In this document: positions 1-64,000 of the stretch, one piece after another | Layout: each line of letters begins with the position of its first letter | Position numbering within the stretch: the first letter of the stretch is position 1 | From: Yuukianura sp. NJ FZ-2021 | Lineage: Eukaryota | NCBI GenBank assembly: GCA_046563655.1 | Contig: CM102290.1 | Span: forward strand, 15,190,001 to 15,254,000 | Length of the DNA stretch: 64,000 nucleotides | Direction: 5' to 3' | The notes under the pieces: generated by a model | Told to the model about the DNA's origin: nothing | The model's input: only the letters and a program-made list of their open reading frames with translations | The model's database searches: none | Position numbers and translations under genes: made by a program

Positions 1-582
1 CCCTTCCAGGAGACAGAAGAAGGCTCTCCCAATCAAATGATTCTGATCGTACATGAGTATTTTATCTGCAGTGGAGTACAAAAGTGTGGCTTTGTGGAAC
101 AGTTCCTTCTTCTTGTCCTTTTGTTTCTCCTTGGCAGCCACTTTCATGTAGTATGCTGCCAGACTGTCCAGGATCCTCATGTGTTCTGTGTCATTTCCCT
201 TCTCCATGTGCACAGCGTCTCTCCTCCAGTTCTCCAGAATCTTGGCATAGTCCTCTCCTCTGCCTTGCTTGTAGTACTCGATCTAATAAGTAAAAGTGAT
301 TGATTACTAAGATGTAAGAAGTGATGAGTGTTAAGAGTAGGAACTTACAGCGACATTGAACCATACTCCCATGACAGCATTTTCCTGTTTGAGGATGGAG
401 CTGATTTCAGCCTCATCTGGAAGGGGTTGAGAGCAGTCTAGTTCGATAACCTAGAAGTGATGGATTTAAGTGTGAGTTAGATGTAAAGAGTAATTGATAA
501 TTGGTTTGATCAAAGGAACAATCACCTCTAGAGAGTCCCCGTGCAAGGGGATCTCCACTGTATTTCCCTGTTGGAACAGCAT
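1..582 (-). CDS. CTR9: RNA polymerase-associated protein CTR9 (PAF1 complex), 5' partial; exons 582-526, 450-349, 282-<1
   Basis: Absent from the ORF track. Manual splicing from gccaccATG gives MLFQQGNTVEIPLHGDSLE|VIELDCSQPLPDEAEISSILKQE..VWFNVA|IEYYKQG...ILDSLAAYY...ATLLYSTADKILMYDQNHLIGRAFFCLLEG, matching the CTR9 N-terminus; GT-AG introns. Confidence 0.95.
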
Positions 583-756
583 GGTGGCTACCAAAGTGCC
601 GGTAGAAGTTGAAGGCCTACCCCTGGCCTAATGGGACATGAACACTTTATGAAAACGTATGTTGATTGCTACTGTTGACAACTGACACTCACAATCACTG
701 TTCACAATCACTCAATTAGTAATCGTTGATTAGACGAAGACGAAGTGTAGACAGAC

Positions 757-1078
757 GGGTCTGACTATTCCTCGGAATCCTCGGAAACCCCGGAATCCTC
801 GGAATTTTTTTCTATTCCTCGGAATCCTGGAATTTTTTTTTTTCGAATTCCTCGGAATTACTTCCCCGTTACTTCCCCAGCCGGGGAAATGCTGGGGAAG
901 TGTGGGGAAATGAACAATAAGAATTCGTAGGCCTCTGGAATTTTCAAAAAGTGCACAGGTCACCCCAAGGTCAGCATTTCGACTTTTTTGAATTCCTCGG
1001 AATTTCTTCCCCATTACTTCCCCAGCCGGGGAAATGCTGGGGAAGTGTGGGGAAATGAAAAATAAGAATAAGAATAAA
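757..1078. mobile_element. Truncated copy of a CCTCGGAA-repeat MITE (family A), cut off by the satellite
   Basis: Starts with GGGTCTGACTATTCCTCGGAATCCTCGGAA, as does the complete copy at 16620-16924; the right-hand TIR is missing. Confidence 0.8.
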
Positions 1079-4000
1079 CTCATATGAATCTCATACGAAT
1101 GTCATACGAATCTCATACGAATCTCATACGAATGTCATACGAATCTCATACGAATCTCCTACGAATGTTATACGAATGTCATACGAATCCCATATGAATG
1201 TCGTATGAATCTCATACGAATGTCATACGAATCTCATACGAATCTCATACGAATCTCATACGAATCTCATACGAATGTCACACGAATCTCATACGAATCT
1301 CATACGAATCTCATACGAATCTCATATGAATCTCATACGAATCTCATACGAATCTCATACGAATCTCATATGAATCTCATATGAATGTCATACGAATCTC
1401 ATATGAATGTCATATGAATGGCATACGAATGTCATACGAATCTCATACGAATCTCATATGAATGTCATATGAATGTCATATGAATGGCATACGAATCTCA
1501 TACGAATGTCATATGAATGTCATATGAATGGCATACGAATGTCATATGAATCTCATACGAATCTCATATGAATGTCATATGAACGGCATACGAATGTCAT
1601 ATGAATGTCATATGAATGGCATACGAATGTCATATGAATCTCATACGAATCTCATATGAATGTCATATGAATGGCATACGAATGTCATATGAATCTCATA
1701 CGAATGTCATATGAATGGCATACGAATGTCATATGAATCTCATACGAATGTCATATGAATGGCATACGAATGTCATATGAATCTCATACGAATCTCATAT
1801 GAATGTCATATGAATGGCATACGAATGTCATATGAATCTCATACGAATGTCATATGAATGGCATACGAATGTCATATGAATCTCATACGAATGTCATATG
1901 AATGGCATACGAATGTCATATGAATCTCATACGAATCTCATATGAATGTCATATGAATGTCATATGAATGTCATATGAATGTCATATGAATGTCATATGA
2001 ATGGCATACGAATGTCATATGAATCTCATACGAATCTCATATGAATGTCATATGAATGTCATATGAATGTCATATGAATGGCATACGAATGTCATATGAA
2101 TCTCATACGAATCTCATATGAATGTCATATGAATGTCATATGAATGGCATACGAATGTCATATGAATCTCATACGAATCTCATATGAATCTCATATGAAT
2201 GTCATACGAATGTCATATGAATCTCATACGAATCTCATACGAATGTCATATGAATGTCATATGAATGGCATACGAATGTCATACGAATCTCATACGAATG
2301 TCATATGAATGTCGTATGAATCTCATACGAATGTCATACGAATCTCATACGAATCTCATACGAATCTCATACGAATCTCATACGAATGTCACACGAATCT
2401 CATACGAATCTCATACGAATCTCATACGAATCTCATATGAATCTCATACGAATCTCATACGAATCTCATACGAATCTCATATGAATCTCATATGAATGTC
2501 ATACGAATCTCATATGAATGTCATATGAATGGCATACGAATGTCATACGAATCTCATACGAATCTCATATGAATGTCATATGAATGTCATATGAATGGCA
2601 TACGAATCTCATACGAATGTCATATGAATGTCATATGAATGGCATACGAATGTCATATGAATCTCATACGAATCTCATATGAATGTCATATGAACGGCAT
2701 ACGAATCTCATACGAATGTCATATGAATGTCATATGAATGGCATACGAATGTCATATGAATCTCATACGAATCTCATATGAATGTCATATGAATGTCATA
2801 TGAATGGCATATGAATCTCATACGAATCTCATATGAATGTCATATGAATGTCATATGAATGGCATACGAATGTCATGAATCTCATACGAATCTCATATGA
2901 ATGTCATATGAATGGCATACGAATGTCATACGAATCTCATACGAATCTCATATGAATGTCACATGAATGTCATATGAATGGCATACGAATGTCATATGAA
3001 TCTCATACGAATGTCATATGAATGTCATATGAATGGCATACGAATGTCATACGAATCTCATATGAATGTCATATGAATGGCATACGAATGTCATACGAAT
3101 CTCATATGAATCTCATATGAATGTCATACGAATCTCATATGAATGTCATATGAATGGCATACGAATGTCATACGAATCTCATACGAATCTCATATGAATG
3201 TCATATGAATGTCATATGAATGGCATACGAATGTCATATGAATCTCATACGAATCTCATACGAATGTCATATGAATGTCATATGAATGGCATACGAATGT
3301 CATACGAATCTCATACGAATGTCATATGAATGTCATATGAATGGCATACGAATGTCATATGAATCTCATACGAATCTCATATGAATGTCATATGAACGGC
3401 ATACGAATCTCATTCGAATGTCATATGAATGTCATATGAATGGCATACGAATGTCATATGAATCTCATACGAATCTCATATGAATGTCATATGAACGGCA
3501 TACGAATGTCATATGAATCTCATATGAATGTCATATGAATGTCATATGAATGGCATACGAATGTCATATGAATCTCATACGAATGTCATATGAATGGCAT
3601 ACGAATGTCATATGAATCTCATACGAATCTCATATGAATGTCATATGAATGTCATATGAATGGCATACGAATGTCATATGAATCTCATACGAATCTCATA
3701 TGAATGTCATATGAATGTCATATGAATGTCATATGAATGTCATATGAATGGCATACGAATGTCATATGAATCTCATACGAATGTCATATGAATGTCATAT
3801 GAATGTCATATGAATGGCATACGAATGTCATATGAATCTCATACGAATCTCATATGAATGTCATATGAATGTCATATGAATGGCATACGAATGTCATATG
3901 AATCTCATACGAATCTCATATGAATCTCATATGAATGTCATATGAATGTCATATGAATGGCATACGAATGTCATATGAATCTCATACGAATCTCATATGA

Positions 4001-4380
4001 ATGTCATATGAATGTCATATGAATGTCATATGAATGGCATACGAATGTCATATGAATCTCTTACGAATCTCATATGAATGTCATATGAATGGCATACGAA
4101 TGTCATATGAATCTCATACGAATCTCATATGAATGTCATATGAATGTCATATGAATCTCATACGAATCTCATATGAATGTCATATGAATGTCATATGAAT
4201 GTCATATGAATGGCATACGAATGTCATATGAATCTCATACGAATCTCATATGAATGTCATATGAATGGCATACGAATGTCATATGAATCTCATACGAATC
4301 TCATATGAATGTCATATGAATGTCATATGAATCTCATACGAATCTCATATGAATCTCATACGAATGTCATACGAATCTCA
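1079..4380. repeat. Tandem satellite, 11-bp unit GAAT(CT/GT/GG)CATA(C/T), about 300 copies
   Basis: Continuous array of gaatctcatac / gaatgtcatat / gaatggcatac variants; many units contain the palindrome TCATATGA. Confidence 0.99.
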
Positions 4381-7300
4381 ATCTCAATCTAATTTTCGTT
4401 TTTGGAAGTGATCGTGTTTGATTGTGGACCATTCTGTTGCTCGTCTTGTTACCAGGGGAAGTCCGTTTTCTTTGTGTGTAAAACGATGGAGCGAAATAGA
4501 GAGCCCTTATCTCCTAGGTTTACAACATAAAGTACCTCCATCCCCTGCAGAAACTAACTTGCTCTTCTTTGCAACGTCCACTTTCTGGTACCTTCTGTTC
4601 AAACACGACTTCTCAAAAACAAATTTTCAACACAGTCACTTTCACCCGCATTCTAAGCAAAATTCAAATTTTCAAATTTCAAGTCAAAACTAAATAAAAC
4701 AATAGCATAAGTTCTTATTTTGAACAAACTGAGTTTCAACATTTGCCTACTTACGTGAAAAACATCTTGAAAAGTGATTCATTTTGGAGTGTGACAAAAA
4801 TGGTTGTTTTTTCTCGATTGCGGTTTTGGTGCTTTGAAGATGAAAACTTGATTTTGGGGCGTTATAAGGCGTTTGTTTCTGTAGAAACCAAATATCTTGG
4901 TTTTGAAAATAAGTTTTGAATGTACAGAAGCAGCAGGCAACTTTGAGTGAAAGGAAATGGGGAGTTTGGAGTTGAAAATTAAGTTTTTGGGAGAAAGTTG
5001 AATTTGGCGAGAGAAAGTGGTTGTTTGAAGATTGTTTTTGAACAGGGTGATGATTGGTTCTGGTCCATAGGAAATGAGGATGCCGGAGTCTAGCAGAGTA
5101 GAGTTTATTCTTCCTCAAAAGACTTAACCTCCGTATTTCTGGAGATTTCAAACCTATTAAATCTGCAAAAACTCAGGATTTAATCGGTCCTGTTCCTTTT
5201 TGTGTGTGACTGGCTTTCACGCTACGAGATCCTCATTTCTGTAGGTAGACTTTCACTTTTGTTTGCATTTGAACAAACCTTAATCTTAACAGTACCGTAC
5301 AACTTCTGCTTTCTCCTCCCACAGCATCAAGAAAAGAACTTTTACTATTTTGTACTTCTCCTTTATCATTAGTTTGCCAGTCCATTCAATGAGAAAAAGT
5401 TTATTTTTGGCGGGCATTTTGGATTGTGCTGGCGTAGTGGCAACTTAAGGCTCTACGTGTGCACCCTTGACATTTCACTTTTCGGTTTAGAGAAAAAGTT
5501 TGACTTTTTTTTTGGGGTGGGGGGGGGGGGAGTAGTGAAAGGGAAGCCCCGTGCTGTGAAAAAACTTTTTCTGGTAATGGAAGAAGAAATTGGGCCTTAA
5601 CGGCTGTTACAGTCCCAAATTATGACATGCATTCAGCCTAACATCTCAAACGACCTTCAAAATTTTCTCTTACTCTCCCCTCTCTTTGCTTAATATTGGA
5701 CAAAAACAGGAGAAAGTTGTGGTTTTCTGTGAAAGACGACAATGTTCTCCTCATTTCGTTTTGTGTAGTTCATGCACTCAGGATTTGGAAAATAACACTA
5801 TTATGATTGAAAATAGCCAGAAAAACTGAGATTTAAAAAACAAGTTTTTGGGGATGATATGAAGCTCTAAAAAAAACTTGAGCAATATTCATTAACTCCT
5901 CTTCGTTTTTTATACTTTGGATTTTTTGCTCTTCTGTTCGTGCTGAGGCCCAATTTAGTTTTATAGGAGAAAGTAGAAGTTTGAACATTTTGATTATTAC
6001 GTTATCAGCTTTTAGGTTTTTATGCTTTTAAGCATGGAGTAAACACAAGCATATGCTCAGAAACTTTACCGTTCAGACTCACTTTCTTCTTCCATCAATT
6101 TGTTGGACTTGTCTGAAAACAACATTTTTAAAATAAAATAATAGGAAAAATAAAATAATAAAACTATAGGTCGCTTTCTCTTGCATGTTAAGCCTTGGTT
6201 TACATTTTTCTGATTTTTAAACTAGATTGATGAAGTTGAAAATCAAAGTCACAGGAACATATTCATGTTAAGAAAACTGAAAAAAAAAAGTTTTCCATGA
6301 AAAATGTAGTTTTGACTGAAGTTTTGGATGAATGTTACAAAATTATTAGATGGGAGTTAGTTTTCGTTTTTTTTTAAAATCTTTTGCTCAGTTCCTTAGT
6401 GATTTCCTGAAATAATTTTTCGTCTTTTTTTTTTTGGTTCGGGCCATTTCTTAGCTTGTACTTTCCTCCGCCCACGCCCTCGGCCTTGCTGGTCATGTCC
6501 TCCTGATGTAAAATTTGTGTTTTGTTGTCCATTAGTGAAAGCAAGAGAGAAAACAGTTGCAGATGGAAAGTTTTAGAGACGCAGAGAAAAAGTGTCTGTA
6601 GGCATGGAAACCCTCCCACCCAATCACTCTTCCTCCCACAGAAACCAAATGACACAGAGCAGAAGAAGCTGCTTTTCGATCCTCATTGAACACAACTACT
6701 TTGTGTTAAAAATTCATGACAAAAATGAAAATTTCAAAAGTTGACCTCATGTCCAAAAACTACATTTTTCTTAGAAATGAAACAGTCTGAGTCAGCAGCG
6801 ATAGTTTTTAGTGAGTGACGAAATTAAGGGTGCGTGACATGGCCTTACGGTGGTGGCTTTGCTTAAGTTGAAGTAAGAACTAAGGACGTTGGATCGAGAA
6901 GCTGGAGACGGTTGGTTGTGAATATTTAATAATTTGAGAACTCCTGGGTTTTTTGAGACTTTGGAATGTTAGTTGTGGTTAGGTTTCTTATAGGAGAAAG
7001 CAGCAGGGTTCATTTTGGCGGAAGAAGAGGCGGTTTTAATAAATTGAGTCTCATGTAAACCTACATTTCTGGAAGAAGAGACCACATTAGGAAGTAATTG
7101 AAATCGGAGGGAGAGGAGTATGGTGAAAATCAAGTGGATCCACAGCCAAAAGTAAAGAGTGTTGCAAAGTATGTCTAAGTGGCGGGAAAAGTTACATCAA
7201 CTTAAATTCCAAGTTTTTGAAATTTTAGGTAAAGAGTTACAACCACAAGTTTTGAATTTTAGGGGAAAGTAATGCCGGGAAAAGTGTTAGACGGATTGTA

Positions 7301-9026
7301 CTTTGTAATAATTTAAATGTAACAGATTTATCTGAGTACTTTCTCCAAGGAAAGAGAGAAAAAGAGATGGTGGCTGGAGAAACTATTTTGAAAAATAAGT
7401 AAAACTGGGAGCATTTATTATTGAAGCGTTAGTTATGGTCGTATTCAGGCGGTTCACCGCCACTTGACTACTTTCTCCTCATTACTTTTTCCTCTACCAC
7501 TAACAATCTTTCATGACTAACCTAACATAAAACAACATAATCTTAAGACTTACCTGGAAAAAACATAACCTAACTTTCTAACTTTTGGGTTTAGATTATG
7601 TTCCTAATGACCAACACGATTTTACTACTTGAAGTTTATGTTCCCACGGTCCATGTCTACAAAAGTTACGACTGTCGGTGAAACTTTTCCCGCCTCCAGG
7701 CTGCTTCTTAATTTCTGCCTCTGTAGTAACTTACACGATCTCACAGAAAGTAAAAACTTCTTTCTGACCTGAGATTAGGAAACTATTGAACATAGCTGAA
7801 CAAAAAGGCAAAAATTTTAAACACAACAAGGTGAAAGTCTAACCAAAGGTGTACGCATTCAAAAACTGCGTACTATACAACAAAACCTGTAAACTGCGCA
7901 TGAATAATTAAAGGTTTTGTGGGAGATGTTGTGCACCACATAAAGTTGGGGTAGGCTAAGCCTCAAGGTTGGTTTAAGGTAGGCTAAGGATTAGGTTTTA
8001 AGTTTGGGTAAGCTTTTAGGTTATGGCTGAAACGAAGGAAGATGGAAGTGCGTAATGATGAAAGTTTGTTAGGTTAGGGTAGGAGAAAGTGCTCAAGAAG
8101 ATGTTCCGTTAGGTTAATGTCCCTGTGTTGGTTGTCTGTAATTAATTAAGAGACTTCCTCAATTCACCCTCCGAACAGACTTAATCATTGTGCAAAAGTA
8201 AAATTCTCACACTACAAGGATTACAAGTCCATTTCCAAAACTTCATGCACTAGTAAGGTGAGGAAACTGAGGAAACCAGGGTTATTAGCTTCCTTGAAAT
8301 TCCACAACTACATTGTTTTCAAGAGAACAAAAGAGAAAGGGAATTGAAACTTGTTGAAAATAAAACTTGCATTGTGGAGAAAGTTAATTTCGAGGTGGGT
8401 TTATGTCTGTGAAATTTCAAAATTACAAGTCTTTGAAATTGAAATGTTTTCAACGCAAGATCTTCGAAATGCTTAACATTTTCTCATTGGGAGGAGAAAG
8501 TGGAGTTTTGATTTTGAGTTAACAGGGAGTAAATGTGTTGGAAAATGTTAATTTAGTAACTAAATTTTAGCTAGTAGTTGGAGGGAGAGTTTTGAAATTT
8601 AGAGCAAGGAAATAATTTTGTTTTCGAGGTCGTTTCTCTTCTTGAAACTTCACTTTTTCTTAAATTTTCTTTTTTTTTAGAACACAGAAAGTGGAGCGTT
8701 GTGAAATTCCTGGTGCTGGGGGAAAGTGGGGAGGGGCGGGAGGAAATATTTATGGGAATGGTTTCAACTTCCTCCTCTTTGCTTTCTCCAAATGGCTTTT
8801 ACAGCAAGGACTTTCTCCCTCTTCTTCCGGTTCACAGAGTAATTATAAGCACAGACCAAAATACTAAACACACTTTTAATTTAAAATTTAATAAATCAAA
8901 TTTATTTTTATGAATTAATTTTTGAATTTATTTATTAAATCATTAATTAAATGAATTTAATTAAGATTTTTGAAATTAATGAAATAATTAAGGTTTATTA
9001 TATTACATTGATTTATATTTTACTAA

Positions 9027-9323
9027 TTACTGTCTAGCTTCATGTTCACGCCTTTGCTTGCAATTGTGGTCGTTTAAATTCCCTGTCCCTGTGTCAACGT
9101 AGTAACTAAAGACACGATGGCAGTATTTACAAGACAAGCAGTCAGTATCCTGATCATCTTTGAAAATAAGTTGAAATCGTTTCCAAAGTGGAGCTAGCTC
9201 TCTGCCGTTGCTGTTTTCAGTTTTAAACTCACGGCGTATTCTAGTGCTACCCTCTTTGATCAGTTTCGTTAATTCTGCCCTTATCCTATATAAAAATTTG
9301 GGGTAATTGAAAATCAGTAACAA
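9027..9323 (-). mobile_element. BED-type zinc finger ORF, probable remnant of a hAT transposase N-terminus
   Basis: LWKRF...CKYCHRVFSY..TGTGNLNDHNC has the W-x-x-F, CxxC and TxNLxxH-x-C layout of BED fingers; a stop follows shortly with no catalytic domain. Confidence 0.6.
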
Positions 9324-9411
9324 TAAAATAAGCTAATAAATAAATAAGTAGAATAATTACACGAAATTTTCTATCTTTAGTCTTTAAGTTTCACAAAAGT
9401 GTTCATTATTA

Positions 9412-9900
9412 AGTAGCGAAAGTATGAGCTACTTTATGTTTTCCCCCGAGTCTGTCCGTCTGTCCGGGTCAGGGTCAAATGTCAAGGTCAAATAAATTCT
9501 TGACGGAAATTGAAAAAATGATCTCTACAAAAGTTGTTTATCTCATTGTGGTGAACAACTTTTTGTGAAGGTAACCTTGACCTTTGACCTACGGTTCCAG
9601 AGATACTGACGATAGAAGTTGCACAATGGCGTCCCTCGTCCTACTCGGGAAAGCATGACTTACTTTGTGTTTTCCCCCGAGTCTGTCTGTCTGTCCGTCT
9701 GTCTGTCTGCACTACAACTAACTATACCTCCGACATCACTGAAGCGATTTGCAATCTGTCTTCGCAAATCAGTTTATCATAGCCTGAGGGTGATTAATAC
9801 ACGGCTCCGGTTTGACCGGGAGTCGACAATTTCTGGGTTCTGCATTCTAGCTTCCTTTCGCTGCTTACGTACGGCGTTTACTACGGTTTATTATTGTTCA
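9412..9900 (+). mobile_element. Two tandem Helentron/DINE-1-like non-autonomous elements (family B)
   Basis: TACTTTRTGTTTTCCCCCGAGTCTGTC followed by a (GTCY)n microsatellite occurs at about 9430 and 9661. Boundaries are approximate. Confidence 0.55.
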
Positions 9901-10007
9901 ATTTTGAATTAAAAAACATCAAAAAAAAATAAGCGATAAGGCGCAATATGCGGTAGAAACCTCAAAATGCTGTCACTCTTTTCCACGCTATAGCATGGAA
10001 AAGAGAC

Positions 10008-10350
10008 TTTTAGTCTTCTGGAGACGCATGTCTACGACATGCTGAAGAAGACTATTGATACGACTTTGTCCGTCCCGTCCGTCCGTAACATTTTTAGGAC
10101 CATTTCCACTGAAACATAAGCCCCATCACAGTCGGGGGGTTATGTATGGCTCAAGTGTTTTTAGTAGGTCTACATTGCACTCAAAGTCGTACATTAACAA
10201 CGTAGAAGTGGGCGGCTACTTTACGTACCCGCAGTATCGTGGCTCCGCAAAACTGTTTTGGTTTCGATTCCACTCAAAGTATTTATAAACTACGGAGTTT
10301 TGATCCGGTCATTTTCTCGAAGTATGTTTAGTTACGTTGTTAAATTAAGA
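10008..10350 (+). mobile_element. Helentron/DINE-1-like element (family C)
   Basis: T-run, terminal stem-loop AGTCTTC..CATGTC-TAC-GACATG..GAAGACT, then (GTCC)n; a diverged inverted copy lies at 12698-13032. Confidence 0.7.
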
Positions 10351-10644
10351 CTGATTAGAATGTAGAAAATCCGGCTTAAATTCGCAACACGTAAACAGTG
10401 CATCACAAATCAATTCAAATTTGCATTCGCAAGAAATTTTTATAATTTTGATTTTACACAAGTGATTATTCGACTCTATTATAAAAAAAAAAAATAATAT
10501 ATATAATTATAATAATAATTATTATCCACTTGATTTAACACATGGTGCATAGCACGCAAAAAACAATTAAAAAACGGCTCGTGAGACTACCTTAGTAATG
10601 CGGTGTGTCTTTCTGTTTAGTTGCCTTGATATACATGTATTTAA

Positions 10645-10870
10645 CAGTGTTGTTCACGAAAAAGTAGACACCCCAAAATCGTTTCCATGCCATTTTTTGA
10701 AAAATTTGCGATTTTTGGGGGGAGATTGAGACCAACAAACGAAATACGTTTAAACGAATTTATGTTGCCCAGGGTATTTTTTTGAATTTTGGTACTAATA
10801 GCCCCCCAGAATTTTGAAAATAAACAAACTTTTGAGTTTGTTGGTGTCTACTTTTTCGTGAACAGCACTG
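10645..10870. mobile_element. 226-bp MITE with 28-bp TIRs (Tc1/mariner-like CAGTG ends)
   Basis: CAGTGTTGTTCACGAAAAAGTAGACACC ... GGTGTCTACTTTTTCGTGAACAGCACTG, one mismatch; the flanks are not a clean TA duplication. Confidence 0.85.
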
Positions 10871-11410
10871 AAATTAAATAGAAAAATTGTAGTGAAGCAA
10901 CTTCTTTACTTACTTTCTTGAGTTGCCAGTTTGGGAAATTTTAAAACCGGTGCAATTTGTCAGATCGTCGATGTGATTTCCAGAACAAAAAATTTCAATT
11001 TTCATACAATTCTGAGTAACTTGTGCAAAAAATTCGTCGTAAAAAGTTGACGTACGTACTTGATTTTTCCCAGCATGACAAGCAGGACTTAACACATCAA
11101 ACCAACGTAGTAGGTGAAATGGCCGAAAATAATTTGTTCAAAAAGTGAGAAGCTCAACCGTTACAAATGACTTCGTTAGGCAACATTTCCTTATGTTTGA
11201 TCTTTTCACATTTTGACCTTTTTGCTTTCTGAGGACATTGTTTTTTGAAATATTAGCTACACGAAATCGTTGGGTGAATTTGAATGTTATTTTAATCAGA
11301 ACTAAAACGTTGTGTAATTTACTAACAGATTGAGATTATTTTAGCAAAATTAGTTTCTAAGTTTAAATTCGTATTTTAAGTGACCCCGCTCGCTACTTGC
11401 GCAATCACGT

Positions 11411-12220
11411 TTACTTCAACTCTTCTATACCCGCCGTGGCAAGGTCGCCCATCTTGGGATATCTTATTTTCCTTTTGTCTACTAATTCCTCTTGTGCCCA
11501 TAAAATGACTTTCAGAAGGTAGGCCAACTTGGACGCACTTTCATCTGAGTTCTGAATTCCAAGGAACGCTGTATTCAGTTCACTCGCAACTTTTTGACGA
11601 TGAGCAGAGGACAGCAGATCTCCAAACGGAGACGTTTCTGGATCTTCAAAGGCCAGAAGAGCCAAAGTTCTGGGAAAAATTGAATCGTTTTAATCGATTA
11701 ATCTCACACTCACACTTATACTAAAAGTAGTGTTGAAAATTAGGATTTTGTGGTACCGTTCGAGTTCTTCCAGGACAGCAGCATTTTCGATTCCCTGATC
11801 AGACTAGTTTTCTTGTGCGAACTTGAGAGCATCATTAACGTTGCGATGACGAATTTGTTCAATTAGATGTTGTTGTGGTAGATGGAAGAAAAGATATCTG
11901 TTGTCCAAGAGTTCTGGTTGATACGAATTAATCATTTCTACGGCTGATCGAATGTCTCCACTCTTGATTAACTCGAGGATTCGAATACGTTGATCCAACG
12001 TTTCCAGGTCAATCCCCGTCTCTGTTCCTGATTCCAACTGAAACTTCGCAGCAGCATCTTTGAATCCTTCAGTAACCAAATAGTTCATGATTAATTTGTT
12101 GACTTCTGCTCTTGGAATCTCCACGTTCTCAATCTTCTCCATCCTTCGACCTCTGGACGAACTGTCTTCCCGTTCTCGTCCACCGATCAGACGAGGCTGA
12201 GATGGTCCACTGCTGGACAT
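11411..12220 (-). pseudogene. GID8: GID8/TWA1 (CTLH E3 ligase subunit; LisH-CTLH-CRA) copy with an in-frame TAG at 11806-11804
   Basis: [82 protein letters not shown]; one GT-AG intron (about 11755-11672) is retained. Confidence 0.85.
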
Positions 12221-12697
12221 TGTCTGAAAAAAATCAAAACATACGTCAATCAAAACGGATACACAGCATTGTCTTTATTTTCAGTGTTCAACCCTTACCT
12301 TCGGTTTTAACAAAAACACAACTTCACGTGGATCCCGATATTCGTTCTAATCACTTAATTAATGATTAATCGCAATTACTAATCGATTTACTAATCTGAA
12401 ACCTCCGAAGTAACAGGAAAACAGGAAAACACAAACAGAAATGACAAACAGAACAGATGACTCGGTTGGGGTAAGGATTAACGAACGTAATTGTAACCGC
12501 ACGGTTGAGTCACTCCAAAATATTAAGTGGCTACAATGAGTGGCTACCCTTTCGGCAACTTATGTTGCCACTTTATGTTAGGGTAGGCTAAAGTGGCTAC
12601 TTTAGCTGCCACTCTGGTGTAATTACCCATTGTAGCTACTTAAACAAGGTAGGGCGATGCTCAAGGGTTGAGCATTTTCTACCCTCTAGTAAGCACT

Positions 12698-13032
12698 AAA
12701 TTAACAACGTAATTAAACTAACTGTCAGAAAATGACCGGATCAAAACTTCGTTGTTGAAATATATTTTGAGTGTAATTGAAACCAAAACGTTTTCGGGAA
12801 ACGACAACACTGCGGGTGCGTAAAGTGTTCGCCCATTTCCACGCTGTTAATTTTAGAATTTTAGTGCAATGTAGACCTACCGAAAACATGTTGAGGATTA
12901 CATAACTCCCCGAACAAATTGTGGCTAATGTTTCAGCGCAAAAGATCCTAAGAAAGCGAACGGACAGACAGACAAAGTCGTATGAATAGTCTTCTTCAGC
13001 ATGTCTACGACATGTGTCTCCAGAAGGCCAGA
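12698..13032 (-). mobile_element. Helentron/DINE-1-like element (family C), inverted copy
   Basis: Reverse-complement similarity to 10008-10350 along its length (GAAAATGACCGGATCAAAACT, AGTGCAATGTAGACCTAC, AATAGTCTTCTTCAGCATGTCTACGACATG). Confidence 0.75.
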
Positions 13033-13427
13033 AACAATTCTAAATTCTAAAATAATAAAAAGAGGCCATTTTTCGTGTTACCGGAAATAGAAACGGAAAA
13101 AAGAGAAAAAATATTTTTTTTTCGAATTATTCAACAGAAAACGTCCAGATTGTATGACATAATACCCTAACCACGTTTTCTGTTGAAGAATTTGACATGA
13201 AACTTTTTTTTTCTCATTCCTTGGGAGTGGAGCCACGGGTTTGAGTCCATGTCGGGTACTTTTTTTTGGCGTTGCCTTGGCAACCGAAACTACTGTAGAA
13301 AATTTTCTCTTGACATGCAGATTACGCCTGTATTTTTTAAATTCAAAAACTTGACATCCGGTTGGGAATGTTCCCTCGTTAGTTAAATTCTAATCCGAAA
13401 AGTGTCCCCACCCTCTATATTATGTCC

Positions 13428-16400
13428 TTACGCGGCTCTTTCCTCTTTAGTTGGTTTTGTTGCGAGTTTGCTGTGTTGCATTGATGTCTGGGTTGCCCGT
13501 GAAGCGAAATCTTCTGGAACGGTGGGAAAACGGTGTGAAGATGACTTTCTGGATGCTGGTCCAGTACTCGGGCCAGCATCGTCGTCTGGCAGTACACTCC
13601 TCTGCTCCTCAATCTTAGAACCCTGAAAAAAAAATTTCAAAAAAAATGAAAAGATCGCAACATTTCCCAAAATTTTGAAAAAAAAAATTCTAAAATTTTA
13701 GATTTTTTCTGCTTACTTGGGCACTGCTCTGGAAACTACTGCTAGAAGTACATGAGAAACTATCACTAGAGTGTCTGGCTGACAATTTGCTTGTTCCAGC
13801 GTCAGCGATTTGCTCCTGTACGACCTTCATTCGGCCACTTCCGGTCGACTGGATGGACAAGCGACGATTCAGCGATTCTGCAGCCGCAGCGATTTCAGCA
13901 GCCGACTGCTGCTGCACTTCCTTCACCTTCTCCTCCAGTTTGGCCAACTTCAAATCATTTTCTCTACCGGCTTGTTCCAAGGCACAAACTTTGTTCGACA
14001 ACTCAACGACATTGGCACGTAGCAGTATCTTCTCACGCTTGTGGTTCTCAATCTGAAAAATTCCAAAAATTCATCAAAAATCGCTGAAAATTACAATCAT
14101 CAATCGCTGAATCGCTGAAAATTTCTTACTTCTTCCTGGATAGCCTCCATTTCCCTGCGGTGAACCGAAATCAAATGCTTTTTGGCCTCTTCGAACGAAG
14201 CAGTGTAAGTTTTCTGGAGTTGCGCTTTTGTCGTTTCCCGAGTCTTGGTTTCAATCGCTTCAACTTCAGCTTTCAGCACAGCGTTTTCTGTCTGCAATTC
14301 ACCGATTTCCTGGACGCTTCGGAGCTGAATCGCTTCCAGCGATTGCTTCAGTTGCTGCTCCCTCACTCCGCATTCCTTTGTTTCTTCAATACTTTTCTTC
14401 AGCCCAGCTTCCAGTTCAGCAACCTCCTTCTCTTTTAGAAACTTCAAGGAATCGCTGAATCGCTGCGATTCTGCCAACTGGAAGCCAAGTACGCGTATTT
14501 CCCGCTGATTTTTTGAAAGTTGAGCTTCCAGTGCTCGGATATCGCTTTTCGCCTGATCTTGAATCGAATTGATCCTCTCCTCCAATAGCAAAATTCCGCC
14601 TTCAAGTTCAGCCTTTTGGCCAAGAAGTTTTGTCACTTCGGTCTGAGAGGCCGTCAGCTGATCGCTGACACTCAGGACTTGGTCCTTAAGGGCATCTTTT
14701 TCTTGTTTTAGAGAAGCCAAGTCCTCCTGGGCCCTTAGAACAGAAAGCTTCGCAGCTGATTCAGCCTCTAGTGCCTTGGACAGTTTGTGTTCAGCGGTGT
14801 CCAGCATTTCGATCCTGCATTCCAGCATACGCTTGAGCGATTCGTTGCTAACTAAAGCTGCTCGCAGCTCTTCTTGAGCCCCTTGAGCCACGTCTTCGGA
14901 AACTTTTAGCCGAGATTCCTGCGATTTCAGCTCTGCTTGAGTCCAGCGCAGCTCATCGGAAGTTTTCTGAAGCAGGGTTTCCAGTTCTTCTTTTTCAGCG
15001 TCCAAAGTACTGGCAGCATTTTGTACTGTGACCAACTTGTGCTTGAGCAGGGTCATCTGAGCCTCCAATTCTCTGTTCTCCTGTTCAAGTTCGGCTGTGA
15101 TTCGGTTGGTAGCGGAAGATTCGTTTCTAGTGGCAACCAGTCTGGACTTGGCTACGCTCAGTTCTGCCTTGAGACTGGATTGCTCGGTTAACAAAACTGC
15201 CAATTGCTGCTCATTCATCTCTTGCTCAGCAGCAACATTTTCCAGTTTCTGCTTCGTTTTCTTATGGTTTTCTCTTTCCTTATCCAGCTCCAGCTCTGTT
15301 TTACGGCGACTCTCAAGTTCTTCCTCCACAAGTTCCTCCAAATCCTGGTTACACTTCTCCAGCACCAATAATTTCCGGCGGAGCACAGTCACGTCGTTTC
15401 TGGACGCAGACAGTAGTTGCTTGGTCGTCAGAACAGCAGAGGACTAAAAAAAAGTTTTTTGAAAAAAAATTGATTTTAATTTTGAACTAAAATCAAAGTT
15501 GGTACAAGATTTTGCGCTGAGTTACCCGAATCTTTGGAAGGGAAAAACTTTCGTTCAGTGCCCGGAGAGGAGACTGGAAGTTGTCGTTTGCTTTATTACC
15601 AAAGTGATCTTCTTGTTCGGAATCTTCTGGAATGAAGGGGAACGGTACGCGTGGTTCGATGGTGGAAGTGCGAGTGGTGCCAGATTCGTTGATTTCGTGA
15701 GATCTGATGAATTGCAACGCATCGGAAGTGACGATGTTTCCGTGACTCATGACATAAAGAATGAAATCTTTGATCCGCACTTGACATTGGCGAGACAAAG
15801 TTTCCGAAGGAAGAACAGTGAAGTGGGAAGCCCCTTCCTAATCAGAAGAGTAAGTAAAGGTAACTATTGATGTTAAAAAGTGAAAGTTTAACTGAAGTAA
15901 AAACGCAAAGTACTGACTTGAACCATGTGAATTCCGATGATAACGGATACAATTTTTTCCAGCTCATTTGCATCTCCGACCTGAGCCAATTCGAAGTTGA
16001 TCCAATCAGCGGGTAGGTACAAATCTGTTATTAAAAAAAAAACAGTTTTTCCAAAATTTTTGAAATTTATACTTAGAAGTTGTACCAGTAAGGACATTCT
16101 GAAGCATTCGGTAAACTCGGTCTAGTGCAATTCCTTTCCCTCTCTTGAACCTACACACAAAGAACAAACCAGTTAGTTTAAGAAAACGTTTTCTGAAATA
16201 GTTTTATCGAAAACAGTAGTAGCACTAACAGTAGCTCCAAAACTTGTCCAAAAAAGTATCCATTTCGAAGATCCTCGATCTTTTGTAACTCCTTGTCTTC
16301 GTTGAGTTTGAGTGAATTGACCTAAAAATAAAAAAATCGTAGGATTTGACACAACAATGTCCAAACATTGAGTGATTGAGTTAATAATAGCGCAACAAAT

Positions 16401-16459
16401 GGAACAGCAGTGGAAGACGGTGGACTTACCCAGTTGAGTGCTGTTTGTCGCCAGTCCAT
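13428..16459 (-). CDS. NuMA/Mud-like protein: N-terminal Hook/CH-like domain plus long coiled coil, about 8 exons, about 800 aa
   Basis: Spliced N-terminus MDWRQTALNW|VNSLKL..IEDLRNGYFFGQVL..ELEKIVSVII..LSRQCQVRIKDFILYVMSH..SPLRAL resembles the NuMA/Mud head; 430-aa heptad-rich ORF at 14100-15392. Confidence 0.6.
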
Positions 16460-16619
16460 CGTCCAGGGAAACAGCAGCTAAGCTAATCCAAGTGAGATGT
16501 TGCCAATTAACTAATGATTAACAACAACCAAGGTCAAAGGCAAAGCGGTTCGTTTGTTTACTTTTTTACACTGTGAGATTACCGGTAAAAAAAATTTTTG
16601 TCCGTTGGGAATTAGAAAC

Positions 16620-16924
16620 GGGTCTGACTATTCCTCGGAATCCTCGGAAACCTCGGAATTTTTTTCTATTCCTCGGAATCCTCGGAATTTTTTTTTCGAA
16701 TTCCTCGGAATTTCTTCCCTGTTACTTCCCCAGCCGGGGAAATGCTAGGGAAGTAATGGGGAAAAAATTCCGAGGAATTCAAAAAAGTCGAAATGTTGAC
16801 CTCGGGGTGACCTGTGCACTTTTTGAAAATTCCATAGGCCTACGAATTCTTATTTTTCATTTCCCCAAGAAAAAAATTCCGAGGTTTCCGAGGGTTCCGA
16901 GGATTCCGAGGAATAGTCAGACCC
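16620..16924. mobile_element. Complete MITE (family A) with about 30-bp TIRs and CCTCGGAA subterminal repeats
   Basis: GGGTCTGACTATTCCTCGGAATCCTCGGAA ... TTCCGAGGATTCCGAGGAATAGTCAGACCC; lies between divergent genes; no clean TSD. Confidence 0.9.
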
Positions 16925-17051
16925 CAAAATGAAAACAGTTTCAGTTGTCAGCTGAGTGTGAATGAAAGGCAAAAGGTAAAGTTATAGTAATTAAATTTTA
17001 AATTAAGTTAAAGTTAAATTAAGGTGTAATTGATTTCCGAAGGATTGATTG

Positions 17052-17669
17052 ATGGAGAATTTAAATCCGAAAGTGAGGGGGAAGGTTGGAGCACGAGAAG
17101 TCACAGATCAGGACGAACAAGATCTTACAGTGGATGAGATCGACGCAAGAGAAGTGTTCGGTATGTCCCCACTCCAAACTTATCATTTATTTAGGTTATG
17201 AATTAGGTTAGTTAGTTAATTAATCGATGCTCATTTGGTGTTGTAGATTTGATTCGAGAGCTCAACGATCCTGAGCATCCCCTTACGTTGGAGGAGTTGA
17301 ACGTGGTGCAACTGGAAAAGATACAGGTGAATACACTTACACTTTGGGTATCCAGCTTACAATTTAGTTAATTAAAAGTGTGACTGTATTGTGCAGGTTG
17401 ACAACAAGACGAACCGGGTCAAGGTTAACTTCACTCCGACGATACCCCACTGCAGCATGGCCACATTGATTGGATTGTCCATTCGTGTGATGCTCCTCCG
17501 TTCTCTGCCCAGTCGCTTCAAGGTTGATGTCCAGATCACCCCTGGAACTCACGCCTCTGAACATGCCATCAACAAGCAGTTGGCAGACAAGGAGAGGGTG
17601 GCTGCAGCACTGGAGAACTCACACCTCATCGAAGTGGTCAATCAGTGTCTAGCCCTCAAGGCACTCTGA
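17052..17669 (+). CDS. CIAO2B: Cytosolic iron-sulfur assembly component 2B (FAM96B/MIP18), 3 exons
   Basis: [34 protein letters not shown]..|[48 protein letters not shown]. Confidence 0.96.
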
Positions 17670-18071
17670 ACAACCACTCTCTGTAGGATCTCTACAGTTT
17701 TAAACCTGTTTCTGCAGTTGACGAAACTTACTTGAAATAGTAAGTCCAAAGGATACCCAGTACTCGCTCACAACCTGACCCTAATCAGTTCCCAGTCAGT
17801 TTGTCAATTTAAGTTATAGCCTCGCAACTTAAGTGCAGTTTTCATTATGGTACAACGTAACTCCTTCTCTTACAATTTCACTTCTTAATCCAAATTAAGT
17901 TAATTATCCTAACTCCTATTATAGGTACGCATGCGATGTTGACGACTCTTGGATTGCGAAATAAATGAAATTGTGAGATTGATGTTGTATGAAGATGATT
18001 GAGTTTGTATATAAACGTTTTATTAACGTGTGACAGAGTACCTAACACATTTAAAAGATGGATTCAGCAGT

Positions 18072-18760
18072 TTAGGAGACAAGGGCTGATGCAGTGTTGG
18101 ACTCGTACTTCCAGGTGGGGGCTAGGACTCGCTTCGTCTTGTAGTAGCGGGCCAGACGATGGATTCGGGATTCAACCAAGATGAGACGGAACTTGGAGTC
18201 CTTGTCTTTCCTGAAAATCAACATCAACTATTGAATAGAGTAACAAATGGAGGTTGTAACTGTGTAACTGACCTGTTTCTCTCCAAGTGCTTGCGGATGG
18301 AGACTGCCTTCTTGATGAGGTAGTACAGGTCCTCGGGGATGTCTGGAGCAAGGCCCTTGGCCTTGAGGATCCGCAGGATTTTACTCCCAGTCACGAACCG
18401 AACCTGGGCAACTCCATGAGAGTCCCTCAAGATCCCACCTACAGACAAACTTACATTTAGCCAAACTATACACGAACAGGAACAGAAAACCGGTGTTTGG
18501 ATGTGTGAATGACTTAAAATAAAGATATGATTTGTAAGTTACCGATTTTGGAGGGCATGAGTCCCTTCTTGGCCAAACTGTAGATCTGATCTTTGACATC
18601 GTCTGGGCTTTGTTTGAGCCAAGTGGCAACCCCTCGTCGGTACGGAAGTGCAGACTGGGAAATACCCTTACTAAAAACAAACCATATTTTATTCAATTAT
18701 CCTTACTTTGCAATTGATCATTGATCAAGAGACTTACCCGGGAGCGTGCATACGACCCAT
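18072..18760 (-). CDS. RPS13: 40S ribosomal protein S13 (uS15), 4 coding exons
   Basis: [83 protein letters not shown]. Confidence 0.98.
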
Positions 18761-19196
18761 TCTGAATCCTGTTAATTAGAAGTTGATTAAAAACGATAAT
18801 TAAATCGCAAGACAACTCGCCGGAAGAACTTGTGTTCAACGTGCAGTGCAGAGGATGATGGCAGCTGTATGCAATGAGACTCCCTTCACTCCCATGCTTT
18901 GCACCTTTCAAAAAACCCGTAGTCTAGGAGGCTCCCACAAAGTCAGAGTTATGCGCCCACTCATACAACTATTTCAAATTAATTATGAAGCAAAGCAGAA
19001 TTTAATTGTATTTTATTACGGATTATATACTATTTCTAAGCCATTGTATTAAGTGACATACAATAAAGTTATTAAATTTGATAATTGTGTTTTTAATTTT
19101 TATTAGATGTGCTTTATTTCAACAATTGTGAGTGAAGTACCAGTCTAACGGTGCTCTACTCTGAATGTCCAACTTTACATTTTTTTTAAATTTCGC

Positions 19197-19210
19197 TCAC
19201 TAGATGGCAA
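19197..19210 (+). promoter_or_regulatory. Possible CTCF-like site between the divergent RPS13 and PHRF1 promoters
   Basis: TCACTAGATGGCAA resembles the CTCF core consensus; motif match only. Confidence 0.25.
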
Positions 19211-19827
19211 CTCTGTTTTACTCAAATAAAGCGGCGAATACGAACCCCGCCAAAATACAAATTCTAAATTTCAAAAATAAATCTCGACTAAAAATAAAAA
19301 TAAATGTTTAGGTTAGAGAAGTAGCTTAACTTTTTAGTGTTTTTCTAAAAACTTATGTATCAAATTATCATTAATTACTAATTAGTAACCACTGAAAAGC
19401 GGATTTAGGCGAAAATGAATGGTTTGCATAATGTCTTGTGATTTCTTCTTTCAGATGAGTAAACAACTGATGTTAGTTTATTGAAACTGGTACGGTGGTG
19501 AGACAGACAGGAAGACACTTGAGTGGGAGACTGTATGTGAAGTGGGCTATTCCTGATTTGTTGATCCTCCCGAACAGAGTACACAGACCTCTTGTCTTTC
19601 CCTCTTCAAAAGTCATCAATCTGAGGAATTCGGGGGATTGTGGGAGATACACAGATCACTTCTCTAATTCCATTCAGTATTCAGTATCTCCGGTATCCAC
19701 AAAAAACTAATCAAAAGGACCGGAGGAGTGAGTCAATTCACAACGTAAGTCTAGTGTCTATCAATTGATTACTACATTCACTCACTTACTCCCTTCTAAC
19801 TCTCTTTAGGACAATTATTTACAAGGA

Positions 19828-22800
19828 ATGAGTGGAAATCTGCCAACTTCGGAAGGAAACATGGGGAATGAGCACAGCCAGGATCCCGATGACACAGAGG
19901 GTAATGTCACACACTCCAACTTCATTCTGATTCTGTATCTGTACAATAATTGATGTTCTGCATGTCAATTTGAGATCATGGACATTCATCTGAGGACGAG
20001 AGCAGTGATGGGACTGCGGGTGACAACAGTTGTGACGATGGTTCTGATGACTCCCTCGATGGGACACTGGACAAGTGCCCCATTTGTCTCCGAGTATTTC
20101 GGCAGCAGGAAGTGGGAACACCAGATACTTGTGAACACTGCTTCTGCCTCAAGTGCATCATGGAGTGGGCGGAGGTAAGTCCACGACCACAACGTTTCTT
20201 CGATCCAGCTGACAAATTGAATGTTAACGTATATTTTCGTTTTTAGAACGTCACCACATGTCCAATTGACAGGAAGGTCTTTCACTCTGTCCTTGTGCTT
20301 GATAAAGTACGGGGTCATGTTGTGCGTGTACAAGAATTGAGTCCACCCACTCAACATGCAGATTACTACGATGATTTTTCTGATCCAACGTTCTGTGAAG
20401 TTTGTGGTTGTTGCGATCGAGAGGACAGACTGCTTCTGTGCGACGATTGTGACGATGGGTATCATTTGGAGTGTCTAGACCCCCCTTTGCACTCTGTTCC
20501 GGATGCAGATTGGTGGTGCCCCAACTGTTCAGCTGCCAGAGTACGAGTGAGTCAATTCAAAACTAAATTAGTCCGGATTGTATTTAAATTCATCCACAAA
20601 ACTTGTTTCCTAATGGTTTTGATGGTTTTAGACTCAAAGTAATCTGGACAATGCCAGTACTAGCAACACCTCAACTAGACCCCGATCCAGGATGCCAAGA
20701 ACGGGCCTCAGTCGACGCATTATGCAACGACGACGAAGGGACACTACTCTTGTGAACGTACGGCAAAATAATTATGATTCAAAGCAGTTGCAGGGTCGGG
20801 TAGTTTTTTTCGTTTCAGTGAAAGAAACTGAAATAAATGAAAAAAACTGAAAAATTGAAAGAAACTGAAAAAAAGTGAAATTAACTGAAAATTTCATCTA
20901 TGTTTTTTTCATTTCACTGAAACAAATTGAAAGAAAGTGAAAGAAATTGAAATATTGCATTGAAATATTTCAGCTTATCAGTGAAATAAATTAAAGAAGC
21001 TGAAAAGGTTTATTTCGTTTCATGTATTTTTCAGTTTTTTTTCAGTTTTTTTCATTTTTCACTGAAAAGTGAAATATTTCAGTTCTAACACTGGCAGTTG
21101 GAGTTAACGGAAAGTTTAAACTTTTGTAGCTCTGTTCACCTCACTCTGACGATTGTGAGACGGCGACTAGACGGCTAAGGTCAGAGTCCAGTTCTGCTGG
21201 AAGGAGCAGCAGAAGATCCGTTTCCCGAGGCAGGAGAAGAACCACCTCCAGACGAAATAAGTCAGCCAAAAGATGTCGAGGCAAGAAGAGACGGACTCGG
21301 AAACGTCGCGTTGCCAAGGAACGAAAGCCAGCGACATCGAGAGGGCGCTTGATTCAGCAGCTCGGAATTGTGCCGCCCAGACCAGGCCAAGTCTACGTTG
21401 GTCTTCCTTCCTGTCGACCTTCACACGCTCCCGTCCTGGAACCTACCACTTCTGCCTCTGCCATCAGAACACAACGACATCAGGCAGGAATTGCCCCACT
21501 TCGAATCTACTCTACAGTCAACGACTTGGCAGATTACTTTGAGGGGTGAGTGACCAACTTCTGTTTTAAATTAACATCAAAAACGTAAAATTGACGTTAA
21601 AAAACGTATTTTGATGTAGGAGTTCTGATGAGGAAGCGGGTGTGGGTGTGATGAGACCACAGGGAATGAGAATAAGCGACACTAGAAAGCGTGTTTTAGC
21701 TTCAGCTGCTGCCCACCAGTCGTCCAGTGCCAATATCCTTGGTCCAATTCTGAGTGGCCAACATATCCTCCTTCAAGACAAGAACATGCAAATCTCAAGC
21801 AGTGACGGAAGATTGGTTCCCTCTATTTCAGTGGATGTTGATAAGCTGCTCCTCTCTCCGAATCATGAGAATGACTCGAGTGGGTACGATTCCTTTGGAA
21901 ACAGGGGTTCCCCCGTGTCACGCAGACCAAACATCCTCACTTCAGCCATCACTTCTCCTGGCCAATCAGCTTACGAACCTTCTCGCTCTGGATCTTCCGG
22001 GGACTCCAGTGCTCAGAGTTCCAGTCCCAGCACTTCCAGCACTTTTAGAGCAGGATCTTCCAGTGGAAGTTACAACAATCCCAGTTCATCTTCCTACAAC
22101 CGTGGATCTGAGGATCCCAATGCTTTTGAGGATCTGAGTGGACTGGATGAGGCTGTGAAGTGTGCACAACGGAAGAAAGACAACTCAACTGAAAGTGACA
22201 AGGAAGAGGATGAGTTCAACATCTACAGTGACATCGAAGGTACAAAAACATCACTTTTTCATTTATTTACAAAATGCAACTAATATCTTTAGATTTAATT
22301 TGTGATTGTTTGTTTTAGATGATCCAAGACCCATAACGAGACGGAGTTTGGATGTGAGTGTGGGTGGTGACGTGGATACGGGGACAGTGGAATGTCTGAA
22401 CGATGGTGGCGGTGGGGCAGAGAGCGATGACGAAATGGTCATCGATGAGGCTGAGGCAGCCTCTGCTCAAGATCCAGACAAAAGAAGTGAAGTGGAGTCC
22501 ACAGTCCCATCTCAGTAAGCTTTTTCAAAATAAAAAAAAATGTAATTTTCATCCTTTTTACGAGCGCATATTTTTGATTAACTTTTAGGGGCCCCTTGAG
22601 GGCTCCCTACTTTCTTAAGGTGGTTTTCTATAAAAACTGATTCCACTTCTGATTTAAAAAAATATGCCCTTAAAAATCATGAAAATCACATTTTTTTTTA
22701 ATTTTAAGGGCCCTTAAATCGGGTGTTTGAAAAAAAAATACTATAAAATGTATTTCCAAAAGTACAGTCAGCATTCCAAAGGTTCAAAATTTTGAAAATG

Positions 22801-25800
22801 GTCAGTGGTAAATTTTAATTGTGATTTCCAAATTTCAGGAAATCTTTCCCATGTGCGTTGGTTGGAAGCGAGAATGAAGATGCTATTAGTGAGAATGGGA
22901 GTGAGCCACTGCCGGGTGACGTGGAGCCAGACTCTCCCCTCAGCATCCCACTTCCAGACTCCACCCCACCCCCTTCTGTTCGCGGTGGGCCCAGTTTGGA
23001 TGACGAAGAGTCACACGAACTCTCTTCCGCAGATGAAAAAGAGGGCAAGGGCCAAGGGAAGGACGAGTACGATCCATCACAGCCCCTCACGAGTGACGAC
23101 GAGTGTGAAGTGCCTTTGCCAGCATCGGATCCAATTCTGTCCACTTGGGAAACGAAGGGGACTGGAGAAGGGAGTTCAGAGCCACCACAGTGCCCCACCC
23201 CTTTGGCCCCACCGACGGACGAAGGGCGTCGTCCCACGATCCAGTTCTCCATCCCCTCCCGCCACCGTCTCTTCTCTATGGGGTCCCTCATGCGCAGAAA
23301 TACTGGCGTGATGAAGAAAGAAGTCAAAGGGGGGAGCCTCAGCTTCCAGTCAGAGATGTCCAAGGCCTTTGCTGTGAAGGGGGCAGAAGAAGGGGGGACT
23401 GGAGGGGCGGAGGGGGAGAAAATGTCTTTAGTAGCAGAAATCTTCGGTTCAGATGAAGATGAAGAGGAAGGGCTCCCTCCACTGGACACAATTCACACAA
23501 ATCAACAATTGACCTCAACAACTCAAGTGGACACAACTGAATCAGCACAACTGGACCCACCCCCAGTGGAGAGTACAACTGAGAGTCCAAGTGTGGAGGG
23601 GAACAAGTGGAAGAAGATTGTGGAGGACCCACCAGCCCCACCTCAAGTCCCACCGGAACCACTCGTCCAAGAAGAGAGTGAGGATGAAGTTGTGGTGATT
23701 GGGGAGACGCCTGCTGAAGTCCAAATCATTGAAACTCCGCCTCCAGAACCAGAAGATGAGCCTCCTAAAGGAGAAGAAGAAGATCCAAAGGAGGGGGCCA
23801 TAACGATTGCCCTGGCCAAAGTGCTTGATGAGAGTGAATTCAAGAGTCCGAGTCCATTGTCACGGCATGAGAGTGGATCTGAGAGTGAGGCAGAGCGACA
23901 AGGACTCAAAGAGAAGCGGCAGAGTGGACGCAAGAGCGAGGGACGACGGAAGTCTCCGAAGAGAGACAGAGGAAGAAGGAAGAGATCCCGCACTTTGTCT
24001 GGAGGAAGCAACAACCGAGAGGAGGGTGAGATTCTGGATGTTCCTGATAAAAAGAAGAAGAAGAAGACGAAAAAGTCCAAACGGAGGAGACGCAGTACGA
24101 GATCCAGCAGCAGTTCCAGTTCTGTTCCTTTTTCTGAGAAGAAGATTCCAGAGGATGTGCATGGCCATGTTTCGGATGAGGAAGATGTAAGGAGAGATGT
24201 CCACTGGAAAAAACCTTCCAAATCCTCCAAACAACGAAACTATCGGTCAGTTTAGCCAACATTTTAGTTTGTTTGGGATGAAAGTTTCCAGTTTACTAAA
24301 GTTTTTGTTTTGTTTTAGTGATGGAAAACCTAAAACTGAAGAGCGTTACTTTCGAGAGCGAGAGAAGAAAGTGGAGAATGATCGTGAAAAAGAAAGTTTG
24401 AGTCGAACGCATGAGCGTGAAGAGATGCGGAAGAGTGAGAGAAGCAGAAGCAAAGAGCAGCGGTCTAGTCGGCGACGGTCGAGTCCCCACAAAAGACGAG
24501 GGAGATCCAAACACTCTAACCGCAGTTCCAGTTCCATCAGAAACTACAGATCTCGTTCCAGATCTCTCCATTCGAGGTAATTCCAAGGTTGCTAGAGCGA
24601 CATTTATACAAATGCCGTCAGAGGTTACGTCATAACTCCGATTTTTTTAAAAAAAAAGCAAGAAAACTTTTGGACCAATTTTGCTTATTTGTACAATAAT
24701 CTTTTTAAATTTCACGTTGCTGAGTCGTTGCATTCATTTCGAATTGCTAACGCAACGGAGACGCGTCAGATGTATGGTTCAAAAAATTAAAAAAAAAAAA
24801 GAAAAGAGAATAACGGGGTTATGACATAACCTTCTAAGAAAAAATGAACAAAATTTCGATTTAAACGAACGTTGTGGTAAGTTGCAACACATTTTTTGCG
24901 GTAACATGAGAATCTGATTTGTTTTTGTTATTTAGATCTCCAAGAGGACGTCAAAGTCGTCACTATCGCGACCATTCCTACTCGCCAGCAGAGTGGCATG
25001 CTTCCCCCGTCCGAGAGAGAAGAAGATCACGCCATCGTTCTCGCAGTGGCAATAGACGGCACGTGACTAGCAGAAAAGGAAGCGGGAGTGACGGCGGGCG
25101 ACGACAGAAGAGGAAAACACAGTCCAGGTCACGCTCTGCCTCTCCCAGACGAAACAAAAACGTTGGACTGGAACCGTCTGCACCAAAGAAGGCCAAGAAG
25201 GACGCTGTGAGCGAAGGGAATCAAGGAACTGCTCAAGCTGACAGTGGACCAAAAGCCACGGAACCTCTTCCCGAGAAAGTTAGGAATGTGGACAAGGAGA
25301 AGAGGAAGAAGAGAAAACGAAGAGAAAAGTCCATTTCTCCTGCCAAGGCAATATTTGCAGATGGAGACAGCATTGTCGTCAGTTTGAATTTCCAGAAAGG
25401 AAAAGAAAGTGAGAAGGATGGAGGAACAGAAGGGAAAAAAGATGAGAAGAAGAGTTCCAGTTCCAAAGGAACCAAGGACAAGTCCACGAAATCCATCAAG
25501 AAAACTGTTTTGATTGACTTGGAGTGTTCGCCGATCCAAGAGCAGAATATCGGCCACTCTCCAACTCTCATTGTTTTGAGTGACGATGAAGAGCACGCGA
25601 AGGGAGAGGAGTCTGATCCAGATCGACTCGCAGTGTCAACTACAAGTATGGGAGAGAAGTCGCCGTTATATCGAGAGGGAGTTCCAGCAGACAGCACGCA
25701 ACTACAACTCCATTCCAATGACGACAAAGGAAGCGACATTCATGGGCGACACTCAATGTCGGAAAGTGATACTGGCAATACACCAGCGAGAGGAGATGCA

Positions 25801-27175
25801 TTGGTCACTTCTACTCGAGACTCGGTGGACAGAAATGGAGGGGTTCAGGAAGAGTACTTGAGTCCCTGCAGTACCCCGCCCAAGGAACCCTCCACCCCCA
25901 ACTACCCTTCTCTCACTCCACCACTCCCCCCTCCATCTCCAACTGCACTGTCTCCACAGCAACAACACAAAAGTCAGTCTTCCACTCCACACATTGGCTC
26001 AAATCCACCTCCACTAGTCTCTACGGTTGCCACGGTTACGCGTCCTACCGTTGGCCTCGCCTCTCTTCCGCTTTTTCCTCCAGCTCGACCGCAAGGATTT
26101 CCTGGATCTGGATCGCAACTGCCCGTGATGCTGCCCACGGCGCCGCAACTGCGTCTCCCTCCTTCGAACTTGTTCAACCAAAGTGTGCTGGCCACGGTGG
26201 CCAACGCCCTCTACGGCCCTCTCATGGGCCCTCAGCCGCGCTTCCCACTCGTCCACCAATCAGGGCCTCCGAACCCTAGTCGCCAGGGGGGCAAGAAGAC
26301 TAGTGGAGGAACTGTGCTTCTGCCGAAGGATCAGAACTTGTCCACGCAGAAGAGGGCGGAGGGTGGAGACTCTCCCTTTTCACCCAACAGCAGTGATGGA
26401 GACGACTTGTTTGAGCCACCAAAGGACCCTGCTCATGCACCAACTTCTAAAACTACCACTGGGGGGCAAGGTCACAAGGGGACTGAGAGTCATACGACAG
26501 AAAGTGGTGGGGCGAAGGGGAAGGGACGTCCGGCGGCTAGAATCTTCGATGCTTTGTTTGGTGGGCCAATTCGAAAACCGGCTACATCAGGAGGAAATCC
26601 CACCAAGTCTGATGGGGGGAGCAAACAAACGAAATCACCACACAAGTCAAAATCTAGAAAAGGTAATTAACAAATTGATTAGTTAAAGTAAAGTTAACTT
26701 TAGTTTCATGTTTAGTTTGTGTTTTGACAGGGAGCAGCAGGAAGGCTGCTAGCAATTTGAGTGAGGGGGAACTTCGGCTGACGGAGGAAGTTCCAACGTC
26801 GGCTGTGGAGCTCCATGTCAAAGAAAAGGTGAATTCACATACATCTTTTTTTGAATTTCTTTTTGAAATTGTGTTTTGGTTTTCAGTTTTTGAAAAAGTT
26901 GAATCGACAAGAGCGTGTGGTGGAGGAGGTCAAAGTTTCTCTGAAGCCACACTACAGTAAGAAGCACATCACAAAGGAAGAGTACAAGGATATTCTGAGA
27001 AGAGCAGTACCCAAGGTAAATATTACACAACTCTAAAACTTGAGAAAAAGTTATAAAAAGTTGGTTTCATGTGTTTTAGATTTGTCATAACAAGACTGGA
27101 GAAATCAATCCAATCAAGATCAAAGAACTGGTGGAAGCCTACGTTAAAAAGATTAGGAAAACTAAGAAAAAGTAG
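19828..27175 (+). CDS. PHRF1: PHD and RING finger domain-containing protein 1 (RING, PHD, RS-rich region, C-terminal SRI-like domain)
   Basis: [65 protein letters not shown]-terminal [42 protein letters not shown]. Confidence 0.92.
20791..21093. mobile_element. MITE (family D, CTGAAA-rich) in a PHRF1 intron with 7-bp TSD GCAGTTG
   Basis: CAGGGT...ACACTG ends; GCAGTTG at 20784-20790 and 21094-21100; a close inverted copy lies at 58645-58947. Confidence 0.9.
24622..24832. mobile_element. Small TIR element in a PHRF1 intron
   Basis: AGGTTACGTCATAACTCCG ... CGGGGTTATGACATAACCT imperfect 19-bp inverted repeat. Confidence 0.55.
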
Positions 27176-27480
27176 GAAATAAGTCACCTAAGTTATATTT
27201 ACAATTTTACTCAACATTTCGTCTTACCACATCGCAACTAATCCACTAATCTAAATCATAAAAATTAGGCTAACTCTAAGGCTACTCATATAAAAGTCGT
27301 GTGTAAAATGGGTTTGCATTTAGATTGTTCCAAAAGTTGAATCTTTTGTTTTAGCATTTTGTAAACGTTAGATTTCCGCAAAGTGTAACTTGTATTCGTT
27401 TCTCCTCGCCAACTCGTTTCTTTTTGTAATAAAGTCAATTAAAAGTTTAAACTGAAAGGAGACTGTGCAGCAGAAGAATA

Positions 27481-27760
27481 ATTATTGTCGATTTCAGCTG
27501 AGATCGGGGGTGGCGATTCGCTAGGGTTATTGTCGATTTTCAGCTGAGATCGGGGGTGGCGATTCGCTAGGGTTATTGTCGATTTCAGCTGAGATCGGGG
27601 GTGGCGATTCGCTAGGGTTATTGTCGATTTCAGCTGAGATCGGGGGTGGCGATTCGCTAGGGTTATTGTCGATTTCAGCTGAGATCGGGGGTGGCGATTC
27701 GCTAGGGTAATTGTCAATTTCAGCTGAGATCGGGGGTGGCGATTCGCTAGGGTAATTGTT
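27481..27760. repeat. 45-bp minisatellite, about 6 near-identical copies
   Basis: Unit TCAGCTGAGATCGGGGGTGGCGATTCGCTAGGGTTATTGTCGATT, just downstream of the PHRF1 AATAAA. Confidence 0.97.
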
Positions 27761-28180
27761 GTGCGCAGTTAGGCCCTCACGATATTCCGATAAATTCCAA
27801 GTTGAAAGTATTGGGCAGGGAGATTAGAAGTTTGACAAAGTTTTTAGTTTTGCAAAGAAGAAGAAGAGTTTGTTTAAAAATTGACGAGGGCATGACCAAT
27901 TGGTTTGTTTGTTCTTGCAATTTGGGTCCCAATTATGTTGGCTCACAAGAACACGAACGCTTGGAACCACTTTTAAGTGGGCTTTGTGTTTTCCGCTTCA
28001 CTGTAAAAAGTTAAGTTTCAGTTTTAAAACCCAAATCTAAACAAGAACTTTCTTGTTCTAAAAACAAAATTAAACATTTTAAATTTTTTAAAGAGTGTTC
28101 AACATCTTGTAGAACTTGTTTTCTGTCGAAGGAAGTTTTAAACGGAGGAGGATTGGGTGCAGTGACAACTTTTAGAGAAG

Positions 28181-31100
28181 ATGGTTGTGGCGACATTTTG
28201 GGCGACATTTGTCATGTTGAGCCTCCTCGGAATTGAAGTGACCTCTGGTCAGGGCGACACCGTGGTCAACATTCGTGAGTTCATTTTGAGTTTAGATTCA
28301 AATCCGTTTGTCCATCAAAATGGCTGCCTCATGCAACGCATTATTCCGTGGAGACACAAAACACAAACAAAATCAAAAATTTAAAAAGAACCAACTCAAA
28401 ATGGCCTTGCATTTTAGTCGTCGAGGAATCCACGAATAGCATTTTCCCTTTTCCACAATTTTTTTGAAAAATGAAAATATTTTGGACACAAAAGTTGAGG
28501 GACCGATTCAAAAATCCTGACTTTTCTCCTCAAGTTTTTCATTTCACCACTTTGTAGATTCTGGTTTTAAAAAAATGTCCCACTTTTGACATGTTTGAAA
28601 TGATGATTGAAGTTTTGAATTTTCCAGTTTTCATTTACCAAGATGAAGAGTGGAGAAAGTTGTTTGATGAAACCGTGGCCAAGTACTTTTCGCACCATGA
28701 CCAAAGGAATCTCAAAATCAGGGTGGGGAGGGTCCATGCCTTTGATGCCAAGAAGTCCAGCGACTTTGACACGCTAGCCACAGAGTGTAAACATTCAGCA
28801 CAACCTATTTTTATGTAAATAGAATATAACTTTTCATGGTTTTCATAAATATCAATGTTTGTAGTTTGCAAATTCTACGAGGAGGCAATGGGAAGTGATG
28901 CGAAGCCGGACGTGGCCATTGATTTCACGCGAATCGGAACTCCGTCGGAAGCAGTCAAAATGGTTTTGAGAGCAATGCAAATGCCAACAATTGCAGGGAG
29001 TTTTGGACAGGAAGGAGACATCAAGTACTTTCACTCTCAATAATATTACTCTATTTATTTATTATTTTATATTAATTCCCTCTTAGAGAATGGCGTGATT
29101 TGAAGGATGATCAGCATAAGTTTTTGATTCAAATCTCTCCGCCGGCGGACGTTCTCATTCAATCCGTCCGATCGCTTGTAGAGAAGCAAGACATGACGAG
29201 TGCCGTCGTCCTGTTCGACGAGGACCAGTATGGTCAGTACTCCACATTTTCTAAATTTCAAGATTTAAAATTCAAAATTTTAAAATGTTGATTTTTAGAA
29301 ATGTACCACAAGTACAAAGCCCTCCTGCAGAACCTGCCCACTCGTCACCTTCTGACCAAGACAGAAACGAAAGTGGGTGAACTGCGGAAGCAGATTGATC
29401 ACTTGGTTCACGTGGACATTGTCAACTACTTCATCGCTGGAAAAGTGTCGCAGATCACACAAGTTGTCACAGAAGCGAGCAGGGAAAATGTAGAAGATGG
29501 ACCATACTTCAGCGACGAGTTTGCATGGTACTCCATGACCCTGGTAATTCAACACTTAATTGAAATAGTTAATTAAATATTTAATTAGCAAAAGTAATTG
29601 ATAGGTTCCTGGAGAGGAGGAGGTTCCACAGTGTGGTGAATGCGAAGTTGACGTGACGCTCATCCACGTCGTTCCATACGCAGTTCTGGAAATGACTAAC
29701 CCACGCAAAAGGTTCTTGAACCAAACGCTGGGCCCCACCCAAAACGACCCACTCTCACTCTCACACATGTTCTACTTTGACATTGCAGTGGACGCTGTCC
29801 TCGCAATCGGGTGAGACCTTGACCTCGCAAATTAAACACATTTTGAGAGCGGGAAATTGAAAAGTGTGTTTTAAAATTACAGACGCCTGAAGCAGCAGGG
29901 AAAGTACAAGGTGAGTGGTGTGAAGCAGACTTGTGGCTATGACCCCTTGACCAAGAAAGTGAAGGGATACAGTGGAGTGACCTTGGACCTCCTGAAGGAA
30001 TTGAGGAGTGTTGCAGTTGCAGGTCAAAACATGGTGAAGTTGAGGCTGGACAGGGAAGGGAAGCCGGGCAAGAACTACGCCGAGGTCAAAGCCAACATCT
30101 ACCGTCTCGTGTACGACGCCAAGCAGGCAAAGCCCAGGACCAAGGACAGGATCGGCTATTGGACGGCAGATTTCGGATCCACGGAGAGCAGGCAGCTGAG
30201 GATTCAGAATGAAACGCAGCTAGCGGCACACAGGGCCTACACTGTCTTCAGAATAGTCACTGTCGTCGTAAGGGCAAAGGTCAAAGGTCACTCATCATGG
30301 ACTAAACATTTCCTTTTTTTAAAAGCAAGCCCCATTTGTGATGGAATTTGAGAACTGCTCCACCAAGGGGAAGGGGAACAAGTACAAGAACTGTTTCTAT
30401 GGTTACTGCATTGACCTCCTCCACAAGATCACAGAAGATCTCAAGTTCAACTACACGATTCGAGCAGTGGAAGGGTATGGCTACATGAACGACTCTGCAC
30501 CACACAACTGGGACGGAATGGTCCTACAACTGGAGAAGAGGGTACATCTTTTCAAAAGGAATCCAATTTTCTAATCAAATCTAAAACAAAATTTATGTAT
30601 TTTGAAAATTGTCTTTAGAAAGCTGACATCGCTCTTGGTGCGATGTCGGTAATGGCAGAGCGGGAAAGTGTGGTTGACTTCACTGTGCCTTACTATGACC
30701 TCGTAGGAATTTCAATTCTTATGAAAAAACCAAGAGTTCCAACATCACTTTTCAAATTTCTGACCGTACTCGAAAACGAAGTGTGGGGATGCATCTTGGG
30801 AGCATACTTTTTTACCAGGTAGTTTTTGAAAAACTTAAAAGCGTTTACAAAAAAAAAAACCTTTTTTTAAATGTTTCACAAACGTTTATTACAAAAAAAA
30901 ACGTTCCTTAAATGTTTTTAGCTTCATTTAAAAAAAAGCGTTTGTTAAACGCTTATTACAAAAAACGTTTTCTTTAGATTCATTACAAAAAACGTTTCTT
31001 AAAAACGTTTTCTTTAGATTCATTACAAAAAACGTTTTTAAACGCTCTTTTTAGATTTATTACAAAAAACGTTTACAAACGTTTTTTTAGACTCTTATGT

Positions 31101-32599
31101 TTTGAACAGTTTCCTGATGTGGATATTTGACCGTTGGAGTCCTTATAGTTACCAGAACAACCGAGAAAAGTACGAGGACGACGAGGAGAAGCGAGAGTTC
31201 AACCTGAAGGAGTGTCTGTGGTTCTGCATGACTTCCCTGACTCCGCAGGTACTTATACTGCCAGCACATACTGCCAGCACATTGTAGTGGAAGTATTTGT
31301 AGGGTGGAGGTGAGGCTCCGAAGAACCTGTCTGGTCGCCTGGTGGCAGCGACTTGGTGGCTCTTTGGCTTCATCATCATCGCCTCCTACACCGCCAACTT
31401 GGCAGCCTTCTTGACGGTCTCTCGCTTGGACGCTCCAATTGAGTCGCTCGACGATCTGAGCAAGCAGTACAAAATCCAGTACGCTCCTATGCGGGGCAGC
31501 GGAGCTTGGATTTACTTCAACAGAATGAAAAATATAGAGGCACGCTTCCATGAGTAAGATTTTGGAGAGTGAAAGTGTGAAAATTTGTGATTTTGAAGTA
31601 TTTTTGTACTTTTGAGTATTTGGAGGAACATGACGTTGAACGAAAGTCTGAGTGCACTTGAGCGTGCTGAGATTTCTGTGTGGGAGTATCCGGTGAGTGA
31701 CAAGTACACGAGGATGCTTGCAGCGATGGAGGAGAATGACCCACCGTGGAATTTCACATCAGCGATGGAGAAGGTCCGAGCAGTGAACAACGACTCGAGC
31801 AAGGACAGAGATGGATTCGCTTTTCTCGGTGACTTTTTAACGTGGACGGAAGGAATAACTTTGTCACTGTTTAAAAGAATGAAGTGTCAAATTTTTAAAA
31901 TGTAGATGAGGCGACGAACGTGCGATGGCAGACGACGATCAGTTGCGACTTTGACCAGAAGGGGGAGGAGTTTTCTCGGAAGCCGTATGCAATCGCAGTG
32001 CAGAAAGGCTCTCCTTTGAAGGAATCCATTTCACACATGTAAGAATGAGCTAAAAGTTCAAACAGAAAGTGGATTTCCATTTTGAAATGTTTGTCTTTGT
32101 TGAGGATTTTGAAACTGCTGAATCAGCGCACACTGGAGCAACTGAAGGAGAACTGGTGGAGCAACGCCACTTACAAGGTCGTATGTCCAAAAGAGGACAA
32201 CCAGTCTGACGGAATCAGCATTCACAACATTGGTCAGTTTCACTTGTTCCAAATTTTATTTTTGGAATTTTTGAAAAAGTTGTTTGAAAATGTTTTTGAA
32301 ACTGTAGGTGGAGTGTTCATTGTGATTTTTGTGGGGATAGTGATGGCTTGTTTCACTTTGATTTTCGAGTACTGGTGGAACAGGAAGAAGAATCGGACGG
32401 AGGAACTGGGAGACCCACCATCCTCCAACCAATTTACATCCACTGTCCCACCGTCCCCACCGGAAATGGAGAGAGCAAACTTCAACACTCAATACGACAA
32501 GTAAAAGTCACTCTCTTTTTCAGGGTTCAAAATTAATTTGAATCTTTTTGCAGACCACCGGAACGTATTGTGTTGCCATCCGTTGAGAATTGCTGGTAA
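28181..32599 (+). CDS. Ir25a: Ionotropic co-receptor IR25a paralogue 1 (most derived S2), 16 coding exons
   Basis: Signal peptide, ATD ([14 protein letters not shown]), S1 [78 protein letters not shown]4 [11 protein letters not shown]; open through all exons. Confidence 0.93.
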
Positions 32600-33251
32600 A
32601 AAGAAGATCCTGGACTCACTTTTAACTGTTGGAATCTAATCCTTAGTTTGCGGGCTAAAAGTGAAAGTTTAGTTTTGAAATGTTAGTTGAAAGTTAGACT
32701 TTGAATTCATTTGGAGTGAGTAGTGATTCACCCAAATAAATGGAAACATGTACTTTGGAAATAGCATGCTTCAAGTCCACTTGAGTATTTCTACGAAATC
32801 ACAAAAAATGTCAGACTTTCACTTGCGGACGCTACTTTTGGAGGGAAGGGAAGAGAAAGTTGATTTTGTGTGAGTTTAGAGAGACAGAAGTTGGACAAGT
32901 GGAGACATGCTGGGAAGTATTGAATAATTGAAACGATGGACAATTGTGTGGTTTGGTTGTCACTCCGTCACCACCATTTCCTCAAGTGGACATCCGAACT
33001 GGATCCGTTTTTGTAGTTCCTTTAAATCAAACATCCCCACTCACTTTCTCCTCACTTTCCTTCCTTCCCTCAGTCACACTTATTTCACTTTCCAGTTCAA
33101 GCACTGCGGGTCAACAGTTTTTTTAAGGTCATACGTCACTTTTCACAAAAAATTTGGGAGGGTGCTTCTGAATTTGCGAAATTTTGGAACCGGTTAGTTA
33201 CAACGCAAGAGGAAGTTTGAAGCATTGGATTTCTTAACTTCAAATTTCAAA

Positions 33252-36200
33252 ATGCAATTCCCAGCATCACTTTCAGTCGTAGTCACTTCACTCACGTTTG
33301 TCCTCGCAATTGGAGTGACCAGAGCAGCACAAGAAGATGACACAGTTGTCAACATCCGTAAGACTTTTTTCAACGTCGCATTTTAAAATTATTTTCAGCT
33401 AGGAAATCTCAATTGTTCACTTTCTACAATTTGAAAGTTTCAATTTAAAAGAAAAATGGAACGCCAAAGTAGTCTGTTTGAAGGTTTGTGCATTGTGTTT
33501 ATTAAGAATTCAAAGGAAAATGGAATCGTGACTGAAAGTCGGAGAGGAAATTGGGCAGCATATTGGCACATTTCCCAATTTCATCCAAATTGTTCCATGG
33601 AATTTCACTATAATGGCACGAAATTGGACAAGCTCATTCTAGCGTCTCATTTTTTGAAATTCCAATTTAACAAATTTTGAACAAAAAACTTTGAATTCTT
33701 TCAGTTTTCATTTCGCAAGACTTGGAGGGGAAGATGCTATTTGAAGCTGCTCAAAAGTACTTCAAGGACACTCCTAATTTCAAAATCAAAATCGGGAAAG
33801 TTCATTTGTTCGATGCCAACTACAACGACTCTGTCAAACTAACAACCGCATGTAACTTTGTCATTTTGTTTCAAAATTATAAAAATGACTCTAGATTAAA
33901 AGTTGGCCTGTTTTGTAGTTTGCAAGGCGTACGATGATGCGATGACAAGCGGAGACAAGCCGGATGTGGCCATTGATTTTACGAGATCCGGAATTGCGTC
34001 AGAGGGCGTGAAGATTGCACTTGCAGCGATGCAAATGCCAACGATTGCAGCCACTTTTGGACAAGAGGGAGACATCAGGTAAACTTTTAGTTCTTTTAGT
34101 TTTTGAAGTGATGTGTAAAATTTAATTTGTGGACAGAGAGTGGCGTGGGTTGAACGACGCACAGCAAAAGTACTTGATCCAAGTGTCTCCGCCGGCGGAT
34201 GTGCTCATCCAAGCAGTGCGCTCAATCGTCGAGAAACAAAACATGACGAGTGCCGTCGTCATGTTCGACGAACAGCAGTACGGTAAGTCCTCACACTTTC
34301 ACTTTGACCTTTGACCTCAAAAAGTTAAGAATTTGAGTTAAATTGTGAACTTTGTTTAGAAATGTACCACAAGTACAAGTCTCTTCTGCAGAACATGCCG
34401 ACACGCCACCTTCTGACCAAAACGGAAACTGCTCCTGACAAATTGGCCTCGCAAATCGATCGGCTGGTTCACGTGGACATTGTCAACTTTTTCATTGCGG
34501 GGAACACTGAGCAGATCACAGAAGTCATCTCCATTGCGAGCAAGGAGAAGGCCAAGGACGGACCGTATTTTTCTGATGAGTTTGCGTGGTACTCCATGTC
34601 ACTCGTAAGATCCAAACTCACAAATAATTGGACTCCCGCCCTTTCCGTCTAAAACGAAACGGACTTTCCTTTTTTCCGTTTCCGTTTTTTGAATTTTTTT
34701 TGAAACGGTACCTTTCGTTTCGTTTCCGTTTTCGCCAAAAAACAAAACGAAAACGAAAATCAAAAGACGGAAAAACGGAAAGCAGAAAAACCGGAGAAAA
34801 TGTTCCTTTTTTGCGACACCCCGTACTGAAATTTTGGGAAATTAAAAATTAAACTTTAAATTTATAGTTCATCCAAACTATTTTTCCATAGTTGGAATAA
34901 CAAGAAGTGGATTTTTGAAAAGCAGAACATGAAATCTAATTTTTGAAATTTCATTATCAGTCAACCGCTTTACCGTTTTGAAAACGTTTTTCATTCCGTT
35001 TTGCCTCCTACCGTTCCGTTTCGTTTCCGTTTTTAGGAAAAAAAAAACGAAACGCACGACGGCCGCCCTAACAAATACATGAATATTAAAAAGTGAAATG
35101 GAAATGACTTTGAGTTTGTAGGTGCCTGGAGAGTTGAAACTGCCGCAGTGTTCTCTGTGCGACGTGGAAGTGTCGCTGGTCCATCTTGTTCCTGACCCCA
35201 TTCCCATCGGAAACACACGCAAAAACTTCCTCACAGGTCAAATCAAGACGAATGACCTCTCTCTGACTCAGATGTTCTACTTTGACATCGCAGTCGACGC
35301 CATTCTGGCAGTTGCGTAAGTGCATCTCAAAATGTCAAGGTGGCCTTTGACCTTGAGCTGTGTTTGCAGGTCCATGAAGAAGTCGAGCTTGTACAGCCTC
35401 AACAACGACAACAACAGTTGCAAGCTGTATGCGAAGGACAGCAGACTGCCTGCCTACCCCACACTCAAGCTGGACTTGCTGGAGGCATTCCGAACTGCGA
35501 GTGAGGACAACGGAGTGCCGTTTCACTTGGAGGGCAAAACAGGAAGGAACTACCCCGAATTCAGCGTCTCCATCAAGCGACTCACGTACGAACCACACAA
35601 AGCAGCTCCCAAGTCAACAGAGTTCATCGGAAAGTGGACTGCAGGCTTCTCGGAGGGGAATCTCATCCAGTACGACAAGGGCAAGGACTTGGTCGCACAC
35701 ATGGCGCACACTGTCTTCAGAATTGTCACCTACGTCGTAAGTAAGGGGAGTAAATCCGGATTTTTGACGGATTCGGATTCTTCTAAATCCGGATTTCAAA
35801 AAAATGGAACACGGATTTTGACGGATTTTTGAATCCGTTTGAGGGTACAGACAATTGAAAAATTGACGCCAAAAACTGAAAAATTGAGTTTATATAAAAA
35901 AATGTTTTTCAAATTAAGTTAATCAAAAAGTAACATTCCTGAAATCCACTATGAACTTTTTTTGGTACTTGGAGTTTAAAGCCAACGTTGTTCATAATTT
36001 TGAAAAAAAAACTAAACAAATTGTTATTAGGAAATACTATGTGTATTCTAAAATCCGGATTTAAATTCGGATTTTTTTAATAAAAATCCGTCAAAATCCG
36101 AAATCCGGATTTCGAGAAAGACGTGACGGATTTACAACCCTAGTCGTAAGCCAACTCCACTCGCACTTTGGCCTTTGACCTTTCTCTTTTCAGCAACCAC

Positions 36201-38221
36201 CTTTTGTGATGGAACTGAAGAACTGCAACTCGAGTGGGAAGGAAAACAAGTACAACAACTGTTTCTATGGTTACTGCATTGATCTCCTGGAGAAGATCAA
36301 AGCAGAACTCAAGTTCAACTACACCATTCGAGCAGTGACTGATGGCTATGGCTACATGAACGACAGTTATCCACATGAGTGGAACGGAATGGTCAGAGAA
36401 CTCAAGGACAGGGTCAGAAATTTAACAGAAATTTTTAGAAATTTGGTTTGTTTCAAAATGAATTTGAGATTTTCAGAGAGCGGACATTGCCCTTGGTGCG
36501 ATGTCGGTAATGGCAGAGCGGGAAAGTGTGGTTGACTTCACTGTGCCTTACTATGACCTCGTCGGAATTTCAATTCTTATGAAAAAACCGAAAATTCCGA
36601 CGTCACTTTTCAAATTTTTGACGGTCCTTGAAAACGATGTGTGGATGTGCATTTTAGCAGCTTACTTCTTCACAAGGTTCTGCTTCAAACAAACTTTTTA
36701 AAAATTTGTTCTGGTCAACGTTTCAGGAATATTTTCTAAAAAGTTACGTTTTGAACAGCTTGCTGATGTGGATATTTGACCGTTGGAGTCCTTATAGTTA
36801 CCAGAACAACCGAGAAAAGTACGAGGACGACGAGGAGAAGCGAGAGTTCAACCTCAAGGAGTGTCTGTGGTTCTGCATGACTTCCCTGACTCCGCAGGTA
36901 CTTATACTGCCAGCACATACTGCCAGCACATTGTAGTGGAAGTATTTGTAGGGTGGAGGTGAGGCTCCGAAGAACCTGTCTGGTCGCCTGGTGGCAGCGA
37001 CTTGGTGGCTCTTTGGCTTCATCATCATCGCCTCCTACACCGCCAACTTGGCAGCCTTCTTGACGGTCTCTCGCTTGGACGCTCCAATTGAGTCGCTCGA
37101 CGATCTGAGCAAGCAGTACAAAATCCAGTACGCTCCGATGAAGGGCAGTTCAGCCTGGATCTACTTTGACCGCATGGCGCACATCGAACACCGCTTCTAC
37201 GAGTAAGTTCCTCAGAAATGGACTGATGAACTGATGAAATGAACTGATGACTGATGTAGGATTTGGAAGGACATGAGTTTGAATGACAGCATGAGTGACT
37301 TTGAGCGGTCGCAACTCGCAGTGTGGGACTACCCGGTGAGCGACAGATATACGAAGATGTGGCAGGCAATGATGGAGAACAGTCCGCCCGACAACTTTAC
37401 AGAGGCGGTGGATCGAGTGCGAGCTGTGAACCACAACGACTCTTCCAAGGAGAAAGATGGATTTGCGTTTCTCGGTAAGTGTGCGACCGGAAGCGGGAGT
37501 ATAGGAGTCAAAATGACGAAAGACTGTTTGTTGTTTGCAGGAGATGCGACTGACATTCGATTCCAAGTGCTTACAAACTGCGATTTGCAGATGATCGGAG
37601 AAGAGTTTTCTCGCAAACCGTACGCTCTAGCTGTACAGCAGGGCTCGCCACTCAAAGACCAGCTCAACGACGCGTAAACTATTTGCTTGTTTGACCTCAG
37701 CCAGTTCAAAAGTTGAGTTTATTTTTGTGTTTTTAGGATTTTGAAGTTGTTGAACCAGCGTTACTTGGAGCAACTGAAGGAGACGTGGTGGAACGAAAAC
37801 AAGCTGAAGGTGAAATGCGAGAAGGACGACAACCAGTCGGACGGAATCTCCATCCACAACATTGGTCCACTCAATTTCATAATTTTGAAATGTTTTTTGA
37901 ACATGTTTTTGAAAATATTTTGACTGGTAGGTGGTGTGTTTATTGTAATTTTCGTGGGGATTGTGATGGCGTGCATCACTCTTCTGTTCGAGTACTGGTG
38001 GTACAGGAAGCGCGGTGTTGTGCAGGAAATGCGAGAGATGCCACTCCCTCCGTCCAAGGAGTTTGGGGCAACCCCACCCATCGACAAAACAAACTTCAAC
38101 ACTCAATATGAAAAGTAAGCCTTAACTTATTTTCCACTTTTCAGTTTTTAGTTGATTTCTTTTGGTTCTTAGACCAGGAGCAGAGAAGACAAGTTTACCA
38201 TCAATTGACAACGCCTGGTAA
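33252..38221 (+). CDS. Ir25a: Ionotropic co-receptor IR25a paralogue 2 (canonical LBD), 16 coding exons
   Basis: Same exon structure; retains the canonical [20 protein letters not shown] and [38 protein letters not shown]. Confidence 0.96.
34628..35070. mobile_element. hAT-like MITE (AAACG-rich) in intron 5 of IR25a-2
   Basis: Ends in GCCCTA; AAACG/CGTTT subterminal repeats; flanked by ACAAATAA / ACAAATAC (7 of 8); orthologous introns in copies 1 and 3 are only about 60-70 nt. Confidence 0.7.
35742..36142. mobile_element. hAT-like MITE (ATCCGGA-rich) with perfect 8-bp TSD GTCGTAAG at an IR25a-2 exon/intron junction
   Basis: TAAGGGGAGTAAATCCG ... CGGATTTACAACCCTA; GTCGTAAG at 35734-35741 and 36143-36150. 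Confidence 0.9.
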
Positions 38222-38915
38222 AGAATCAGTGGAGTGGCGTAGTTGCTGAAATGAGAATTTAATAAAAATTCCAAGTGTAGTCACCTGGAGTTTAAATTTT
38301 AGCTCATAGCTCTGGTATTAAATCACACTGTACTCTAAAAATTTTAGCTCATTTTTAATTTTTTTAAAAAAATTTTTGCATACTTTTGCAAGTTCAGAAC
38401 CGTCGAGCTTAACTCTCTATCACTTTTCATTACCGAATACCGAGATGAATTTTCATTTTTTTTTTAAAACTTTTGAAATTTTGAAAATTGTTGAGAATTG
38501 GTAAGTTGGTGTTTTTGGTTGGTTGTTTGGCTGTGACCTTTTGACCTTGTGGTGGAAATCCATGTACTTGTTGTTGGCGTGTGAAGAGGCGGAGTAGATA
38601 TTCATATTTCCTTGTCCAAGATGGAAGTGGAAAGTTGGTGGTAAATAATTGATGAACTGTGGACAATGAATTGGTCCTGTCATATCGTGTCAACCCTCCA
38701 GTGGGACACGAACCAAACGGGCACTTAAATCCACAGTCCCACTTCCAACTGCGTCCCACTTTCCCTCTAACCACCAACATCAACTTCACTTTCACAAGGA
38801 CACAACTTTCTCCTCACAACTTTTTTTTGACGCTAACTTCACCGCTCCAAACATTCCAAACTTCAAAATTTGGCACCAACTTTGACATTTAGTGCAAAAC
38901 TTTGGATTTGAGAAA

Positions 38916-41900
38916 ATGGTGCCTTGGGTGGGGGTGAGTGGTCTCCTGCTCCTCACTTTGACCTCCACTTTTCACTTAGCTTTTGGTCAGAAGGATGAAG
39001 TTGACCTCAACATTTGTAAGTTCTCAAACTACATTTATCCCTTCACAAAATCACTTTTTCAAAAACTTGAAACAGAATCTTTAAACTTGGGATTTTTTGT
39101 TCTAATTGTGAAACCTTGTGAAAGAATGTGTTTGTACTTACGTTAGTTAGTTAACTAGCGTGGCATTAGATTAGTAGAATTTTCTTTTGAAAAGAGTCAA
39201 GTAGGCTTCATTTTGAGTAAAACCAAGATGGCGGAGAGGGAAGCGTCCAAGGTTTTCCATGGACACGGACAAATGGCATCACAATTAAAAATTCAACGAA
39301 ATTTGAAATGTGTCGCAAACATTGGGGGTTTTAGATTGGCGTGACACTTATTGGCAGTTGCTTATGGCAAGTCATCAAACTTCGTCTTAACCAACACGAC
39401 ATCTCAAACATCATGACTTTTTCAATTTTCCAAAAATGTACCATTTTGAGAAAATTTTTATTCCATTCACCTCTCCTTGTATTTGTCTAAATCATAGTCA
39501 AGTTTCAATTTTCAAAAGGTGGAAACTGTTGAAAATGAAAAGTTTACCTTCTATTTCAATTTCAAAATATGAGTTTGGAAATGTATGAAACTTTTTGTTT
39601 TTAGTTTTCATTTTCCAAGAAGCCCATTTGAAACCGCTGCTTGATCATGCTGTCAAATTTGCAACTGAAAAACTGGGCGTGAAGGTAGGGAAAGTCCACG
39701 AATTTGACGCCAACTACAATGACTCTCTCAAGCTCACTAATGCTTGTAAGCAACTTTTCCAATTTCAAAAAAAAAGTTTGAAAAGTAGGATTGTATAAAA
39801 AGGAAGCGTACTTATTTGTTAGTCTGCCAAAAGTACGGTGAGGCGATGAGTGGGCCGAACAAGCCTCACATTGCCATTGATTTCACTCGAATTGGAATTC
39901 CGTCAGAGGGCGTCAAAATCGCACTTGCGGCCATGCAAATGCCAACGATTGCAGCAACATTCGGACAAGAGGGAGACATCAGGTATGAATTCACGGTTTC
40001 CGGTCACTCATGGACGGATATTTGTGGACGGTTTTTAACGCAGTGCAATAATGTCCATTCCGTCCATTTCTGTCCACCCGTCCATTTGTGTCTGTAAGTG
40101 GAAAAGTTGGGTGATTCCTAAGTTTGATTTTGCAGATCCTGGCGTGACTTGAACAAGAAGCAGCAAAAGTACTTGATCCAAGTGCCCCCTCCGGCAGACG
40201 TCATCGTCCAGTCAGTGAGGACGATTGTGGAGGCCATGGACATGACGAGTGCTGTCCTCATGTTCGACCCAGACCAATACGGCAGGGATTGAATAAAATA
40301 TATAAAATAATTATACAGAATTATATTTTGATGGAATGATATTACAATGACTTTAGAGATGTACCACAAGTACAAGGCTCTGCTGCAGAACCTGCCGTGT
40401 CGCCATTTGCTGAGCAAGACAGAGACGGAAGTGACTAAACTGCAAGGACAGATCTATCGACTGGTGCATGTGGACATTGTCAACTACTTCATCGCAGGAA
40501 AGGCTGCTCAGATCACAGAAGTCCTCGCAGCAGCCTCCAAGAGAGACGCCGCAGATGGACCCTGGTTCTCCGATGAATTTGCATGGTACTCCATGACACT
40601 CGTAAGTCACTCCCTTGACCTCCAGGTCACCGCTTGACCCCTACAGGTCAACACTTTTGTCTCTCTTTTCCAGACGCCGGAGGAACCCTTTCCCACATGC
40701 AAGTACTGCGAAATCGAGGTCACTCTCGTCCACATGCGTCCCAAACCAATTCCGTCCAACAGACGCAAGGAATTTCTGCACGAAGCCCTCAAACCCACCA
40801 TCCTCTCTCTCACTCACATGTTCTACTTTGACCTCGCAGTGGACGCCATCATCGCAGCCAAGTAAGCATGGACGGCAATGGACGGATCTTTATGGACGGA
40901 TTTTTATCCACGACACAAACGCCACTTTCCTCCCTCAAATATCCAAATTGTCCACAAAGATCCGTACAAAAGCGTCTACTTTAAAAATTAAGCTGAAAGA
41001 GTGTAAACTTGGAAATGTTTTTAGCCAATTGAAGAAAGAGGGCAAGTACGACAATCTGCGACTGGACAGGAACAACTGCACGGCTTACGACGCAGGCGTC
41101 AAGGGAGGTTTTGACGCTCACGACTTGAACCTGTTTCCGGAATTCCAAAAGGCAGCAAAGGACAACATGCTCAAATTCCACTTGGAAAGTGGACTCCCCG
41201 GCAAAAACTACCCCACCTTTGAGCTGGAGATGGTTCGCCTCAACTACTCCACCAACAAAATAGACGGAGTGAGGGACAATATCGGGACTTGGAAGGCGGG
41301 ATTCGACACTCCGCAGAAACAACTCTCCTTCGAAAAGGGCAAGGACCTGGACAATCACAGGGCGCACACCGTCTTTCGAGTCGTCACTTACGTGGTAAGT
41401 CCAAGGGCAAAGGGCTCTCTAACAAGTACTTGATTGTTTCCACTTGGGACAGCAAGAGCCGTTCGTGTTCTACAAAGAGGGATGCAACAACTCTGGAAGG
41501 GAGAACAAGTATGTCAACTGTTTCTATGGTTACTGCATTGATCTCCTGGAGAAGATCAGAGAAGATCTCAAGTTCAACTACACCATAAGGAATGTGTCTG
41601 ATGGGTATGGGTACATGAACACGTCGGAACACGATCCAGACCACAAGTGGAACGGAATGGTCTTAGAACTCAAGGAGAGGGTACCACTTTCCCAAATTTA
41701 CATTTTCATTTCAATTTCAGTTTTCAATTTCAAAATTTGGTTTGTTACAAATTGAATTTGTTGAGTTTTTCAGAGAGCTGACATCGCTCTTGGTGCGATG
41801 TCTGTGATGGCAGAACGGGAAAGTGTGGTTGACTTCACTGTGCCCTACTATGACCTCGTAGGAATTTCAGTCCTCATGAAAAAACCAATAGTGGAAACGT

Positions 41901-43529
41901 CACTTTTCAAGTTTCTAACAGTACTGGAAAATGACGTCTGGATGTGCATTTTAGGCGCCTACTTCTTCACAAGGTTTCAATTTTTACAAGAGTTGGTTTG
42001 AACAAAGTTTAAAAAACGTTTCAACTTCTTTTTAAAACGTTCAGTTTCCTGATGTGGATATTTGACCGTTGGAGTCCTTATAGTTACCAGAACAACCGAG
42101 AAAAGTACGAGGACGACGAGGAGAAGCGAGAGTTCAACCTGAAGGAGTGTCTGTGGTTCTGCATGACTTCCCTGACTCCGCAGGTACTTATACTGCCAGC
42201 ACATACTGGCAGCACATTGTAGTGGAAGTATTTGTAGGGTGGAGGTGAGGCTCCGAAGAACCTGTCTGGTCGCCTGGTGGCAGCGACTTGGTGGCTCTTT
42301 GGCTTCATCATCATCGCCTCCTACACCGCCAACTTGGCAGCCTTCTTGACGGTCTCTCGCTTGGACGCTCCAATTGAGTCGCTCGACGATCTGAGCAAGC
42401 AGTACAAAATCCAGTACGCTCCGATGAAGGGCAGTTCAGCCTGGATCTACTTTGACCGCATGGCGCACATCGAACACCGCTTCTACGAGTAAGTTCCTCA
42501 GAAATGGACTGATGAACTGATGAAATGAACTGATGACTGATGTAGGATTTGGAAGGACATGAGTTTGAATGACAGCATGAGTGACTTTGAGCGGTCGCAA
42601 CTCGCAGTGTGGGACTACCCGGTGAGCGACAGGTACACGAAGATGTGGCAGGCAATGATGGAGAACACTCCGCCTGAAAACTTTACTTTTGCCGTGGAGC
42701 GAGTTCGGGGAGCCAATAAGAGTCAGGCGGAGAAGGAGAAGGACGGATTCGCTTTTCTTGGTCAGTCATTGCTTAAAATTGTAAAAACATTTGACATTAC
42801 TTTGAGAACTGATTTGGAAATTGGATTTTGAAGATGAGGCGACGAATATAAAGTGGCAGACGGTGATCAGTTGCGACTTTGATCAAAAGGGGGAGGAGTT
42901 TTCTCGGAAGCCGTACGCAATCGCAGTGCAGAAAGGCTCTCCTTTGAAGGAATCCATTTCACACATGTAAGAATGACCTAAAAGTTGAAAGAGAAAGTGG
43001 ATTTAAATGTCTGTAGTTGTGTATTTGTTTAGGATTTTGAAGCTGTTGAATCAACGTTACTTGGAGCTGCTGAAAGAGAACTGGTGGAACAATGCCACTT
43101 ACAAGAAGCAGTGTCCAAAGGAGGAGAATCAGTCCGATGGCATCAGCATCCACAACATTGGTACTTTCAAATTTGTAAAAAAAAGGATGAAATTTGTTAA
43201 TTTTGAATGTTGTAGGTGGTGTTTTCATTGTGATTTTCGTGGGGATTGTGATGGCTTGTTTCACTTTGGTGTTCGAGTACTGGTGGTACCGCAAGAGAAA
43301 CGTGAGTGAGGAATTGGCAGAGATGGCTCTGCCTCCACCCAAGGAATTTGGATCCACCTTCACAACCACGCCTGCTCCAACCATCGAAAAAACCAACTTC
43401 AACACGCAATACGACAAGTAAAGAAAAAAAAACACTTTTTCATTTTGTGGAATTGTGCTCAAAAGTGTAACTTTTATTTGTAGACCGCCCGAGCGCACCA
43501 CTCTGCCATCCATTGAGAATGCTTGGTAA
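38916..43529 (+). CDS. Ir25a: Ionotropic co-receptor IR25a paralogue 3 (mosaic S2), 16 coding exons
   Basis: Same exon structure and motifs; intron 4 needs a GC donor (40282); ends LPSIENAW*. Confidence 0.93.
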
Positions 43530-44170
43530 AATGGAGTCTGTGCAGAAAGAGAAAGTGGAGCACTGGACTCCTTTCTCCATTTTAGCTTACGTTAAGCATT
43601 GCATTACAAGTTGGGTTCCTTACTTTGTGCTACGGACACACACTTTTCTTTAGTTAATCCACTCCACATTCCCTTCACCTTTGGAATTAGGCGAATCTTG
43701 ACAAAATAAAAACATCTCTCTTCTTTCATTACAAATTCAACTTTACTTTTATTACAAAAACCAATATAACTCTGTCACCATTTGATCCTTAACTTTTAAA
43801 TTTTACAGCCTCCAATGTTAGGGTACCTACAAATTAGTTGTAACAAATGAAAGTTATACCAATTCAACTTCAAAATAATTTGCCAGCACAGAAGTCTTAC
43901 ATTTTGACTTTCCTCAGTTTGTTTTCCAGCCAAAACTAATTATTAATCATACCAAAAGTCATGAAAATGTAATAAAAAGTAATGAAAGTATAATAAGAGT
44001 ATTGAAGTGAAAAGAGAAGTGGGTTGGTGGGTACAAGGGAGTCCTTACTTCAACCAAAAAGTAGCACACTGTAGTGAGACCAATTTTAAAGGGGAATTGG
44101 TTGGAGCAAAGTTCACAGGAGCTGAGACTGCTGTTGAAAGAGCATTCCAACTTTTTAGAAAAAGTGTCGC

Positions 44171-44180
44171 CTATTTATAA
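44171..44180 (+). promoter_or_regulatory. Candidate MEF2/TATA-like element upstream of troponin T
   Basis: CTATTTATAA fits YTA(A/T)4TAR, upstream of the non-coding first exon of a muscle gene. Confidence 0.4.
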
Positions 44181-44417
44181 CAAAGTGGTTTCTCACTTTG
44201 ATCGGAAGTTGGAGAGTGGGAGGAATTCGTCCATTTGTATTTTTAGCAACTCCATCCTCCACAAACTCACAATTTCCACTTTTCACTCTGCCGAAGTGAG
44301 TGGCCTGGATTTCACTCTCTCTCGCACTTTCACACTCGACACAAGTAAACCATTTAAAACATTTTCTTCTTTTCCTCAATTCTAATTCATTACTTTTTAG
44401 CCTTAATCTGCACCAAC

Positions 44418-47325
44418 ATGTCCGACGAAGAAGAAGTCTACTCGTAAGTGTCCAAATTATTCTTCTCCTTTCACAAATCCCCTCTTTCTAACAACTTCCA
44501 AAGTTCAAAGTTCAAAAAGTGAAAAGCGGACAGAGGAATGCGTGTAACTTCTTTAGCATCCTTGCTCAAAGTTTTTTTTTAAATCTCCCTGTGAGCTAGG
44601 TCTTACTTTCGTTTGAAAATTTGTTCCCAAACATTTTTAAAAGAATTTTGATGGAAAGTTTTGAGGAATTTGGGTTAATTTTGGGTGTAAAGTAAATGGC
44701 GGTTGAAAAAGTTGAAGAAGGTGAGGGATGTGGCTGGGCTGAAAGCGTTTTGCGTCTGGCGTTGTTCCAGGCCCCGAGATGGCCCAGTGCTCCACACTAA
44801 ATTTAGACTCTGTCAAAATGATGAGTGTTCATTCCACTGACAAAGGAAATACTTGAACAGCATTCAAATGTGTCTCTGGAACCACGTTCTGTGCCTCTCT
44901 CCTCTTGACCTTTCACTTTTACACTCTTTTTACATCCACATTTCAAAAACAGAAACTAGTTTGGAATTGTGAATTTGTGTGGTTTGAATTGCAGGGAAGA
45001 GGAGGCGGAGGAAGCGTAAGTCAAAAACTAAAACACATTTCCAGTTCAAAGGTGGAAATTGCAGCGGGGATTTGGTTCAATTTATGTTCTACTTTTTTGT
45101 CTGTCACTTCCAGGAAGTAAGCCCCCACTTCATGAGTCTTAGACAAAGAAAACGTTATGATCTTATAACATTTCCAAACCCAAAACTTGGAATTTTAACT
45201 CACTTTTTTAAATTCAAAGTTTTCACAATTTTTGAATTTTCCAATTGCTATTACTCTCATTTTTGAAAACTTAAGGACAAGAGACCATGAGCCAATTTTT
45301 TGTTGAATTAGTGGATAGACTTGTAGCAGTTTGTTCAAAAAATGATACAACTTTCTTTTTGTGGACAAGGAAAAGGGAAAGGTCTATCCACACTTTTTTT
45401 GTAGAAATGCAAGAGTAATTTGGAGTTGAGACGTAACGATGTTGGGTGTAACCTGAGTTTAACGAAGCCTAACTAAGAGAGTAACTAACACTTTGACGTT
45501 GTTAATTAACGATTTGTTAAACGTACGTCTTTGAAGGGAGGAGCCGAAGGGAGGAGAGGCAGAGTTTCTCAAGGTAACACTGGAAACACTTTGGACAAGA
45601 GAAGAGTGTAATTCAATTTGAAATTCCAGAGACAGCAACATTCGCGTTCTGACTTGGATGAGCAACTGAAGGTGAACTGAAAACGTGAAATGAAATGTAA
45701 AAATATCGAATTGTGTAAAAGTGACTGTTTTGTTGTAACTCAGGAGTACATTTTGGAGTGGAGACGACAGCGGTCGAAGGAGGAGGATGAGTTGAAGAAG
45801 TTGAAGGACAAGCAGGCTAAGCGGAAGGTATGATTTCCTTTAATTTGAAATGGAGGTTGACTCCTTTGTGTTGTAGACACTGCGTGAGCAAGAGGAGAAG
45901 CGACTGGCTGAGAAGAAGAAGGCGGAGGATGAGCGTCGCCTGCGTGAGTTGGAGGAGAAGAAGCAGCGCGAGCAGGAGGAGAAGCTGCGTCGCCTGGAGG
46001 AGGCTGAGCGGAAGCGGCAGTTGATGCTGCAGGCGCAGAAGGTGCTGTGCTTGAGTCAATTGCTTGATCAACAGATGATGAGAGTGTGATTGTTTAGGCG
46101 AGTGTGGGGGGGAAGCTGAGTTTGCAGCGAGATGGGACGGACGACGTAAGTTGTGTCAATACTTAGAGTTGAGCAGTGCTAAGTGTTTTGGTGTAAAAGA
46201 TGCTGGGCATGGGAGATGCTCGAGCGGAGTTGAACAAGACGAAGGAGCAGTTGGAGGAGGAGAAGCGGATCTCCATGAGTTTCCGCATCAAAGCACTGGA
46301 CGTGACTGGGTTGTCTGCGGATGCGTTGAAGAAGAAGGCGCAGGAGTTGTGGGACCATGTCGTAAGGCTGGAGACGGAAAAGTACGACTTGGAGGAACGC
46401 CAGAAACGACAAGACTACGACGTAACTCCTCACTTGGAAACGAAGTAAACGCTTGTTAATCGTTTGTTTCGTTGCAGTTGAAGGAGTTGAAGGAGCGGCA
46501 GAAGCAGCAGTTGAGACACAAAGCGATGAAGAGAGGGCTGGACCCAGAGTAAGTCCACTCATTTCCACCATTACAAGTTAGGAATGTGTACTTTGTAGCA
46601 TTTGAATTCCAGGGCACTCACAGGGAAGTATCCAGTAAGTTCCAGCATTTTGACCTAAATTGAAACAGAGGTGAGTACAAATGAACTGTTTTCAGCCCAA
46701 GTTGCAAGTGGCTTCCAAGTATGAAAGAAGAGTGGACACGAGAACGTACGGAGACAAGAAGAACCTGTTCGAGGGTGTAAGTTCCAGTTTAATTCCACAC
46801 TTAATTACTATATCATCAACTATTAGTTAATTATATAATAAATATTTATAAATATTCAGTAATTAACACTCAAAAGGTCCTTGGAACTGTTGTTTTTTAG
46901 GAACTGGAGAAGCTGAGCAAGGAGACGAATGACAAGCAGTGGGCGGAAACCCTCAAGACGTTCGACGGCAGACAAAAGAGTGAGTTGACCTCATGCTCTG
47001 ACCTTTGACCTTGACATTTCCACAACATTTGAATGTGCTTTGCAGCCAAACTGCCGAAGTGGTTCGGAGAGCGACCTGGAAAGAAGAAGGGAGAAGCAGA
47101 CTCCCCGGAAGAGGAAGAGGTCAAGGTCAGCCACTCACTATACAAATATTAGTACAAAATATTATACTATAAAATATTACATTTTAATTCAAATATTACA
47201 AGGACGCTGGCCTCCCTGACTCCCTCCTTGTCTTTGATGAGGCCAACTTTGAAGCGGAGGCAGAACCAGAACCAGAAGCTGAGGAGGAGGAGGAGGAGGA
47301 AGAGGAGGAGGAGGAGGAGGAGTAA
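44418..47325 (+). CDS. TnT: Troponin T (protostome type with C-terminal poly-Glu tail), many small exons
   Basis: MSDEEEVYS|..EFLK|RQQHSRSDLDEQLK|EYILEWRRQRSKEEDELKKLKDKQAKRK..LETEKYDLEERQKRQDYD..GLDPEALTGKYP|PKLQVASKYERRVDTRTYGDKKNLFE..LPKWFGERPGKKKG..E14*. Confidence 0.97.
44797..44806. promoter_or_regulatory. Candidate intronic MEF2 site in troponin T
   Basis: Perfect CTAAATTTAG in the long first coding intron; motif plus context only. Confidence 0.45.
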
Positions 47326-47806
47326 ATGGGAGTTAAACGTTACACTAATCTTTCACTTCTATACTTCTCCAATGAAGCAAATGAAAGTGCTTCCGAACAT
47401 TGTACAATTTGGAACCAAAATCCTTCAATCTAATAAATTCAAAATCTGAAATTGAAATTGAACATTAAAATTGAAAGAAAAATGTGAGTTTGGTTGAATT
47501 TTTTGTAAAAAGCGTAAAACGTGCTTGTTTTTATTTGGGAATAGTCAACCATGTTGGGTTTGTAGAGAGGAGGTAGAGGTTTAGACTAGATTGAGTAAAG
47601 GACTATGATCAGAGTCAAGTAATTGTGAATGCGAGTCTATCCTAGTAATTCAAACTTCTACAATGTAATAATACTTGGAACTTTTAGCAATTGTTAACAA
47701 TCTCATTCCACCTTGACTAAAAGGCGTTTTAAAACTTATTTGATCAAGTGAAGCTTAAGCTTTTCAGCGATGAACAGCGATGTTCCAGTGTGTGTGTAAG
47801 TAAAAT

Positions 47807-48720
47807 TCATGTGGTGAGGCTGAAGAGAGATTTGTGAATTTCCGAGGAGACGTCTGTTTCGTTGGGGAGGTCTTGGAGGACCCAGGTCTGGTCAGTGTTG
47901 TCCAGCGTCTCTCGACAAGTGGGACAAGTCTTGTGGTTCACATTCCTAGGAAAGAGAGATGAGTTGGTCTGTTGAAATGTGATTTTGATTGAATTGTTAC
48001 CATCGCTCGATGCAGGTTAAGCAGTAAGAGTGCGTGCAGGGCAGAGACACCTCTGGCTTCCTCTCCATGCAGATGCAGCAGTCTTCCAGAGCAGTGGACG
48101 CAGCCAAGTCCCCCACTTTGTCAAAGAGGATGGATGAACTGAGCGGAGTGGCCAAGGGGAAACACTTCCCTTCACTCTCCTCATCTGAGTCTCCGTCTCC
48201 AGGGGCAACAGCACTCAAGTGCAACTGCAGAGTCTGGTACACCTACCACCAAACAACCAATTAACCATTTCATCTCCCACAACTACTTCCAAATTGTACT
48301 TACCTGGAGGAATTGCTTCAGATTGAGCTCCCGCACCTTCTCAACTGTGTCCGTCTTGGGATCAATTTTGATGCATTTGATGCGAACAGTTCCCTTCCAC
48401 AGGATGCTCGTGTCTGTTCCCGGCTTGACTTCAAACAGAAGCTGCTTCCCGTTACAGTCTTCAAACTTGGTGGACCTACCAAATTCCTTGGATTAACTCC
48501 ATTCCTCCTTCATGATTAAAACCATAAACCTCCTCCTCTAATCAACTTACAGCGTGTTCAGTTGACTAATCTTGAGAACAAGGTCGTCGTAGGTCAAGAG
48601 AGTGAGTTGACGAAGAGTCAAGGAATGCTTCCGGATCTGTTCATGCAAAAAGTCCAGATCAGATCCAGAAGAAGGTCCTGGTGCTGGAGAGGGTGAGTCC
48701 AAACTGGTGGATTGTCCCAT
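47807..48720 (-). CDS. RNF141: RING finger protein 141, 4 coding exons
   Basis: MGQSTS N-myristoylation-type start, LTYDDLVLKISQLN, RELNLKQFLQ, CCICMERKPEVSLPCTHSYCLTCIERW..TCPTCRE..TWVL. Confidence 0.9.
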
Positions 48721-49247
48721 TCCTACAAACAACAAAACCAATTGAGTTTAGACAACACAGTCACTTCCAATGACCTCTTCACTGATACCATATCTCTCTA
48801 GCATAATCATCCTCACAAATCAATTAATAATCAACAGTTAATCATTATCTTACCCAAATACTCCAAACAGAAAGAGAAACGATCTTGATTAATCAAATGA
48901 AATTAAAATGTTAATTGAATTGACAAATGTCAAATAAACACTTTATTAAAAACTAAATGTGTTTTGGTTTTAGTTAATTTGAAAATAGTTGGCGCAATTT
49001 CGTCTCAAGTTCAAGTAGCGAGAAGACTAATAGTCGGATAACCCTGTCAGCAGTTTCACTTTTTTCTGAGAATTAGGCATCAAGCACACTTTGACTTGAG
49101 ACACCACGGCGGGAAGTAGTTTTAAAAACTCAAATTGAAAAAACAATTTCTTTTGTCTGATGTTTAATCATTAATTTTATTTGGATTGAATAAGTTAATT
49201 AGTGCTTAGAAGTTAGTTAATTAATCCTGTTCACTATTATTGGAGTG

Positions 49248-51063
49248 ATGAAGATGGAGAGTTGTGGAGAGGAATCAGTGTCACTGAGTGAAGGAGACCC
49301 TTGTCTTGGCTACACTTCTTGTGTGAGGGTGAATGGACGACCAATACTCCCTCCACTCGTAAGTTAACACAAAGTCACCACTGACCTAACCTTTCCTCAT
49401 GAATTTGTGTTGTGCAGATGACGGAGGCTAAGCGGCAGGAAATGCGACACTTGAAGGAAATGGCTATGAGACGAGAGGAGGAACGACGCAGAGGGCCCAA
49501 TCCTACCCCGCAACCAACGGTGGACGTTGTGGACAACTCTGCCTCTTCTGGTCATGATGTCAATGTTTCCTCTTCCAAGGACACAATTGTCCAATGTCAC
49601 TCAAACACTCCGCAGCAACAGCAAGAAGTCTCATTTACTTTTGTTCCTGTTCCAGCAGTTCGTAAAAAGAAGTATTTCGAAGATGTTCCTTCCGCCAAAG
49701 GATGTTCAGCTATCCAGGATCAACCACAAACTGCACCAGAAACTGCACCAGAATCTGTGCCAGAAACTGCACCAGAATCGGTACCACAAACTGCACCAGA
49801 ACCAGACGAGGAACATGAAGATGATGATACATACAGTCAAACAAGCTTTGAATCCGCCACTTCCGTTCTCAGTTCAGCAACGTTTGTTATTGAAACGAGT
49901 CAGTCCTACGCAGCACTCAACCACTCTTGCATTTCGGATGGGGAATTGGTGGACTTTGATGAAGATGAGTTGGATGACGCTGTGAGTTTGGGAGTACGCA
50001 GACTCAAAATCAGTTCAGAACAACGTCACTCTCCAAGTGAGAACACTGAGAATATTCCTCCATCCTCCAACCCATCCTCCAAGGGAAACAGCATCACTTC
50101 TCTTCTCACCAACACAACTGCTCAATCCAAACCTCCGTCCAAATCCATCTTCGACTCCATCGGACTCTCTCGACTCAAATCTCAAATGCGACTCATGTCT
50201 CCGTCCATCTTCAAACGACTGCCTCGTGACACGAGATCTCCACTCCTCAAAGGAGTTGTGTTCATGGATCCTCTCACTCGACCTCGCGCCATCAAGAGAA
50301 TCCCTCCCAAGGTACGTCCCTTAAGGCTCATTCACTTATTCATTAGTCTCACTTACTTTGTTTGTCTTAGGCTCTGGACCCTGCGATGAAGCCAAAGTTC
50401 GACCGAGTGACAGCGGGTGTCAAGGGCTACTTGACTCGTCGTCTTCTCAAGACAAAGAAAGTGTCTGTTCTGTTGCAGACAATCCAGGAGAGTGTTGTGC
50501 TCATTCTGAATTTGTATGTGGAGGGGAGTCGCATGGTGGGGAGTGAGTTGCCGCATGTTTCCACTGCAGATGCAGAGTTGCATGATCGTCTTGTTCAGCA
50601 GGTAGGTCAAGTGCTGTCAATGTCAAAGGTCACACAAATTACTCATTTTATTTTTGTAGCTGAACGGTGCTTGTACTGGAGTGCGGGAGATCTTTTCCCA
50701 CTTGTCTATCAAGGAACGCATGGCAATCATCTCTACAGACAGAAATCTGGAGAGAAACAAGGTTTTGAGGGAGATGGAGATGAAGGCGTCTGGGAGGAAG
50801 AACATTTCCATTGCCACTCTGCGCTCCATGCAACGGCGCCAAACGCTCACTAAGAGGTAAGCCCTCAGTCCTGGAATTAGTTTGTAGTTGTGACTTTTAA
50901 ATGATGTTTGTATTGCAGTGACTCTGGAACTCCGCTCAAACGGAAGAAGCACAAGTCAGAGAAGGAGAATCGTCCGCTGCAAGTGCCGAGTCACGTCGTG
51001 CGTCCTGCTCCTGGAAGGTTGACGGTGAAGAACGAGAAGAAGCGTGTGTTGCGAGGCCACTGA
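49248..51063 (+). CDS. CCP110: Centriolar coiled-coil protein CP110-like
   Basis: N-terminal SCVRVNGRPILPPL|MTEAKRQEM; C-terminal TAGVKGYLTRRLLKT..DAELHDRLVQQL..EIF..ERMAIISTDR; KEN motif near the end. Confidence 0.8.
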
Positions 51064-51525
51064 ATCTCCTCCTCATGTCCATACTCACTCAATGTCAGAG
51101 TAATGTTCCTCTTTTCCTATTTTTGTAACCTCTTTTGTCAAAGTTCATAATAAATATGGGAGTGGAGTATTGATTTAAGAAGTACTGTGGAAGTATTGAC
51201 ACAAGATGTTTATGGTGATTGGATTAGTTTCGTGTTGAGTGCGTCATATCCGTGTGGAGGGATTAAGAGGAGCAGATCCACATTTGGACTCATCTGTTGT
51301 CTTTTCATCTTGTATTGAACGGAGTGTCGGTAGGGAAGGACGCAGTTCCTCAATTAGTAATTGACAATTACTGTCCACTACTCATCTAACCTTGACCTTT
51401 GCTGTCTTTGTGTAAAGTGAGCATTGGTTGGGCTCTGTCGGAGGTTCCTGTGACAAACGTAAGTCTTTTATTCGTTAACAGAGTTAACAAGACAAGTAGT
51501 GATGATTGATTTGGGTGATGACAGG

Positions 51526-53652
51526 ATGTCGGAAGGAGTGGGGGTGACGATGGAGGACATTCCAGTTCTAACCAATGGATCCAACGACGAATGCAGTGCT
51601 GTCATGACCAAATTCATCGCAAAGGTAATCTTTCCATTCCCACAACACCATTTTACAAGTTGGGAATTGTCATTTTGTTCTTGTTTTAGAACGAGAAGAG
51701 AGTGAAGTTGGATGAAGTGTCGCAGGAAGTGAAAGAGGCCCTTTGCCAAGGGATTCTGGCCAGGATGTCCCAACCAACAACTACACCAGCCTTGGTCAAC
51801 CTTCTCCTCAACTCCCTCAGAATACTCTCGTAAACCACACTTTACAATTTCAAATCAACGAAACACTAAACGTTTGACCTTGTGATTAGTCGAGAGCTGT
51901 CCACCTTGGATAAAGTCATCACAGAAGATCACATCCAAACTATTCTCAAAGTGGCCAAACTCAAGTCCAGCCATGAGTTCCCCAACTGTGCACAGTCTGG
52001 TCAGTACGTTGGAGTTAGTCCTTAGGATGAAACGTAAATTTTGGTTGTTTTTCAGAGTCACTGGAAGCACTCAAGGTCATTTTCAACATGACTTTTCAAA
52101 GCGCAGTCCTCCGAAGGAAGTTTGTGTCCAGTGGTCTCCTGGAGCGTTTGGTCGGAAACGTCGAATCCCAGAGTCCCTTTGAAACCAAGTACTTTGGAAT
52201 GCGGATTCTGTTCATCATGACTGCCCTGCTGAGGGACTGTGTGTAAGACTCCATTCCACCAATTAATCAACTCCAGGACTCAATTACTTTTTGTTTTAGT
52301 CCTAAGGTGAGGAAGGAGCTGAAGGGAGTGACTGTTCTGATTCGGCATTTGAATTCCATGGACTGGACAAAGGAGTTGGAGGATGAGACGGTGGATTTCG
52401 TGTCAGAAGTGTTGAAAGTTCTGTACAATCTGCTCTACAATCCACTGGGAAATGAAAGTACGGGAGATTCGGAGGAAGAGGAGCAGAAGATGGCCTTGGA
52501 TTTGGTCAAAGGGATGTTCCTAAGATACCTCAAAGTCCACACCAACAGAGACGATATCCAGAGGTACTTTAACCCAATTTCTAATTAGACTACTATAAAC
52601 AAATCCTGATTCCTGATTAGTAATTCCTCATTTTGTTTTTTGTGTAGTCATGCGATTGATTTGCTGAATGTGATTCCACAAGAGATGTTTGGTGAGTTGG
52701 TAGAGGAGAAGGGAGAGTGCGAGTTCCAGTACGAAGGGCATGACATGGGGGCCATCGAAAGTCTCGTCATTTTCCTGGACAGACGCCTGGACATCAAACC
52801 CGTACGATCCACTTACTTTCTATGTAGAATCTTAATTTTAATTTGTTGTTTTGCAGGGCCCGAAGAGTGGATCAGTGACTGAGCTTTTGTCTCCAGTTCT
52901 GTCAGTGCTTGTGCGGCTTGCGTCGACTAGTCGCCTTTGTCGCAAGTACTTGAAATCCAGGATTCTGCCGCCGTTGAGGAAAGTGGATGTTTTGCAGCGA
53001 CCGGAGGTGGGGAGCACACTGAGGAACAAACTGTGTGTCCTCATGACGTCCCCCGCCAGTCCAGTCACCCACCTTGTCTCCAACCTCCTCTTCATTCTAG
53101 TCAAGGAAAATGGTAAGGAAGAAAACATCAACTTTAGTTTGGATTACTCAATCCTTAAGTGTCTGTCTTTTTCAGTTCAGCGACTCATCAAGTACACGGG
53201 GTTTGGAAATGCTGCTGGGCTCATGGCCAACCGCGGCCTATTTGGAGGGGGGAAACCCCCTCCAACTGGACGTTACTCGTCGGACTCCGAAGACTCAGAC
53301 ACAGAAGAGTACAAGGAAGTGTCCCATCTGCAAGTTGAAATTATTATTTTATATTCTAAATTATATTTTAAATTATATGAAATGATTGTTTAGTGTGAAT
53401 GGATTCGGGTGGATTGAGCCTGAGCATCCTCCCCCTTGTGCCGGCATGACAGAGGAGCAGAAGGAAGTGGAGGCCATGAAGTTGGTCAATGCCATTGACA
53501 AGTTGAACAGACACCAACTGATCCAGCCCCTCCAAGTGGGGAGGGACGGCAGACTCCAGCCACTGGAACACGTCACTCAACTCCTGGACACTGCTGGAGA
53601 CAACCTCATTCGCACCACACAACCTCCAGACAGCGACTCAGACTCCGCTTGA
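51526..53652 (+). CDS. RIC8: Ric-8/synembryn G-alpha chaperone and GEF
   Basis: LRILSRE, EALKVIFN, ILPPLRKVDVLQRPEVGSTLRNKL, IKYTGFGNAAGLMANRGL, YSSDSEDSDTEEY, GMTEEQKEVEAMKLVN. Confidence 0.96.
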
Positions 53653-53898
53653 ACACCAAAACTATTCAATTCCGTACTTGTCATTACCATGAGCATTACT
53701 ATGCACTTCCTACTTTTGACTTTTACTTAAACCATCCAACTTAACTTTTGGTTAACCCAAAGTCACTAATAAAAGTTCCCAGCAGCACTGCATGTAAGTT
53801 GTTTATTCACTAAAACTCAAACTTTGACTTGTGGCAGTATGGACAGTTTTCTAGCGTTGGAGACAAGTTTTGTGGATTGCGTGGATGGGAGTGGGAAC

Positions 53899-55521
53899 TT
53901 AGTATGTGGGACGAGTTAGAGGCTCCGTCTTAGGTGGGGCTGGTGGGGCAAACTCTCCAAGTTCTTCGCCCTGGTCCAAACCATATCTAAAGGTGTACAG
54001 TTCCCACTCAATCCGACTCTCCAACTCCGTCAAAGTCACGCCCAAATCCTCCAGTTTCGGATTTCCAGTGAGGACGTCCGTCACATGATCCTGGAGAGTA
54101 ATGGAAACAATCAATTACTTGGCTTTATTTGGGAAATTATGGCCTACCTTCTCCAATTTCTCCCAATCCAGATAGCCCATTGGCCAACTAGGGGACAACC
54201 CAGCAGCAAAGATTTTAGCTCGGATGACGGGATCCCAAAACAACTCGCTTCTTTTGTAGTTCCGTTCTGGTGGGCGTCGAATGACTCGGAAAATGTAGTC
54301 CAGCAGTTCAGACAGACGGTATCGCTTGGGGCTGAAACCAATTAATAACTGACATCATTCAGCTGAACAAAACGAAGAAATGGGCATCCGAATTCCGCTT
54401 ACCCAGCGATATCGTAGATTTTGCCAGCACTCTCGGGGTCTTTGATTGCGTTGACGACTCCTGCAGCCACGTCGCTCAAAAAGACGGGTTGCTTCACAGT
54501 CTGTGTCCCCTTCTTCCACAGCGGCATGGTTTTGAACCCTCGACGCCAAAAGGCTGCGTAGTACATGAGGAACCGATCACCTTGACCAAAGATGTCCGCA
54601 GGCCGAAAGATCGTTGCAGTCGGAAACTCATCCAGAACGGCCAGCTCCCCTTCGTACTTGCTCTTTAGGAATCGGGATCCCTCGGGCAGCATCAGCGGCT
54701 GAAACATAGTCATTTTTAACTTATTTGAAATAAATGTTGAGCTTGTTGAAGTTGAAATGCTTACTGTGGGATGGGGCGATGCGTTGAGGCTGGAGAAGTG
54801 AATGAGGCGCTTCACTCCCGACTCCCGGCAGATTCTGGCGATATTCCTGGCTCCAGTCACATGAACATCTTTGAAGGTGTAATTCTTAGTTTCCCAGTCT
54901 CTGCCGATGAGGTTGATGACAACGTTGGAGTATTTGACTGCCTAAGAATCACAATCAACTTACTTTGACTAGTTTGGACTTTGTATTTTGTGTGGAGTTA
55001 CCTTTCGAATGGACTCCTCGTCCTTGAGGTTGTAGGGATGAAAGAGGACTTGGCCCAAGTCCCCCACCAGTTTGTAGTGTCGAATGTCATAGTCATCACC
55101 ACGGTAAGGGATGATGACCTGGAACAAAGTGGAAGGTTAGAATGGGATAAACAGAAGGTTAATTTGTATCTGACCTGGGTTCCAATTCTGCCGAGGCGAT
55201 TGCAAAGTGGGAGACCAACTAATCCAGAAGCACCAAAGACAGTGGCGACCACTCCATTGAATGACGACCTCCCTCCAGTCCCTCTCTTCATTCCGGACAG
55301 AGTGGGATCAAGGTAAGAGGTTGGTTTGGGTTCGGCCACTGGACGTTTCGGCCCATCAGATGAAGTGGAGTACTTGGACACTGCTCCACTGTTGGCTCTA
55401 ACCACGAGTGTCAACCCATTGCCCCCTGCAAAAAACAGTGTTAGTATGCTTGCAATTGAATTGATTTGGTGGAGAAGTTACTTGAGCTCTTGAGAACAAC
55501 TCCGGATAATGCAGCCGCCAT
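53899..55521 (-). CDS. NDUFA9: NADH dehydrogenase (ubiquinone) 1 alpha subcomplex subunit 9 (39 kDa)
   Basis: [85 protein letters not shown]. Confidence 0.97.
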
Positions 55522-57454
55522 GGAGCTAAAGCGTGGCTTAAACGATCAATCACCAACACATTGACGAATGCTAATTCACTTCCTCCTTCCGAATTTCGGG
55601 GAGTAAAAATATTTCCTTGCGTCTTGTTTTTATTTTCCTTGATCTTGATCCTACTCGATCATCTGCTCTTCGAAATTTCAATTTTTTTTTATCAACTTTA
55701 CTTTTAAATTTCAAATTCCCGCTTTCTCGTTGAGAGAATGAGAGACCCATGTTTCAAGTTCAAAACGTAGCAGTGCCTAATGGCCAGATAACCATGTCAG
55801 CAGTTTTGTTGTTATGCGAGGATTAGCCTTCAATATGACTTGGATTGCACTTGAGACGAAATGCCAAAACCAAAAGTTGTCAAAGCAGCTTGTTCGCTCT
55901 CTCGGTCCGCACCCAGGACGAGATTCACATAAATACTTCGAGCGAGGTGGATCCAACTCCCTCAGTCCCTCACTCTCTCAAAAGAGACAAGAGTGAACGA
56001 CAAGAATTTGTTGAGCTTCCCTTTTATATGGAGACGAAAGGAGTAGAACGAAGGAGTGTTTTACTCTTTTAGAGTTGGATGTTGGGGGAGGAAGTGGGTG
56101 GCAATGGAAAAAATGCACGTGGGGACCATCCCAACTCCAAACCCCCAAAATTCAAACATTTTGGGTGGAAAAACGGAGAAAGTTCGACAGGACAGGCAGA
56201 ATCAATTGGACTTGAGTCAAGCTCTATTTTATTTTTGTTTTTGTAGACCAAACTCTTTTCTCCATGCAATTTCGCTTCTCAAATCTAAATAAAAGTTCCA
56301 AAAGCTTTTCAATTTCACTTTTCCTATGTACATCCTTTCTCCTACTTTCTTTGTACTTTTCGTATGAAAGGTAAAAAAAAATGAATTTTTCATGTTATTT
56401 AGCCGAAAGCAGAGCTAAAATGGCCTATTAATGCGGAAATTGTTTTTTTTTCCTGTGAAGAAACAGAAACGACAGTGGTAACAATTTTATTGTATAAAGA
56501 GTAATTTGTGATTAATTCTCCATCATCATTTCGACAGAAAAACTTGAATTTTTTGAGTGTGAAAAGCACAGAAAGTTGCTGAGAACAGGGAGAGTCTGTA
56601 AGAGTTCACTCCACTTTATTTCTGTTTCTCTTTTTTCCAACTCCACAAACACAAATTCTGAATTCATTTTCGTTTTTTCAAATAAATTAAATGTTCAAAA
56701 TACCTTCAAATTTCACTCTCTTTGCATTATTTTGACGAGCTTTCTTTGAGTTTTGGTTTCAATTAGAAAATCTACTGTTTAACAATGGTTGAAACGTAAA
56801 AAATGGAAGTTGTGTTGAAATTAGTGTTTTTTGTGGTTTAGGGACAGGAAATACACTTGTAGTAATTATTTCACTCTGTTGAGTTGTCATTTAAGTTCAT
56901 AATTTAATCGTTAAAGTGCACTAAATTTGCACAACTGTTCAAATGTCAAAATAACTTTCTCCGTTCAAGGTCTAGGTTTGTTTGATGCTCATAAGGAGGG
57001 AGGACGCCGCATTTGGAACAATGGCGCTAAATTCCCAATTTTAAACTATTTGAAAAATAAATGGATCCGACAAAGAGCTTTTCTCTCTTCACCCCTTCCC
57101 TTCACCATAAGTGGATTTTTGTAAAAATGCAATTAGGCTAAAGTTGTTAGGCTTAAAGAATAGACTAGTGCTGGAGTAAATTTAATTAATTTAATTGTAA
57201 TCAACTCACTCAGTTTTAATTATGCAGAGCTTATTCTAGTTGTTTTGCTGCTTCTACTTTTAAATTGTGTTTTAAATCCATATGCTGTGCTCCCATAACT
57301 TGGGCGTGGAGGAGAGGTGTGTAGCTTCTACAGTTACCCGTATTTAAAATTCATAGAGTAAAAATTACGAATGACCCAGTTCGATTAGTTGGATTGATGA
57401 TTGATTATTCGTTTATTTAATTAATGATTAACTTGTAGCGTAGAAGTGATAATT

Positions 57455-58256
57455 ATGGATCCAGAACTGAGACGAGAAAGAGAACGGTTCCTCAAGGAAA
57501 CACCCACGTAAGCCAATCACTAGAGTAATGGAAGATTGGAGTAATCGAAATGGACGATTAGAATTAGAGTAATCGATTAGTTTAGATAGTGTTCATTAAT
57601 CATTAACTGGTTCTGTTTTTACAGTGCAGAGAATAGGGTACGAAGGTATGAGGCAGAAGAAAAGAGGAAGTCAATTGGAACTAAACCAGCGTAAGTGGAG
57701 TGTCCATCATAAGATTAAGTCAGTTATTTCATTAGTAATTGATTGATTTCTGTTTGTAGGTCTGCTCTAGAGGTAAGTGACAAATACTCCTGCCACGGTG
57801 GTTCATGTCATGTCAAAGTGTTTTTTGGATTGAAATGTGAAAATGTTATGTTTTTATTGGAAGAGAAAGAAGAAGGTGGATGCGTTATTGGCGGGTTCTA
57901 AGCTGAGTATGCTGCAGAGTGGAAAGTACATTGAACCATCGGAAGTATGCAGAGTGAGTCGGCGACAACTGAAGAAGGAGCGGAAGGCGGAGCGTGAGAA
58001 GACGAATGGTCCCGGGTGGTTCAACATGGGAGCACCAGAACTCACAACTGAAAGGAAGAATGACATGGAGGCCCTTCGACTTCGTTCTGTGCTGGAGACG
58101 AAACGATTCTACAAGAGGAACAACATCACGTCCATCCCCAAGTATTTCCAAGTGGGCAGAGTGGTGGAAACTCCAGCAGACTTCTACAGCTCCAGAATAC
58201 CCAAGAAACAGAGGAAACAAACAGTGGCTGAGGAACTCGTGGCTGATCTGGAGTGA
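57455..58256 (+). CDS. Fcf2/DNTTIP2-domain protein with TFIIE-beta-like N-terminal exons; exons 57455-57507, 57625-57690, 57760-57772, 57864-58256
   Basis: Last exon GPGWFNMGAPELT..LRLRSVL..RFYKR..PKYFQVGRVVETPADFYSSRIPKKQRKQTVAEELVAD is an Fcf2 domain; three upstream exons with GTAAG donors splice in frame. Confidence 0.7.
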
Positions 58257-58462
58257 CGCTCCTCTTTTAATTTCATCTTCAATCTACTACTGTGAGTTCC
58301 CATTTCCGATGGACATGTTTTAATTGACTACTTTATTAACGCGCTAGTTTCTAGTGCTCTCATTAAAACGTATTTTTTGATGGAATTGTTAATTTTTGTA
58401 TTGTTTCGAAGGAGTTTGATTCTGGTGGGAGTAGGGAGAGGGTTGGGGTTGGATGGGCTTTG

Positions 58463-59281
58463 TATGGAGGGATATTAGTAGCTAAACTAATTAAACTTTT
58501 TCCCCGCCAGTTAAAGTTTCTCCAATTAAAAGGTTGCCCTTTCGCCAATTAAACAAAATTAATCTAAATAATCAATAATCTAATATATAAATAATTATTT
58601 AATAATTATATAATAATTATTATATAATATCATTATATTATAGGCAGTGTTAGAACTGAAATATTTCACTTTTCAGTGAAAAATGAAAAAAACTGAAAAA
58701 AAGTGAAAAATACATGAAACGAAATAAACCTTTTCAGCTTCTTTAATTTATTTCACTGATAAGCTGAAATATTTTAGTGCAATATTTCAATTTTTTTCAC
58801 TTTTTTTCAATTTGTTTCAGTGAAATCAAAAAAAACATAGGTGAAATTTTCAGTTAAATTCACTTTGTTACAGTTTCTTTCAATTTTTCAGTTTTATTCA
58901 TTTATTTCAGTTTCTTTCACGGAAACGAAAAAAACTACCCGACCGTTAAATATATACAACACTGATTATAGGTTAGGTAGGTATTATTATATTAATATTA
59001 TTATACTAGCTTAATTTAATTTACAGAATGATTAAAATAAATATGACATAATTTGGGTGCCATTATATAACATATGCCCGGTATCACCCTTGAGTATTTT
59101 TGTGAAATCTATTGGGAAGAAATCTTACGTTTACCCGATTAACTTTTCACCGACTTAGTGCCAGTTAAAATGGATTTTTTTTTGCCAATTAATTAAATTG
59201 GCCAAAGTTAACCTTTTTTAATTGGGGAAACTAGTTAGTGGGGAAAAATGTGATTAGTTTTGCTACAAATATCCCTCCATA
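58463..59281. mobile_element. About 820-bp element with about 90-bp imperfect TIRs, possible TA TSD
   Basis: TATGGAGGGATATTAGTAGCTAAACTAAT..TTTTTCCCC versus GGGGAAAAA..ATTAGTTTTGCTACAAATATCCCTCCATA. Confidence 0.75.
58645..58947. mobile_element. MITE family D, second copy, nested in the TIR element
   Basis: Reverse complement of 20791-21093 with scattered substitutions. Confidence 0.9.
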
Positions 59282-59658
59282 GTGTTGCCTATCTGTGCCA
59301 CTTGATTTAAGTGGTGCGCCGACACCTCTGCAGAGAATCTTATGGCAAATCTCTCTGCTCCCCTCTCCCCTCTCACGAACATCAGTCGGAAGTAAGTGTT
59401 TTTTTATAAGACGTCAAGAGTATAGAATAGAACCGTCCGTTTTAAAAGTAATAACAGTGATTTAAGTAGGAAATCAGGACGATTTAGGAATTACTATCAA
59501 CCTACTTTGGCCCTTACCAGTTTCATCACTTGGCTTTTTCTATTTCAGTATTTGATTTGTTTGTCCTTGACCCAACATATGTGGATTGAAGAACATGTTG
59601 AGGAACTTTGGGACAGGACTGGATGACGTTTAGTGTCCGTCCACTCCACAGAAGGACC

Positions 59659-62600
59659 ATGGGTGACTTGAGGAGGAAACCCACCGACCCTCGCACAAAC
59701 AACGAGTCGGTGGACTCGCAGTTCCTCCAAGACCTGGAAAGAGCCACCCGCCTCAGCATCCAGTCATTCAAAACTGAACAAGACAATCGGAACAACGTCA
59801 AGCGCCTCTTCTCCCCTCCAGGCTCAAAAGTGTCATCCAATGTCAAGGAGGTCAATGGCCGTAAGTCACTATTCAGGAACAGACTATGTTGGAAAGCATA
59901 AATAAAGCTAACAGGAAACAGAACTAATCTGCACGTTGTTGGAAAAGTGATTAGTCGTCACTTGGTCATGTCTCACCTCTCTTTATCTTGTCCATTCCTA
60001 TCTGTTTATGCTTCTCAAGTGGTCCAACTTTTAGTCTCTCCAATAATAGAACTTTAGTCTCAAAACTTTTATTAGTGTGTGTTGAATAATAGAAAGTTGT
60101 GTTTTCAGGAGACAAGGAGCGACCCCTTGAAATCTCTCCAAGGCCACGACCTCAAGCCAGGCCCATCTCTGCACTCTTCCCCTCTTCAGTCCAGTCTGGA
60201 GGAAGTCAGAACAGGAACAACGGAATTCTTAGTCCACCTCCAGCTGACTCTCCAGTCATCCCACCTCCATCTCCCTTCAAAAGACACAGAAGTCTCCCCT
60301 ACCGCAGAAACGTCACGCACCCACCACTGCCCCACCCTCACAAAAACGACAAGGAAACGAACAAAAGTGGACACCACTCAGACGATCTCATCTCTCTCGC
60401 AAGTCCACTAGTCACTCCCAAGTTTGGTCGGATCAACTGTGATACTTACGCACTCCCTCTGGACAACATCATGACCTCATCCCCACCCAAGGGCCCCCCT
60501 CAACATGGACAGGGCCCCCCTCTGTCACAACGACCCATGCTCTACCCCATCTTGTCACAACCACTCACTCCTTCCTCCATTGGACACAGTACGCATGGGC
60601 TAGGCACAACTTCAGCCGTCATCGGAGGGATTCTGCACAATCTAGCCAAGGCAAAAGCCACTCCCTCCACTCCGCCCTACAGAAAAGTGTCGGAGGAGTT
60701 GAGGGAAATGAGTGGGGATCTCATTGACTTTGGATCCACATCTACACTGGACGTGGAGGAGGGAGGGGGGCACTCCATTCTGGACTACTTTGACCCCCTC
60801 CTCATGAGAGAACGGAAGTCGCAGAAGGAGGAGGGAGTGGAGGAGCTGTACAATGCCTCCTGCGTCTCCACAGCCACCTCCGCCTTCACCTACCGCTCCT
60901 CCAGTGGCTCTCTCTCACTCTACCCCTCTCTCCAGGACTTTGAGCAGGAAAACGTGTATGGAACTCTGAGTGGAACTCTGAGACGACGCCACCACCAAGA
61001 CACCATGTCCAGTCTCCATGATGTCTACAATCCCTTCGAGTACTCGTACACAGTCTCATGCTCCTCTCCCGCCTACGACTCCAGAACTCCCAATGGACAC
61101 TCTGGACCAACGCCCATTGGGTTCTGTGTCACACCTCTGGACAACAGTTCCTTCAAGGGACGAAGGGACTCCTCCATCTCCACCGCCTCCTCCACAGTTC
61201 AAATCAGAAGTCGCTCTCTATCGCATGACAAGGTCACTTTCATTCAAAACTTTCCTTACTTCAACCTAACTACAAGAAACACTTAACAATTTTACAGTTT
61301 TTTCTGAGAAATGGTTGGGGGTGACAACACTGCGCGTCTTTTGTCATTGTGACCTTGAGGTCGTTCAATATCAAGTCCACTCTTTACTTTTTATAAGAAG
61401 GCGGAGCTCAGAATGGACAAGCATTGTGTATTGTTGCATAAGATCCACCTCCTGGAGGAATCCAGGAGTAAACACGAGTATAATTTTAATTGTGGTCGCA
61501 ATGACACGAAATGTTTACAAATTCCTTTCTGCAAAAACACCTAAAATTATGTTCAACTGCGCAGCGATTAAAGGTGACCAACGACTGGAGTCTGTCACCT
61601 CCTTACACCATTTCTCAGAAATTTCCTAAAAGTACAATTAAAATCCTCCTTTTTGTAATAAAGTTCATTCAATCATTCATAACCACTCCAACTACCCACC
61701 TACGACGCAGTGTTTCACTTGAACTTGAACGAGAGGAAACTGAATTTGAGATTGACCGAAATTAAAATATTGTTTCGTTTTTGATTTCAGAGTAAACGAG
61801 GAGGGAAACTGTACGAGAACATTGAGAGCGTCATGAACATTGGTGTGACGGATTGCGAAATCCAAGCTCTGGCGGAAATGATTCGGGACATCAGACGTAG
61901 GCACCAATTACCAATTCAAAATGCTAAATGTTTAATTCATAATGTAAAATGTTGAAAGTGAATTTGTGTGTAGAGTCGTGTCGTCATGTGGACTGGAATA
62001 CGAACAAGGGGTACATCAAGAGTCCCGTGCTGGAGAACAACTCCAACCCCAAGGGGTTCAGTGTCAAGGTCGTCGTGTGGCCAGAAACCTCCAATGCAGA
62101 TCCAGTCACCTTCACCTCAGACAGTAACACTTCCATAATACTTTTATTATACATAGTACATAGTACATAGTACATAATACATAATACATAATACTTTTGT
62201 GGACGGAGTTTGTAATTTGTGAATGTGTTTAGTTTGTTCTGGAGCTGATTTGGTGGTGGAGCAGAGTATTTTGGAGCTAGGGATCGAGGGTTCAGCGCGT
62301 GAGTACTTGCTAAGGGTCAAGGGCCTCAACGAGTACTTGGAGGGCGACATTCCACTCGCACACTACGTCTATGTCCAGCACTCCATCAAAATGGACGAAG
62401 ACGTCCAGTTTATAGTCACCAAACGATCTTCCATCGCCAAGGACTCTTACGCCAGAACGGTACTTGGCATTTTAATTTACAAAATTAAAACTCGTTTTAC
62501 TAAGTTAAAATTAAAACTGTTTTTACTAACTTGTATGTTTTTGTAGCAATTGGATGACACTCGAGCTGAGCATTTCAACTTGGACGAGCTTCTGCCTCCA

Positions 62601-64000
62601 GTGCACGGAAGAACAATCACGTTTGATGAAATTACGATTCCACTCCAAATCATCGACAGTGAGGCTGAGCGGATTCGGGACAAGGTCAACGCCCACATGA
62701 GTGGCGGAGTGGTGAGCTCCAAGGAAACGACAGGAGCAGGAGTCATCAGCTCTGCTCTGCTCATTCAGCCAGTCAAAGCAGTCTGCGTCCTCCTCAACGA
62801 AGTCGTCACGATCGAAATAGTCAACTGCCTCAACTTCTTCGCCAACGCCTGCGACGATTGGAACGCCAACGTGAAGGTAACCTCTCCGTCCATTGGAGAC
62901 AGACGCAGTTCAACTGACGTGTGTGACACGCGGAGGACGAAGATCATTGGGGATGTGGGGAGGGACTACTCCTTTGTGGAAGTGAGGCCCAGTGTGAGAG
63001 ACACTCTGCACAAACCCAACAAGGAACTCGTCTTTTGTGCCATGGAGCGCCTCATCTCCTCCGTCCTCAACTTGGTCGAAACTTACTCCAAGTCTTTCCC
63101 AGTCAGTTTCCGCATGAAAGACGCTCCACCCAAAACTAGACCCGAATCTCAAGGTACTTTTCAACTCTTGCTAAAAAGAGTAATTGAGTAAGGTTAATTG
63201 AATTTGTGAATTGTAGATATGAAACCAATGGGAGAGAGGAACGATCCGTTCCTCATCCGGATTGGAGCCATCCATCGTCTAAAGTCAGAGTGGCTCACAA
63301 TGTATGTGGACTACTTTTTAGTGGCTGAGGTTTTGCATGGATCCTGTTGGATGGGCAACTCCACAACTACTTTTGCACCCGTCACAAGAGCAGAGGGTCA
63401 CTGCTTCTTCAACACAGTCATCTTCGACTCCTGGATTCGATTTGACCATCTCCCCATTTGCATCATCCCAAGAGAAGCACGCTGTGTCTTCACTCTCTTC
63501 GGAAGGAAACCAGCAGACGACAACAACACACTGGAAATACAGGAACTGGGATGGGCCAGCATCCAGTGCATCTCTTTCAAACAGTAAGTCACTATTTACA
63601 TCCCATGTAAATACCTAATTACATCTTACATGTTACATCTTCATGTGATTAAATTGATGGAATTGAATTGTAGGCTTTTGGTCCAAGGAGACTACTTGCT
63701 TCCTTTTTGGGAAGTTGGTTTGGCTCAACAGAGAACTGGGCCTGCGCCAAATTCATCCACTGATGCAAACGCCCCTCTCATCAGTAACAAAACTTTCACT
63801 ATTTTGGAAAAAGGGTAAAGATTGTGGTTAATTTGGAACTTATTTTTTTGGAAATAGGTGTGGAGTTTATAGACTTTGGGCAAGACATGCCTTTTCCTGA
63901 AATTCCGACCAGAATGGAATTCCGTCGTGAGTTTGGAACTCTGGACACAAACACTCAAGTGCTGCTCAAAGACATCATCGCCACTGGAGTGTTGACCAAA
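59659..64000 (+). CDS. Class II phosphatidylinositol 3-kinase (PI3K-C2 / Pi3K68D-like), 3' truncated by the window
   Basis: N-terminal QFLQDLERATRLS motif, DLIDF/LDYFDPL motifs, RBD-like YLLRVKGLNEYL..YVQHSIK, C2 domain FDSWIRF..ICIIPREARCVFTLFG..ELGWAS..LLVQGDYLLPFW. Confidence 0.88.

Follow-up and report, generated by a model that had tools for sequence, protein, structure and literature searches.

A tandem array of three IR25a genes in Yuukianura sp. that probably partitions two ancestral forms of exon 13, with gene conversion confined to some domains

IR25a, a co-receptor in smell, taste and humidity sensing, is normally encoded by a single gene. Multiple IR25a paralogs have been described from other soil or cave hexapods, with four in Campodea augens (PMC6938034) and duplications in beetles of the Leptodirini and Hydroporini (10.1101/2022.12.08.519422). 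Hence, the statement in an earlier note on this DNA that duplicates are known from some lineages holds, and a triplication of IR25a would by itself be ordinary. However, the available passages of PMC6938034 and 10.1101/2022.12.08.519422 mention neither a partition of exons among the copies nor gene conversion between them. The distribution of the isoforms of a spliced gene among its duplicates is known as splice-form subfunctionalisation (Lambert et al. 2015, PMC4417111), which the available text of that study describes in vertebrate genomes, whereas the case described here is a hexapod tandem array in which one isoform was further duplicated and exchange between copies is ongoing. The single-gene IR25a of the springtails Folsomia (isoforms X1 and X2) and Allacma and of decapods and a barnacle include the same two exon types, of the same length and with the same boundaries, as those found here, but here each gene has only one version of exon 13. 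No description of alternative IR25a exons, or of their partition, was found in literature titles and abstract openings, most matches being judged from listings.

The window analysed is a stretch of 64 000 nt from Yuukianura sp. NJ FZ-2021 (GenBank assembly GCA_046563655.1, contig CM102290.1, positions 15 190 001 to 15 254 000), and all coordinates below are positions within it. Spliced models built from the window, supported by Pfam matches and by the tree described below, are as follows.

28181..32599, plus strand: IR25a copy 1, 970 aa, exon 13 of type B, diverged beam
Exons of copy 1: 28181-28274, 28628-28786, 28865-29024, 29087-29232, 29299-29543, 29605-29810, 29883-30267, 30326-30541, 30619-30818, 31110-31248, 31303-31553, 31617-31828, 31906-32038, 32105-32232, 32308-32500, 32554-32599
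33252..38221, plus strand: IR25a copy 2, 960 aa, exon 13 of type A (insect-like)
Exons of copy 2: 33252-33357, 33705-33851, 33919-34078, 34137-34282, 34360-34604, 35122-35315, 35370-35736, 36194-36412, 36477-36676, 36759-36897, 36952-37202, 37260-37474, 37541-37673, 37737-37864, 37931-38114, 38173-38221
38916..43529, plus strand: IR25a copy 3, 963 aa, exon 13 of type B, ancestral beam and C-tail
Exons of copy 3: 38916-39015, 39605-39745, 39823-39982, 40136-40281, 40357-40601, 40674-40861, 41025-41394, 41453-41680, 41774-41973, 42045-42183, 42238-42488, 42546-42760, 42834-42966, 43033-43160, 43216-43417, 43484-43529
40282..40356, plus strand: intron 4 of copy 3, in which the orthologous donor site is GC
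32888..33188, plus strand: upstream element common to copies 2 and 3 (matches 38618-38906), a candidate promoter

The models confirm three intact head-to-tail genes of 16 exons, open in frame with a terminal stop only, and the 15 intron phases are identical in the three copies, in agreement with the earlier note. The donor is GT in 44 of 45 introns and the acceptor is AG in all 45; the exception, in copy 3, had been missed. That intron has no GT at all, its GC donor lies in a weak context, and read-through would reach a stop. The signal peptides noted earlier are best regarded as putative; each copy does begin with a hydrophobic stretch (best 11-residue Kyte-Doolittle mean 2.25–2.46), and no further in-frame ATG was found upstream in any of the three. 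AATAAA is indeed found downstream of each copy (32735, 38261 and 43705), though with 0.24, 0.24 and 0.09 occurrences expected by chance per 200 nt for copies 1, 2 and 3, respectively, this motif alone is weak support. The proteins share 66–71 % amino acid identity (627/949, 636/945 and 675/947 for the three pairs), and outside exons 10–13 dS is 1.05–1.23 and dN 0.28–0.30. Most introns align between copies at background level only, and a haplotype or false duplication is therefore excluded. The upstream element of copies 2 and 3 gave a local alignment score of 82 (maximum 46 in 200 shuffles), but was not found before copy 1, whose pairings score 36 and 38; of 200 shuffles, 35 and 15, respectively, did as well.

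A tree of 35 proteins (quick search) that included IR25a, IR8a and AMPA/kainate-type receptors bears out the assignment of all three copies to IR25a and not IR8a, as they group together (SH-aLRT 99) within springtail IR25a (100) and IR25a as a whole (99), with the IR8a clade apart (100). Best hits, like the trees, indicate a springtail. In every copy, exon 8 matches PF10613 and exon 11 matches PF00060 above the curated cut-offs. Exon 5 alone has no Pfam match in any of the three, so the call of a full amino-terminal domain (ATD) rests on homology, about 450 N-terminal residues aligning with named springtail IR25a. When the IR25a-type CREL/beam residues listed in a preprint (10.64898/2026.09.30.755715) were mapped onto the copies by motif offset, the N-glycosylation sequon together with Phe700, Asn710, Asp711, Glu717 and Val728 was found in copies 2 and 3 (5/5 residues), and copy 1 has four of the five, with Glu in place of Asp711. 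Arg520, the pore proline at the Q/R site and SYTANLAAF are in all copies, and the acidic residue 769 is Asp in copy 2 and Glu in copies 1 and 3. These features and the tree placement are shared with the IR25a of Drosophila and Anopheles (PMC2924276; 10.64898/2026.09.30.755715), as is the domain order; what differs is that here there are three tandem genes, two of them with exon B. The copies have neither the traits of IR8a (position in the IR8a clade, a TFTANLAAF gate, a shorter beam tip) nor those of tuning IRs (no beam, a truncated ATD, a degenerate M3 motif). The beam is absent from tuning subunits and locks the co-receptor clamshell, according to the available text of the preprint (bioRxiv 10.64898/2026.09.30.755715), and we infer that all three copies would function as primary co-receptors, two per tetramer, and not as tuning subunits.

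The copies differ most informatively in exon 13, where the residues below are given at the corresponding sites of GluK2.

31906..32038, plus strand: 133-nt exon 13 of copy 1, type B, with Glu (E738 site), Lys (M770 site) and Ser (T779 site)
37541..37673, plus strand: 133-nt exon 13 of copy 2, type A, with Asp (E738 site), Gln (M770 site) and Asn (T779 site)
42834..42966, plus strand: 133-nt exon 13 of copy 3, type B, sharing 42 of 44 aa with exon B and 26 with exon A of the metagenome gene L006

In four of four distinct springtail-like metagenome genes (L002/L005, L003, L006 and L009), exon B is followed by exon A with intact AG/GT ends, and one of these, L003, has the same upstream neighbour as the array in the window. 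A fifth metagenome locus spanning the region (L001) has an A-type segment only. Exon 13 of copy 1 shares 41 of 44 aa with exon B of L006 and 25 with exon A, and the reverse is true of copy 2 (41 with A, 23 with B). In a tree of the exon, copies 1 and 3 group with L006-B (SH-aLRT 99) and copy 2 with L006-A (93). The single-gene models of Folsomia (OXA52707) and Allacma (CAG7815217) also have B then A, and the Folsomia RefSeq isoforms X1 and X2, both of 964 aa, differ at 16 residues that all lie in 798–841, which is exon 13; mutually exclusive use in Folsomia is predicted by these RefSeq models. Pairs of A and B isoforms of the same length were also found in crustaceans (three Penaeus species, Panulirus, Macrobrachium nipponense and Pollicipes). 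Inclusion of both exons in L006 leads to a premature stop, and as joint inclusion shifts the frame the two would be used one at a time. The Rbfox motif GCATG occurs only twice in the 12 flanking introns of the four two-exon loci, and no conserved intronic block was found beside the exons in 12 pairwise comparisons.

Since A alone is present in copy 2 and B alone in copies 1 and 3, while relatives have both in one gene, both forms must be ancestral, and comparison across genomes shows that ancestral springtail IR25a evidently had exon 13 in two versions of 133 nt arranged in tandem, with A downstream of B. Following tandem duplication, one of the versions was lost from each copy, which leaves copy 2 with the A isoform and copies 1 and 3 with B isoforms. 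Each paralog is fixed for one form (B, A and B), all forms being kept jointly. With one version per gene the choice between A and B cannot be made by splicing here, and it may have shifted from splicing to separate promoters. Introns 12 and 13 in the window are only 63–77 nt long, and no clear remnant of a lost exon was found in them; tblastn recovered only the three copies of exon 13, and 5 of 200 shuffles scored at least as high as the best of 24 exon-versus-intron alignments, which is no surprise with so many tests. As to whether the duplications followed the split from L006, the best protein tree joins copy 2 with L006 (73/83), but the AU test does not reject a clade of all three copies (p-AU 0.105). 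The array probably represents the splice forms of one ancient gene divided among its copies, with conversion acting on some domains and not on others.

The domains concerned are delimited by the following tracts.

31114..31487, plus strand: near-identical tract common to all three copies, covering exon 10, intron 10 and most of exon 11 (pore and M3)
36763..37381, plus strand: longer tract of copies 2 and 3 (matches 42049-42667), with 4 mismatches over 619 nt; it takes in the pore, introns 10 and 11 and all of the beam
42834..42996, plus strand: older exchange tract of copies 3 and 1 (matches 31906-32068), with 14 mismatches over 163 nt; it takes in exon 13B and the first part of intron 13
31488..31828, plus strand: beam/CREL region of copy 1 (last part of exon 11 plus exon 12), evolving faster in this copy alone according to invariant-site and relative-rate counts

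Within the tract common to all, copy 1 has a single mismatch in 374 nt to copy 2 (36763-37136) and a single mismatch in 381 nt to copy 3 (31107-31487 versus 42042-42422), intron 10 is identical at 54/54 and 53/54 positions, and in copy 1 the tract ends just before the beam. The tract of copies 2 and 3 includes an exact run of 423 nt and an identical intron 11 (57/57). In exon 13, copies 1 and 3 have a pS of 0.22 versus about 0.58 elsewhere, and intron 13 is identical at 54 of 66 positions. Bounded tracts of near-identity that take in introns and synonymous sites and differ from pair to pair establish, at the level of sequence, that gene conversion has homogenised the pore in all copies, whereas its effect on the beam is limited to copies 2 and 3 and that on exon 13 to copies 1 and 3. 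The possibility that the identical intron 10 is a conserved RNA element beside the pore codon was rejected because L006 has an unrelated intron of 83 nt in that place and the Q/R position is a proline. The array thus encodes the ancestral beam with A (copy 2), the ancestral beam with B (copy 3) and a new beam with B (copy 1).

At 118 sites in exons 11 and 12 that are invariant in copies 2 and 3 and six outgroups, copy 1 differs at 20, of which 19 fall in residues 726–769, and with L006 as outgroup its beam has 27 changes versus 3 and 29 versus 2 in the relative-rate comparisons. The key beam residues are retained and many of the changes are conservative. The remodelled beam may alter which co-receptor or tuning subunits pair with copy 1.

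In AMPA receptors, flip and flop are alternative S2 exons of which only one is used at a time, and the choice between them alters the dimer interface of the ligand-binding domain. The IR25a pair would work like flip/flop but does not belong to that family. Most of its cassette is located upstream and takes in the E738 and M770 sites, but of the interface helix only the first turns. An ungapped alignment places exon 13 on E738–A781 of GluK2, and the Lys of exon B aligns with a Lys of GluK2 entry 2xxu, where the wild type has Met; we take this entry to be the M770K mutant. In what we assume to be the GluK2 cation-pocket numbering (E524/I527/D528), the pocket residues E/V/D are kept in all copies. 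B exons have Lys at the M770 site and A exons mostly Gln; among named insect IR25a (cluster representatives only) it is Gln in 45 of 45 and Lys in none. The available text of one study reports that Lys759 of GluA2 competes for the cation pocket and that GluK2 needs its pocket occupied (PMC4819453), and that of the preprint that Na+ is bound at this site in insect IR25a complexes (bioRxiv 10.64898/2026.09.30.755715). Exon 13 would set the chemistry of the apex of the ligand-binding domain that faces the partner subunit, and the Lys of exon B could fill a cation pocket that A leaves open for Na+, so that Lys in B versus mostly Gln in A may be an ion-site switch. However, GluA2 K759M alone changed little in NaCl (6.9 versus 9.9 ms), Na+ being rarely bound, according to the same source (PMC4819453), and hence the Lys/Gln difference may matter little. 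The text available for the preprint states that the ion sites are missing from IR25a/IR93a interfaces, and does not name the pocket residues (10.64898/2026.09.30.755715).

The earlier note had proposed that copy 2 keeps the ancestral role and that copies 1 and 3 have specialised, as organ- or partner-specific co-receptors or as ligand-tuned subunits. Copy 2 does have the canonical form known from insects, and its ATD is the slowest-evolving of the three, but the distinct S2 sequence of copies 1 and 3 is the ancestral exon B and not a change that followed duplication. As exon B adjoins A in single springtail genes and crustaceans have isoform pairs, copy 3 is no less ancestral than copy 2, and the most ancestral version of the C-tail is in copy 3. 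A role as an organ- or partner-specific co-receptor is plausible for copy 1 only and not for copy 3. Neofunctionalisation of copies 1 and 3 into ligand-tuned subunits is very unlikely. They have Glu at the glutamate-binding acidic site, as does GluK2, and more ATD changes than copy 2 (for example, 52 versus 22 and 45 versus 26 with L003 as outgroup), but this Glu arrives with the ancestral exon, being found in eight of eight springtail B exons (it is not fixed in crustacean B exons, several of which have Asp), and the co-receptor hallmarks, namely the beam with Phe700, the Asn710 sequon, Glu717 and Val728, the pore proline and SYTANLAAF, are retained.

Decay of one of the B copies, through the splice donor of copy 3 or relaxed selection on the beam of copy 1, is unlikely. 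The weak GC donor, the changes at otherwise invariant beam sites and the absence of the upstream element before copy 1 would fit with decay, and since a donor mutation that arose very recently would not show in dN/dS, copy 3 may yet be decaying. However, no stop or frameshift is found across 963–970 codons despite a dS of about 1.1, dN/dS between copies is about 0.23–0.27, the changes in the copy 1 beam spare its key residues, and a neighbouring gene in the window is likewise open only with a GC donor, near 53330. An assembly artefact is extremely improbable as the source of the triplication or of its identical tracts; though tracts of 374–619 nt are >99 % identical, introns included, outside them the copies differ at about 57–60 % of synonymous sites and have non-alignable introns of unequal lengths, and where a tract ends depends on the pair, the mismatches within tracts are scattered, and the ages of the tracts are graded (99 % versus 91 %).

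Division of the splice forms among the copies therefore remains the preferred reading, and that it paid to retain both S2 exon forms in distinct genes argues for a separate role of the B isoform. A wider reading, which we consider doubtful, is that pancrustacean IR25a has always had two biophysical forms, an A form with an open Na+ site and a B form plugged by lysine, with different tuning partners or modalities, that were hidden from insect genetics and are hard-wired here as separate genes. Copy 1 would then be an incipient primary co-receptor, its beam preferring self-pairing and replaying the IR8a split, with selection barring conversion from exactly the beam and exon 13. IR25a is usually treated as one invariant co-receptor, and the B form is absent among the insect proteins examined. 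Here, A and B are separable gene by gene, which makes the role of B testable, and the hypothesis of a single-residue Lys/Gln difference in the cation pocket is testable on the newly solved IR25a complexes. Copy 1 would offer a natural experiment in how a new co-receptor class becomes insulated by way of its beam, the step proposed for the origin of IR8a.

Spliced models of the three IR25a copies were built from the raw sequence of the window and lists of splice sites. The copies and the genes on either side of them are as follows.

Window ~19800-27200, upstream of the array: RING/PHD gene with a SCAF11-like C-terminus (PF23030 at 25.5 bits, under the cut-off of 27), syntenic in the metagenome locus L003
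Window 28181-32599, + strand: IR25a copy 1, spliced model, 970 aa, 16 exons
Window 33252-38221, + strand: IR25a copy 2, spliced model, 960 aa, 16 exons
Window 38916-43529, + strand: IR25a copy 3, spliced model, 963 aa, 16 exons
Window 44418-47326, downstream of the array: troponin T (PF00992)

All three models are open: their 15 intron phases coincide, and the only stop in each is the terminal one. The claim of an earlier note that three intact 16-exon genes lie head to tail stands. The stops, downstream AATAAA and shared intron positions it described were recovered, as were hydrophobic N-terminal stretches in all three copies, but it did not mention the GC donor of copy 3 intron 4, which is the sole exception to GT donors (44 of the 45 introns); no GT was found on scanning inside this intron. 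A further probable GC-AG intron lies at window 53330-53393 in a neighbouring gene, which we take to be Ric-8-like, and the frame is open if the GC donor is spliced. The copies share 66, 67 and 71 % protein identity and, with exons 10-13 excluded, dS between them is 1.05-1.23 and dN 0.28-0.30. They are old paralogs on which purifying selection acts, and haplotypes are excluded. Elsewhere in the window there is a satellite of ~300 copies of an 11-nt unit (1079-4380; 87-89 % matches), and three pairs of dispersed repeats (20794-21093/58645-58944, 755-1069/16618-16924 and 10015-10370/12674-13026), mostly inverted, 78-95 % identical and partly self-complementary, are MITE-like.

The top named-protein matches to exon 5 of copy 2 were springtail IR25a (Orchesella, Allacma and Folsomia; 69-72 %). 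In a tree of 35 proteins built by a quick method, with 11 of the 46 aligned rows omitted, the copies form one clade within springtail IR25a, apart from IR8a and the AMPA/kainate-like rows, in agreement with the original identification. PF10613 (exon 8) and PF00060 (exon 11) passed in all three copies, and each retains Arg520, Phe700 of the beam, the Asn710 sequon, Glu717, Val728, the pore proline and SYTANLAAF, key residues listed in parts of an IR25a cryo-EM preprint (10.64898/2026.09.30.755715). Sections of that preprint and of PMC6472016 describe the beam/CREL, a module at the end of exon 11 and in exon 12, as confined to primary co-receptors; all copies that are expressed are probably co-receptors. 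The earlier statement that IR25a is duplicated in some lineages is borne out by passages on four paralogs in Campodea (PMC6938034) and on duplicates in cave beetles (10.1101/2022.12.08.519422), while in the excerpts of a collembolan genome paper (PMC5644144) the only type of mention is of an IR25a orthologue. A second IR25a-like protein of Allacma fusca (CAG7815474.1; P0039) is an independent springtail paralog on a long branch, with the beam present, the beam sequon absent, and Glu and Lys at the exon 13 positions aligned to GluK2 E738 and M770, respectively.

Exon 13 of copy 2 (type A) is sharply different from its type B counterparts in copies 1 and 3 (24 of 44 residues), which match each other at 41 of 44. 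The Folsomia isoforms X1 and X2 (964 aa each) differ only within residues 798-841, and further Folsomia and Allacma models include type B then type A within a single gene. Six of ten metagenome loci span this region (L001, L002, L003, L005, L006 and L009); L001 has an A-type segment only, and the remainder have B then A, L002 and L005 being one gene on a palindromic contig. The metagenome A and B exons are 133 nt apiece, each with its own AG and GT ends, and splicing both into L006 leads to a premature stop. The gene upstream of IR25a in L003 is also the upstream neighbour in the window, and the 24 kb of L003 examined contain a single IR25a gene. In L006, the closest relative, exon B is identical to copy 1 at 41 and to copy 3 at 42 of 44 residues, and exon A to copy 2 at 41 of 44. 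No second exon was found inside introns 12 and 13 of the three window copies (63-77 nt). It is very probable that an A/B exon pair has been partitioned among separate genes.

Same-length A/B isoform pairs were also found in Penaeus chinensis, P. japonicus, P. vannamei, Panulirus ornatus, Macrobrachium nipponense and Pollicipes, and Scylla has one B-type model alongside A-type isoforms; the examined members of Procambarus, Portunus, Artemia, Periplaneta, Zootermopsis and Cloeon had type A only. Because both types occur within single genes of other springtails and in the crustacean isoform pairs, type B was not invented by copies 1 and 3, and the specialisation earlier proposed for these copies is not the source of their exon 13. 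The duplications may post-date the split from L006: synonymous distances to L006 exceed those among the copies, but protein trees give no firm branching order. In a tree of the 44 exon columns the A exons are monophyletic (96) and the B exons are not, with few columns and a long branch. Ser occupies the T779 site in outgroup IR25a-like proteins from Strigamia (P0036) and Crassostrea (P0190) and in P0009, and in P0036 and P0009 the M770 site is Lys; it may be the insect-type A form that is derived. The L002/L005 contig includes a perfect 17.8-kb palindrome (2581-20408) that carries the same IR25a gene twice, in opposite orientations. This is probably an artefact of amplification or of assembly, and the gene was counted once. 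L006 has an additional intron (562-642) within its exon 9 equivalent, without counterpart in the window copies.

The array is a mosaic of gene conversion. From exon 10 through intron 10 and across most of exon 11 the copies are near-identical, with a single mismatch over 374 nt between copies 1 and 2 and one over 381 nt between copies 1 and 3. Between copies 2 and 3 this extends through intron 11 and the entire beam (4 mismatches in 619 nt), and an older tract common to copies 1 and 3 covers exon 13 and runs into intron 13 (14 mismatches in 163 nt); the remaining introns are mostly at the background alignment level. Tracts end at module borders, ahead of the beam in copy 1 and ahead of exon 13 in copy 2, and selection may set these borders, judging from three tracts only. 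Using L006 as outgroup, private changes in exons 11-12 number 27 in copy 1 versus 3 in copy 2, and 29 versus 2 in copy 3. Copy 1 departs at 20 of 118 sites invariant in copies 2 and 3 and six outgroups, 19 of them within residues 726-769. Its beam retains the key residues, Glu replaces Asp711, and there are two beam sequons (residues 738 and 742), the extra one four residues before the usual; part of PMC6472016 describes some orthologues in which the sequon is displaced by exactly four residues. The amino-terminal domains of copies 1 and 3 are each more changed than that of copy 2 with most outgroups, the C-tail of copy 3 is the most L006-like, and an upstream element common to copies 2 and 3 is absent from copy 1. 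A 45-nt tandem array (window 27482-27759; 6.2 copies, 98 % matches) lies ~420 nt upstream of the copy 1 start.

The components of the array are of known kinds, namely IR25a paralogs, splice-form subfunctionalisation (described in sections of PMC4417111) and gene conversion. A literature search, mostly at the level of titles and abstract openings, found neither the IR25a exon pair nor the combination at this locus.

The alignment of exon 13 with GluK2 E738-A781 is gap-free (positions counted along the 8f0o alignment), and E738, M770, R775, D776 and T779 are named in part of PMC3866869. In eight of eight springtail B exons and in the ten named crustacean B-type sequences, the M770 site is Lys and the T779 site Ser; in A exons the T779 site is Asn and the M770 site Gln, the exceptions at the latter being His (L009), Arg (Pollicipes) and Asp (Artemia). 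Among the 85 proteins compared, the M770 site is Gln in 73 and Lys in seven. According to excerpts of PMC4819453, Lys759 of GluA2 reaches into the cation pocket and rivals ions there, and GluK2, with Met at that position, requires pocket occupancy. Parts of the cryo-EM preprint report Na+ bound at the equivalent site in insect IR25a complexes, and Anopheles IR25a appears to be A-type, judging from its Asp769 and the insect sequences compared. The A form would leave the cation site open, and the B form would plug it and reshape the interface helix toward the partner subunit. Against such a switch, the same sources report that GluA2 K759M alone has little effect in NaCl (PMC4819453) and that the ion site is missing from IR25a/IR93a interfaces (10.64898/2026.09.30.755715), and a functional ion-site switch between A and B is possible, though somewhat improbable. 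Our best guess is that, given an open versus a plugged site and a reshaped interface helix, the A and B forms would be suited to different partners or modalities.

Follow-up and report, generated by a model that had tools for sequence, protein, structure and literature searches.

The 64,000-nucleotide stretch of DNA analysed here (the window) carries three intact genes for the smell and taste co-receptor IR25a in tandem on the same strand, each with 15 exons. Exon models were predicted from the DNA using a junction solver, guided by springtail IR25a proteins and by phase conservation across the copies. In its predicted form, copy A (28181–32504, + strand) encodes 956 aa plus stop in an intact ORF whose junctions are all GT–AG (+ strand exons 28181–28274, 28628–28786, 28865–29024, 29087–29232, 29299–29543, 29605–29810, 29883–30267, 30326–30541, 30619–30818, 31110–31248, 31303–31553, 31617–31828, 31906–32038, 32105–32232 and 32308–32504). 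Predicted copy B (33252–38118, + strand; 945 aa plus stop) is the most canonical of the three (+ strand exons 33252–33357, 33705–33851, 33919–34078, 34137–34282, 34360–34604, 35122–35315, 35370–35736, 36194–36412, 36477–36676, 36759–36897, 36952–37202, 37260–37474, 37541–37673, 37737–37864 and 37931–38118), with the acceptors at 35370 (exon 7) and at the exon 13 NAGNAG (37541 or 37544) the least certain. The model of copy C (38916–43421, + strand) also gives an intact ORF, of 949 aa plus stop (+ strand exons 38916–39015, 39605–39745, 39823–39982, 40136–40281, 40357–40601, 40674–40861, 41025–41394, 41453–41680, 41774–41973, 42045–42183, 42238–42488, 42546–42760, 42834–42966, 43033–43160 and 43216–43421); 13 of its 14 donors are GT and one, in intron 4, is GC (GCAGGG). 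Across the three models together, 41/42 donors are GT and 42/42 acceptors AG, with phases conserved.

The closest named relatives of all three copies are springtail IR25a proteins, the DNA being apparently that of a springtail. Full-length identities to the Folsomia, Orchesella and Allacma proteins are 57–66% over 905–964 columns, highest for copy B (64.5–66%). In a protein search with exon 11, nearly all the named matches of the 120 listed are IR25a (82–89% identity), and a tree (leaving out IR8a and other iGluRs) places A, B and C inside the springtail IR25a clade with an SH-aLRT of 100. Pfam assigns Lig_chan to exon 11 (E = 1.6e-19) and Lig_chan-Glu_bd to exon 9 (E = 1.1e-10); scans of single ATD exons gave no Pfam match, short single exons being a weak query. 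Exon 11 aligns with M3 and the start of S2 in solved GluK (kainate) and GluA (AMPA) chains. The intact ORFs, together with dN values well below dS outside the tracts described below, suggest that A, B and C are functional. Searches for closer relatives, run with B exon 5 and A exon 13, matched only springtail proteins and unnamed metagenome fragments at 66–83% identity, with no second species having recognisable orthologues of the three copies.

Shared tracts on a divergent background

Most of each gene is diverged from its neighbours. Between copies, exons 1–7 share 42–79% nucleotide identity and introns 1–9 share 33–75% over few alignable columns, most introns being unalignable. The ATD exons have dN values of 0.13–0.69, and dS in exons 1–7 and 12–15, which sets the silent-site background, ranges from about 0.8 to saturated. 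An earlier note on this DNA had called the ATD exons and introns highly divergent, as these values bear out; the three ATD peptides it quoted all come from exon 7, one from each copy.

Set into this background is a 374-bp tract, aligned without gaps, that is common to all three genes (+ strand; A 31114–31487, B 36763–37136, C 42049–42422). It opens at the fifth base of exon 10, takes in intron 10 and extends 185 nt into exon 11; the encoded protein goes from the end of M1 through the pore loop (M2) and M3 (SYTANLAAF) into the beginning of S2. Identity is 373/374 for A–B and A–C and 372/374 for B–C, in agreement with the earlier description of a block of about 375 bp differing by one or two bases, which had been placed to within 1–4 bases. 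Only two sites vary inside the tract: a private G>C in B at 36855, synonymous (CTG>CTC), and a private C>G in C at 42209, within intron 10, which is the C/G alternative already spotted. The edges are sharp. Copy B differs at exon 10 bases 1 and 4 (36759 and 36762; Phe>Leu), and A and C match from 31107 (C 42042) onwards, at 380/381. On the 5′ side identity is 21–37/60, and the 60 nt of A directly 3′ of the tract match B and C at only 38/60 each; the exons and introns flanking the tract on both sides are 42–88% identical.

Intron 10 (+ strand; A 31249–31302, B 36898–36951, C 42184–42237) is 54 nt long and directly follows the pore-loop Gln codon, between TPQ and GGG. It is identical in A and B (54/54) and differs at one position in the other two pairs (53/54), and each copy of it carries a 13-nt tandem duplication. 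Its GC content (0.43, against median intron values of 0.27–0.32) is the highest or near-highest among the introns of each gene. With exon 10 dS at 0–0.04, the sharing of silent sites and intron sequence that had been noticed by eye holds under measurement.

Copies B and C share a longer tract (+ strand; B 36763–37381, C 42049–42667), a run beyond the core that the earlier note did not mention. Its first part is the three-copy core (B 36763–37136, C 42049–42422); the remainder (B 37137–37381), common to B and C only, takes in what is left of exon 11, the whole of intron 11 (37203–37259) and 122 nt at the start of exon 12. Identity over the whole 619 bp is 615/619. Intron 11 matches at 57/57 between B and C, against 27/57 for pairs with A, and the B–C dS of exon 11 is 0. 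Beyond 42667 in C, the next 60 nt fall to 37/60 against B.

A third patch joins A and C in exon 13 and intron 13 (+ strand; A 31906–32104, C 42834–43032). Exon 13 identity is 122/133 for A–C, against 77/133 for A–B and 75/133 for B–C, and dS is 0.26 for A–C and saturated in the other pairs; intron 13 matches at 51/66 between A and C.

Several tests place these tracts outside chance expectation. The longest identical runs in the concatenated exons of the three pairs are 227, 326 and 380 nt, compared with maxima of 45, 40 and 52 when columns are permuted (0/2000 each). The earlier note had proposed a fragment-type test, which we ran as our own permutation version following Sawyer/GENECONV logic. 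Over 1037 polymorphic exon sites, the longest concordant fragments are 24 sites for A–C and 49 for B–C (0/10000 each; permutation maximum 12). The A–B result (longest fragment 8, 223/10000) is marginal, as hardly any polymorphic sites fall in the tract where the three copies are identical. The comparison of dS and introns that it had also proposed separates exon 10 from the silent-site background, with introns 10 and 11 near-identical (the latter between B and C). Informative site patterns are heterogeneous along the gene (χ2 = 229, 28 df, p = 2e-33; 15 of 17 segments, two with <5 informative sites being dropped). Those of ATD exons 1–7 are homogeneous and near-star (199/154/169, p = 0.09). 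In exon 11b plus exon 12a, 61 sites group B with C, two A with C and none A with B; in exon 13, 50 group A with C, five A with B and three B with C. GC3 is raised in the tracts (0.72–0.75 versus 0.62; Fisher p = 0.043, 0.0035 and 0.0024), a modest excess that unconverted E7 and E14 resemble and that is consistent with GC-biased conversion.

Read-derived evidence came as de Bruijn contigs, not reads, with depth unusable as copy number. Three of the runs (X1–X3) possibly derive from the source sample, and a fourth (X4) carries a different organism label and belongs to a different study. A 378-nt contig of X4 lies on 31114–31478 with 0 substitutions. Contigs of X3 and X2 begin at 31458 and 42393. 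Both starts lie exactly 30 nt inward of the 3′ boundary, where a k = 31 branch point should fall. These breaks support the tract boundaries; as the variant listing covers 40 of 452 rows, hidden copy-specific variants may exist inside the tract. Such variants are the concern of an assembly or polishing artefact, in which reads from similar paralogues are cross-mapped and copy-specific variants in the block overwritten. Taken as a 374-bp exact repeat at a spacing of about 5.3–5.6 kb, the block does exceed a short read, and the read evidence is at contig level only. Yet two private SNPs remain inside it, tract length varies by pair (374–381 versus 619 bp) with base-sharp edges, and the window contains no N. 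Contigs assembled independently from four runs, one of them with the second organism label and from the second study, break at these boundaries too. With flanks at 55–65% identity, polishing could at most erase a few variants, not create the pattern, and we regard an artefact as highly improbable.

Probable gene conversion, and selection at the pore

The contrast between neighbouring exons 9 and 10 separates the forces at work. Exon 9, encoding the S1 lobe and the start of M1, serves as an internal control (+ strand; A 30619–30818, with counterparts B 36477–36676 and C 41774–41973). Its protein is as conserved as that of the tract (dN 0.043–0.056 between copies), yet its dS is 0.60–0.97, and it has escaped recent conversion. 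Conserved residues use the same codon at 40–42 of 59 positions in exon 9, compared with 44–45 of 45 in exon 10. Protein constraint is thus equal and silent-site behaviour opposite, so purifying selection can be told apart from gene conversion.

We conclude that three anciently duplicated, functional-looking IR25a co-receptor genes in tandem very probably swap short DNA patches by interlocus (ectopic) gene conversion. The tracts point to at least three such events, of two ages. Two recent transfers, one of about 619 bp between B and C and one of about 381 bp between A and C, would together have made the three genes virtually identical from exon 10 through intron 10 into the early part of exon 11; exon 13 and intron 13 would record an older A–C event. 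Conversion had been proposed as both recurrent and restricted to the pore domain. Recurrence stands, with at least three events of two ages; restriction to the pore does not, given that the exon 13/intron 13 patch lies in S2 and that the B–C tract continues to the end of exon 11 and through half of exon 12, which belong to S2 as well.

How the tracts came to lie where they do may follow from homology. Purifying selection on the near-invariant pore would keep enough nucleotide homology to seed and propagate heteroduplex, and once the short intron 10 had been carried across, that barrier would be gone. Conversion would halt at indel-rich introns: the tracts would end at intron 9, where length varies and repeats occur, and in copy A at the point where its S2-coding sequence has diverged. 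We infer the molecular route, double-strand-break repair off a paralogous template, and likewise the direction of transfer. Tract placement is probably a by-product of retained homology, not an adaptation. Two other exchange routes were rejected: unequal crossing-over alone, by the diverged sequence that resumes on either side of each tract, and cDNA-mediated conversion, by the retained intron.

The position of intron 10 raises a different explanation, that selection at the nucleotide level keeps exons and intron constant. What is selected could be an RNA structure, an embedded non-coding RNA, a mirtron, or an editing-complementary sequence at the Q codon of the pore. The intron adjoins the pore-loop Gln codon, a position that we take to align with the Q/R editing site of AMPA receptors. 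Q/R editing in those receptors requires an intronic complement. The block of the X4 organism also has 0 substitutions in 365 nt, against 64/3274 in its other seven listed contigs; with gene-A-side contigs as the expectation, this zero is only weakly surprising (3.2 expected, P = 0.04). Folding is no better than in shuffled sequence, for the 381-nt block (z = +0.28, with 63 of 100 shuffles folding as well or better) and for intron 10 (z = -0.55 alone, -0.78 with 20-nt flanks). An Rfam search over 16 kb found no match in the tract, the sole hit at E≤1 being a sub-threshold SNORD56-like one at 39488–39558. On these folding and Rfam results we rejected the RNA-structure, mirtron and Rfam explanations. 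Nucleotide-level selection in general also leaves the pair-specific tracts (B–C intron 11, A–C intron 13) unexplained, and we give it next to no credence.

An adaptive version of conversion holds that selection favours conversion, or the converted haplotypes, as the three co-receptors would need one and the same pore and assembly module even as they diversify in their extracellular domains. The tract covers the M1 end, M2 and M3 exactly, and the ATD exons are very divergent in dN. Copy A is also strongly derived in S2 just past the tract (35/63 aa identical to Allacma, versus 56/63 for B and C), which fits Innan-type selection against conversion there. The pore segment, however, is near-invariant across hexapods without conversion: the tract protein matches Allacma at 108/109 aa and Orchesella and Folsomia at 105–106 of 108–109, with a handful of differing positions to Zootermopsis and Drosophila in an alignment judged by eye. 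Conversion of a segment already invariant across species alters only silent and intron sites, and no extra benefit of conversion is needed to account for a segment held by purifying selection. Exon 9, equally constrained, is not homogenised, and conversion strikes S2 exons too. Nor does the ATD show signs of diversifying selection: in 45/45 exon-by-pair comparisons pN is lower than pS (for example, 0.39–0.43 versus 0.54–0.70 in exon 7), saturated dS and three sequences leaving little power to detect it. The claim that conversion keeps a common channel module is therefore unsupported, purifying selection alone explaining the constancy of the segment, and we consider the adaptive design unlikely.

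Exon 13 occurs in two types. A and C carry a derived type in common with Allacma, and B the canonical type, in common with Orchesella, Folsomia and insects. It is conceivable, if rather doubtful, that the triplication is much older than the N-terminal tree suggests and predates the split from the Allacma lineage. The genes would then have evolved in concert for a very long time, while selection prevented homogenisation of the ATD and of either exon 13 (S2) type. In that case springtails would use several IR25a co-receptors that differ in their extracellular parts but have their pore in common, and the locus would offer a natural experiment showing which co-receptor parts have to remain the same.

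Significance and known systems

Conversion itself is a textbook mechanism, and the IR25a locus offers a clean new example of a known process, with the exon 9/exon 10 contrast as a tidy teaching case. Usually present as a single copy, IR25a is the IR co-receptor with the strongest conservation. A set of three intact paralogues in tandem, diverged strongly in the ATD and partly in the ligand-binding domains, is of interest for chemosensory evolution in basal hexapods. There are practical consequences. Phylogenies of IR25a paralogues will mislead if they are based on the channel region or on S2 exons, and short-read assembly and variant calling across the 374–619-bp block require caution.

The human fetal γ-globin genes HBG1 and HBG2 provide a known case of a bounded conversion tract with intron sequence inside it. 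These too are tandem duplicates with a sharp tract, identical introns and silent sites, and diverged flanks. They are, however, two young duplicates; the IR25a trio comprises three copies with a saturated background and tracts of different ages.

Duplication of this normally single-copy co-receptor has a precedent in another soil-dwelling, ancestrally wingless hexapod, the dipluran Campodea augens, with four Ir25a copies (PMC6938034); the available part of that account makes no mention of tandem arrangement, gene conversion or a mosaic. Among the literature matches listed for IR25a together with gene conversion, no title or abstract connects the two, and in the available portion of PMC11526382 both are present, unconnected.

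Selection-limited conversion between duplicates has been described for RHD/RHCE and formalized in Innan's two-locus model (as covered in the accessible text of PMC3966226). RHD/RHCE shows a similar patchwork, in which exons tied to each gene's own function have diverged and neighbouring exons are homogenised (PMC3966226). That case rests on population polymorphism, whereas the IR25a trio is a single haplotype, in which selection against conversion in the S2 of copy A or in the ATD can only be inferred.

The closest analogue of the pattern is regional conversion in protocadherin clusters, going by the accessible parts of PMC1852091 and PMC3966226, which also summarise Noonan et al. 2004 on the subject. 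The idea of constant and variable regions is accordingly not new: repeated regional gene conversion in the Fugu clusters was framed as constant versus diversifying parts (PMC1852091), and the idea is described for protocadherins in PMC3966226 as well. Like the IR25a trio, protocadherins are tandem paralogues of a neuronal receptor family, with one region >99% identical in nucleotides, silent sites included, a diverged N-terminal extracellular part and raised GC3 in the homogenised part (PMC1852091). They differ in that the homogenised part lies inside single large variable exons, alongside true shared constant exons. The IR25a trio, by contrast, consists of three complete genes, in which the tract crosses an intron and the converted segment was already invariant by purifying selection.

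Gene models and ancestry of the IR25a copies

Three tandem units occupy ~28.2–43.4 kb of the window on the + strand, visible as direct repeat families (spacing ~5.05–6.0 kb) and as self-BLAST diagonals. Gene models were built from open frames, tblastn searches using IR25a proteins of springtails and insects, and a GT–AG junction solver demanding conserved phase. They predict 15 exons and an uninterrupted ORF for each unit: copy A (28181–32504, 956 residues), copy B (33252–38118, 945 residues) and copy C (38916–43421, 949 residues). Across the predicted models, donors are GT in 41/42 cases and acceptors AG in 42/42. The sole exception, C intron 4 (40282–40356), opens with GCAGGG (counterparts GTCAGT in A and GTAAGT in B) and may be a GC–AG intron or a weakened splice site. 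The B exon 13 acceptor (37541/37544) is a NAGNAG tandem acceptor (GCAGGAG), whose upstream choice gives the canonical FAFLGDATD; the Gly codon is absent from A and C. B also carries long introns 5 (517 nt) and 7 (457 nt), versus 58–72 nt in A and C. At 34408–34941, 35476–36543 and 38146–38679, contig word depth is ~5–40 times that of adjacent bins, and loose ends and joints are numerous; these stretches coincide with the two long introns and part of the B–C spacer, and are probably dispersed-repeat or small-transposon insertions.

Pfam assigns exon 9 to Lig_chan-Glu_bd and exon 11 to Lig_chan. The latter exon is alignable to M3 and the start of the S2 ligand-binding lobe of solved kainate and AMPA receptors, SYTANLAAF stretch included, and matches 674 database proteins; among the 120 matches listed, the name is overwhelmingly IR25a. 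Over their full length, the copies share 57–66% identity with IR25a of the springtails Allacma, Orchesella and Folsomia. Searches with an exon of the extracellular amino-terminal domain (ATD) retrieved springtail proteins at 69–72%, unnamed fragments at 68–77% and two more distant full-length matches at 39–44%, one from the wasp Orussus. A tree of exons 1–9 (17 rows: the three copies plus, selected from 126 fetched, three proteins of springtails and 11 of insects; 597 columns, LG+G4, quick search, Allacma trimmed to residues 641–1584) places A, B and C in one clade (SH-aLRT 99) nested within springtails (SH-aLRT 100). Branches of 0.26–0.43 lead to the individual copies and match in length those separating springtail orders, and whole-protein identity among the copies (67–71%) is about that of B to other springtails (68%). 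The window thus probably derives from a springtail with no proteins of its own in the database, and the triplication is old.

The cluster lies between a LisH + CTLH exon upstream on the opposite strand (11807–12274, −) and a Ric8/synembryn exon downstream (52842–53390, +; Pfam E = 1.6e-31); seven other long open frames that were scanned had no Pfam match. At 27482–27759, ~400 bp upstream of the A start codon, 6.2 tandem copies of a 45-nt unit match at 98%, and a 3.3-kb satellite at 1080–4380 has an 11-nt basic unit with higher-order periods of 44, 55 and 66 nt. An inverted pair (20794–21093 and 58645–58944; 300 bp, 95% identity, 37.5 kb apart) flanks the cluster and may represent copies of a dispersed element.

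A near-identical pore tract

The earlier note described three nearly identical pore blocks, intron included, and this stands: the blocks align without gaps, with a three-way core of 374 bp on the + strand (A 31114–31487, B 36763–37136, C 42049–42422) and pairwise identities of 373/374, 373/374 and 372/374. Only two core sites vary: 36855 in B, a synonymous difference, and 42209 in C, which falls within intron 10. The 54-nt intron 10 is identical at 53–54 positions between copies, all of which have a 13-nt tandem duplication within it, a rare change for which protein-level selection cannot account. B–C identity runs on past the core to 37381/42667 (615/619), taking in the whole 57-nt intron 11, at which A matches them in only 27/57 positions. 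At the other end A equals C already from 31107. Apart from a single Phe/Leu position at the edge, conversion here affects silent and intronic sites alone.

Silent sites separate conversion from constraint on the protein. Per-exon Nei–Gojobori dS is 0.8 to saturated in exons 1–7 and 12–15, versus 0–0.04 in exon 10 and 0 for B–C in exon 11. The decisive internal control comes from exon 9, where the protein is conserved to the degree seen in the tract (dN 0.043–0.056) yet dS is 0.60–0.97, and codons at invariant residues are identical in 40–42/59 cases versus 44–45/45 in exon 10. Protein-level constraint is thus insufficient to explain the tract identity. Constraint acting on the RNA, through structure in the block or its introns, is rejected, since shuffled sequences fold as well as the 381-nt block does (z = +0.28), nor do intron 10 alone (z = −0.55), intron 10 with 20-nt flanks (z = −0.78) or intron 11 of B (z = −1.51) point to it, and the tracts have no Rfam match. 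An Rfam scan of 16 kb at E ≤ 1 gave one match only, a sub-threshold SNORD56-like hit at 39488–39558 on the minus strand.

Mosaic history of the copies

Of 2786 ungapped exon columns, 1037 are polymorphic; permuting these sites 10000 times, we found longest concordant fragments of 24 (A–C) and 49 (B–C), reached in 0/10000 permutations (maximum 12). The A–B fragment of 8 is marginal (223/10000) because the three-way identical tract contains almost no polymorphic sites. Without condensing, the identical runs measure 227, 326 and 380 nt, and all of 2000 permutations fell short of them (maxima 45, 40 and 52). The near-identity of the tract is real and strongly significant. Site patterns are near-star in the ATD exons (AB|C 199, AC|B 154, BC|A 169; heterogeneity p = 0.09), become BC|A in exons 11b and 12a (61, against AC|B 2 and AB|C 0) and then AC|B in exon 13 (50, against AB|C 5 and BC|A 3). 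Whole-gene heterogeneity is pronounced (chi2 = 229, 28 df, p = 2e-33; calculated on 15 of 17 segments after omission of two with <5 informative sites).

Diverged sequence returns on both flanks of every tract, the signature of conversion and not of a single unequal crossover. The silent-site and intron identity, mosaic patterns and permutation tests bear out the gene conversion proposed earlier, and we regard interlocus conversion as the likely mechanism. Its proposed recurrence also finds support, with at least three events as the minimum history read from these patterns. One would be a B/C transfer of ~619 bp. Another would be a separate A/C transfer of ~381 bp, suggested by the identity of A and C from 31107, B being different at 36759 and 36762. 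Last, there would be an A/C transfer of exon 13 and intron 13, a patch older than the core tract (122/133 and 51/66 identical, dS 0.26). Contrary to what had been supposed, conversion is not confined to the pore, since S2 exons are also affected.

Exon 13, in the S2 lobe (+ strand; A 31906–32038, B 37541–37673, C 42834–42966), comes in two types. That of B is canonical, as also in insects (40/44 residues to Orchesella, 39/44 to Folsomia, 25/44 to Allacma); those of A and C are derived and Allacma-like (33/44 and 32/44), a type found only in Allacma among the 126 fetched proteins. A search with A exon 13 added three unnamed metagenome fragments (72–83%). These types clash with the N-terminal tree, where Allacma sits outside the A/B/C clade, and hint that the duplication is older or that concerted evolution has gone on for long: the Allacma lineage may have split off only after the triplication, with the N-terminal 'species clade' a product of old concerted evolution. 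Alternatively, additional copies may exist in Allacma, or alternative exons may have been present in the ancestor.

Several features speak against an assembly or polishing artefact: private SNPs survive in the copies, each pair has its own tract length and the edges are base-sharp, and polishing could not have made this pattern given how strongly the flanks diverge. Read-derived Logan contigs of four runs agree with the assembly; this evidence, from contigs among the rows listed, is compatible with a few erased variants. Runs X1–X3 are one sample, possibly the assembly source, and X4 has another organism label and study. Contigs start at 31458 (X3) and 42393 (X2), in both cases 30 nt short of the 3′ boundary on its inner side, where a k=31 graph that branches exactly at the boundary should place them. 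A 378-nt X4 contig on 31114–31478 has 0 substitutions and 13 extra letters, equal in length to the unit duplicated in intron 10; they may be a third repeat copy, the number varying between organisms. X4 substitutions number 0/365 in the block versus 64/3274 in its other seven contigs listed (Poisson P = 0.0008), weakening to P = 0.04 against gene-A-side contigs only (7/791), and by our rough estimate of ~130 effectively neutral sites the zero count is not significant. Separately, one X1 entry (depth 174) joins B intron 9 (36704) to C intron 9 (41996) with 10 other letters between, skipping roughly one repeat unit. Unequal crossing-over that produced a B/C fusion haplotype could explain this join, as could an artefact of the graph.

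Position of the tract and known parallels

The core encodes the part of IR25a that varies least, being almost invariant across hexapods: its protein is identical to Allacma at 108/109 residues and to Orchesella and Folsomia at 105–106 of 108–109, and differs at few positions in Zootermopsis and Drosophila (alignment judged by eye). Purifying selection, which already fixes most non-synonymous sites, would hold nucleotide identity at a level from which conversion can start, and the process would be self-reinforcing, as each conversion would restore perfect homology. The 5′ tract end lies 0–7 bases from the intron 9 acceptor; intron 9 measures 291 nt in A, 82 in B and 71 in C, a 40-nt tandem repeat (3.5 copies, 30961–31091) accounting for much of the extra length in A. 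The 3′ end in A adjoins a strongly derived S2 (35/63 residues to Allacma versus 56/63 for B and C), where simple heterology may halt the tract. Selection against overwriting this diverged S2 may do so instead, as in the Innan-type model outlined in PMC3966226. GC3 is 0.72–0.75 inside tracts versus 0.62 outside (Fisher p = 0.043, 0.0035 and 0.0024), and intron 10 ranks 1st (A), 3rd (B) and 4th (C) in GC among 14 introns.

Conversion is not needed to keep a common channel/assembly module, the role first suggested for it, because the protein is already constant across species without conversion. An adaptive constant/variable-region reading of the copies is conceivable, but it is unsupported and we consider it improbable. 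Judging by titles and abstracts, none of the papers listed describes conversion between copies of IR25a; in passages of PMC11526382 the terms IR25a and gene conversion both occur, without a link between them. Duplication of IR25a itself is not new, Campodea augens having four copies according to an excerpt of PMC6938034. Interest is moderate, mainly for workers on chemoreceptor evolution in basal hexapods. The tract is a further example of a known process: excerpts of PMC1852091 and PMC3966226 already describe, for protocadherin clusters, a constant part homogenised by conversion beside a variable extracellular part, the same idea as that proposed for IR25a. Raised GC served as the signature in fugu protocadherins (PMC1852091), and in the IR25a copies it is modest.

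Follow-up and report, generated by a model that had tools for sequence, protein, structure and literature searches.

Evidence for interlocus exchange among three tandem predicted IR25a genes of a springtail, with two old versions of one ligand-binding exon

Introduction

Interlocus gene conversion between tandem paralogues is known from many multigene families, and IR25a is a highly conserved co-receptor that is usually present in a single copy. For the expansion of the IR family, non-allelic homologous recombination was invoked by Croset et al. (2010; PMC2924276), and in the available part of that text IR25a is the most conserved IR and the orthologous groups hold mostly one gene per species. 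Four IR25a paralogues are reported from the dipluran Campodea augens (PMC6938034), in an account whose available part makes no mention of conversion or of mosaic ligand-binding exons, and the Holacanthella genome paper, in the portion available, notes an IR25a orthologue only (PMC5644144). In the partly accessible literature on springtail IR25a and on IR gene conversion, we found no description of the present locus or of an exon 13 in two versions.

The locus analyzed here is similar to known cases of interlocus conversion in its short near-identical tracts, which include introns and synonymous sites, in its diverged flanks and in its conflicting trees. It differs from the usual cases in that the exchange lies within IR25a and in that one ligand-binding exon has been left in two old versions, hereafter called A-type (canonical) and B-type. 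As in Campodea augens, more than one IR25a gene is found in an early-branching hexapod. The third gene of the array also resembles Allacma fusca P0002, a partial protein whose C-terminal part is IR25a, with 98% identity over exon 11 and with the same arrangement, in one gene, of a canonical first half of S2 and a B-type exon 13. Unlike the third gene, however, P0002 stays outside the clade formed by the three genes for exons 2-9, and in exon 13 it shares 75% identity with the third gene.

Results

Three tandem IR25a genes

The window, which is the whole 64-kb stretch of DNA that was analyzed, carries on its + strand a tandem array of three IR25a genes, each complete with 16 exons and all with the same intron positions (copies 1 to 3, Table 1). 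The gene models were built from tblastn alignments of the Folsomia IR25a protein P0004 together with splice sites, and in the tblastn alignments each copy spans at least residues 46-949 of P0004, including the long amino-terminal domain. The ligand-gated ion channel domain motif is present in all three copies in the protein alignment, and exon 11 of copy 3 matched Pfam PF00060 (Lig_chan) with an E-value of 1.4e-19 (70.8 bits, cut-off 30.8). The proteins closest to exon 11 were Allacma fusca P0002 (98%), Orchesella cincta P0003 (95%) and Folsomia candida P0004 (92%), which points to a springtail genome; the named entries among the 120 exon 11 matches listed were mostly called IR25a. According to the exons 2-9 tree, which comprised IR25a proteins alone, the three copies fall inside the springtail clade (support 100/100). 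By domain, full-length collinearity and tree placement, copies 1, 2 and 3 are assigned to IR25a, and they appear to be old tandem paralogues of this predicted co-receptor.

The copies differ in the two halves of S2 of the ligand-binding domain. In copy 1 the first half is fast-evolving (derived) and exon 13, which encodes the second half, is B-type; in copy 2 both halves are canonical; and in copy 3 a canonical first half is followed by a B-type exon 13. The division into canonical and derived states, introduced by the first-pass annotation from the three copies, agrees with outgroup IR25a proteins.

Among the 45 introns of the three genes, 44 are GT-AG. The exception is intron 4 of copy 3, which starts with GCAGGG (40282-40287) and is without GT from the homologous donor position to the acceptor at 40356, so that it would be either a GC-AG intron or a weakened splice site. 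Two introns of copy 2 are long, at 34605-35121 (517 bases) and 35737-36193 (457 bases), and one intron of copy 1 is 291 bases long (30819-31109) with an internal 40-base repeat at 30961-31091, against 54-93 bases in the other copies at these places.

Table 1. Coordinates of the three genes and of the tracts shared between them (positions in the window)
Feature	Coordinates	Strand	Description
IR25a copy 1	28181-32599	+	16 exons, 970 codons; GT-AG introns, open frame
IR25a copy 2	33252-38221	+	16 exons, 960 codons; open frame
IR25a copy 3, mosaic copy	38916-43529	+	16 exons, 963 codons; open frame
Exon 9 tract, copy 1 = copy 2	copy 1 30634-30731 = copy 2 36492-36589	+	97/98
T1, three-way block	copy 3 42042-42422 = copy 1 31107-31487	+	380/381
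T1 in copy 2	36763-37136, matching copy 3 from 42049	+	copy 1-copy 2 373/374
T2, copy 3 = copy 2	copy 3 42049-42667 = copy 2 36763-37381	+	615/619 identical (pairwise alignment)
Copy 2 counterpart of T1/T2	36763-37381	+	pairwise alignment
Copy 3-specific stretch between tracts	42668-42833	+	end of exon 12 + intron 12; holds the breakpoint interval
T3, copy 3 like copy 1	42834-43004 (copy 1 31906-32076)	+	exon 13 + first 38 bases of intron 13
Copy 1 counterpart of T3	31906-32076	+	exon 13 + start of intron 13

Background divergence and site patterns

In most exons all pairs of copies have a background pS of 0.4-0.9, which is saturated, and intron identities outside the tracts are mostly near the shuffle level, the highest being 0.77-0.80. 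Of 877 informative coding sites, 317 group copies 2 and 3 (2=3), 284 copies 1 and 3 (1=3) and 276 copies 1 and 2 (1=2). Over exons 2-9 the three patterns were counted 197/178/232, and 1=3 was the lowest. Within exons 11-12a, 67 of 69 consecutive informative sites supported 2=3, with a run of 49 such sites, and in exon 13 the 1=3 pattern was found at 50 of 58 informative sites, with a run of 24. When the order of sites was shuffled, either run was reached in 0/20000 trials, and the same was found for the descent of 62 and the ascent of 87 in a 3SEQ-like walk (0/20000 shuffles). These patterns correspond to ((2,3),1) for exons 11-12a and ((1,3),2) for exon 13, the conflict between trees that had been predicted in the first pass.

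Signal for further tracts outside exons 10-13 was weak, with p = 0.03 in a chi-square test over exons and runs of 8 occurring in 167-341 of 5000 shuffles. Exon 9 holds a tract in which copies 1 and 2 are identical except for one of 98 bases, and therefore exchange between copies 1 and 2 seems to occur too. In intron 4, identity between copy 1 (29233-29298) and copy 2 (34283-34359) is 52/66 versus approximately 0.48 in shuffles, and 1=2 sites are in excess in exon 4 (23 vs 14 and 9); the two together may represent an older tract of copies 1 and 2.

A tract shared by copies 2 and 3 and a block common to all copies

The first-pass annotation had described an almost perfect match of copy 3 (42050-42666) to copy 2 (36764-37380), including an intron, in a region where copy 1 is different, and three-way MAFFT and pairwise alignments reproduced it as tract T2. 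No difference at all is found over 42210-42632 (423 bases). T2 extends from exon 10 through introns 10 and 11 and the exon between them to position 42667 in exon 12, corresponding to the first half of S2. Between copies 2 and 3, 0 of 252 sites differ in exon 11 (pS 0) and 2 of 121 in exon 12 up to 42667. Intron 11 is identical at 57/57 positions between these copies, versus 36/57 between copies 3 and 1.

T2 starts inside T1, a block of 381 bases that is approximately 99.7% identical across all three genes. T1 runs from exon 10 through intron 10 into exon 11, of which it takes in the first 185 bases. Its coding part specifies the pore and M3, a region that hardly varies in protein sequence among the aligned arthropod IR25a proteins. 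For exon 10, pS is 0-0.04 in all pairs and copies 1 and 3 have 0/138 differences; intron 10 is identical at 54/54, 53/54 and 53/54 positions in the pairs; and the exon 11 part up to 42422 has 0/185 differences in every pair. Purifying selection or constraint alone was considered as the cause of tract identity and is ruled out by the identity of synonymous sites and introns.

Intron 10 (42184-42237 in copy 3, and the same in copies 1 and 2) contains a 13-base unit twice in tandem. Through the only private change of copy 3, G at 42209, the second unit matches the first in inverted orientation (CTGCCAG / CTGGCAG). A contig from run X4, described below, has a third 13-base unit inserted behind 42189.

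A tract shared by copies 1 and 3, and the stretch before it

Exon 13 of copy 3 (42834-42966; copy 1 counterpart 31906-32038) and the start of the following intron match copy 1 and not copy 2, and this observation of the first pass was also reproduced. Exon 13 of copy 3 differs from that of copy 1 at 11/135 codon-aligned sites, versus 58/135 for copy 2, and pS is 0.22 between copies 1 and 3 and 0.79-0.90 in the other pairs. The core of the tract, 42865-43004 in copy 3 and 31937-32076 in copy 1, is identical at 134/140 positions. Intron 13 as a whole is identical at 55/66 positions between the two copies; the likeness extends over the first 38 bases (35/38) and then stops. Divergence between copies 1 and 3 is lower for exon 13 (11/135) than for exon 14 (26/126; Fisher p = 0.004), and the same was observed for third positions (6/45 vs 16/42, p = 0.013). 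With a pN/pS of 0.05/0.22 between copies 1 and 3 in exon 13, the B-type exon appears to be under purifying selection.

The mapped tract edges are 42422, 42632, 42667 and 43004, and the breakpoint interval, the mapping of which had been proposed with the original observation, lies within the stretch between T2 and T3. Here copy 3 resembles neither of the other copies: the coding differences are 26 for copies 1 and 2, 36 for copies 1 and 3 and 30 for copies 2 and 3 out of 89, and intron 12 identity between copies is approximately at shuffle level. In exon 12b, copies 1 and 2 share a short, weakly supported run of states against copy 3, and the unconverted exon 12b of copy 3 retains 'RVRG', as in other springtails, where copies 1 and 2 share another state.

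Trees and the age of the exon 13 versions

For exons 2-9 (565 columns), the three copies form one clade (100/99) without internal resolution, and Allacma P0002 is outside of it. The exon 13 tree, which is based on 45 residues only, is different. Copy 2 is placed with Orchesella and Folsomia, and copies 1 and 3 join the fragments P0121 and P0122 (96/93), then Allacma P0002, P0123 and P0012. A clade of the three copies is rejected for exon 13 (cost 38.9 log-likelihood units, AU p = 1.2e-5). Conversely, exons 2-9 reject both the grouping of copies 1 and 3 with P0002 (p = 7e-5) and that of copy 2 with Orchesella and Folsomia (p = 8e-8). The trees of exons 2-9 and of exon 13 are thus in significant conflict. 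Exons 14-16 group copy 1 with copy 3 (96/91).

By these trees exon 13 exists in two ancient versions, with the A-type in copy 2 and the B-type in copies 1 and 3, P0002 and P0121-P0123. Because the two versions are ancient and the B-type is shared with other springtails, exon 13 has a history that differs from that of the 5′ two thirds. The first-pass annotation had called the exon 13 of copies 1 and 3 derived. It does differ from the canonical exon, but it is an old springtail variant, found in Allacma fusca and in the fragments, and did not arise newly at this locus.

The derived first half of S2 in copy 1 is another matter. The exon 12 tree gives a weak group of the three copies (88/99), in which copy 1 has a long branch, and a grouping of copy 1 exon 12 with the fragments P0121 and P0122 had p = 0.37 in the AU test. 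A word-based, and therefore weak, search with this exon gave canonical insect IR25a alone, with identities of 51-54% (2 matches in 24 candidates). The derived state looks like the result of fast divergence within copy 1.

Read support at the junction

Contigs from public runs were compared with 41400-43600. Runs X1-X3 are DNA runs of one sample, possibly the source of the assembly, and X4 has another organism label and belongs to another study. In X2, record 12 spans 42393-42855 with 1 other letter. Record 22 of X3, at 42591-42946, differs at 14 letters, has 3 gaps and represents a second haplotype of identical structure. Because independent contigs bridge the copy 2-like, the copy 3-specific and the B-type sequence, the junction from the first through the second into the B-type exon 13 is real in the reads, and copy 3 is not an assembly chimera at this point. 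X4 holds copy 3-type pieces at 42384-42604 and 42897-43055. The contigs are too short for the 619-base tract, and the linkage of the 5′ half of copy 3 to its 3′ half is given by the assembly alone.

Contigs of X1 end at 42422 and 42632, which is where copy 1 and then copy 2 start to differ from copy 3. The depth of X1 contigs was 566 in the three-way part, 266 in the two-way part and 87-179 in unique parts, which fits 3, 2 and 1 copies, with the reservation that depth is not equal to copy number. Over 42423-42632, X1 and X2 are without variant letters and X3 has two variant contigs. In X3, two variant contigs are within 42384-42495 and intron 12 is divergent, and with such short contigs copy and allele are not separable. 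An X3 contig carries 12 substitutions and 2 indels in the 80 bases of copy 3 intron 12 (42747-42826) and one changed site in exon 13; this intron appears to be a very divergent allele.

Discussion

Probable gene conversion and its alternatives

Sharp-edged near-identity in diverged paralogues, identity of silent sites and introns, and conflicting trees, by which gene conversion is recognized, are all found at this locus. We consider it very probable that they result from repeated interlocus (ectopic) gene conversion among the three copies, including copies 1 and 3, which are not adjacent. Because tracts are found in three-way form (T1), between copies 1 and 2 (exon 9), between copies 2 and 3 (T2) and between copies 1 and 3 (exons 10 and 13), all three pairings seem to have exchanged sequence, and at clearly different times. 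The three genes would swap short stretches in this way, and the exchanges would cluster around exons 10-11, where the conserved pore and M3 sequence may stay alike enough to pair and thereby seed conversion. From this conserved block, tracts may extend for varying distances into S2 of the ligand-binding domain. As for the order, the tract of copies 2 and 3 would be very recent (0 differences in 423 bases) and the three-way block recent, and the tract of copies 1 and 3 that spans exon 13 and enters intron 13, approximately 4-8% diverged, would be older. The tracts, their boundaries and statistical support, the conflicting trees and the read support at the junction are direct observations; conversion as their cause, its seeding and the order of events are inferred, and either member of a pair may have been the donor.

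The same mosaic could be produced by the assembly itself, if paralogous reads were collapsed or mis-joined during assembly or polishing. Within a 5-kb tandem array, repeats of 381-619 bases that are 99-100% identical invite such errors, and the best-matching runs may be the assembly's own data. However, independently built contigs cross the junction in two runs, one of them as a divergent haplotype, X1 and X2 carry no variant letters over 42423-42632 (X3 has its two variant contigs there), and the copy 3-type pieces of X4 come from another study under another label, which makes an artefact very improbable. A single unequal crossing-over between a copy 2-like and a copy 1-like gene would also place two topologies side by side within one gene, and the tandem arrangement would allow it, but it demands uniform likeness to copy 2 upstream and to copy 1 downstream of one breakpoint. 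This is contradicted by the data. The halves differ in age (0 differences vs 8%), with copy 3 differing from copy 2 at 0/319 sites (exon 11 and second half) and from copy 1 at 11/135; copy 3 is not closer to copy 2 in exons 1-9; the copy 3-specific stretch of 42668-42833 separates the tracts; and several more tracts involve other pairs. We therefore regard a crossover origin of copy 3 as hardly credible.

Inheritance deserves more weight, although we judge it improbable as the whole explanation. Copies 1 and 3 may descend from an old B-type paralogue and copy 2 from a canonical one, with only one recent conversion, between copies 2 and 3 over exons 10-12a; the likeness of copies 1 and 3 in exon 13 would then be inherited and kept by constraint. 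The B-type exon is indeed common to other springtails, P0002 has the combination of copy 3, exons 14-16 also group copies 1 and 3, and exon 12b of copy 3 keeps the ancestral-looking 'RVRG' while copies 1 and 2 share another state. On the other hand, pS between copies 1 and 3 is 0.22 in exon 13 versus 0.67 in exon 14 and 0.79 in exon 12, the difference in divergence between exons 13 and 14 is significant, the likeness runs 38 bases into intron 13 before it ends, and exons 2-9, in which 1=3 is the rarest pattern, do not group copies 1 and 3. Inheritance of exon 13 is weakened by these results but may explain part of the signal: because exons 14-16 also group copies 1 and 3, some of their likeness in exon 13 may be due to descent from a B-type ancestor and not to conversion.

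Gene conversion among the three copies, including non-adjacent ones, had been proposed in the first pass as a shuffling of ligand-binding parts, and the tracts, trees and introns are in accordance with it. The combination found in copy 3 need not be new, as P0002 already has it, and the recent exchange of copies 2 and 3 may have replaced like with like, perhaps leaving the protein type of copy 3 unchanged. The mechanism is that of textbook concerted evolution and the general surprise is modest; the twist is an old exon dimorphism beside ongoing homogenization. For annotators and phylogeneticists it carries a warning, as whole-gene trees of the three copies are meaningless and each segment needs its own analysis.

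Possible consequences for the protein

Residues were compared by aligning Folsomia IR25a to GluK2 (8gc2_A). The 'LMEST' of GluK2 aligns with 'LGDAT' at the start of exon 13, and at the M-E position copy 2 has G-D and copies 1 and 3 have D-E. The glutamate of 'LMEST' is one that we take to contact the amino group of the ligand in GluK2. The A-T of GluK2 'DGATM' aligns with S-A in copies 2 and 3 and with G-A in copy 1.

A speculative and rather doubtful extension is that springtails keep the two ancient versions of exon 13, which would carry this acidic contact residue, by selection while conversion homogenizes the neighboring exons and recombines them with variants of the first half of S2, so that the ligand-binding domain of the co-receptor would be functionally diversified. 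If this were true, the ligand-binding domain of the IR25a 'co-receptor' would have diversified in ligand or in partner specificity. For the question of whether the ligand-binding domain of a co-receptor matters, the three copies offer domain swaps made by nature.

Neighboring features of the window

Directly upstream of copy 1, a tandem repeat of 45 bases is present in 6.2 copies (27482-27759, 98% matches). A 3.3-kb satellite array at 1079-4380 consists of approximately 300 copies of an 11-base unit, with higher-order periods of 44, 55 and 66 and 87-89% matches. Downstream of the IR25a array lies an exon of a troponin gene on the + strand (46197-46445; Pfam PF00992, E = 4.9e-11), beside which glutamate-rich coiled-coil exons are found around 45877-46086. 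Two 300-base sequences at 20794-21093 and 58645-58944 form an inverted pair with 95% identity, 37 kb apart, and are probably mobile-element copies. Another inverted pair, weaker at 79% identity, is located at 10015-10370 and 12674-13026.
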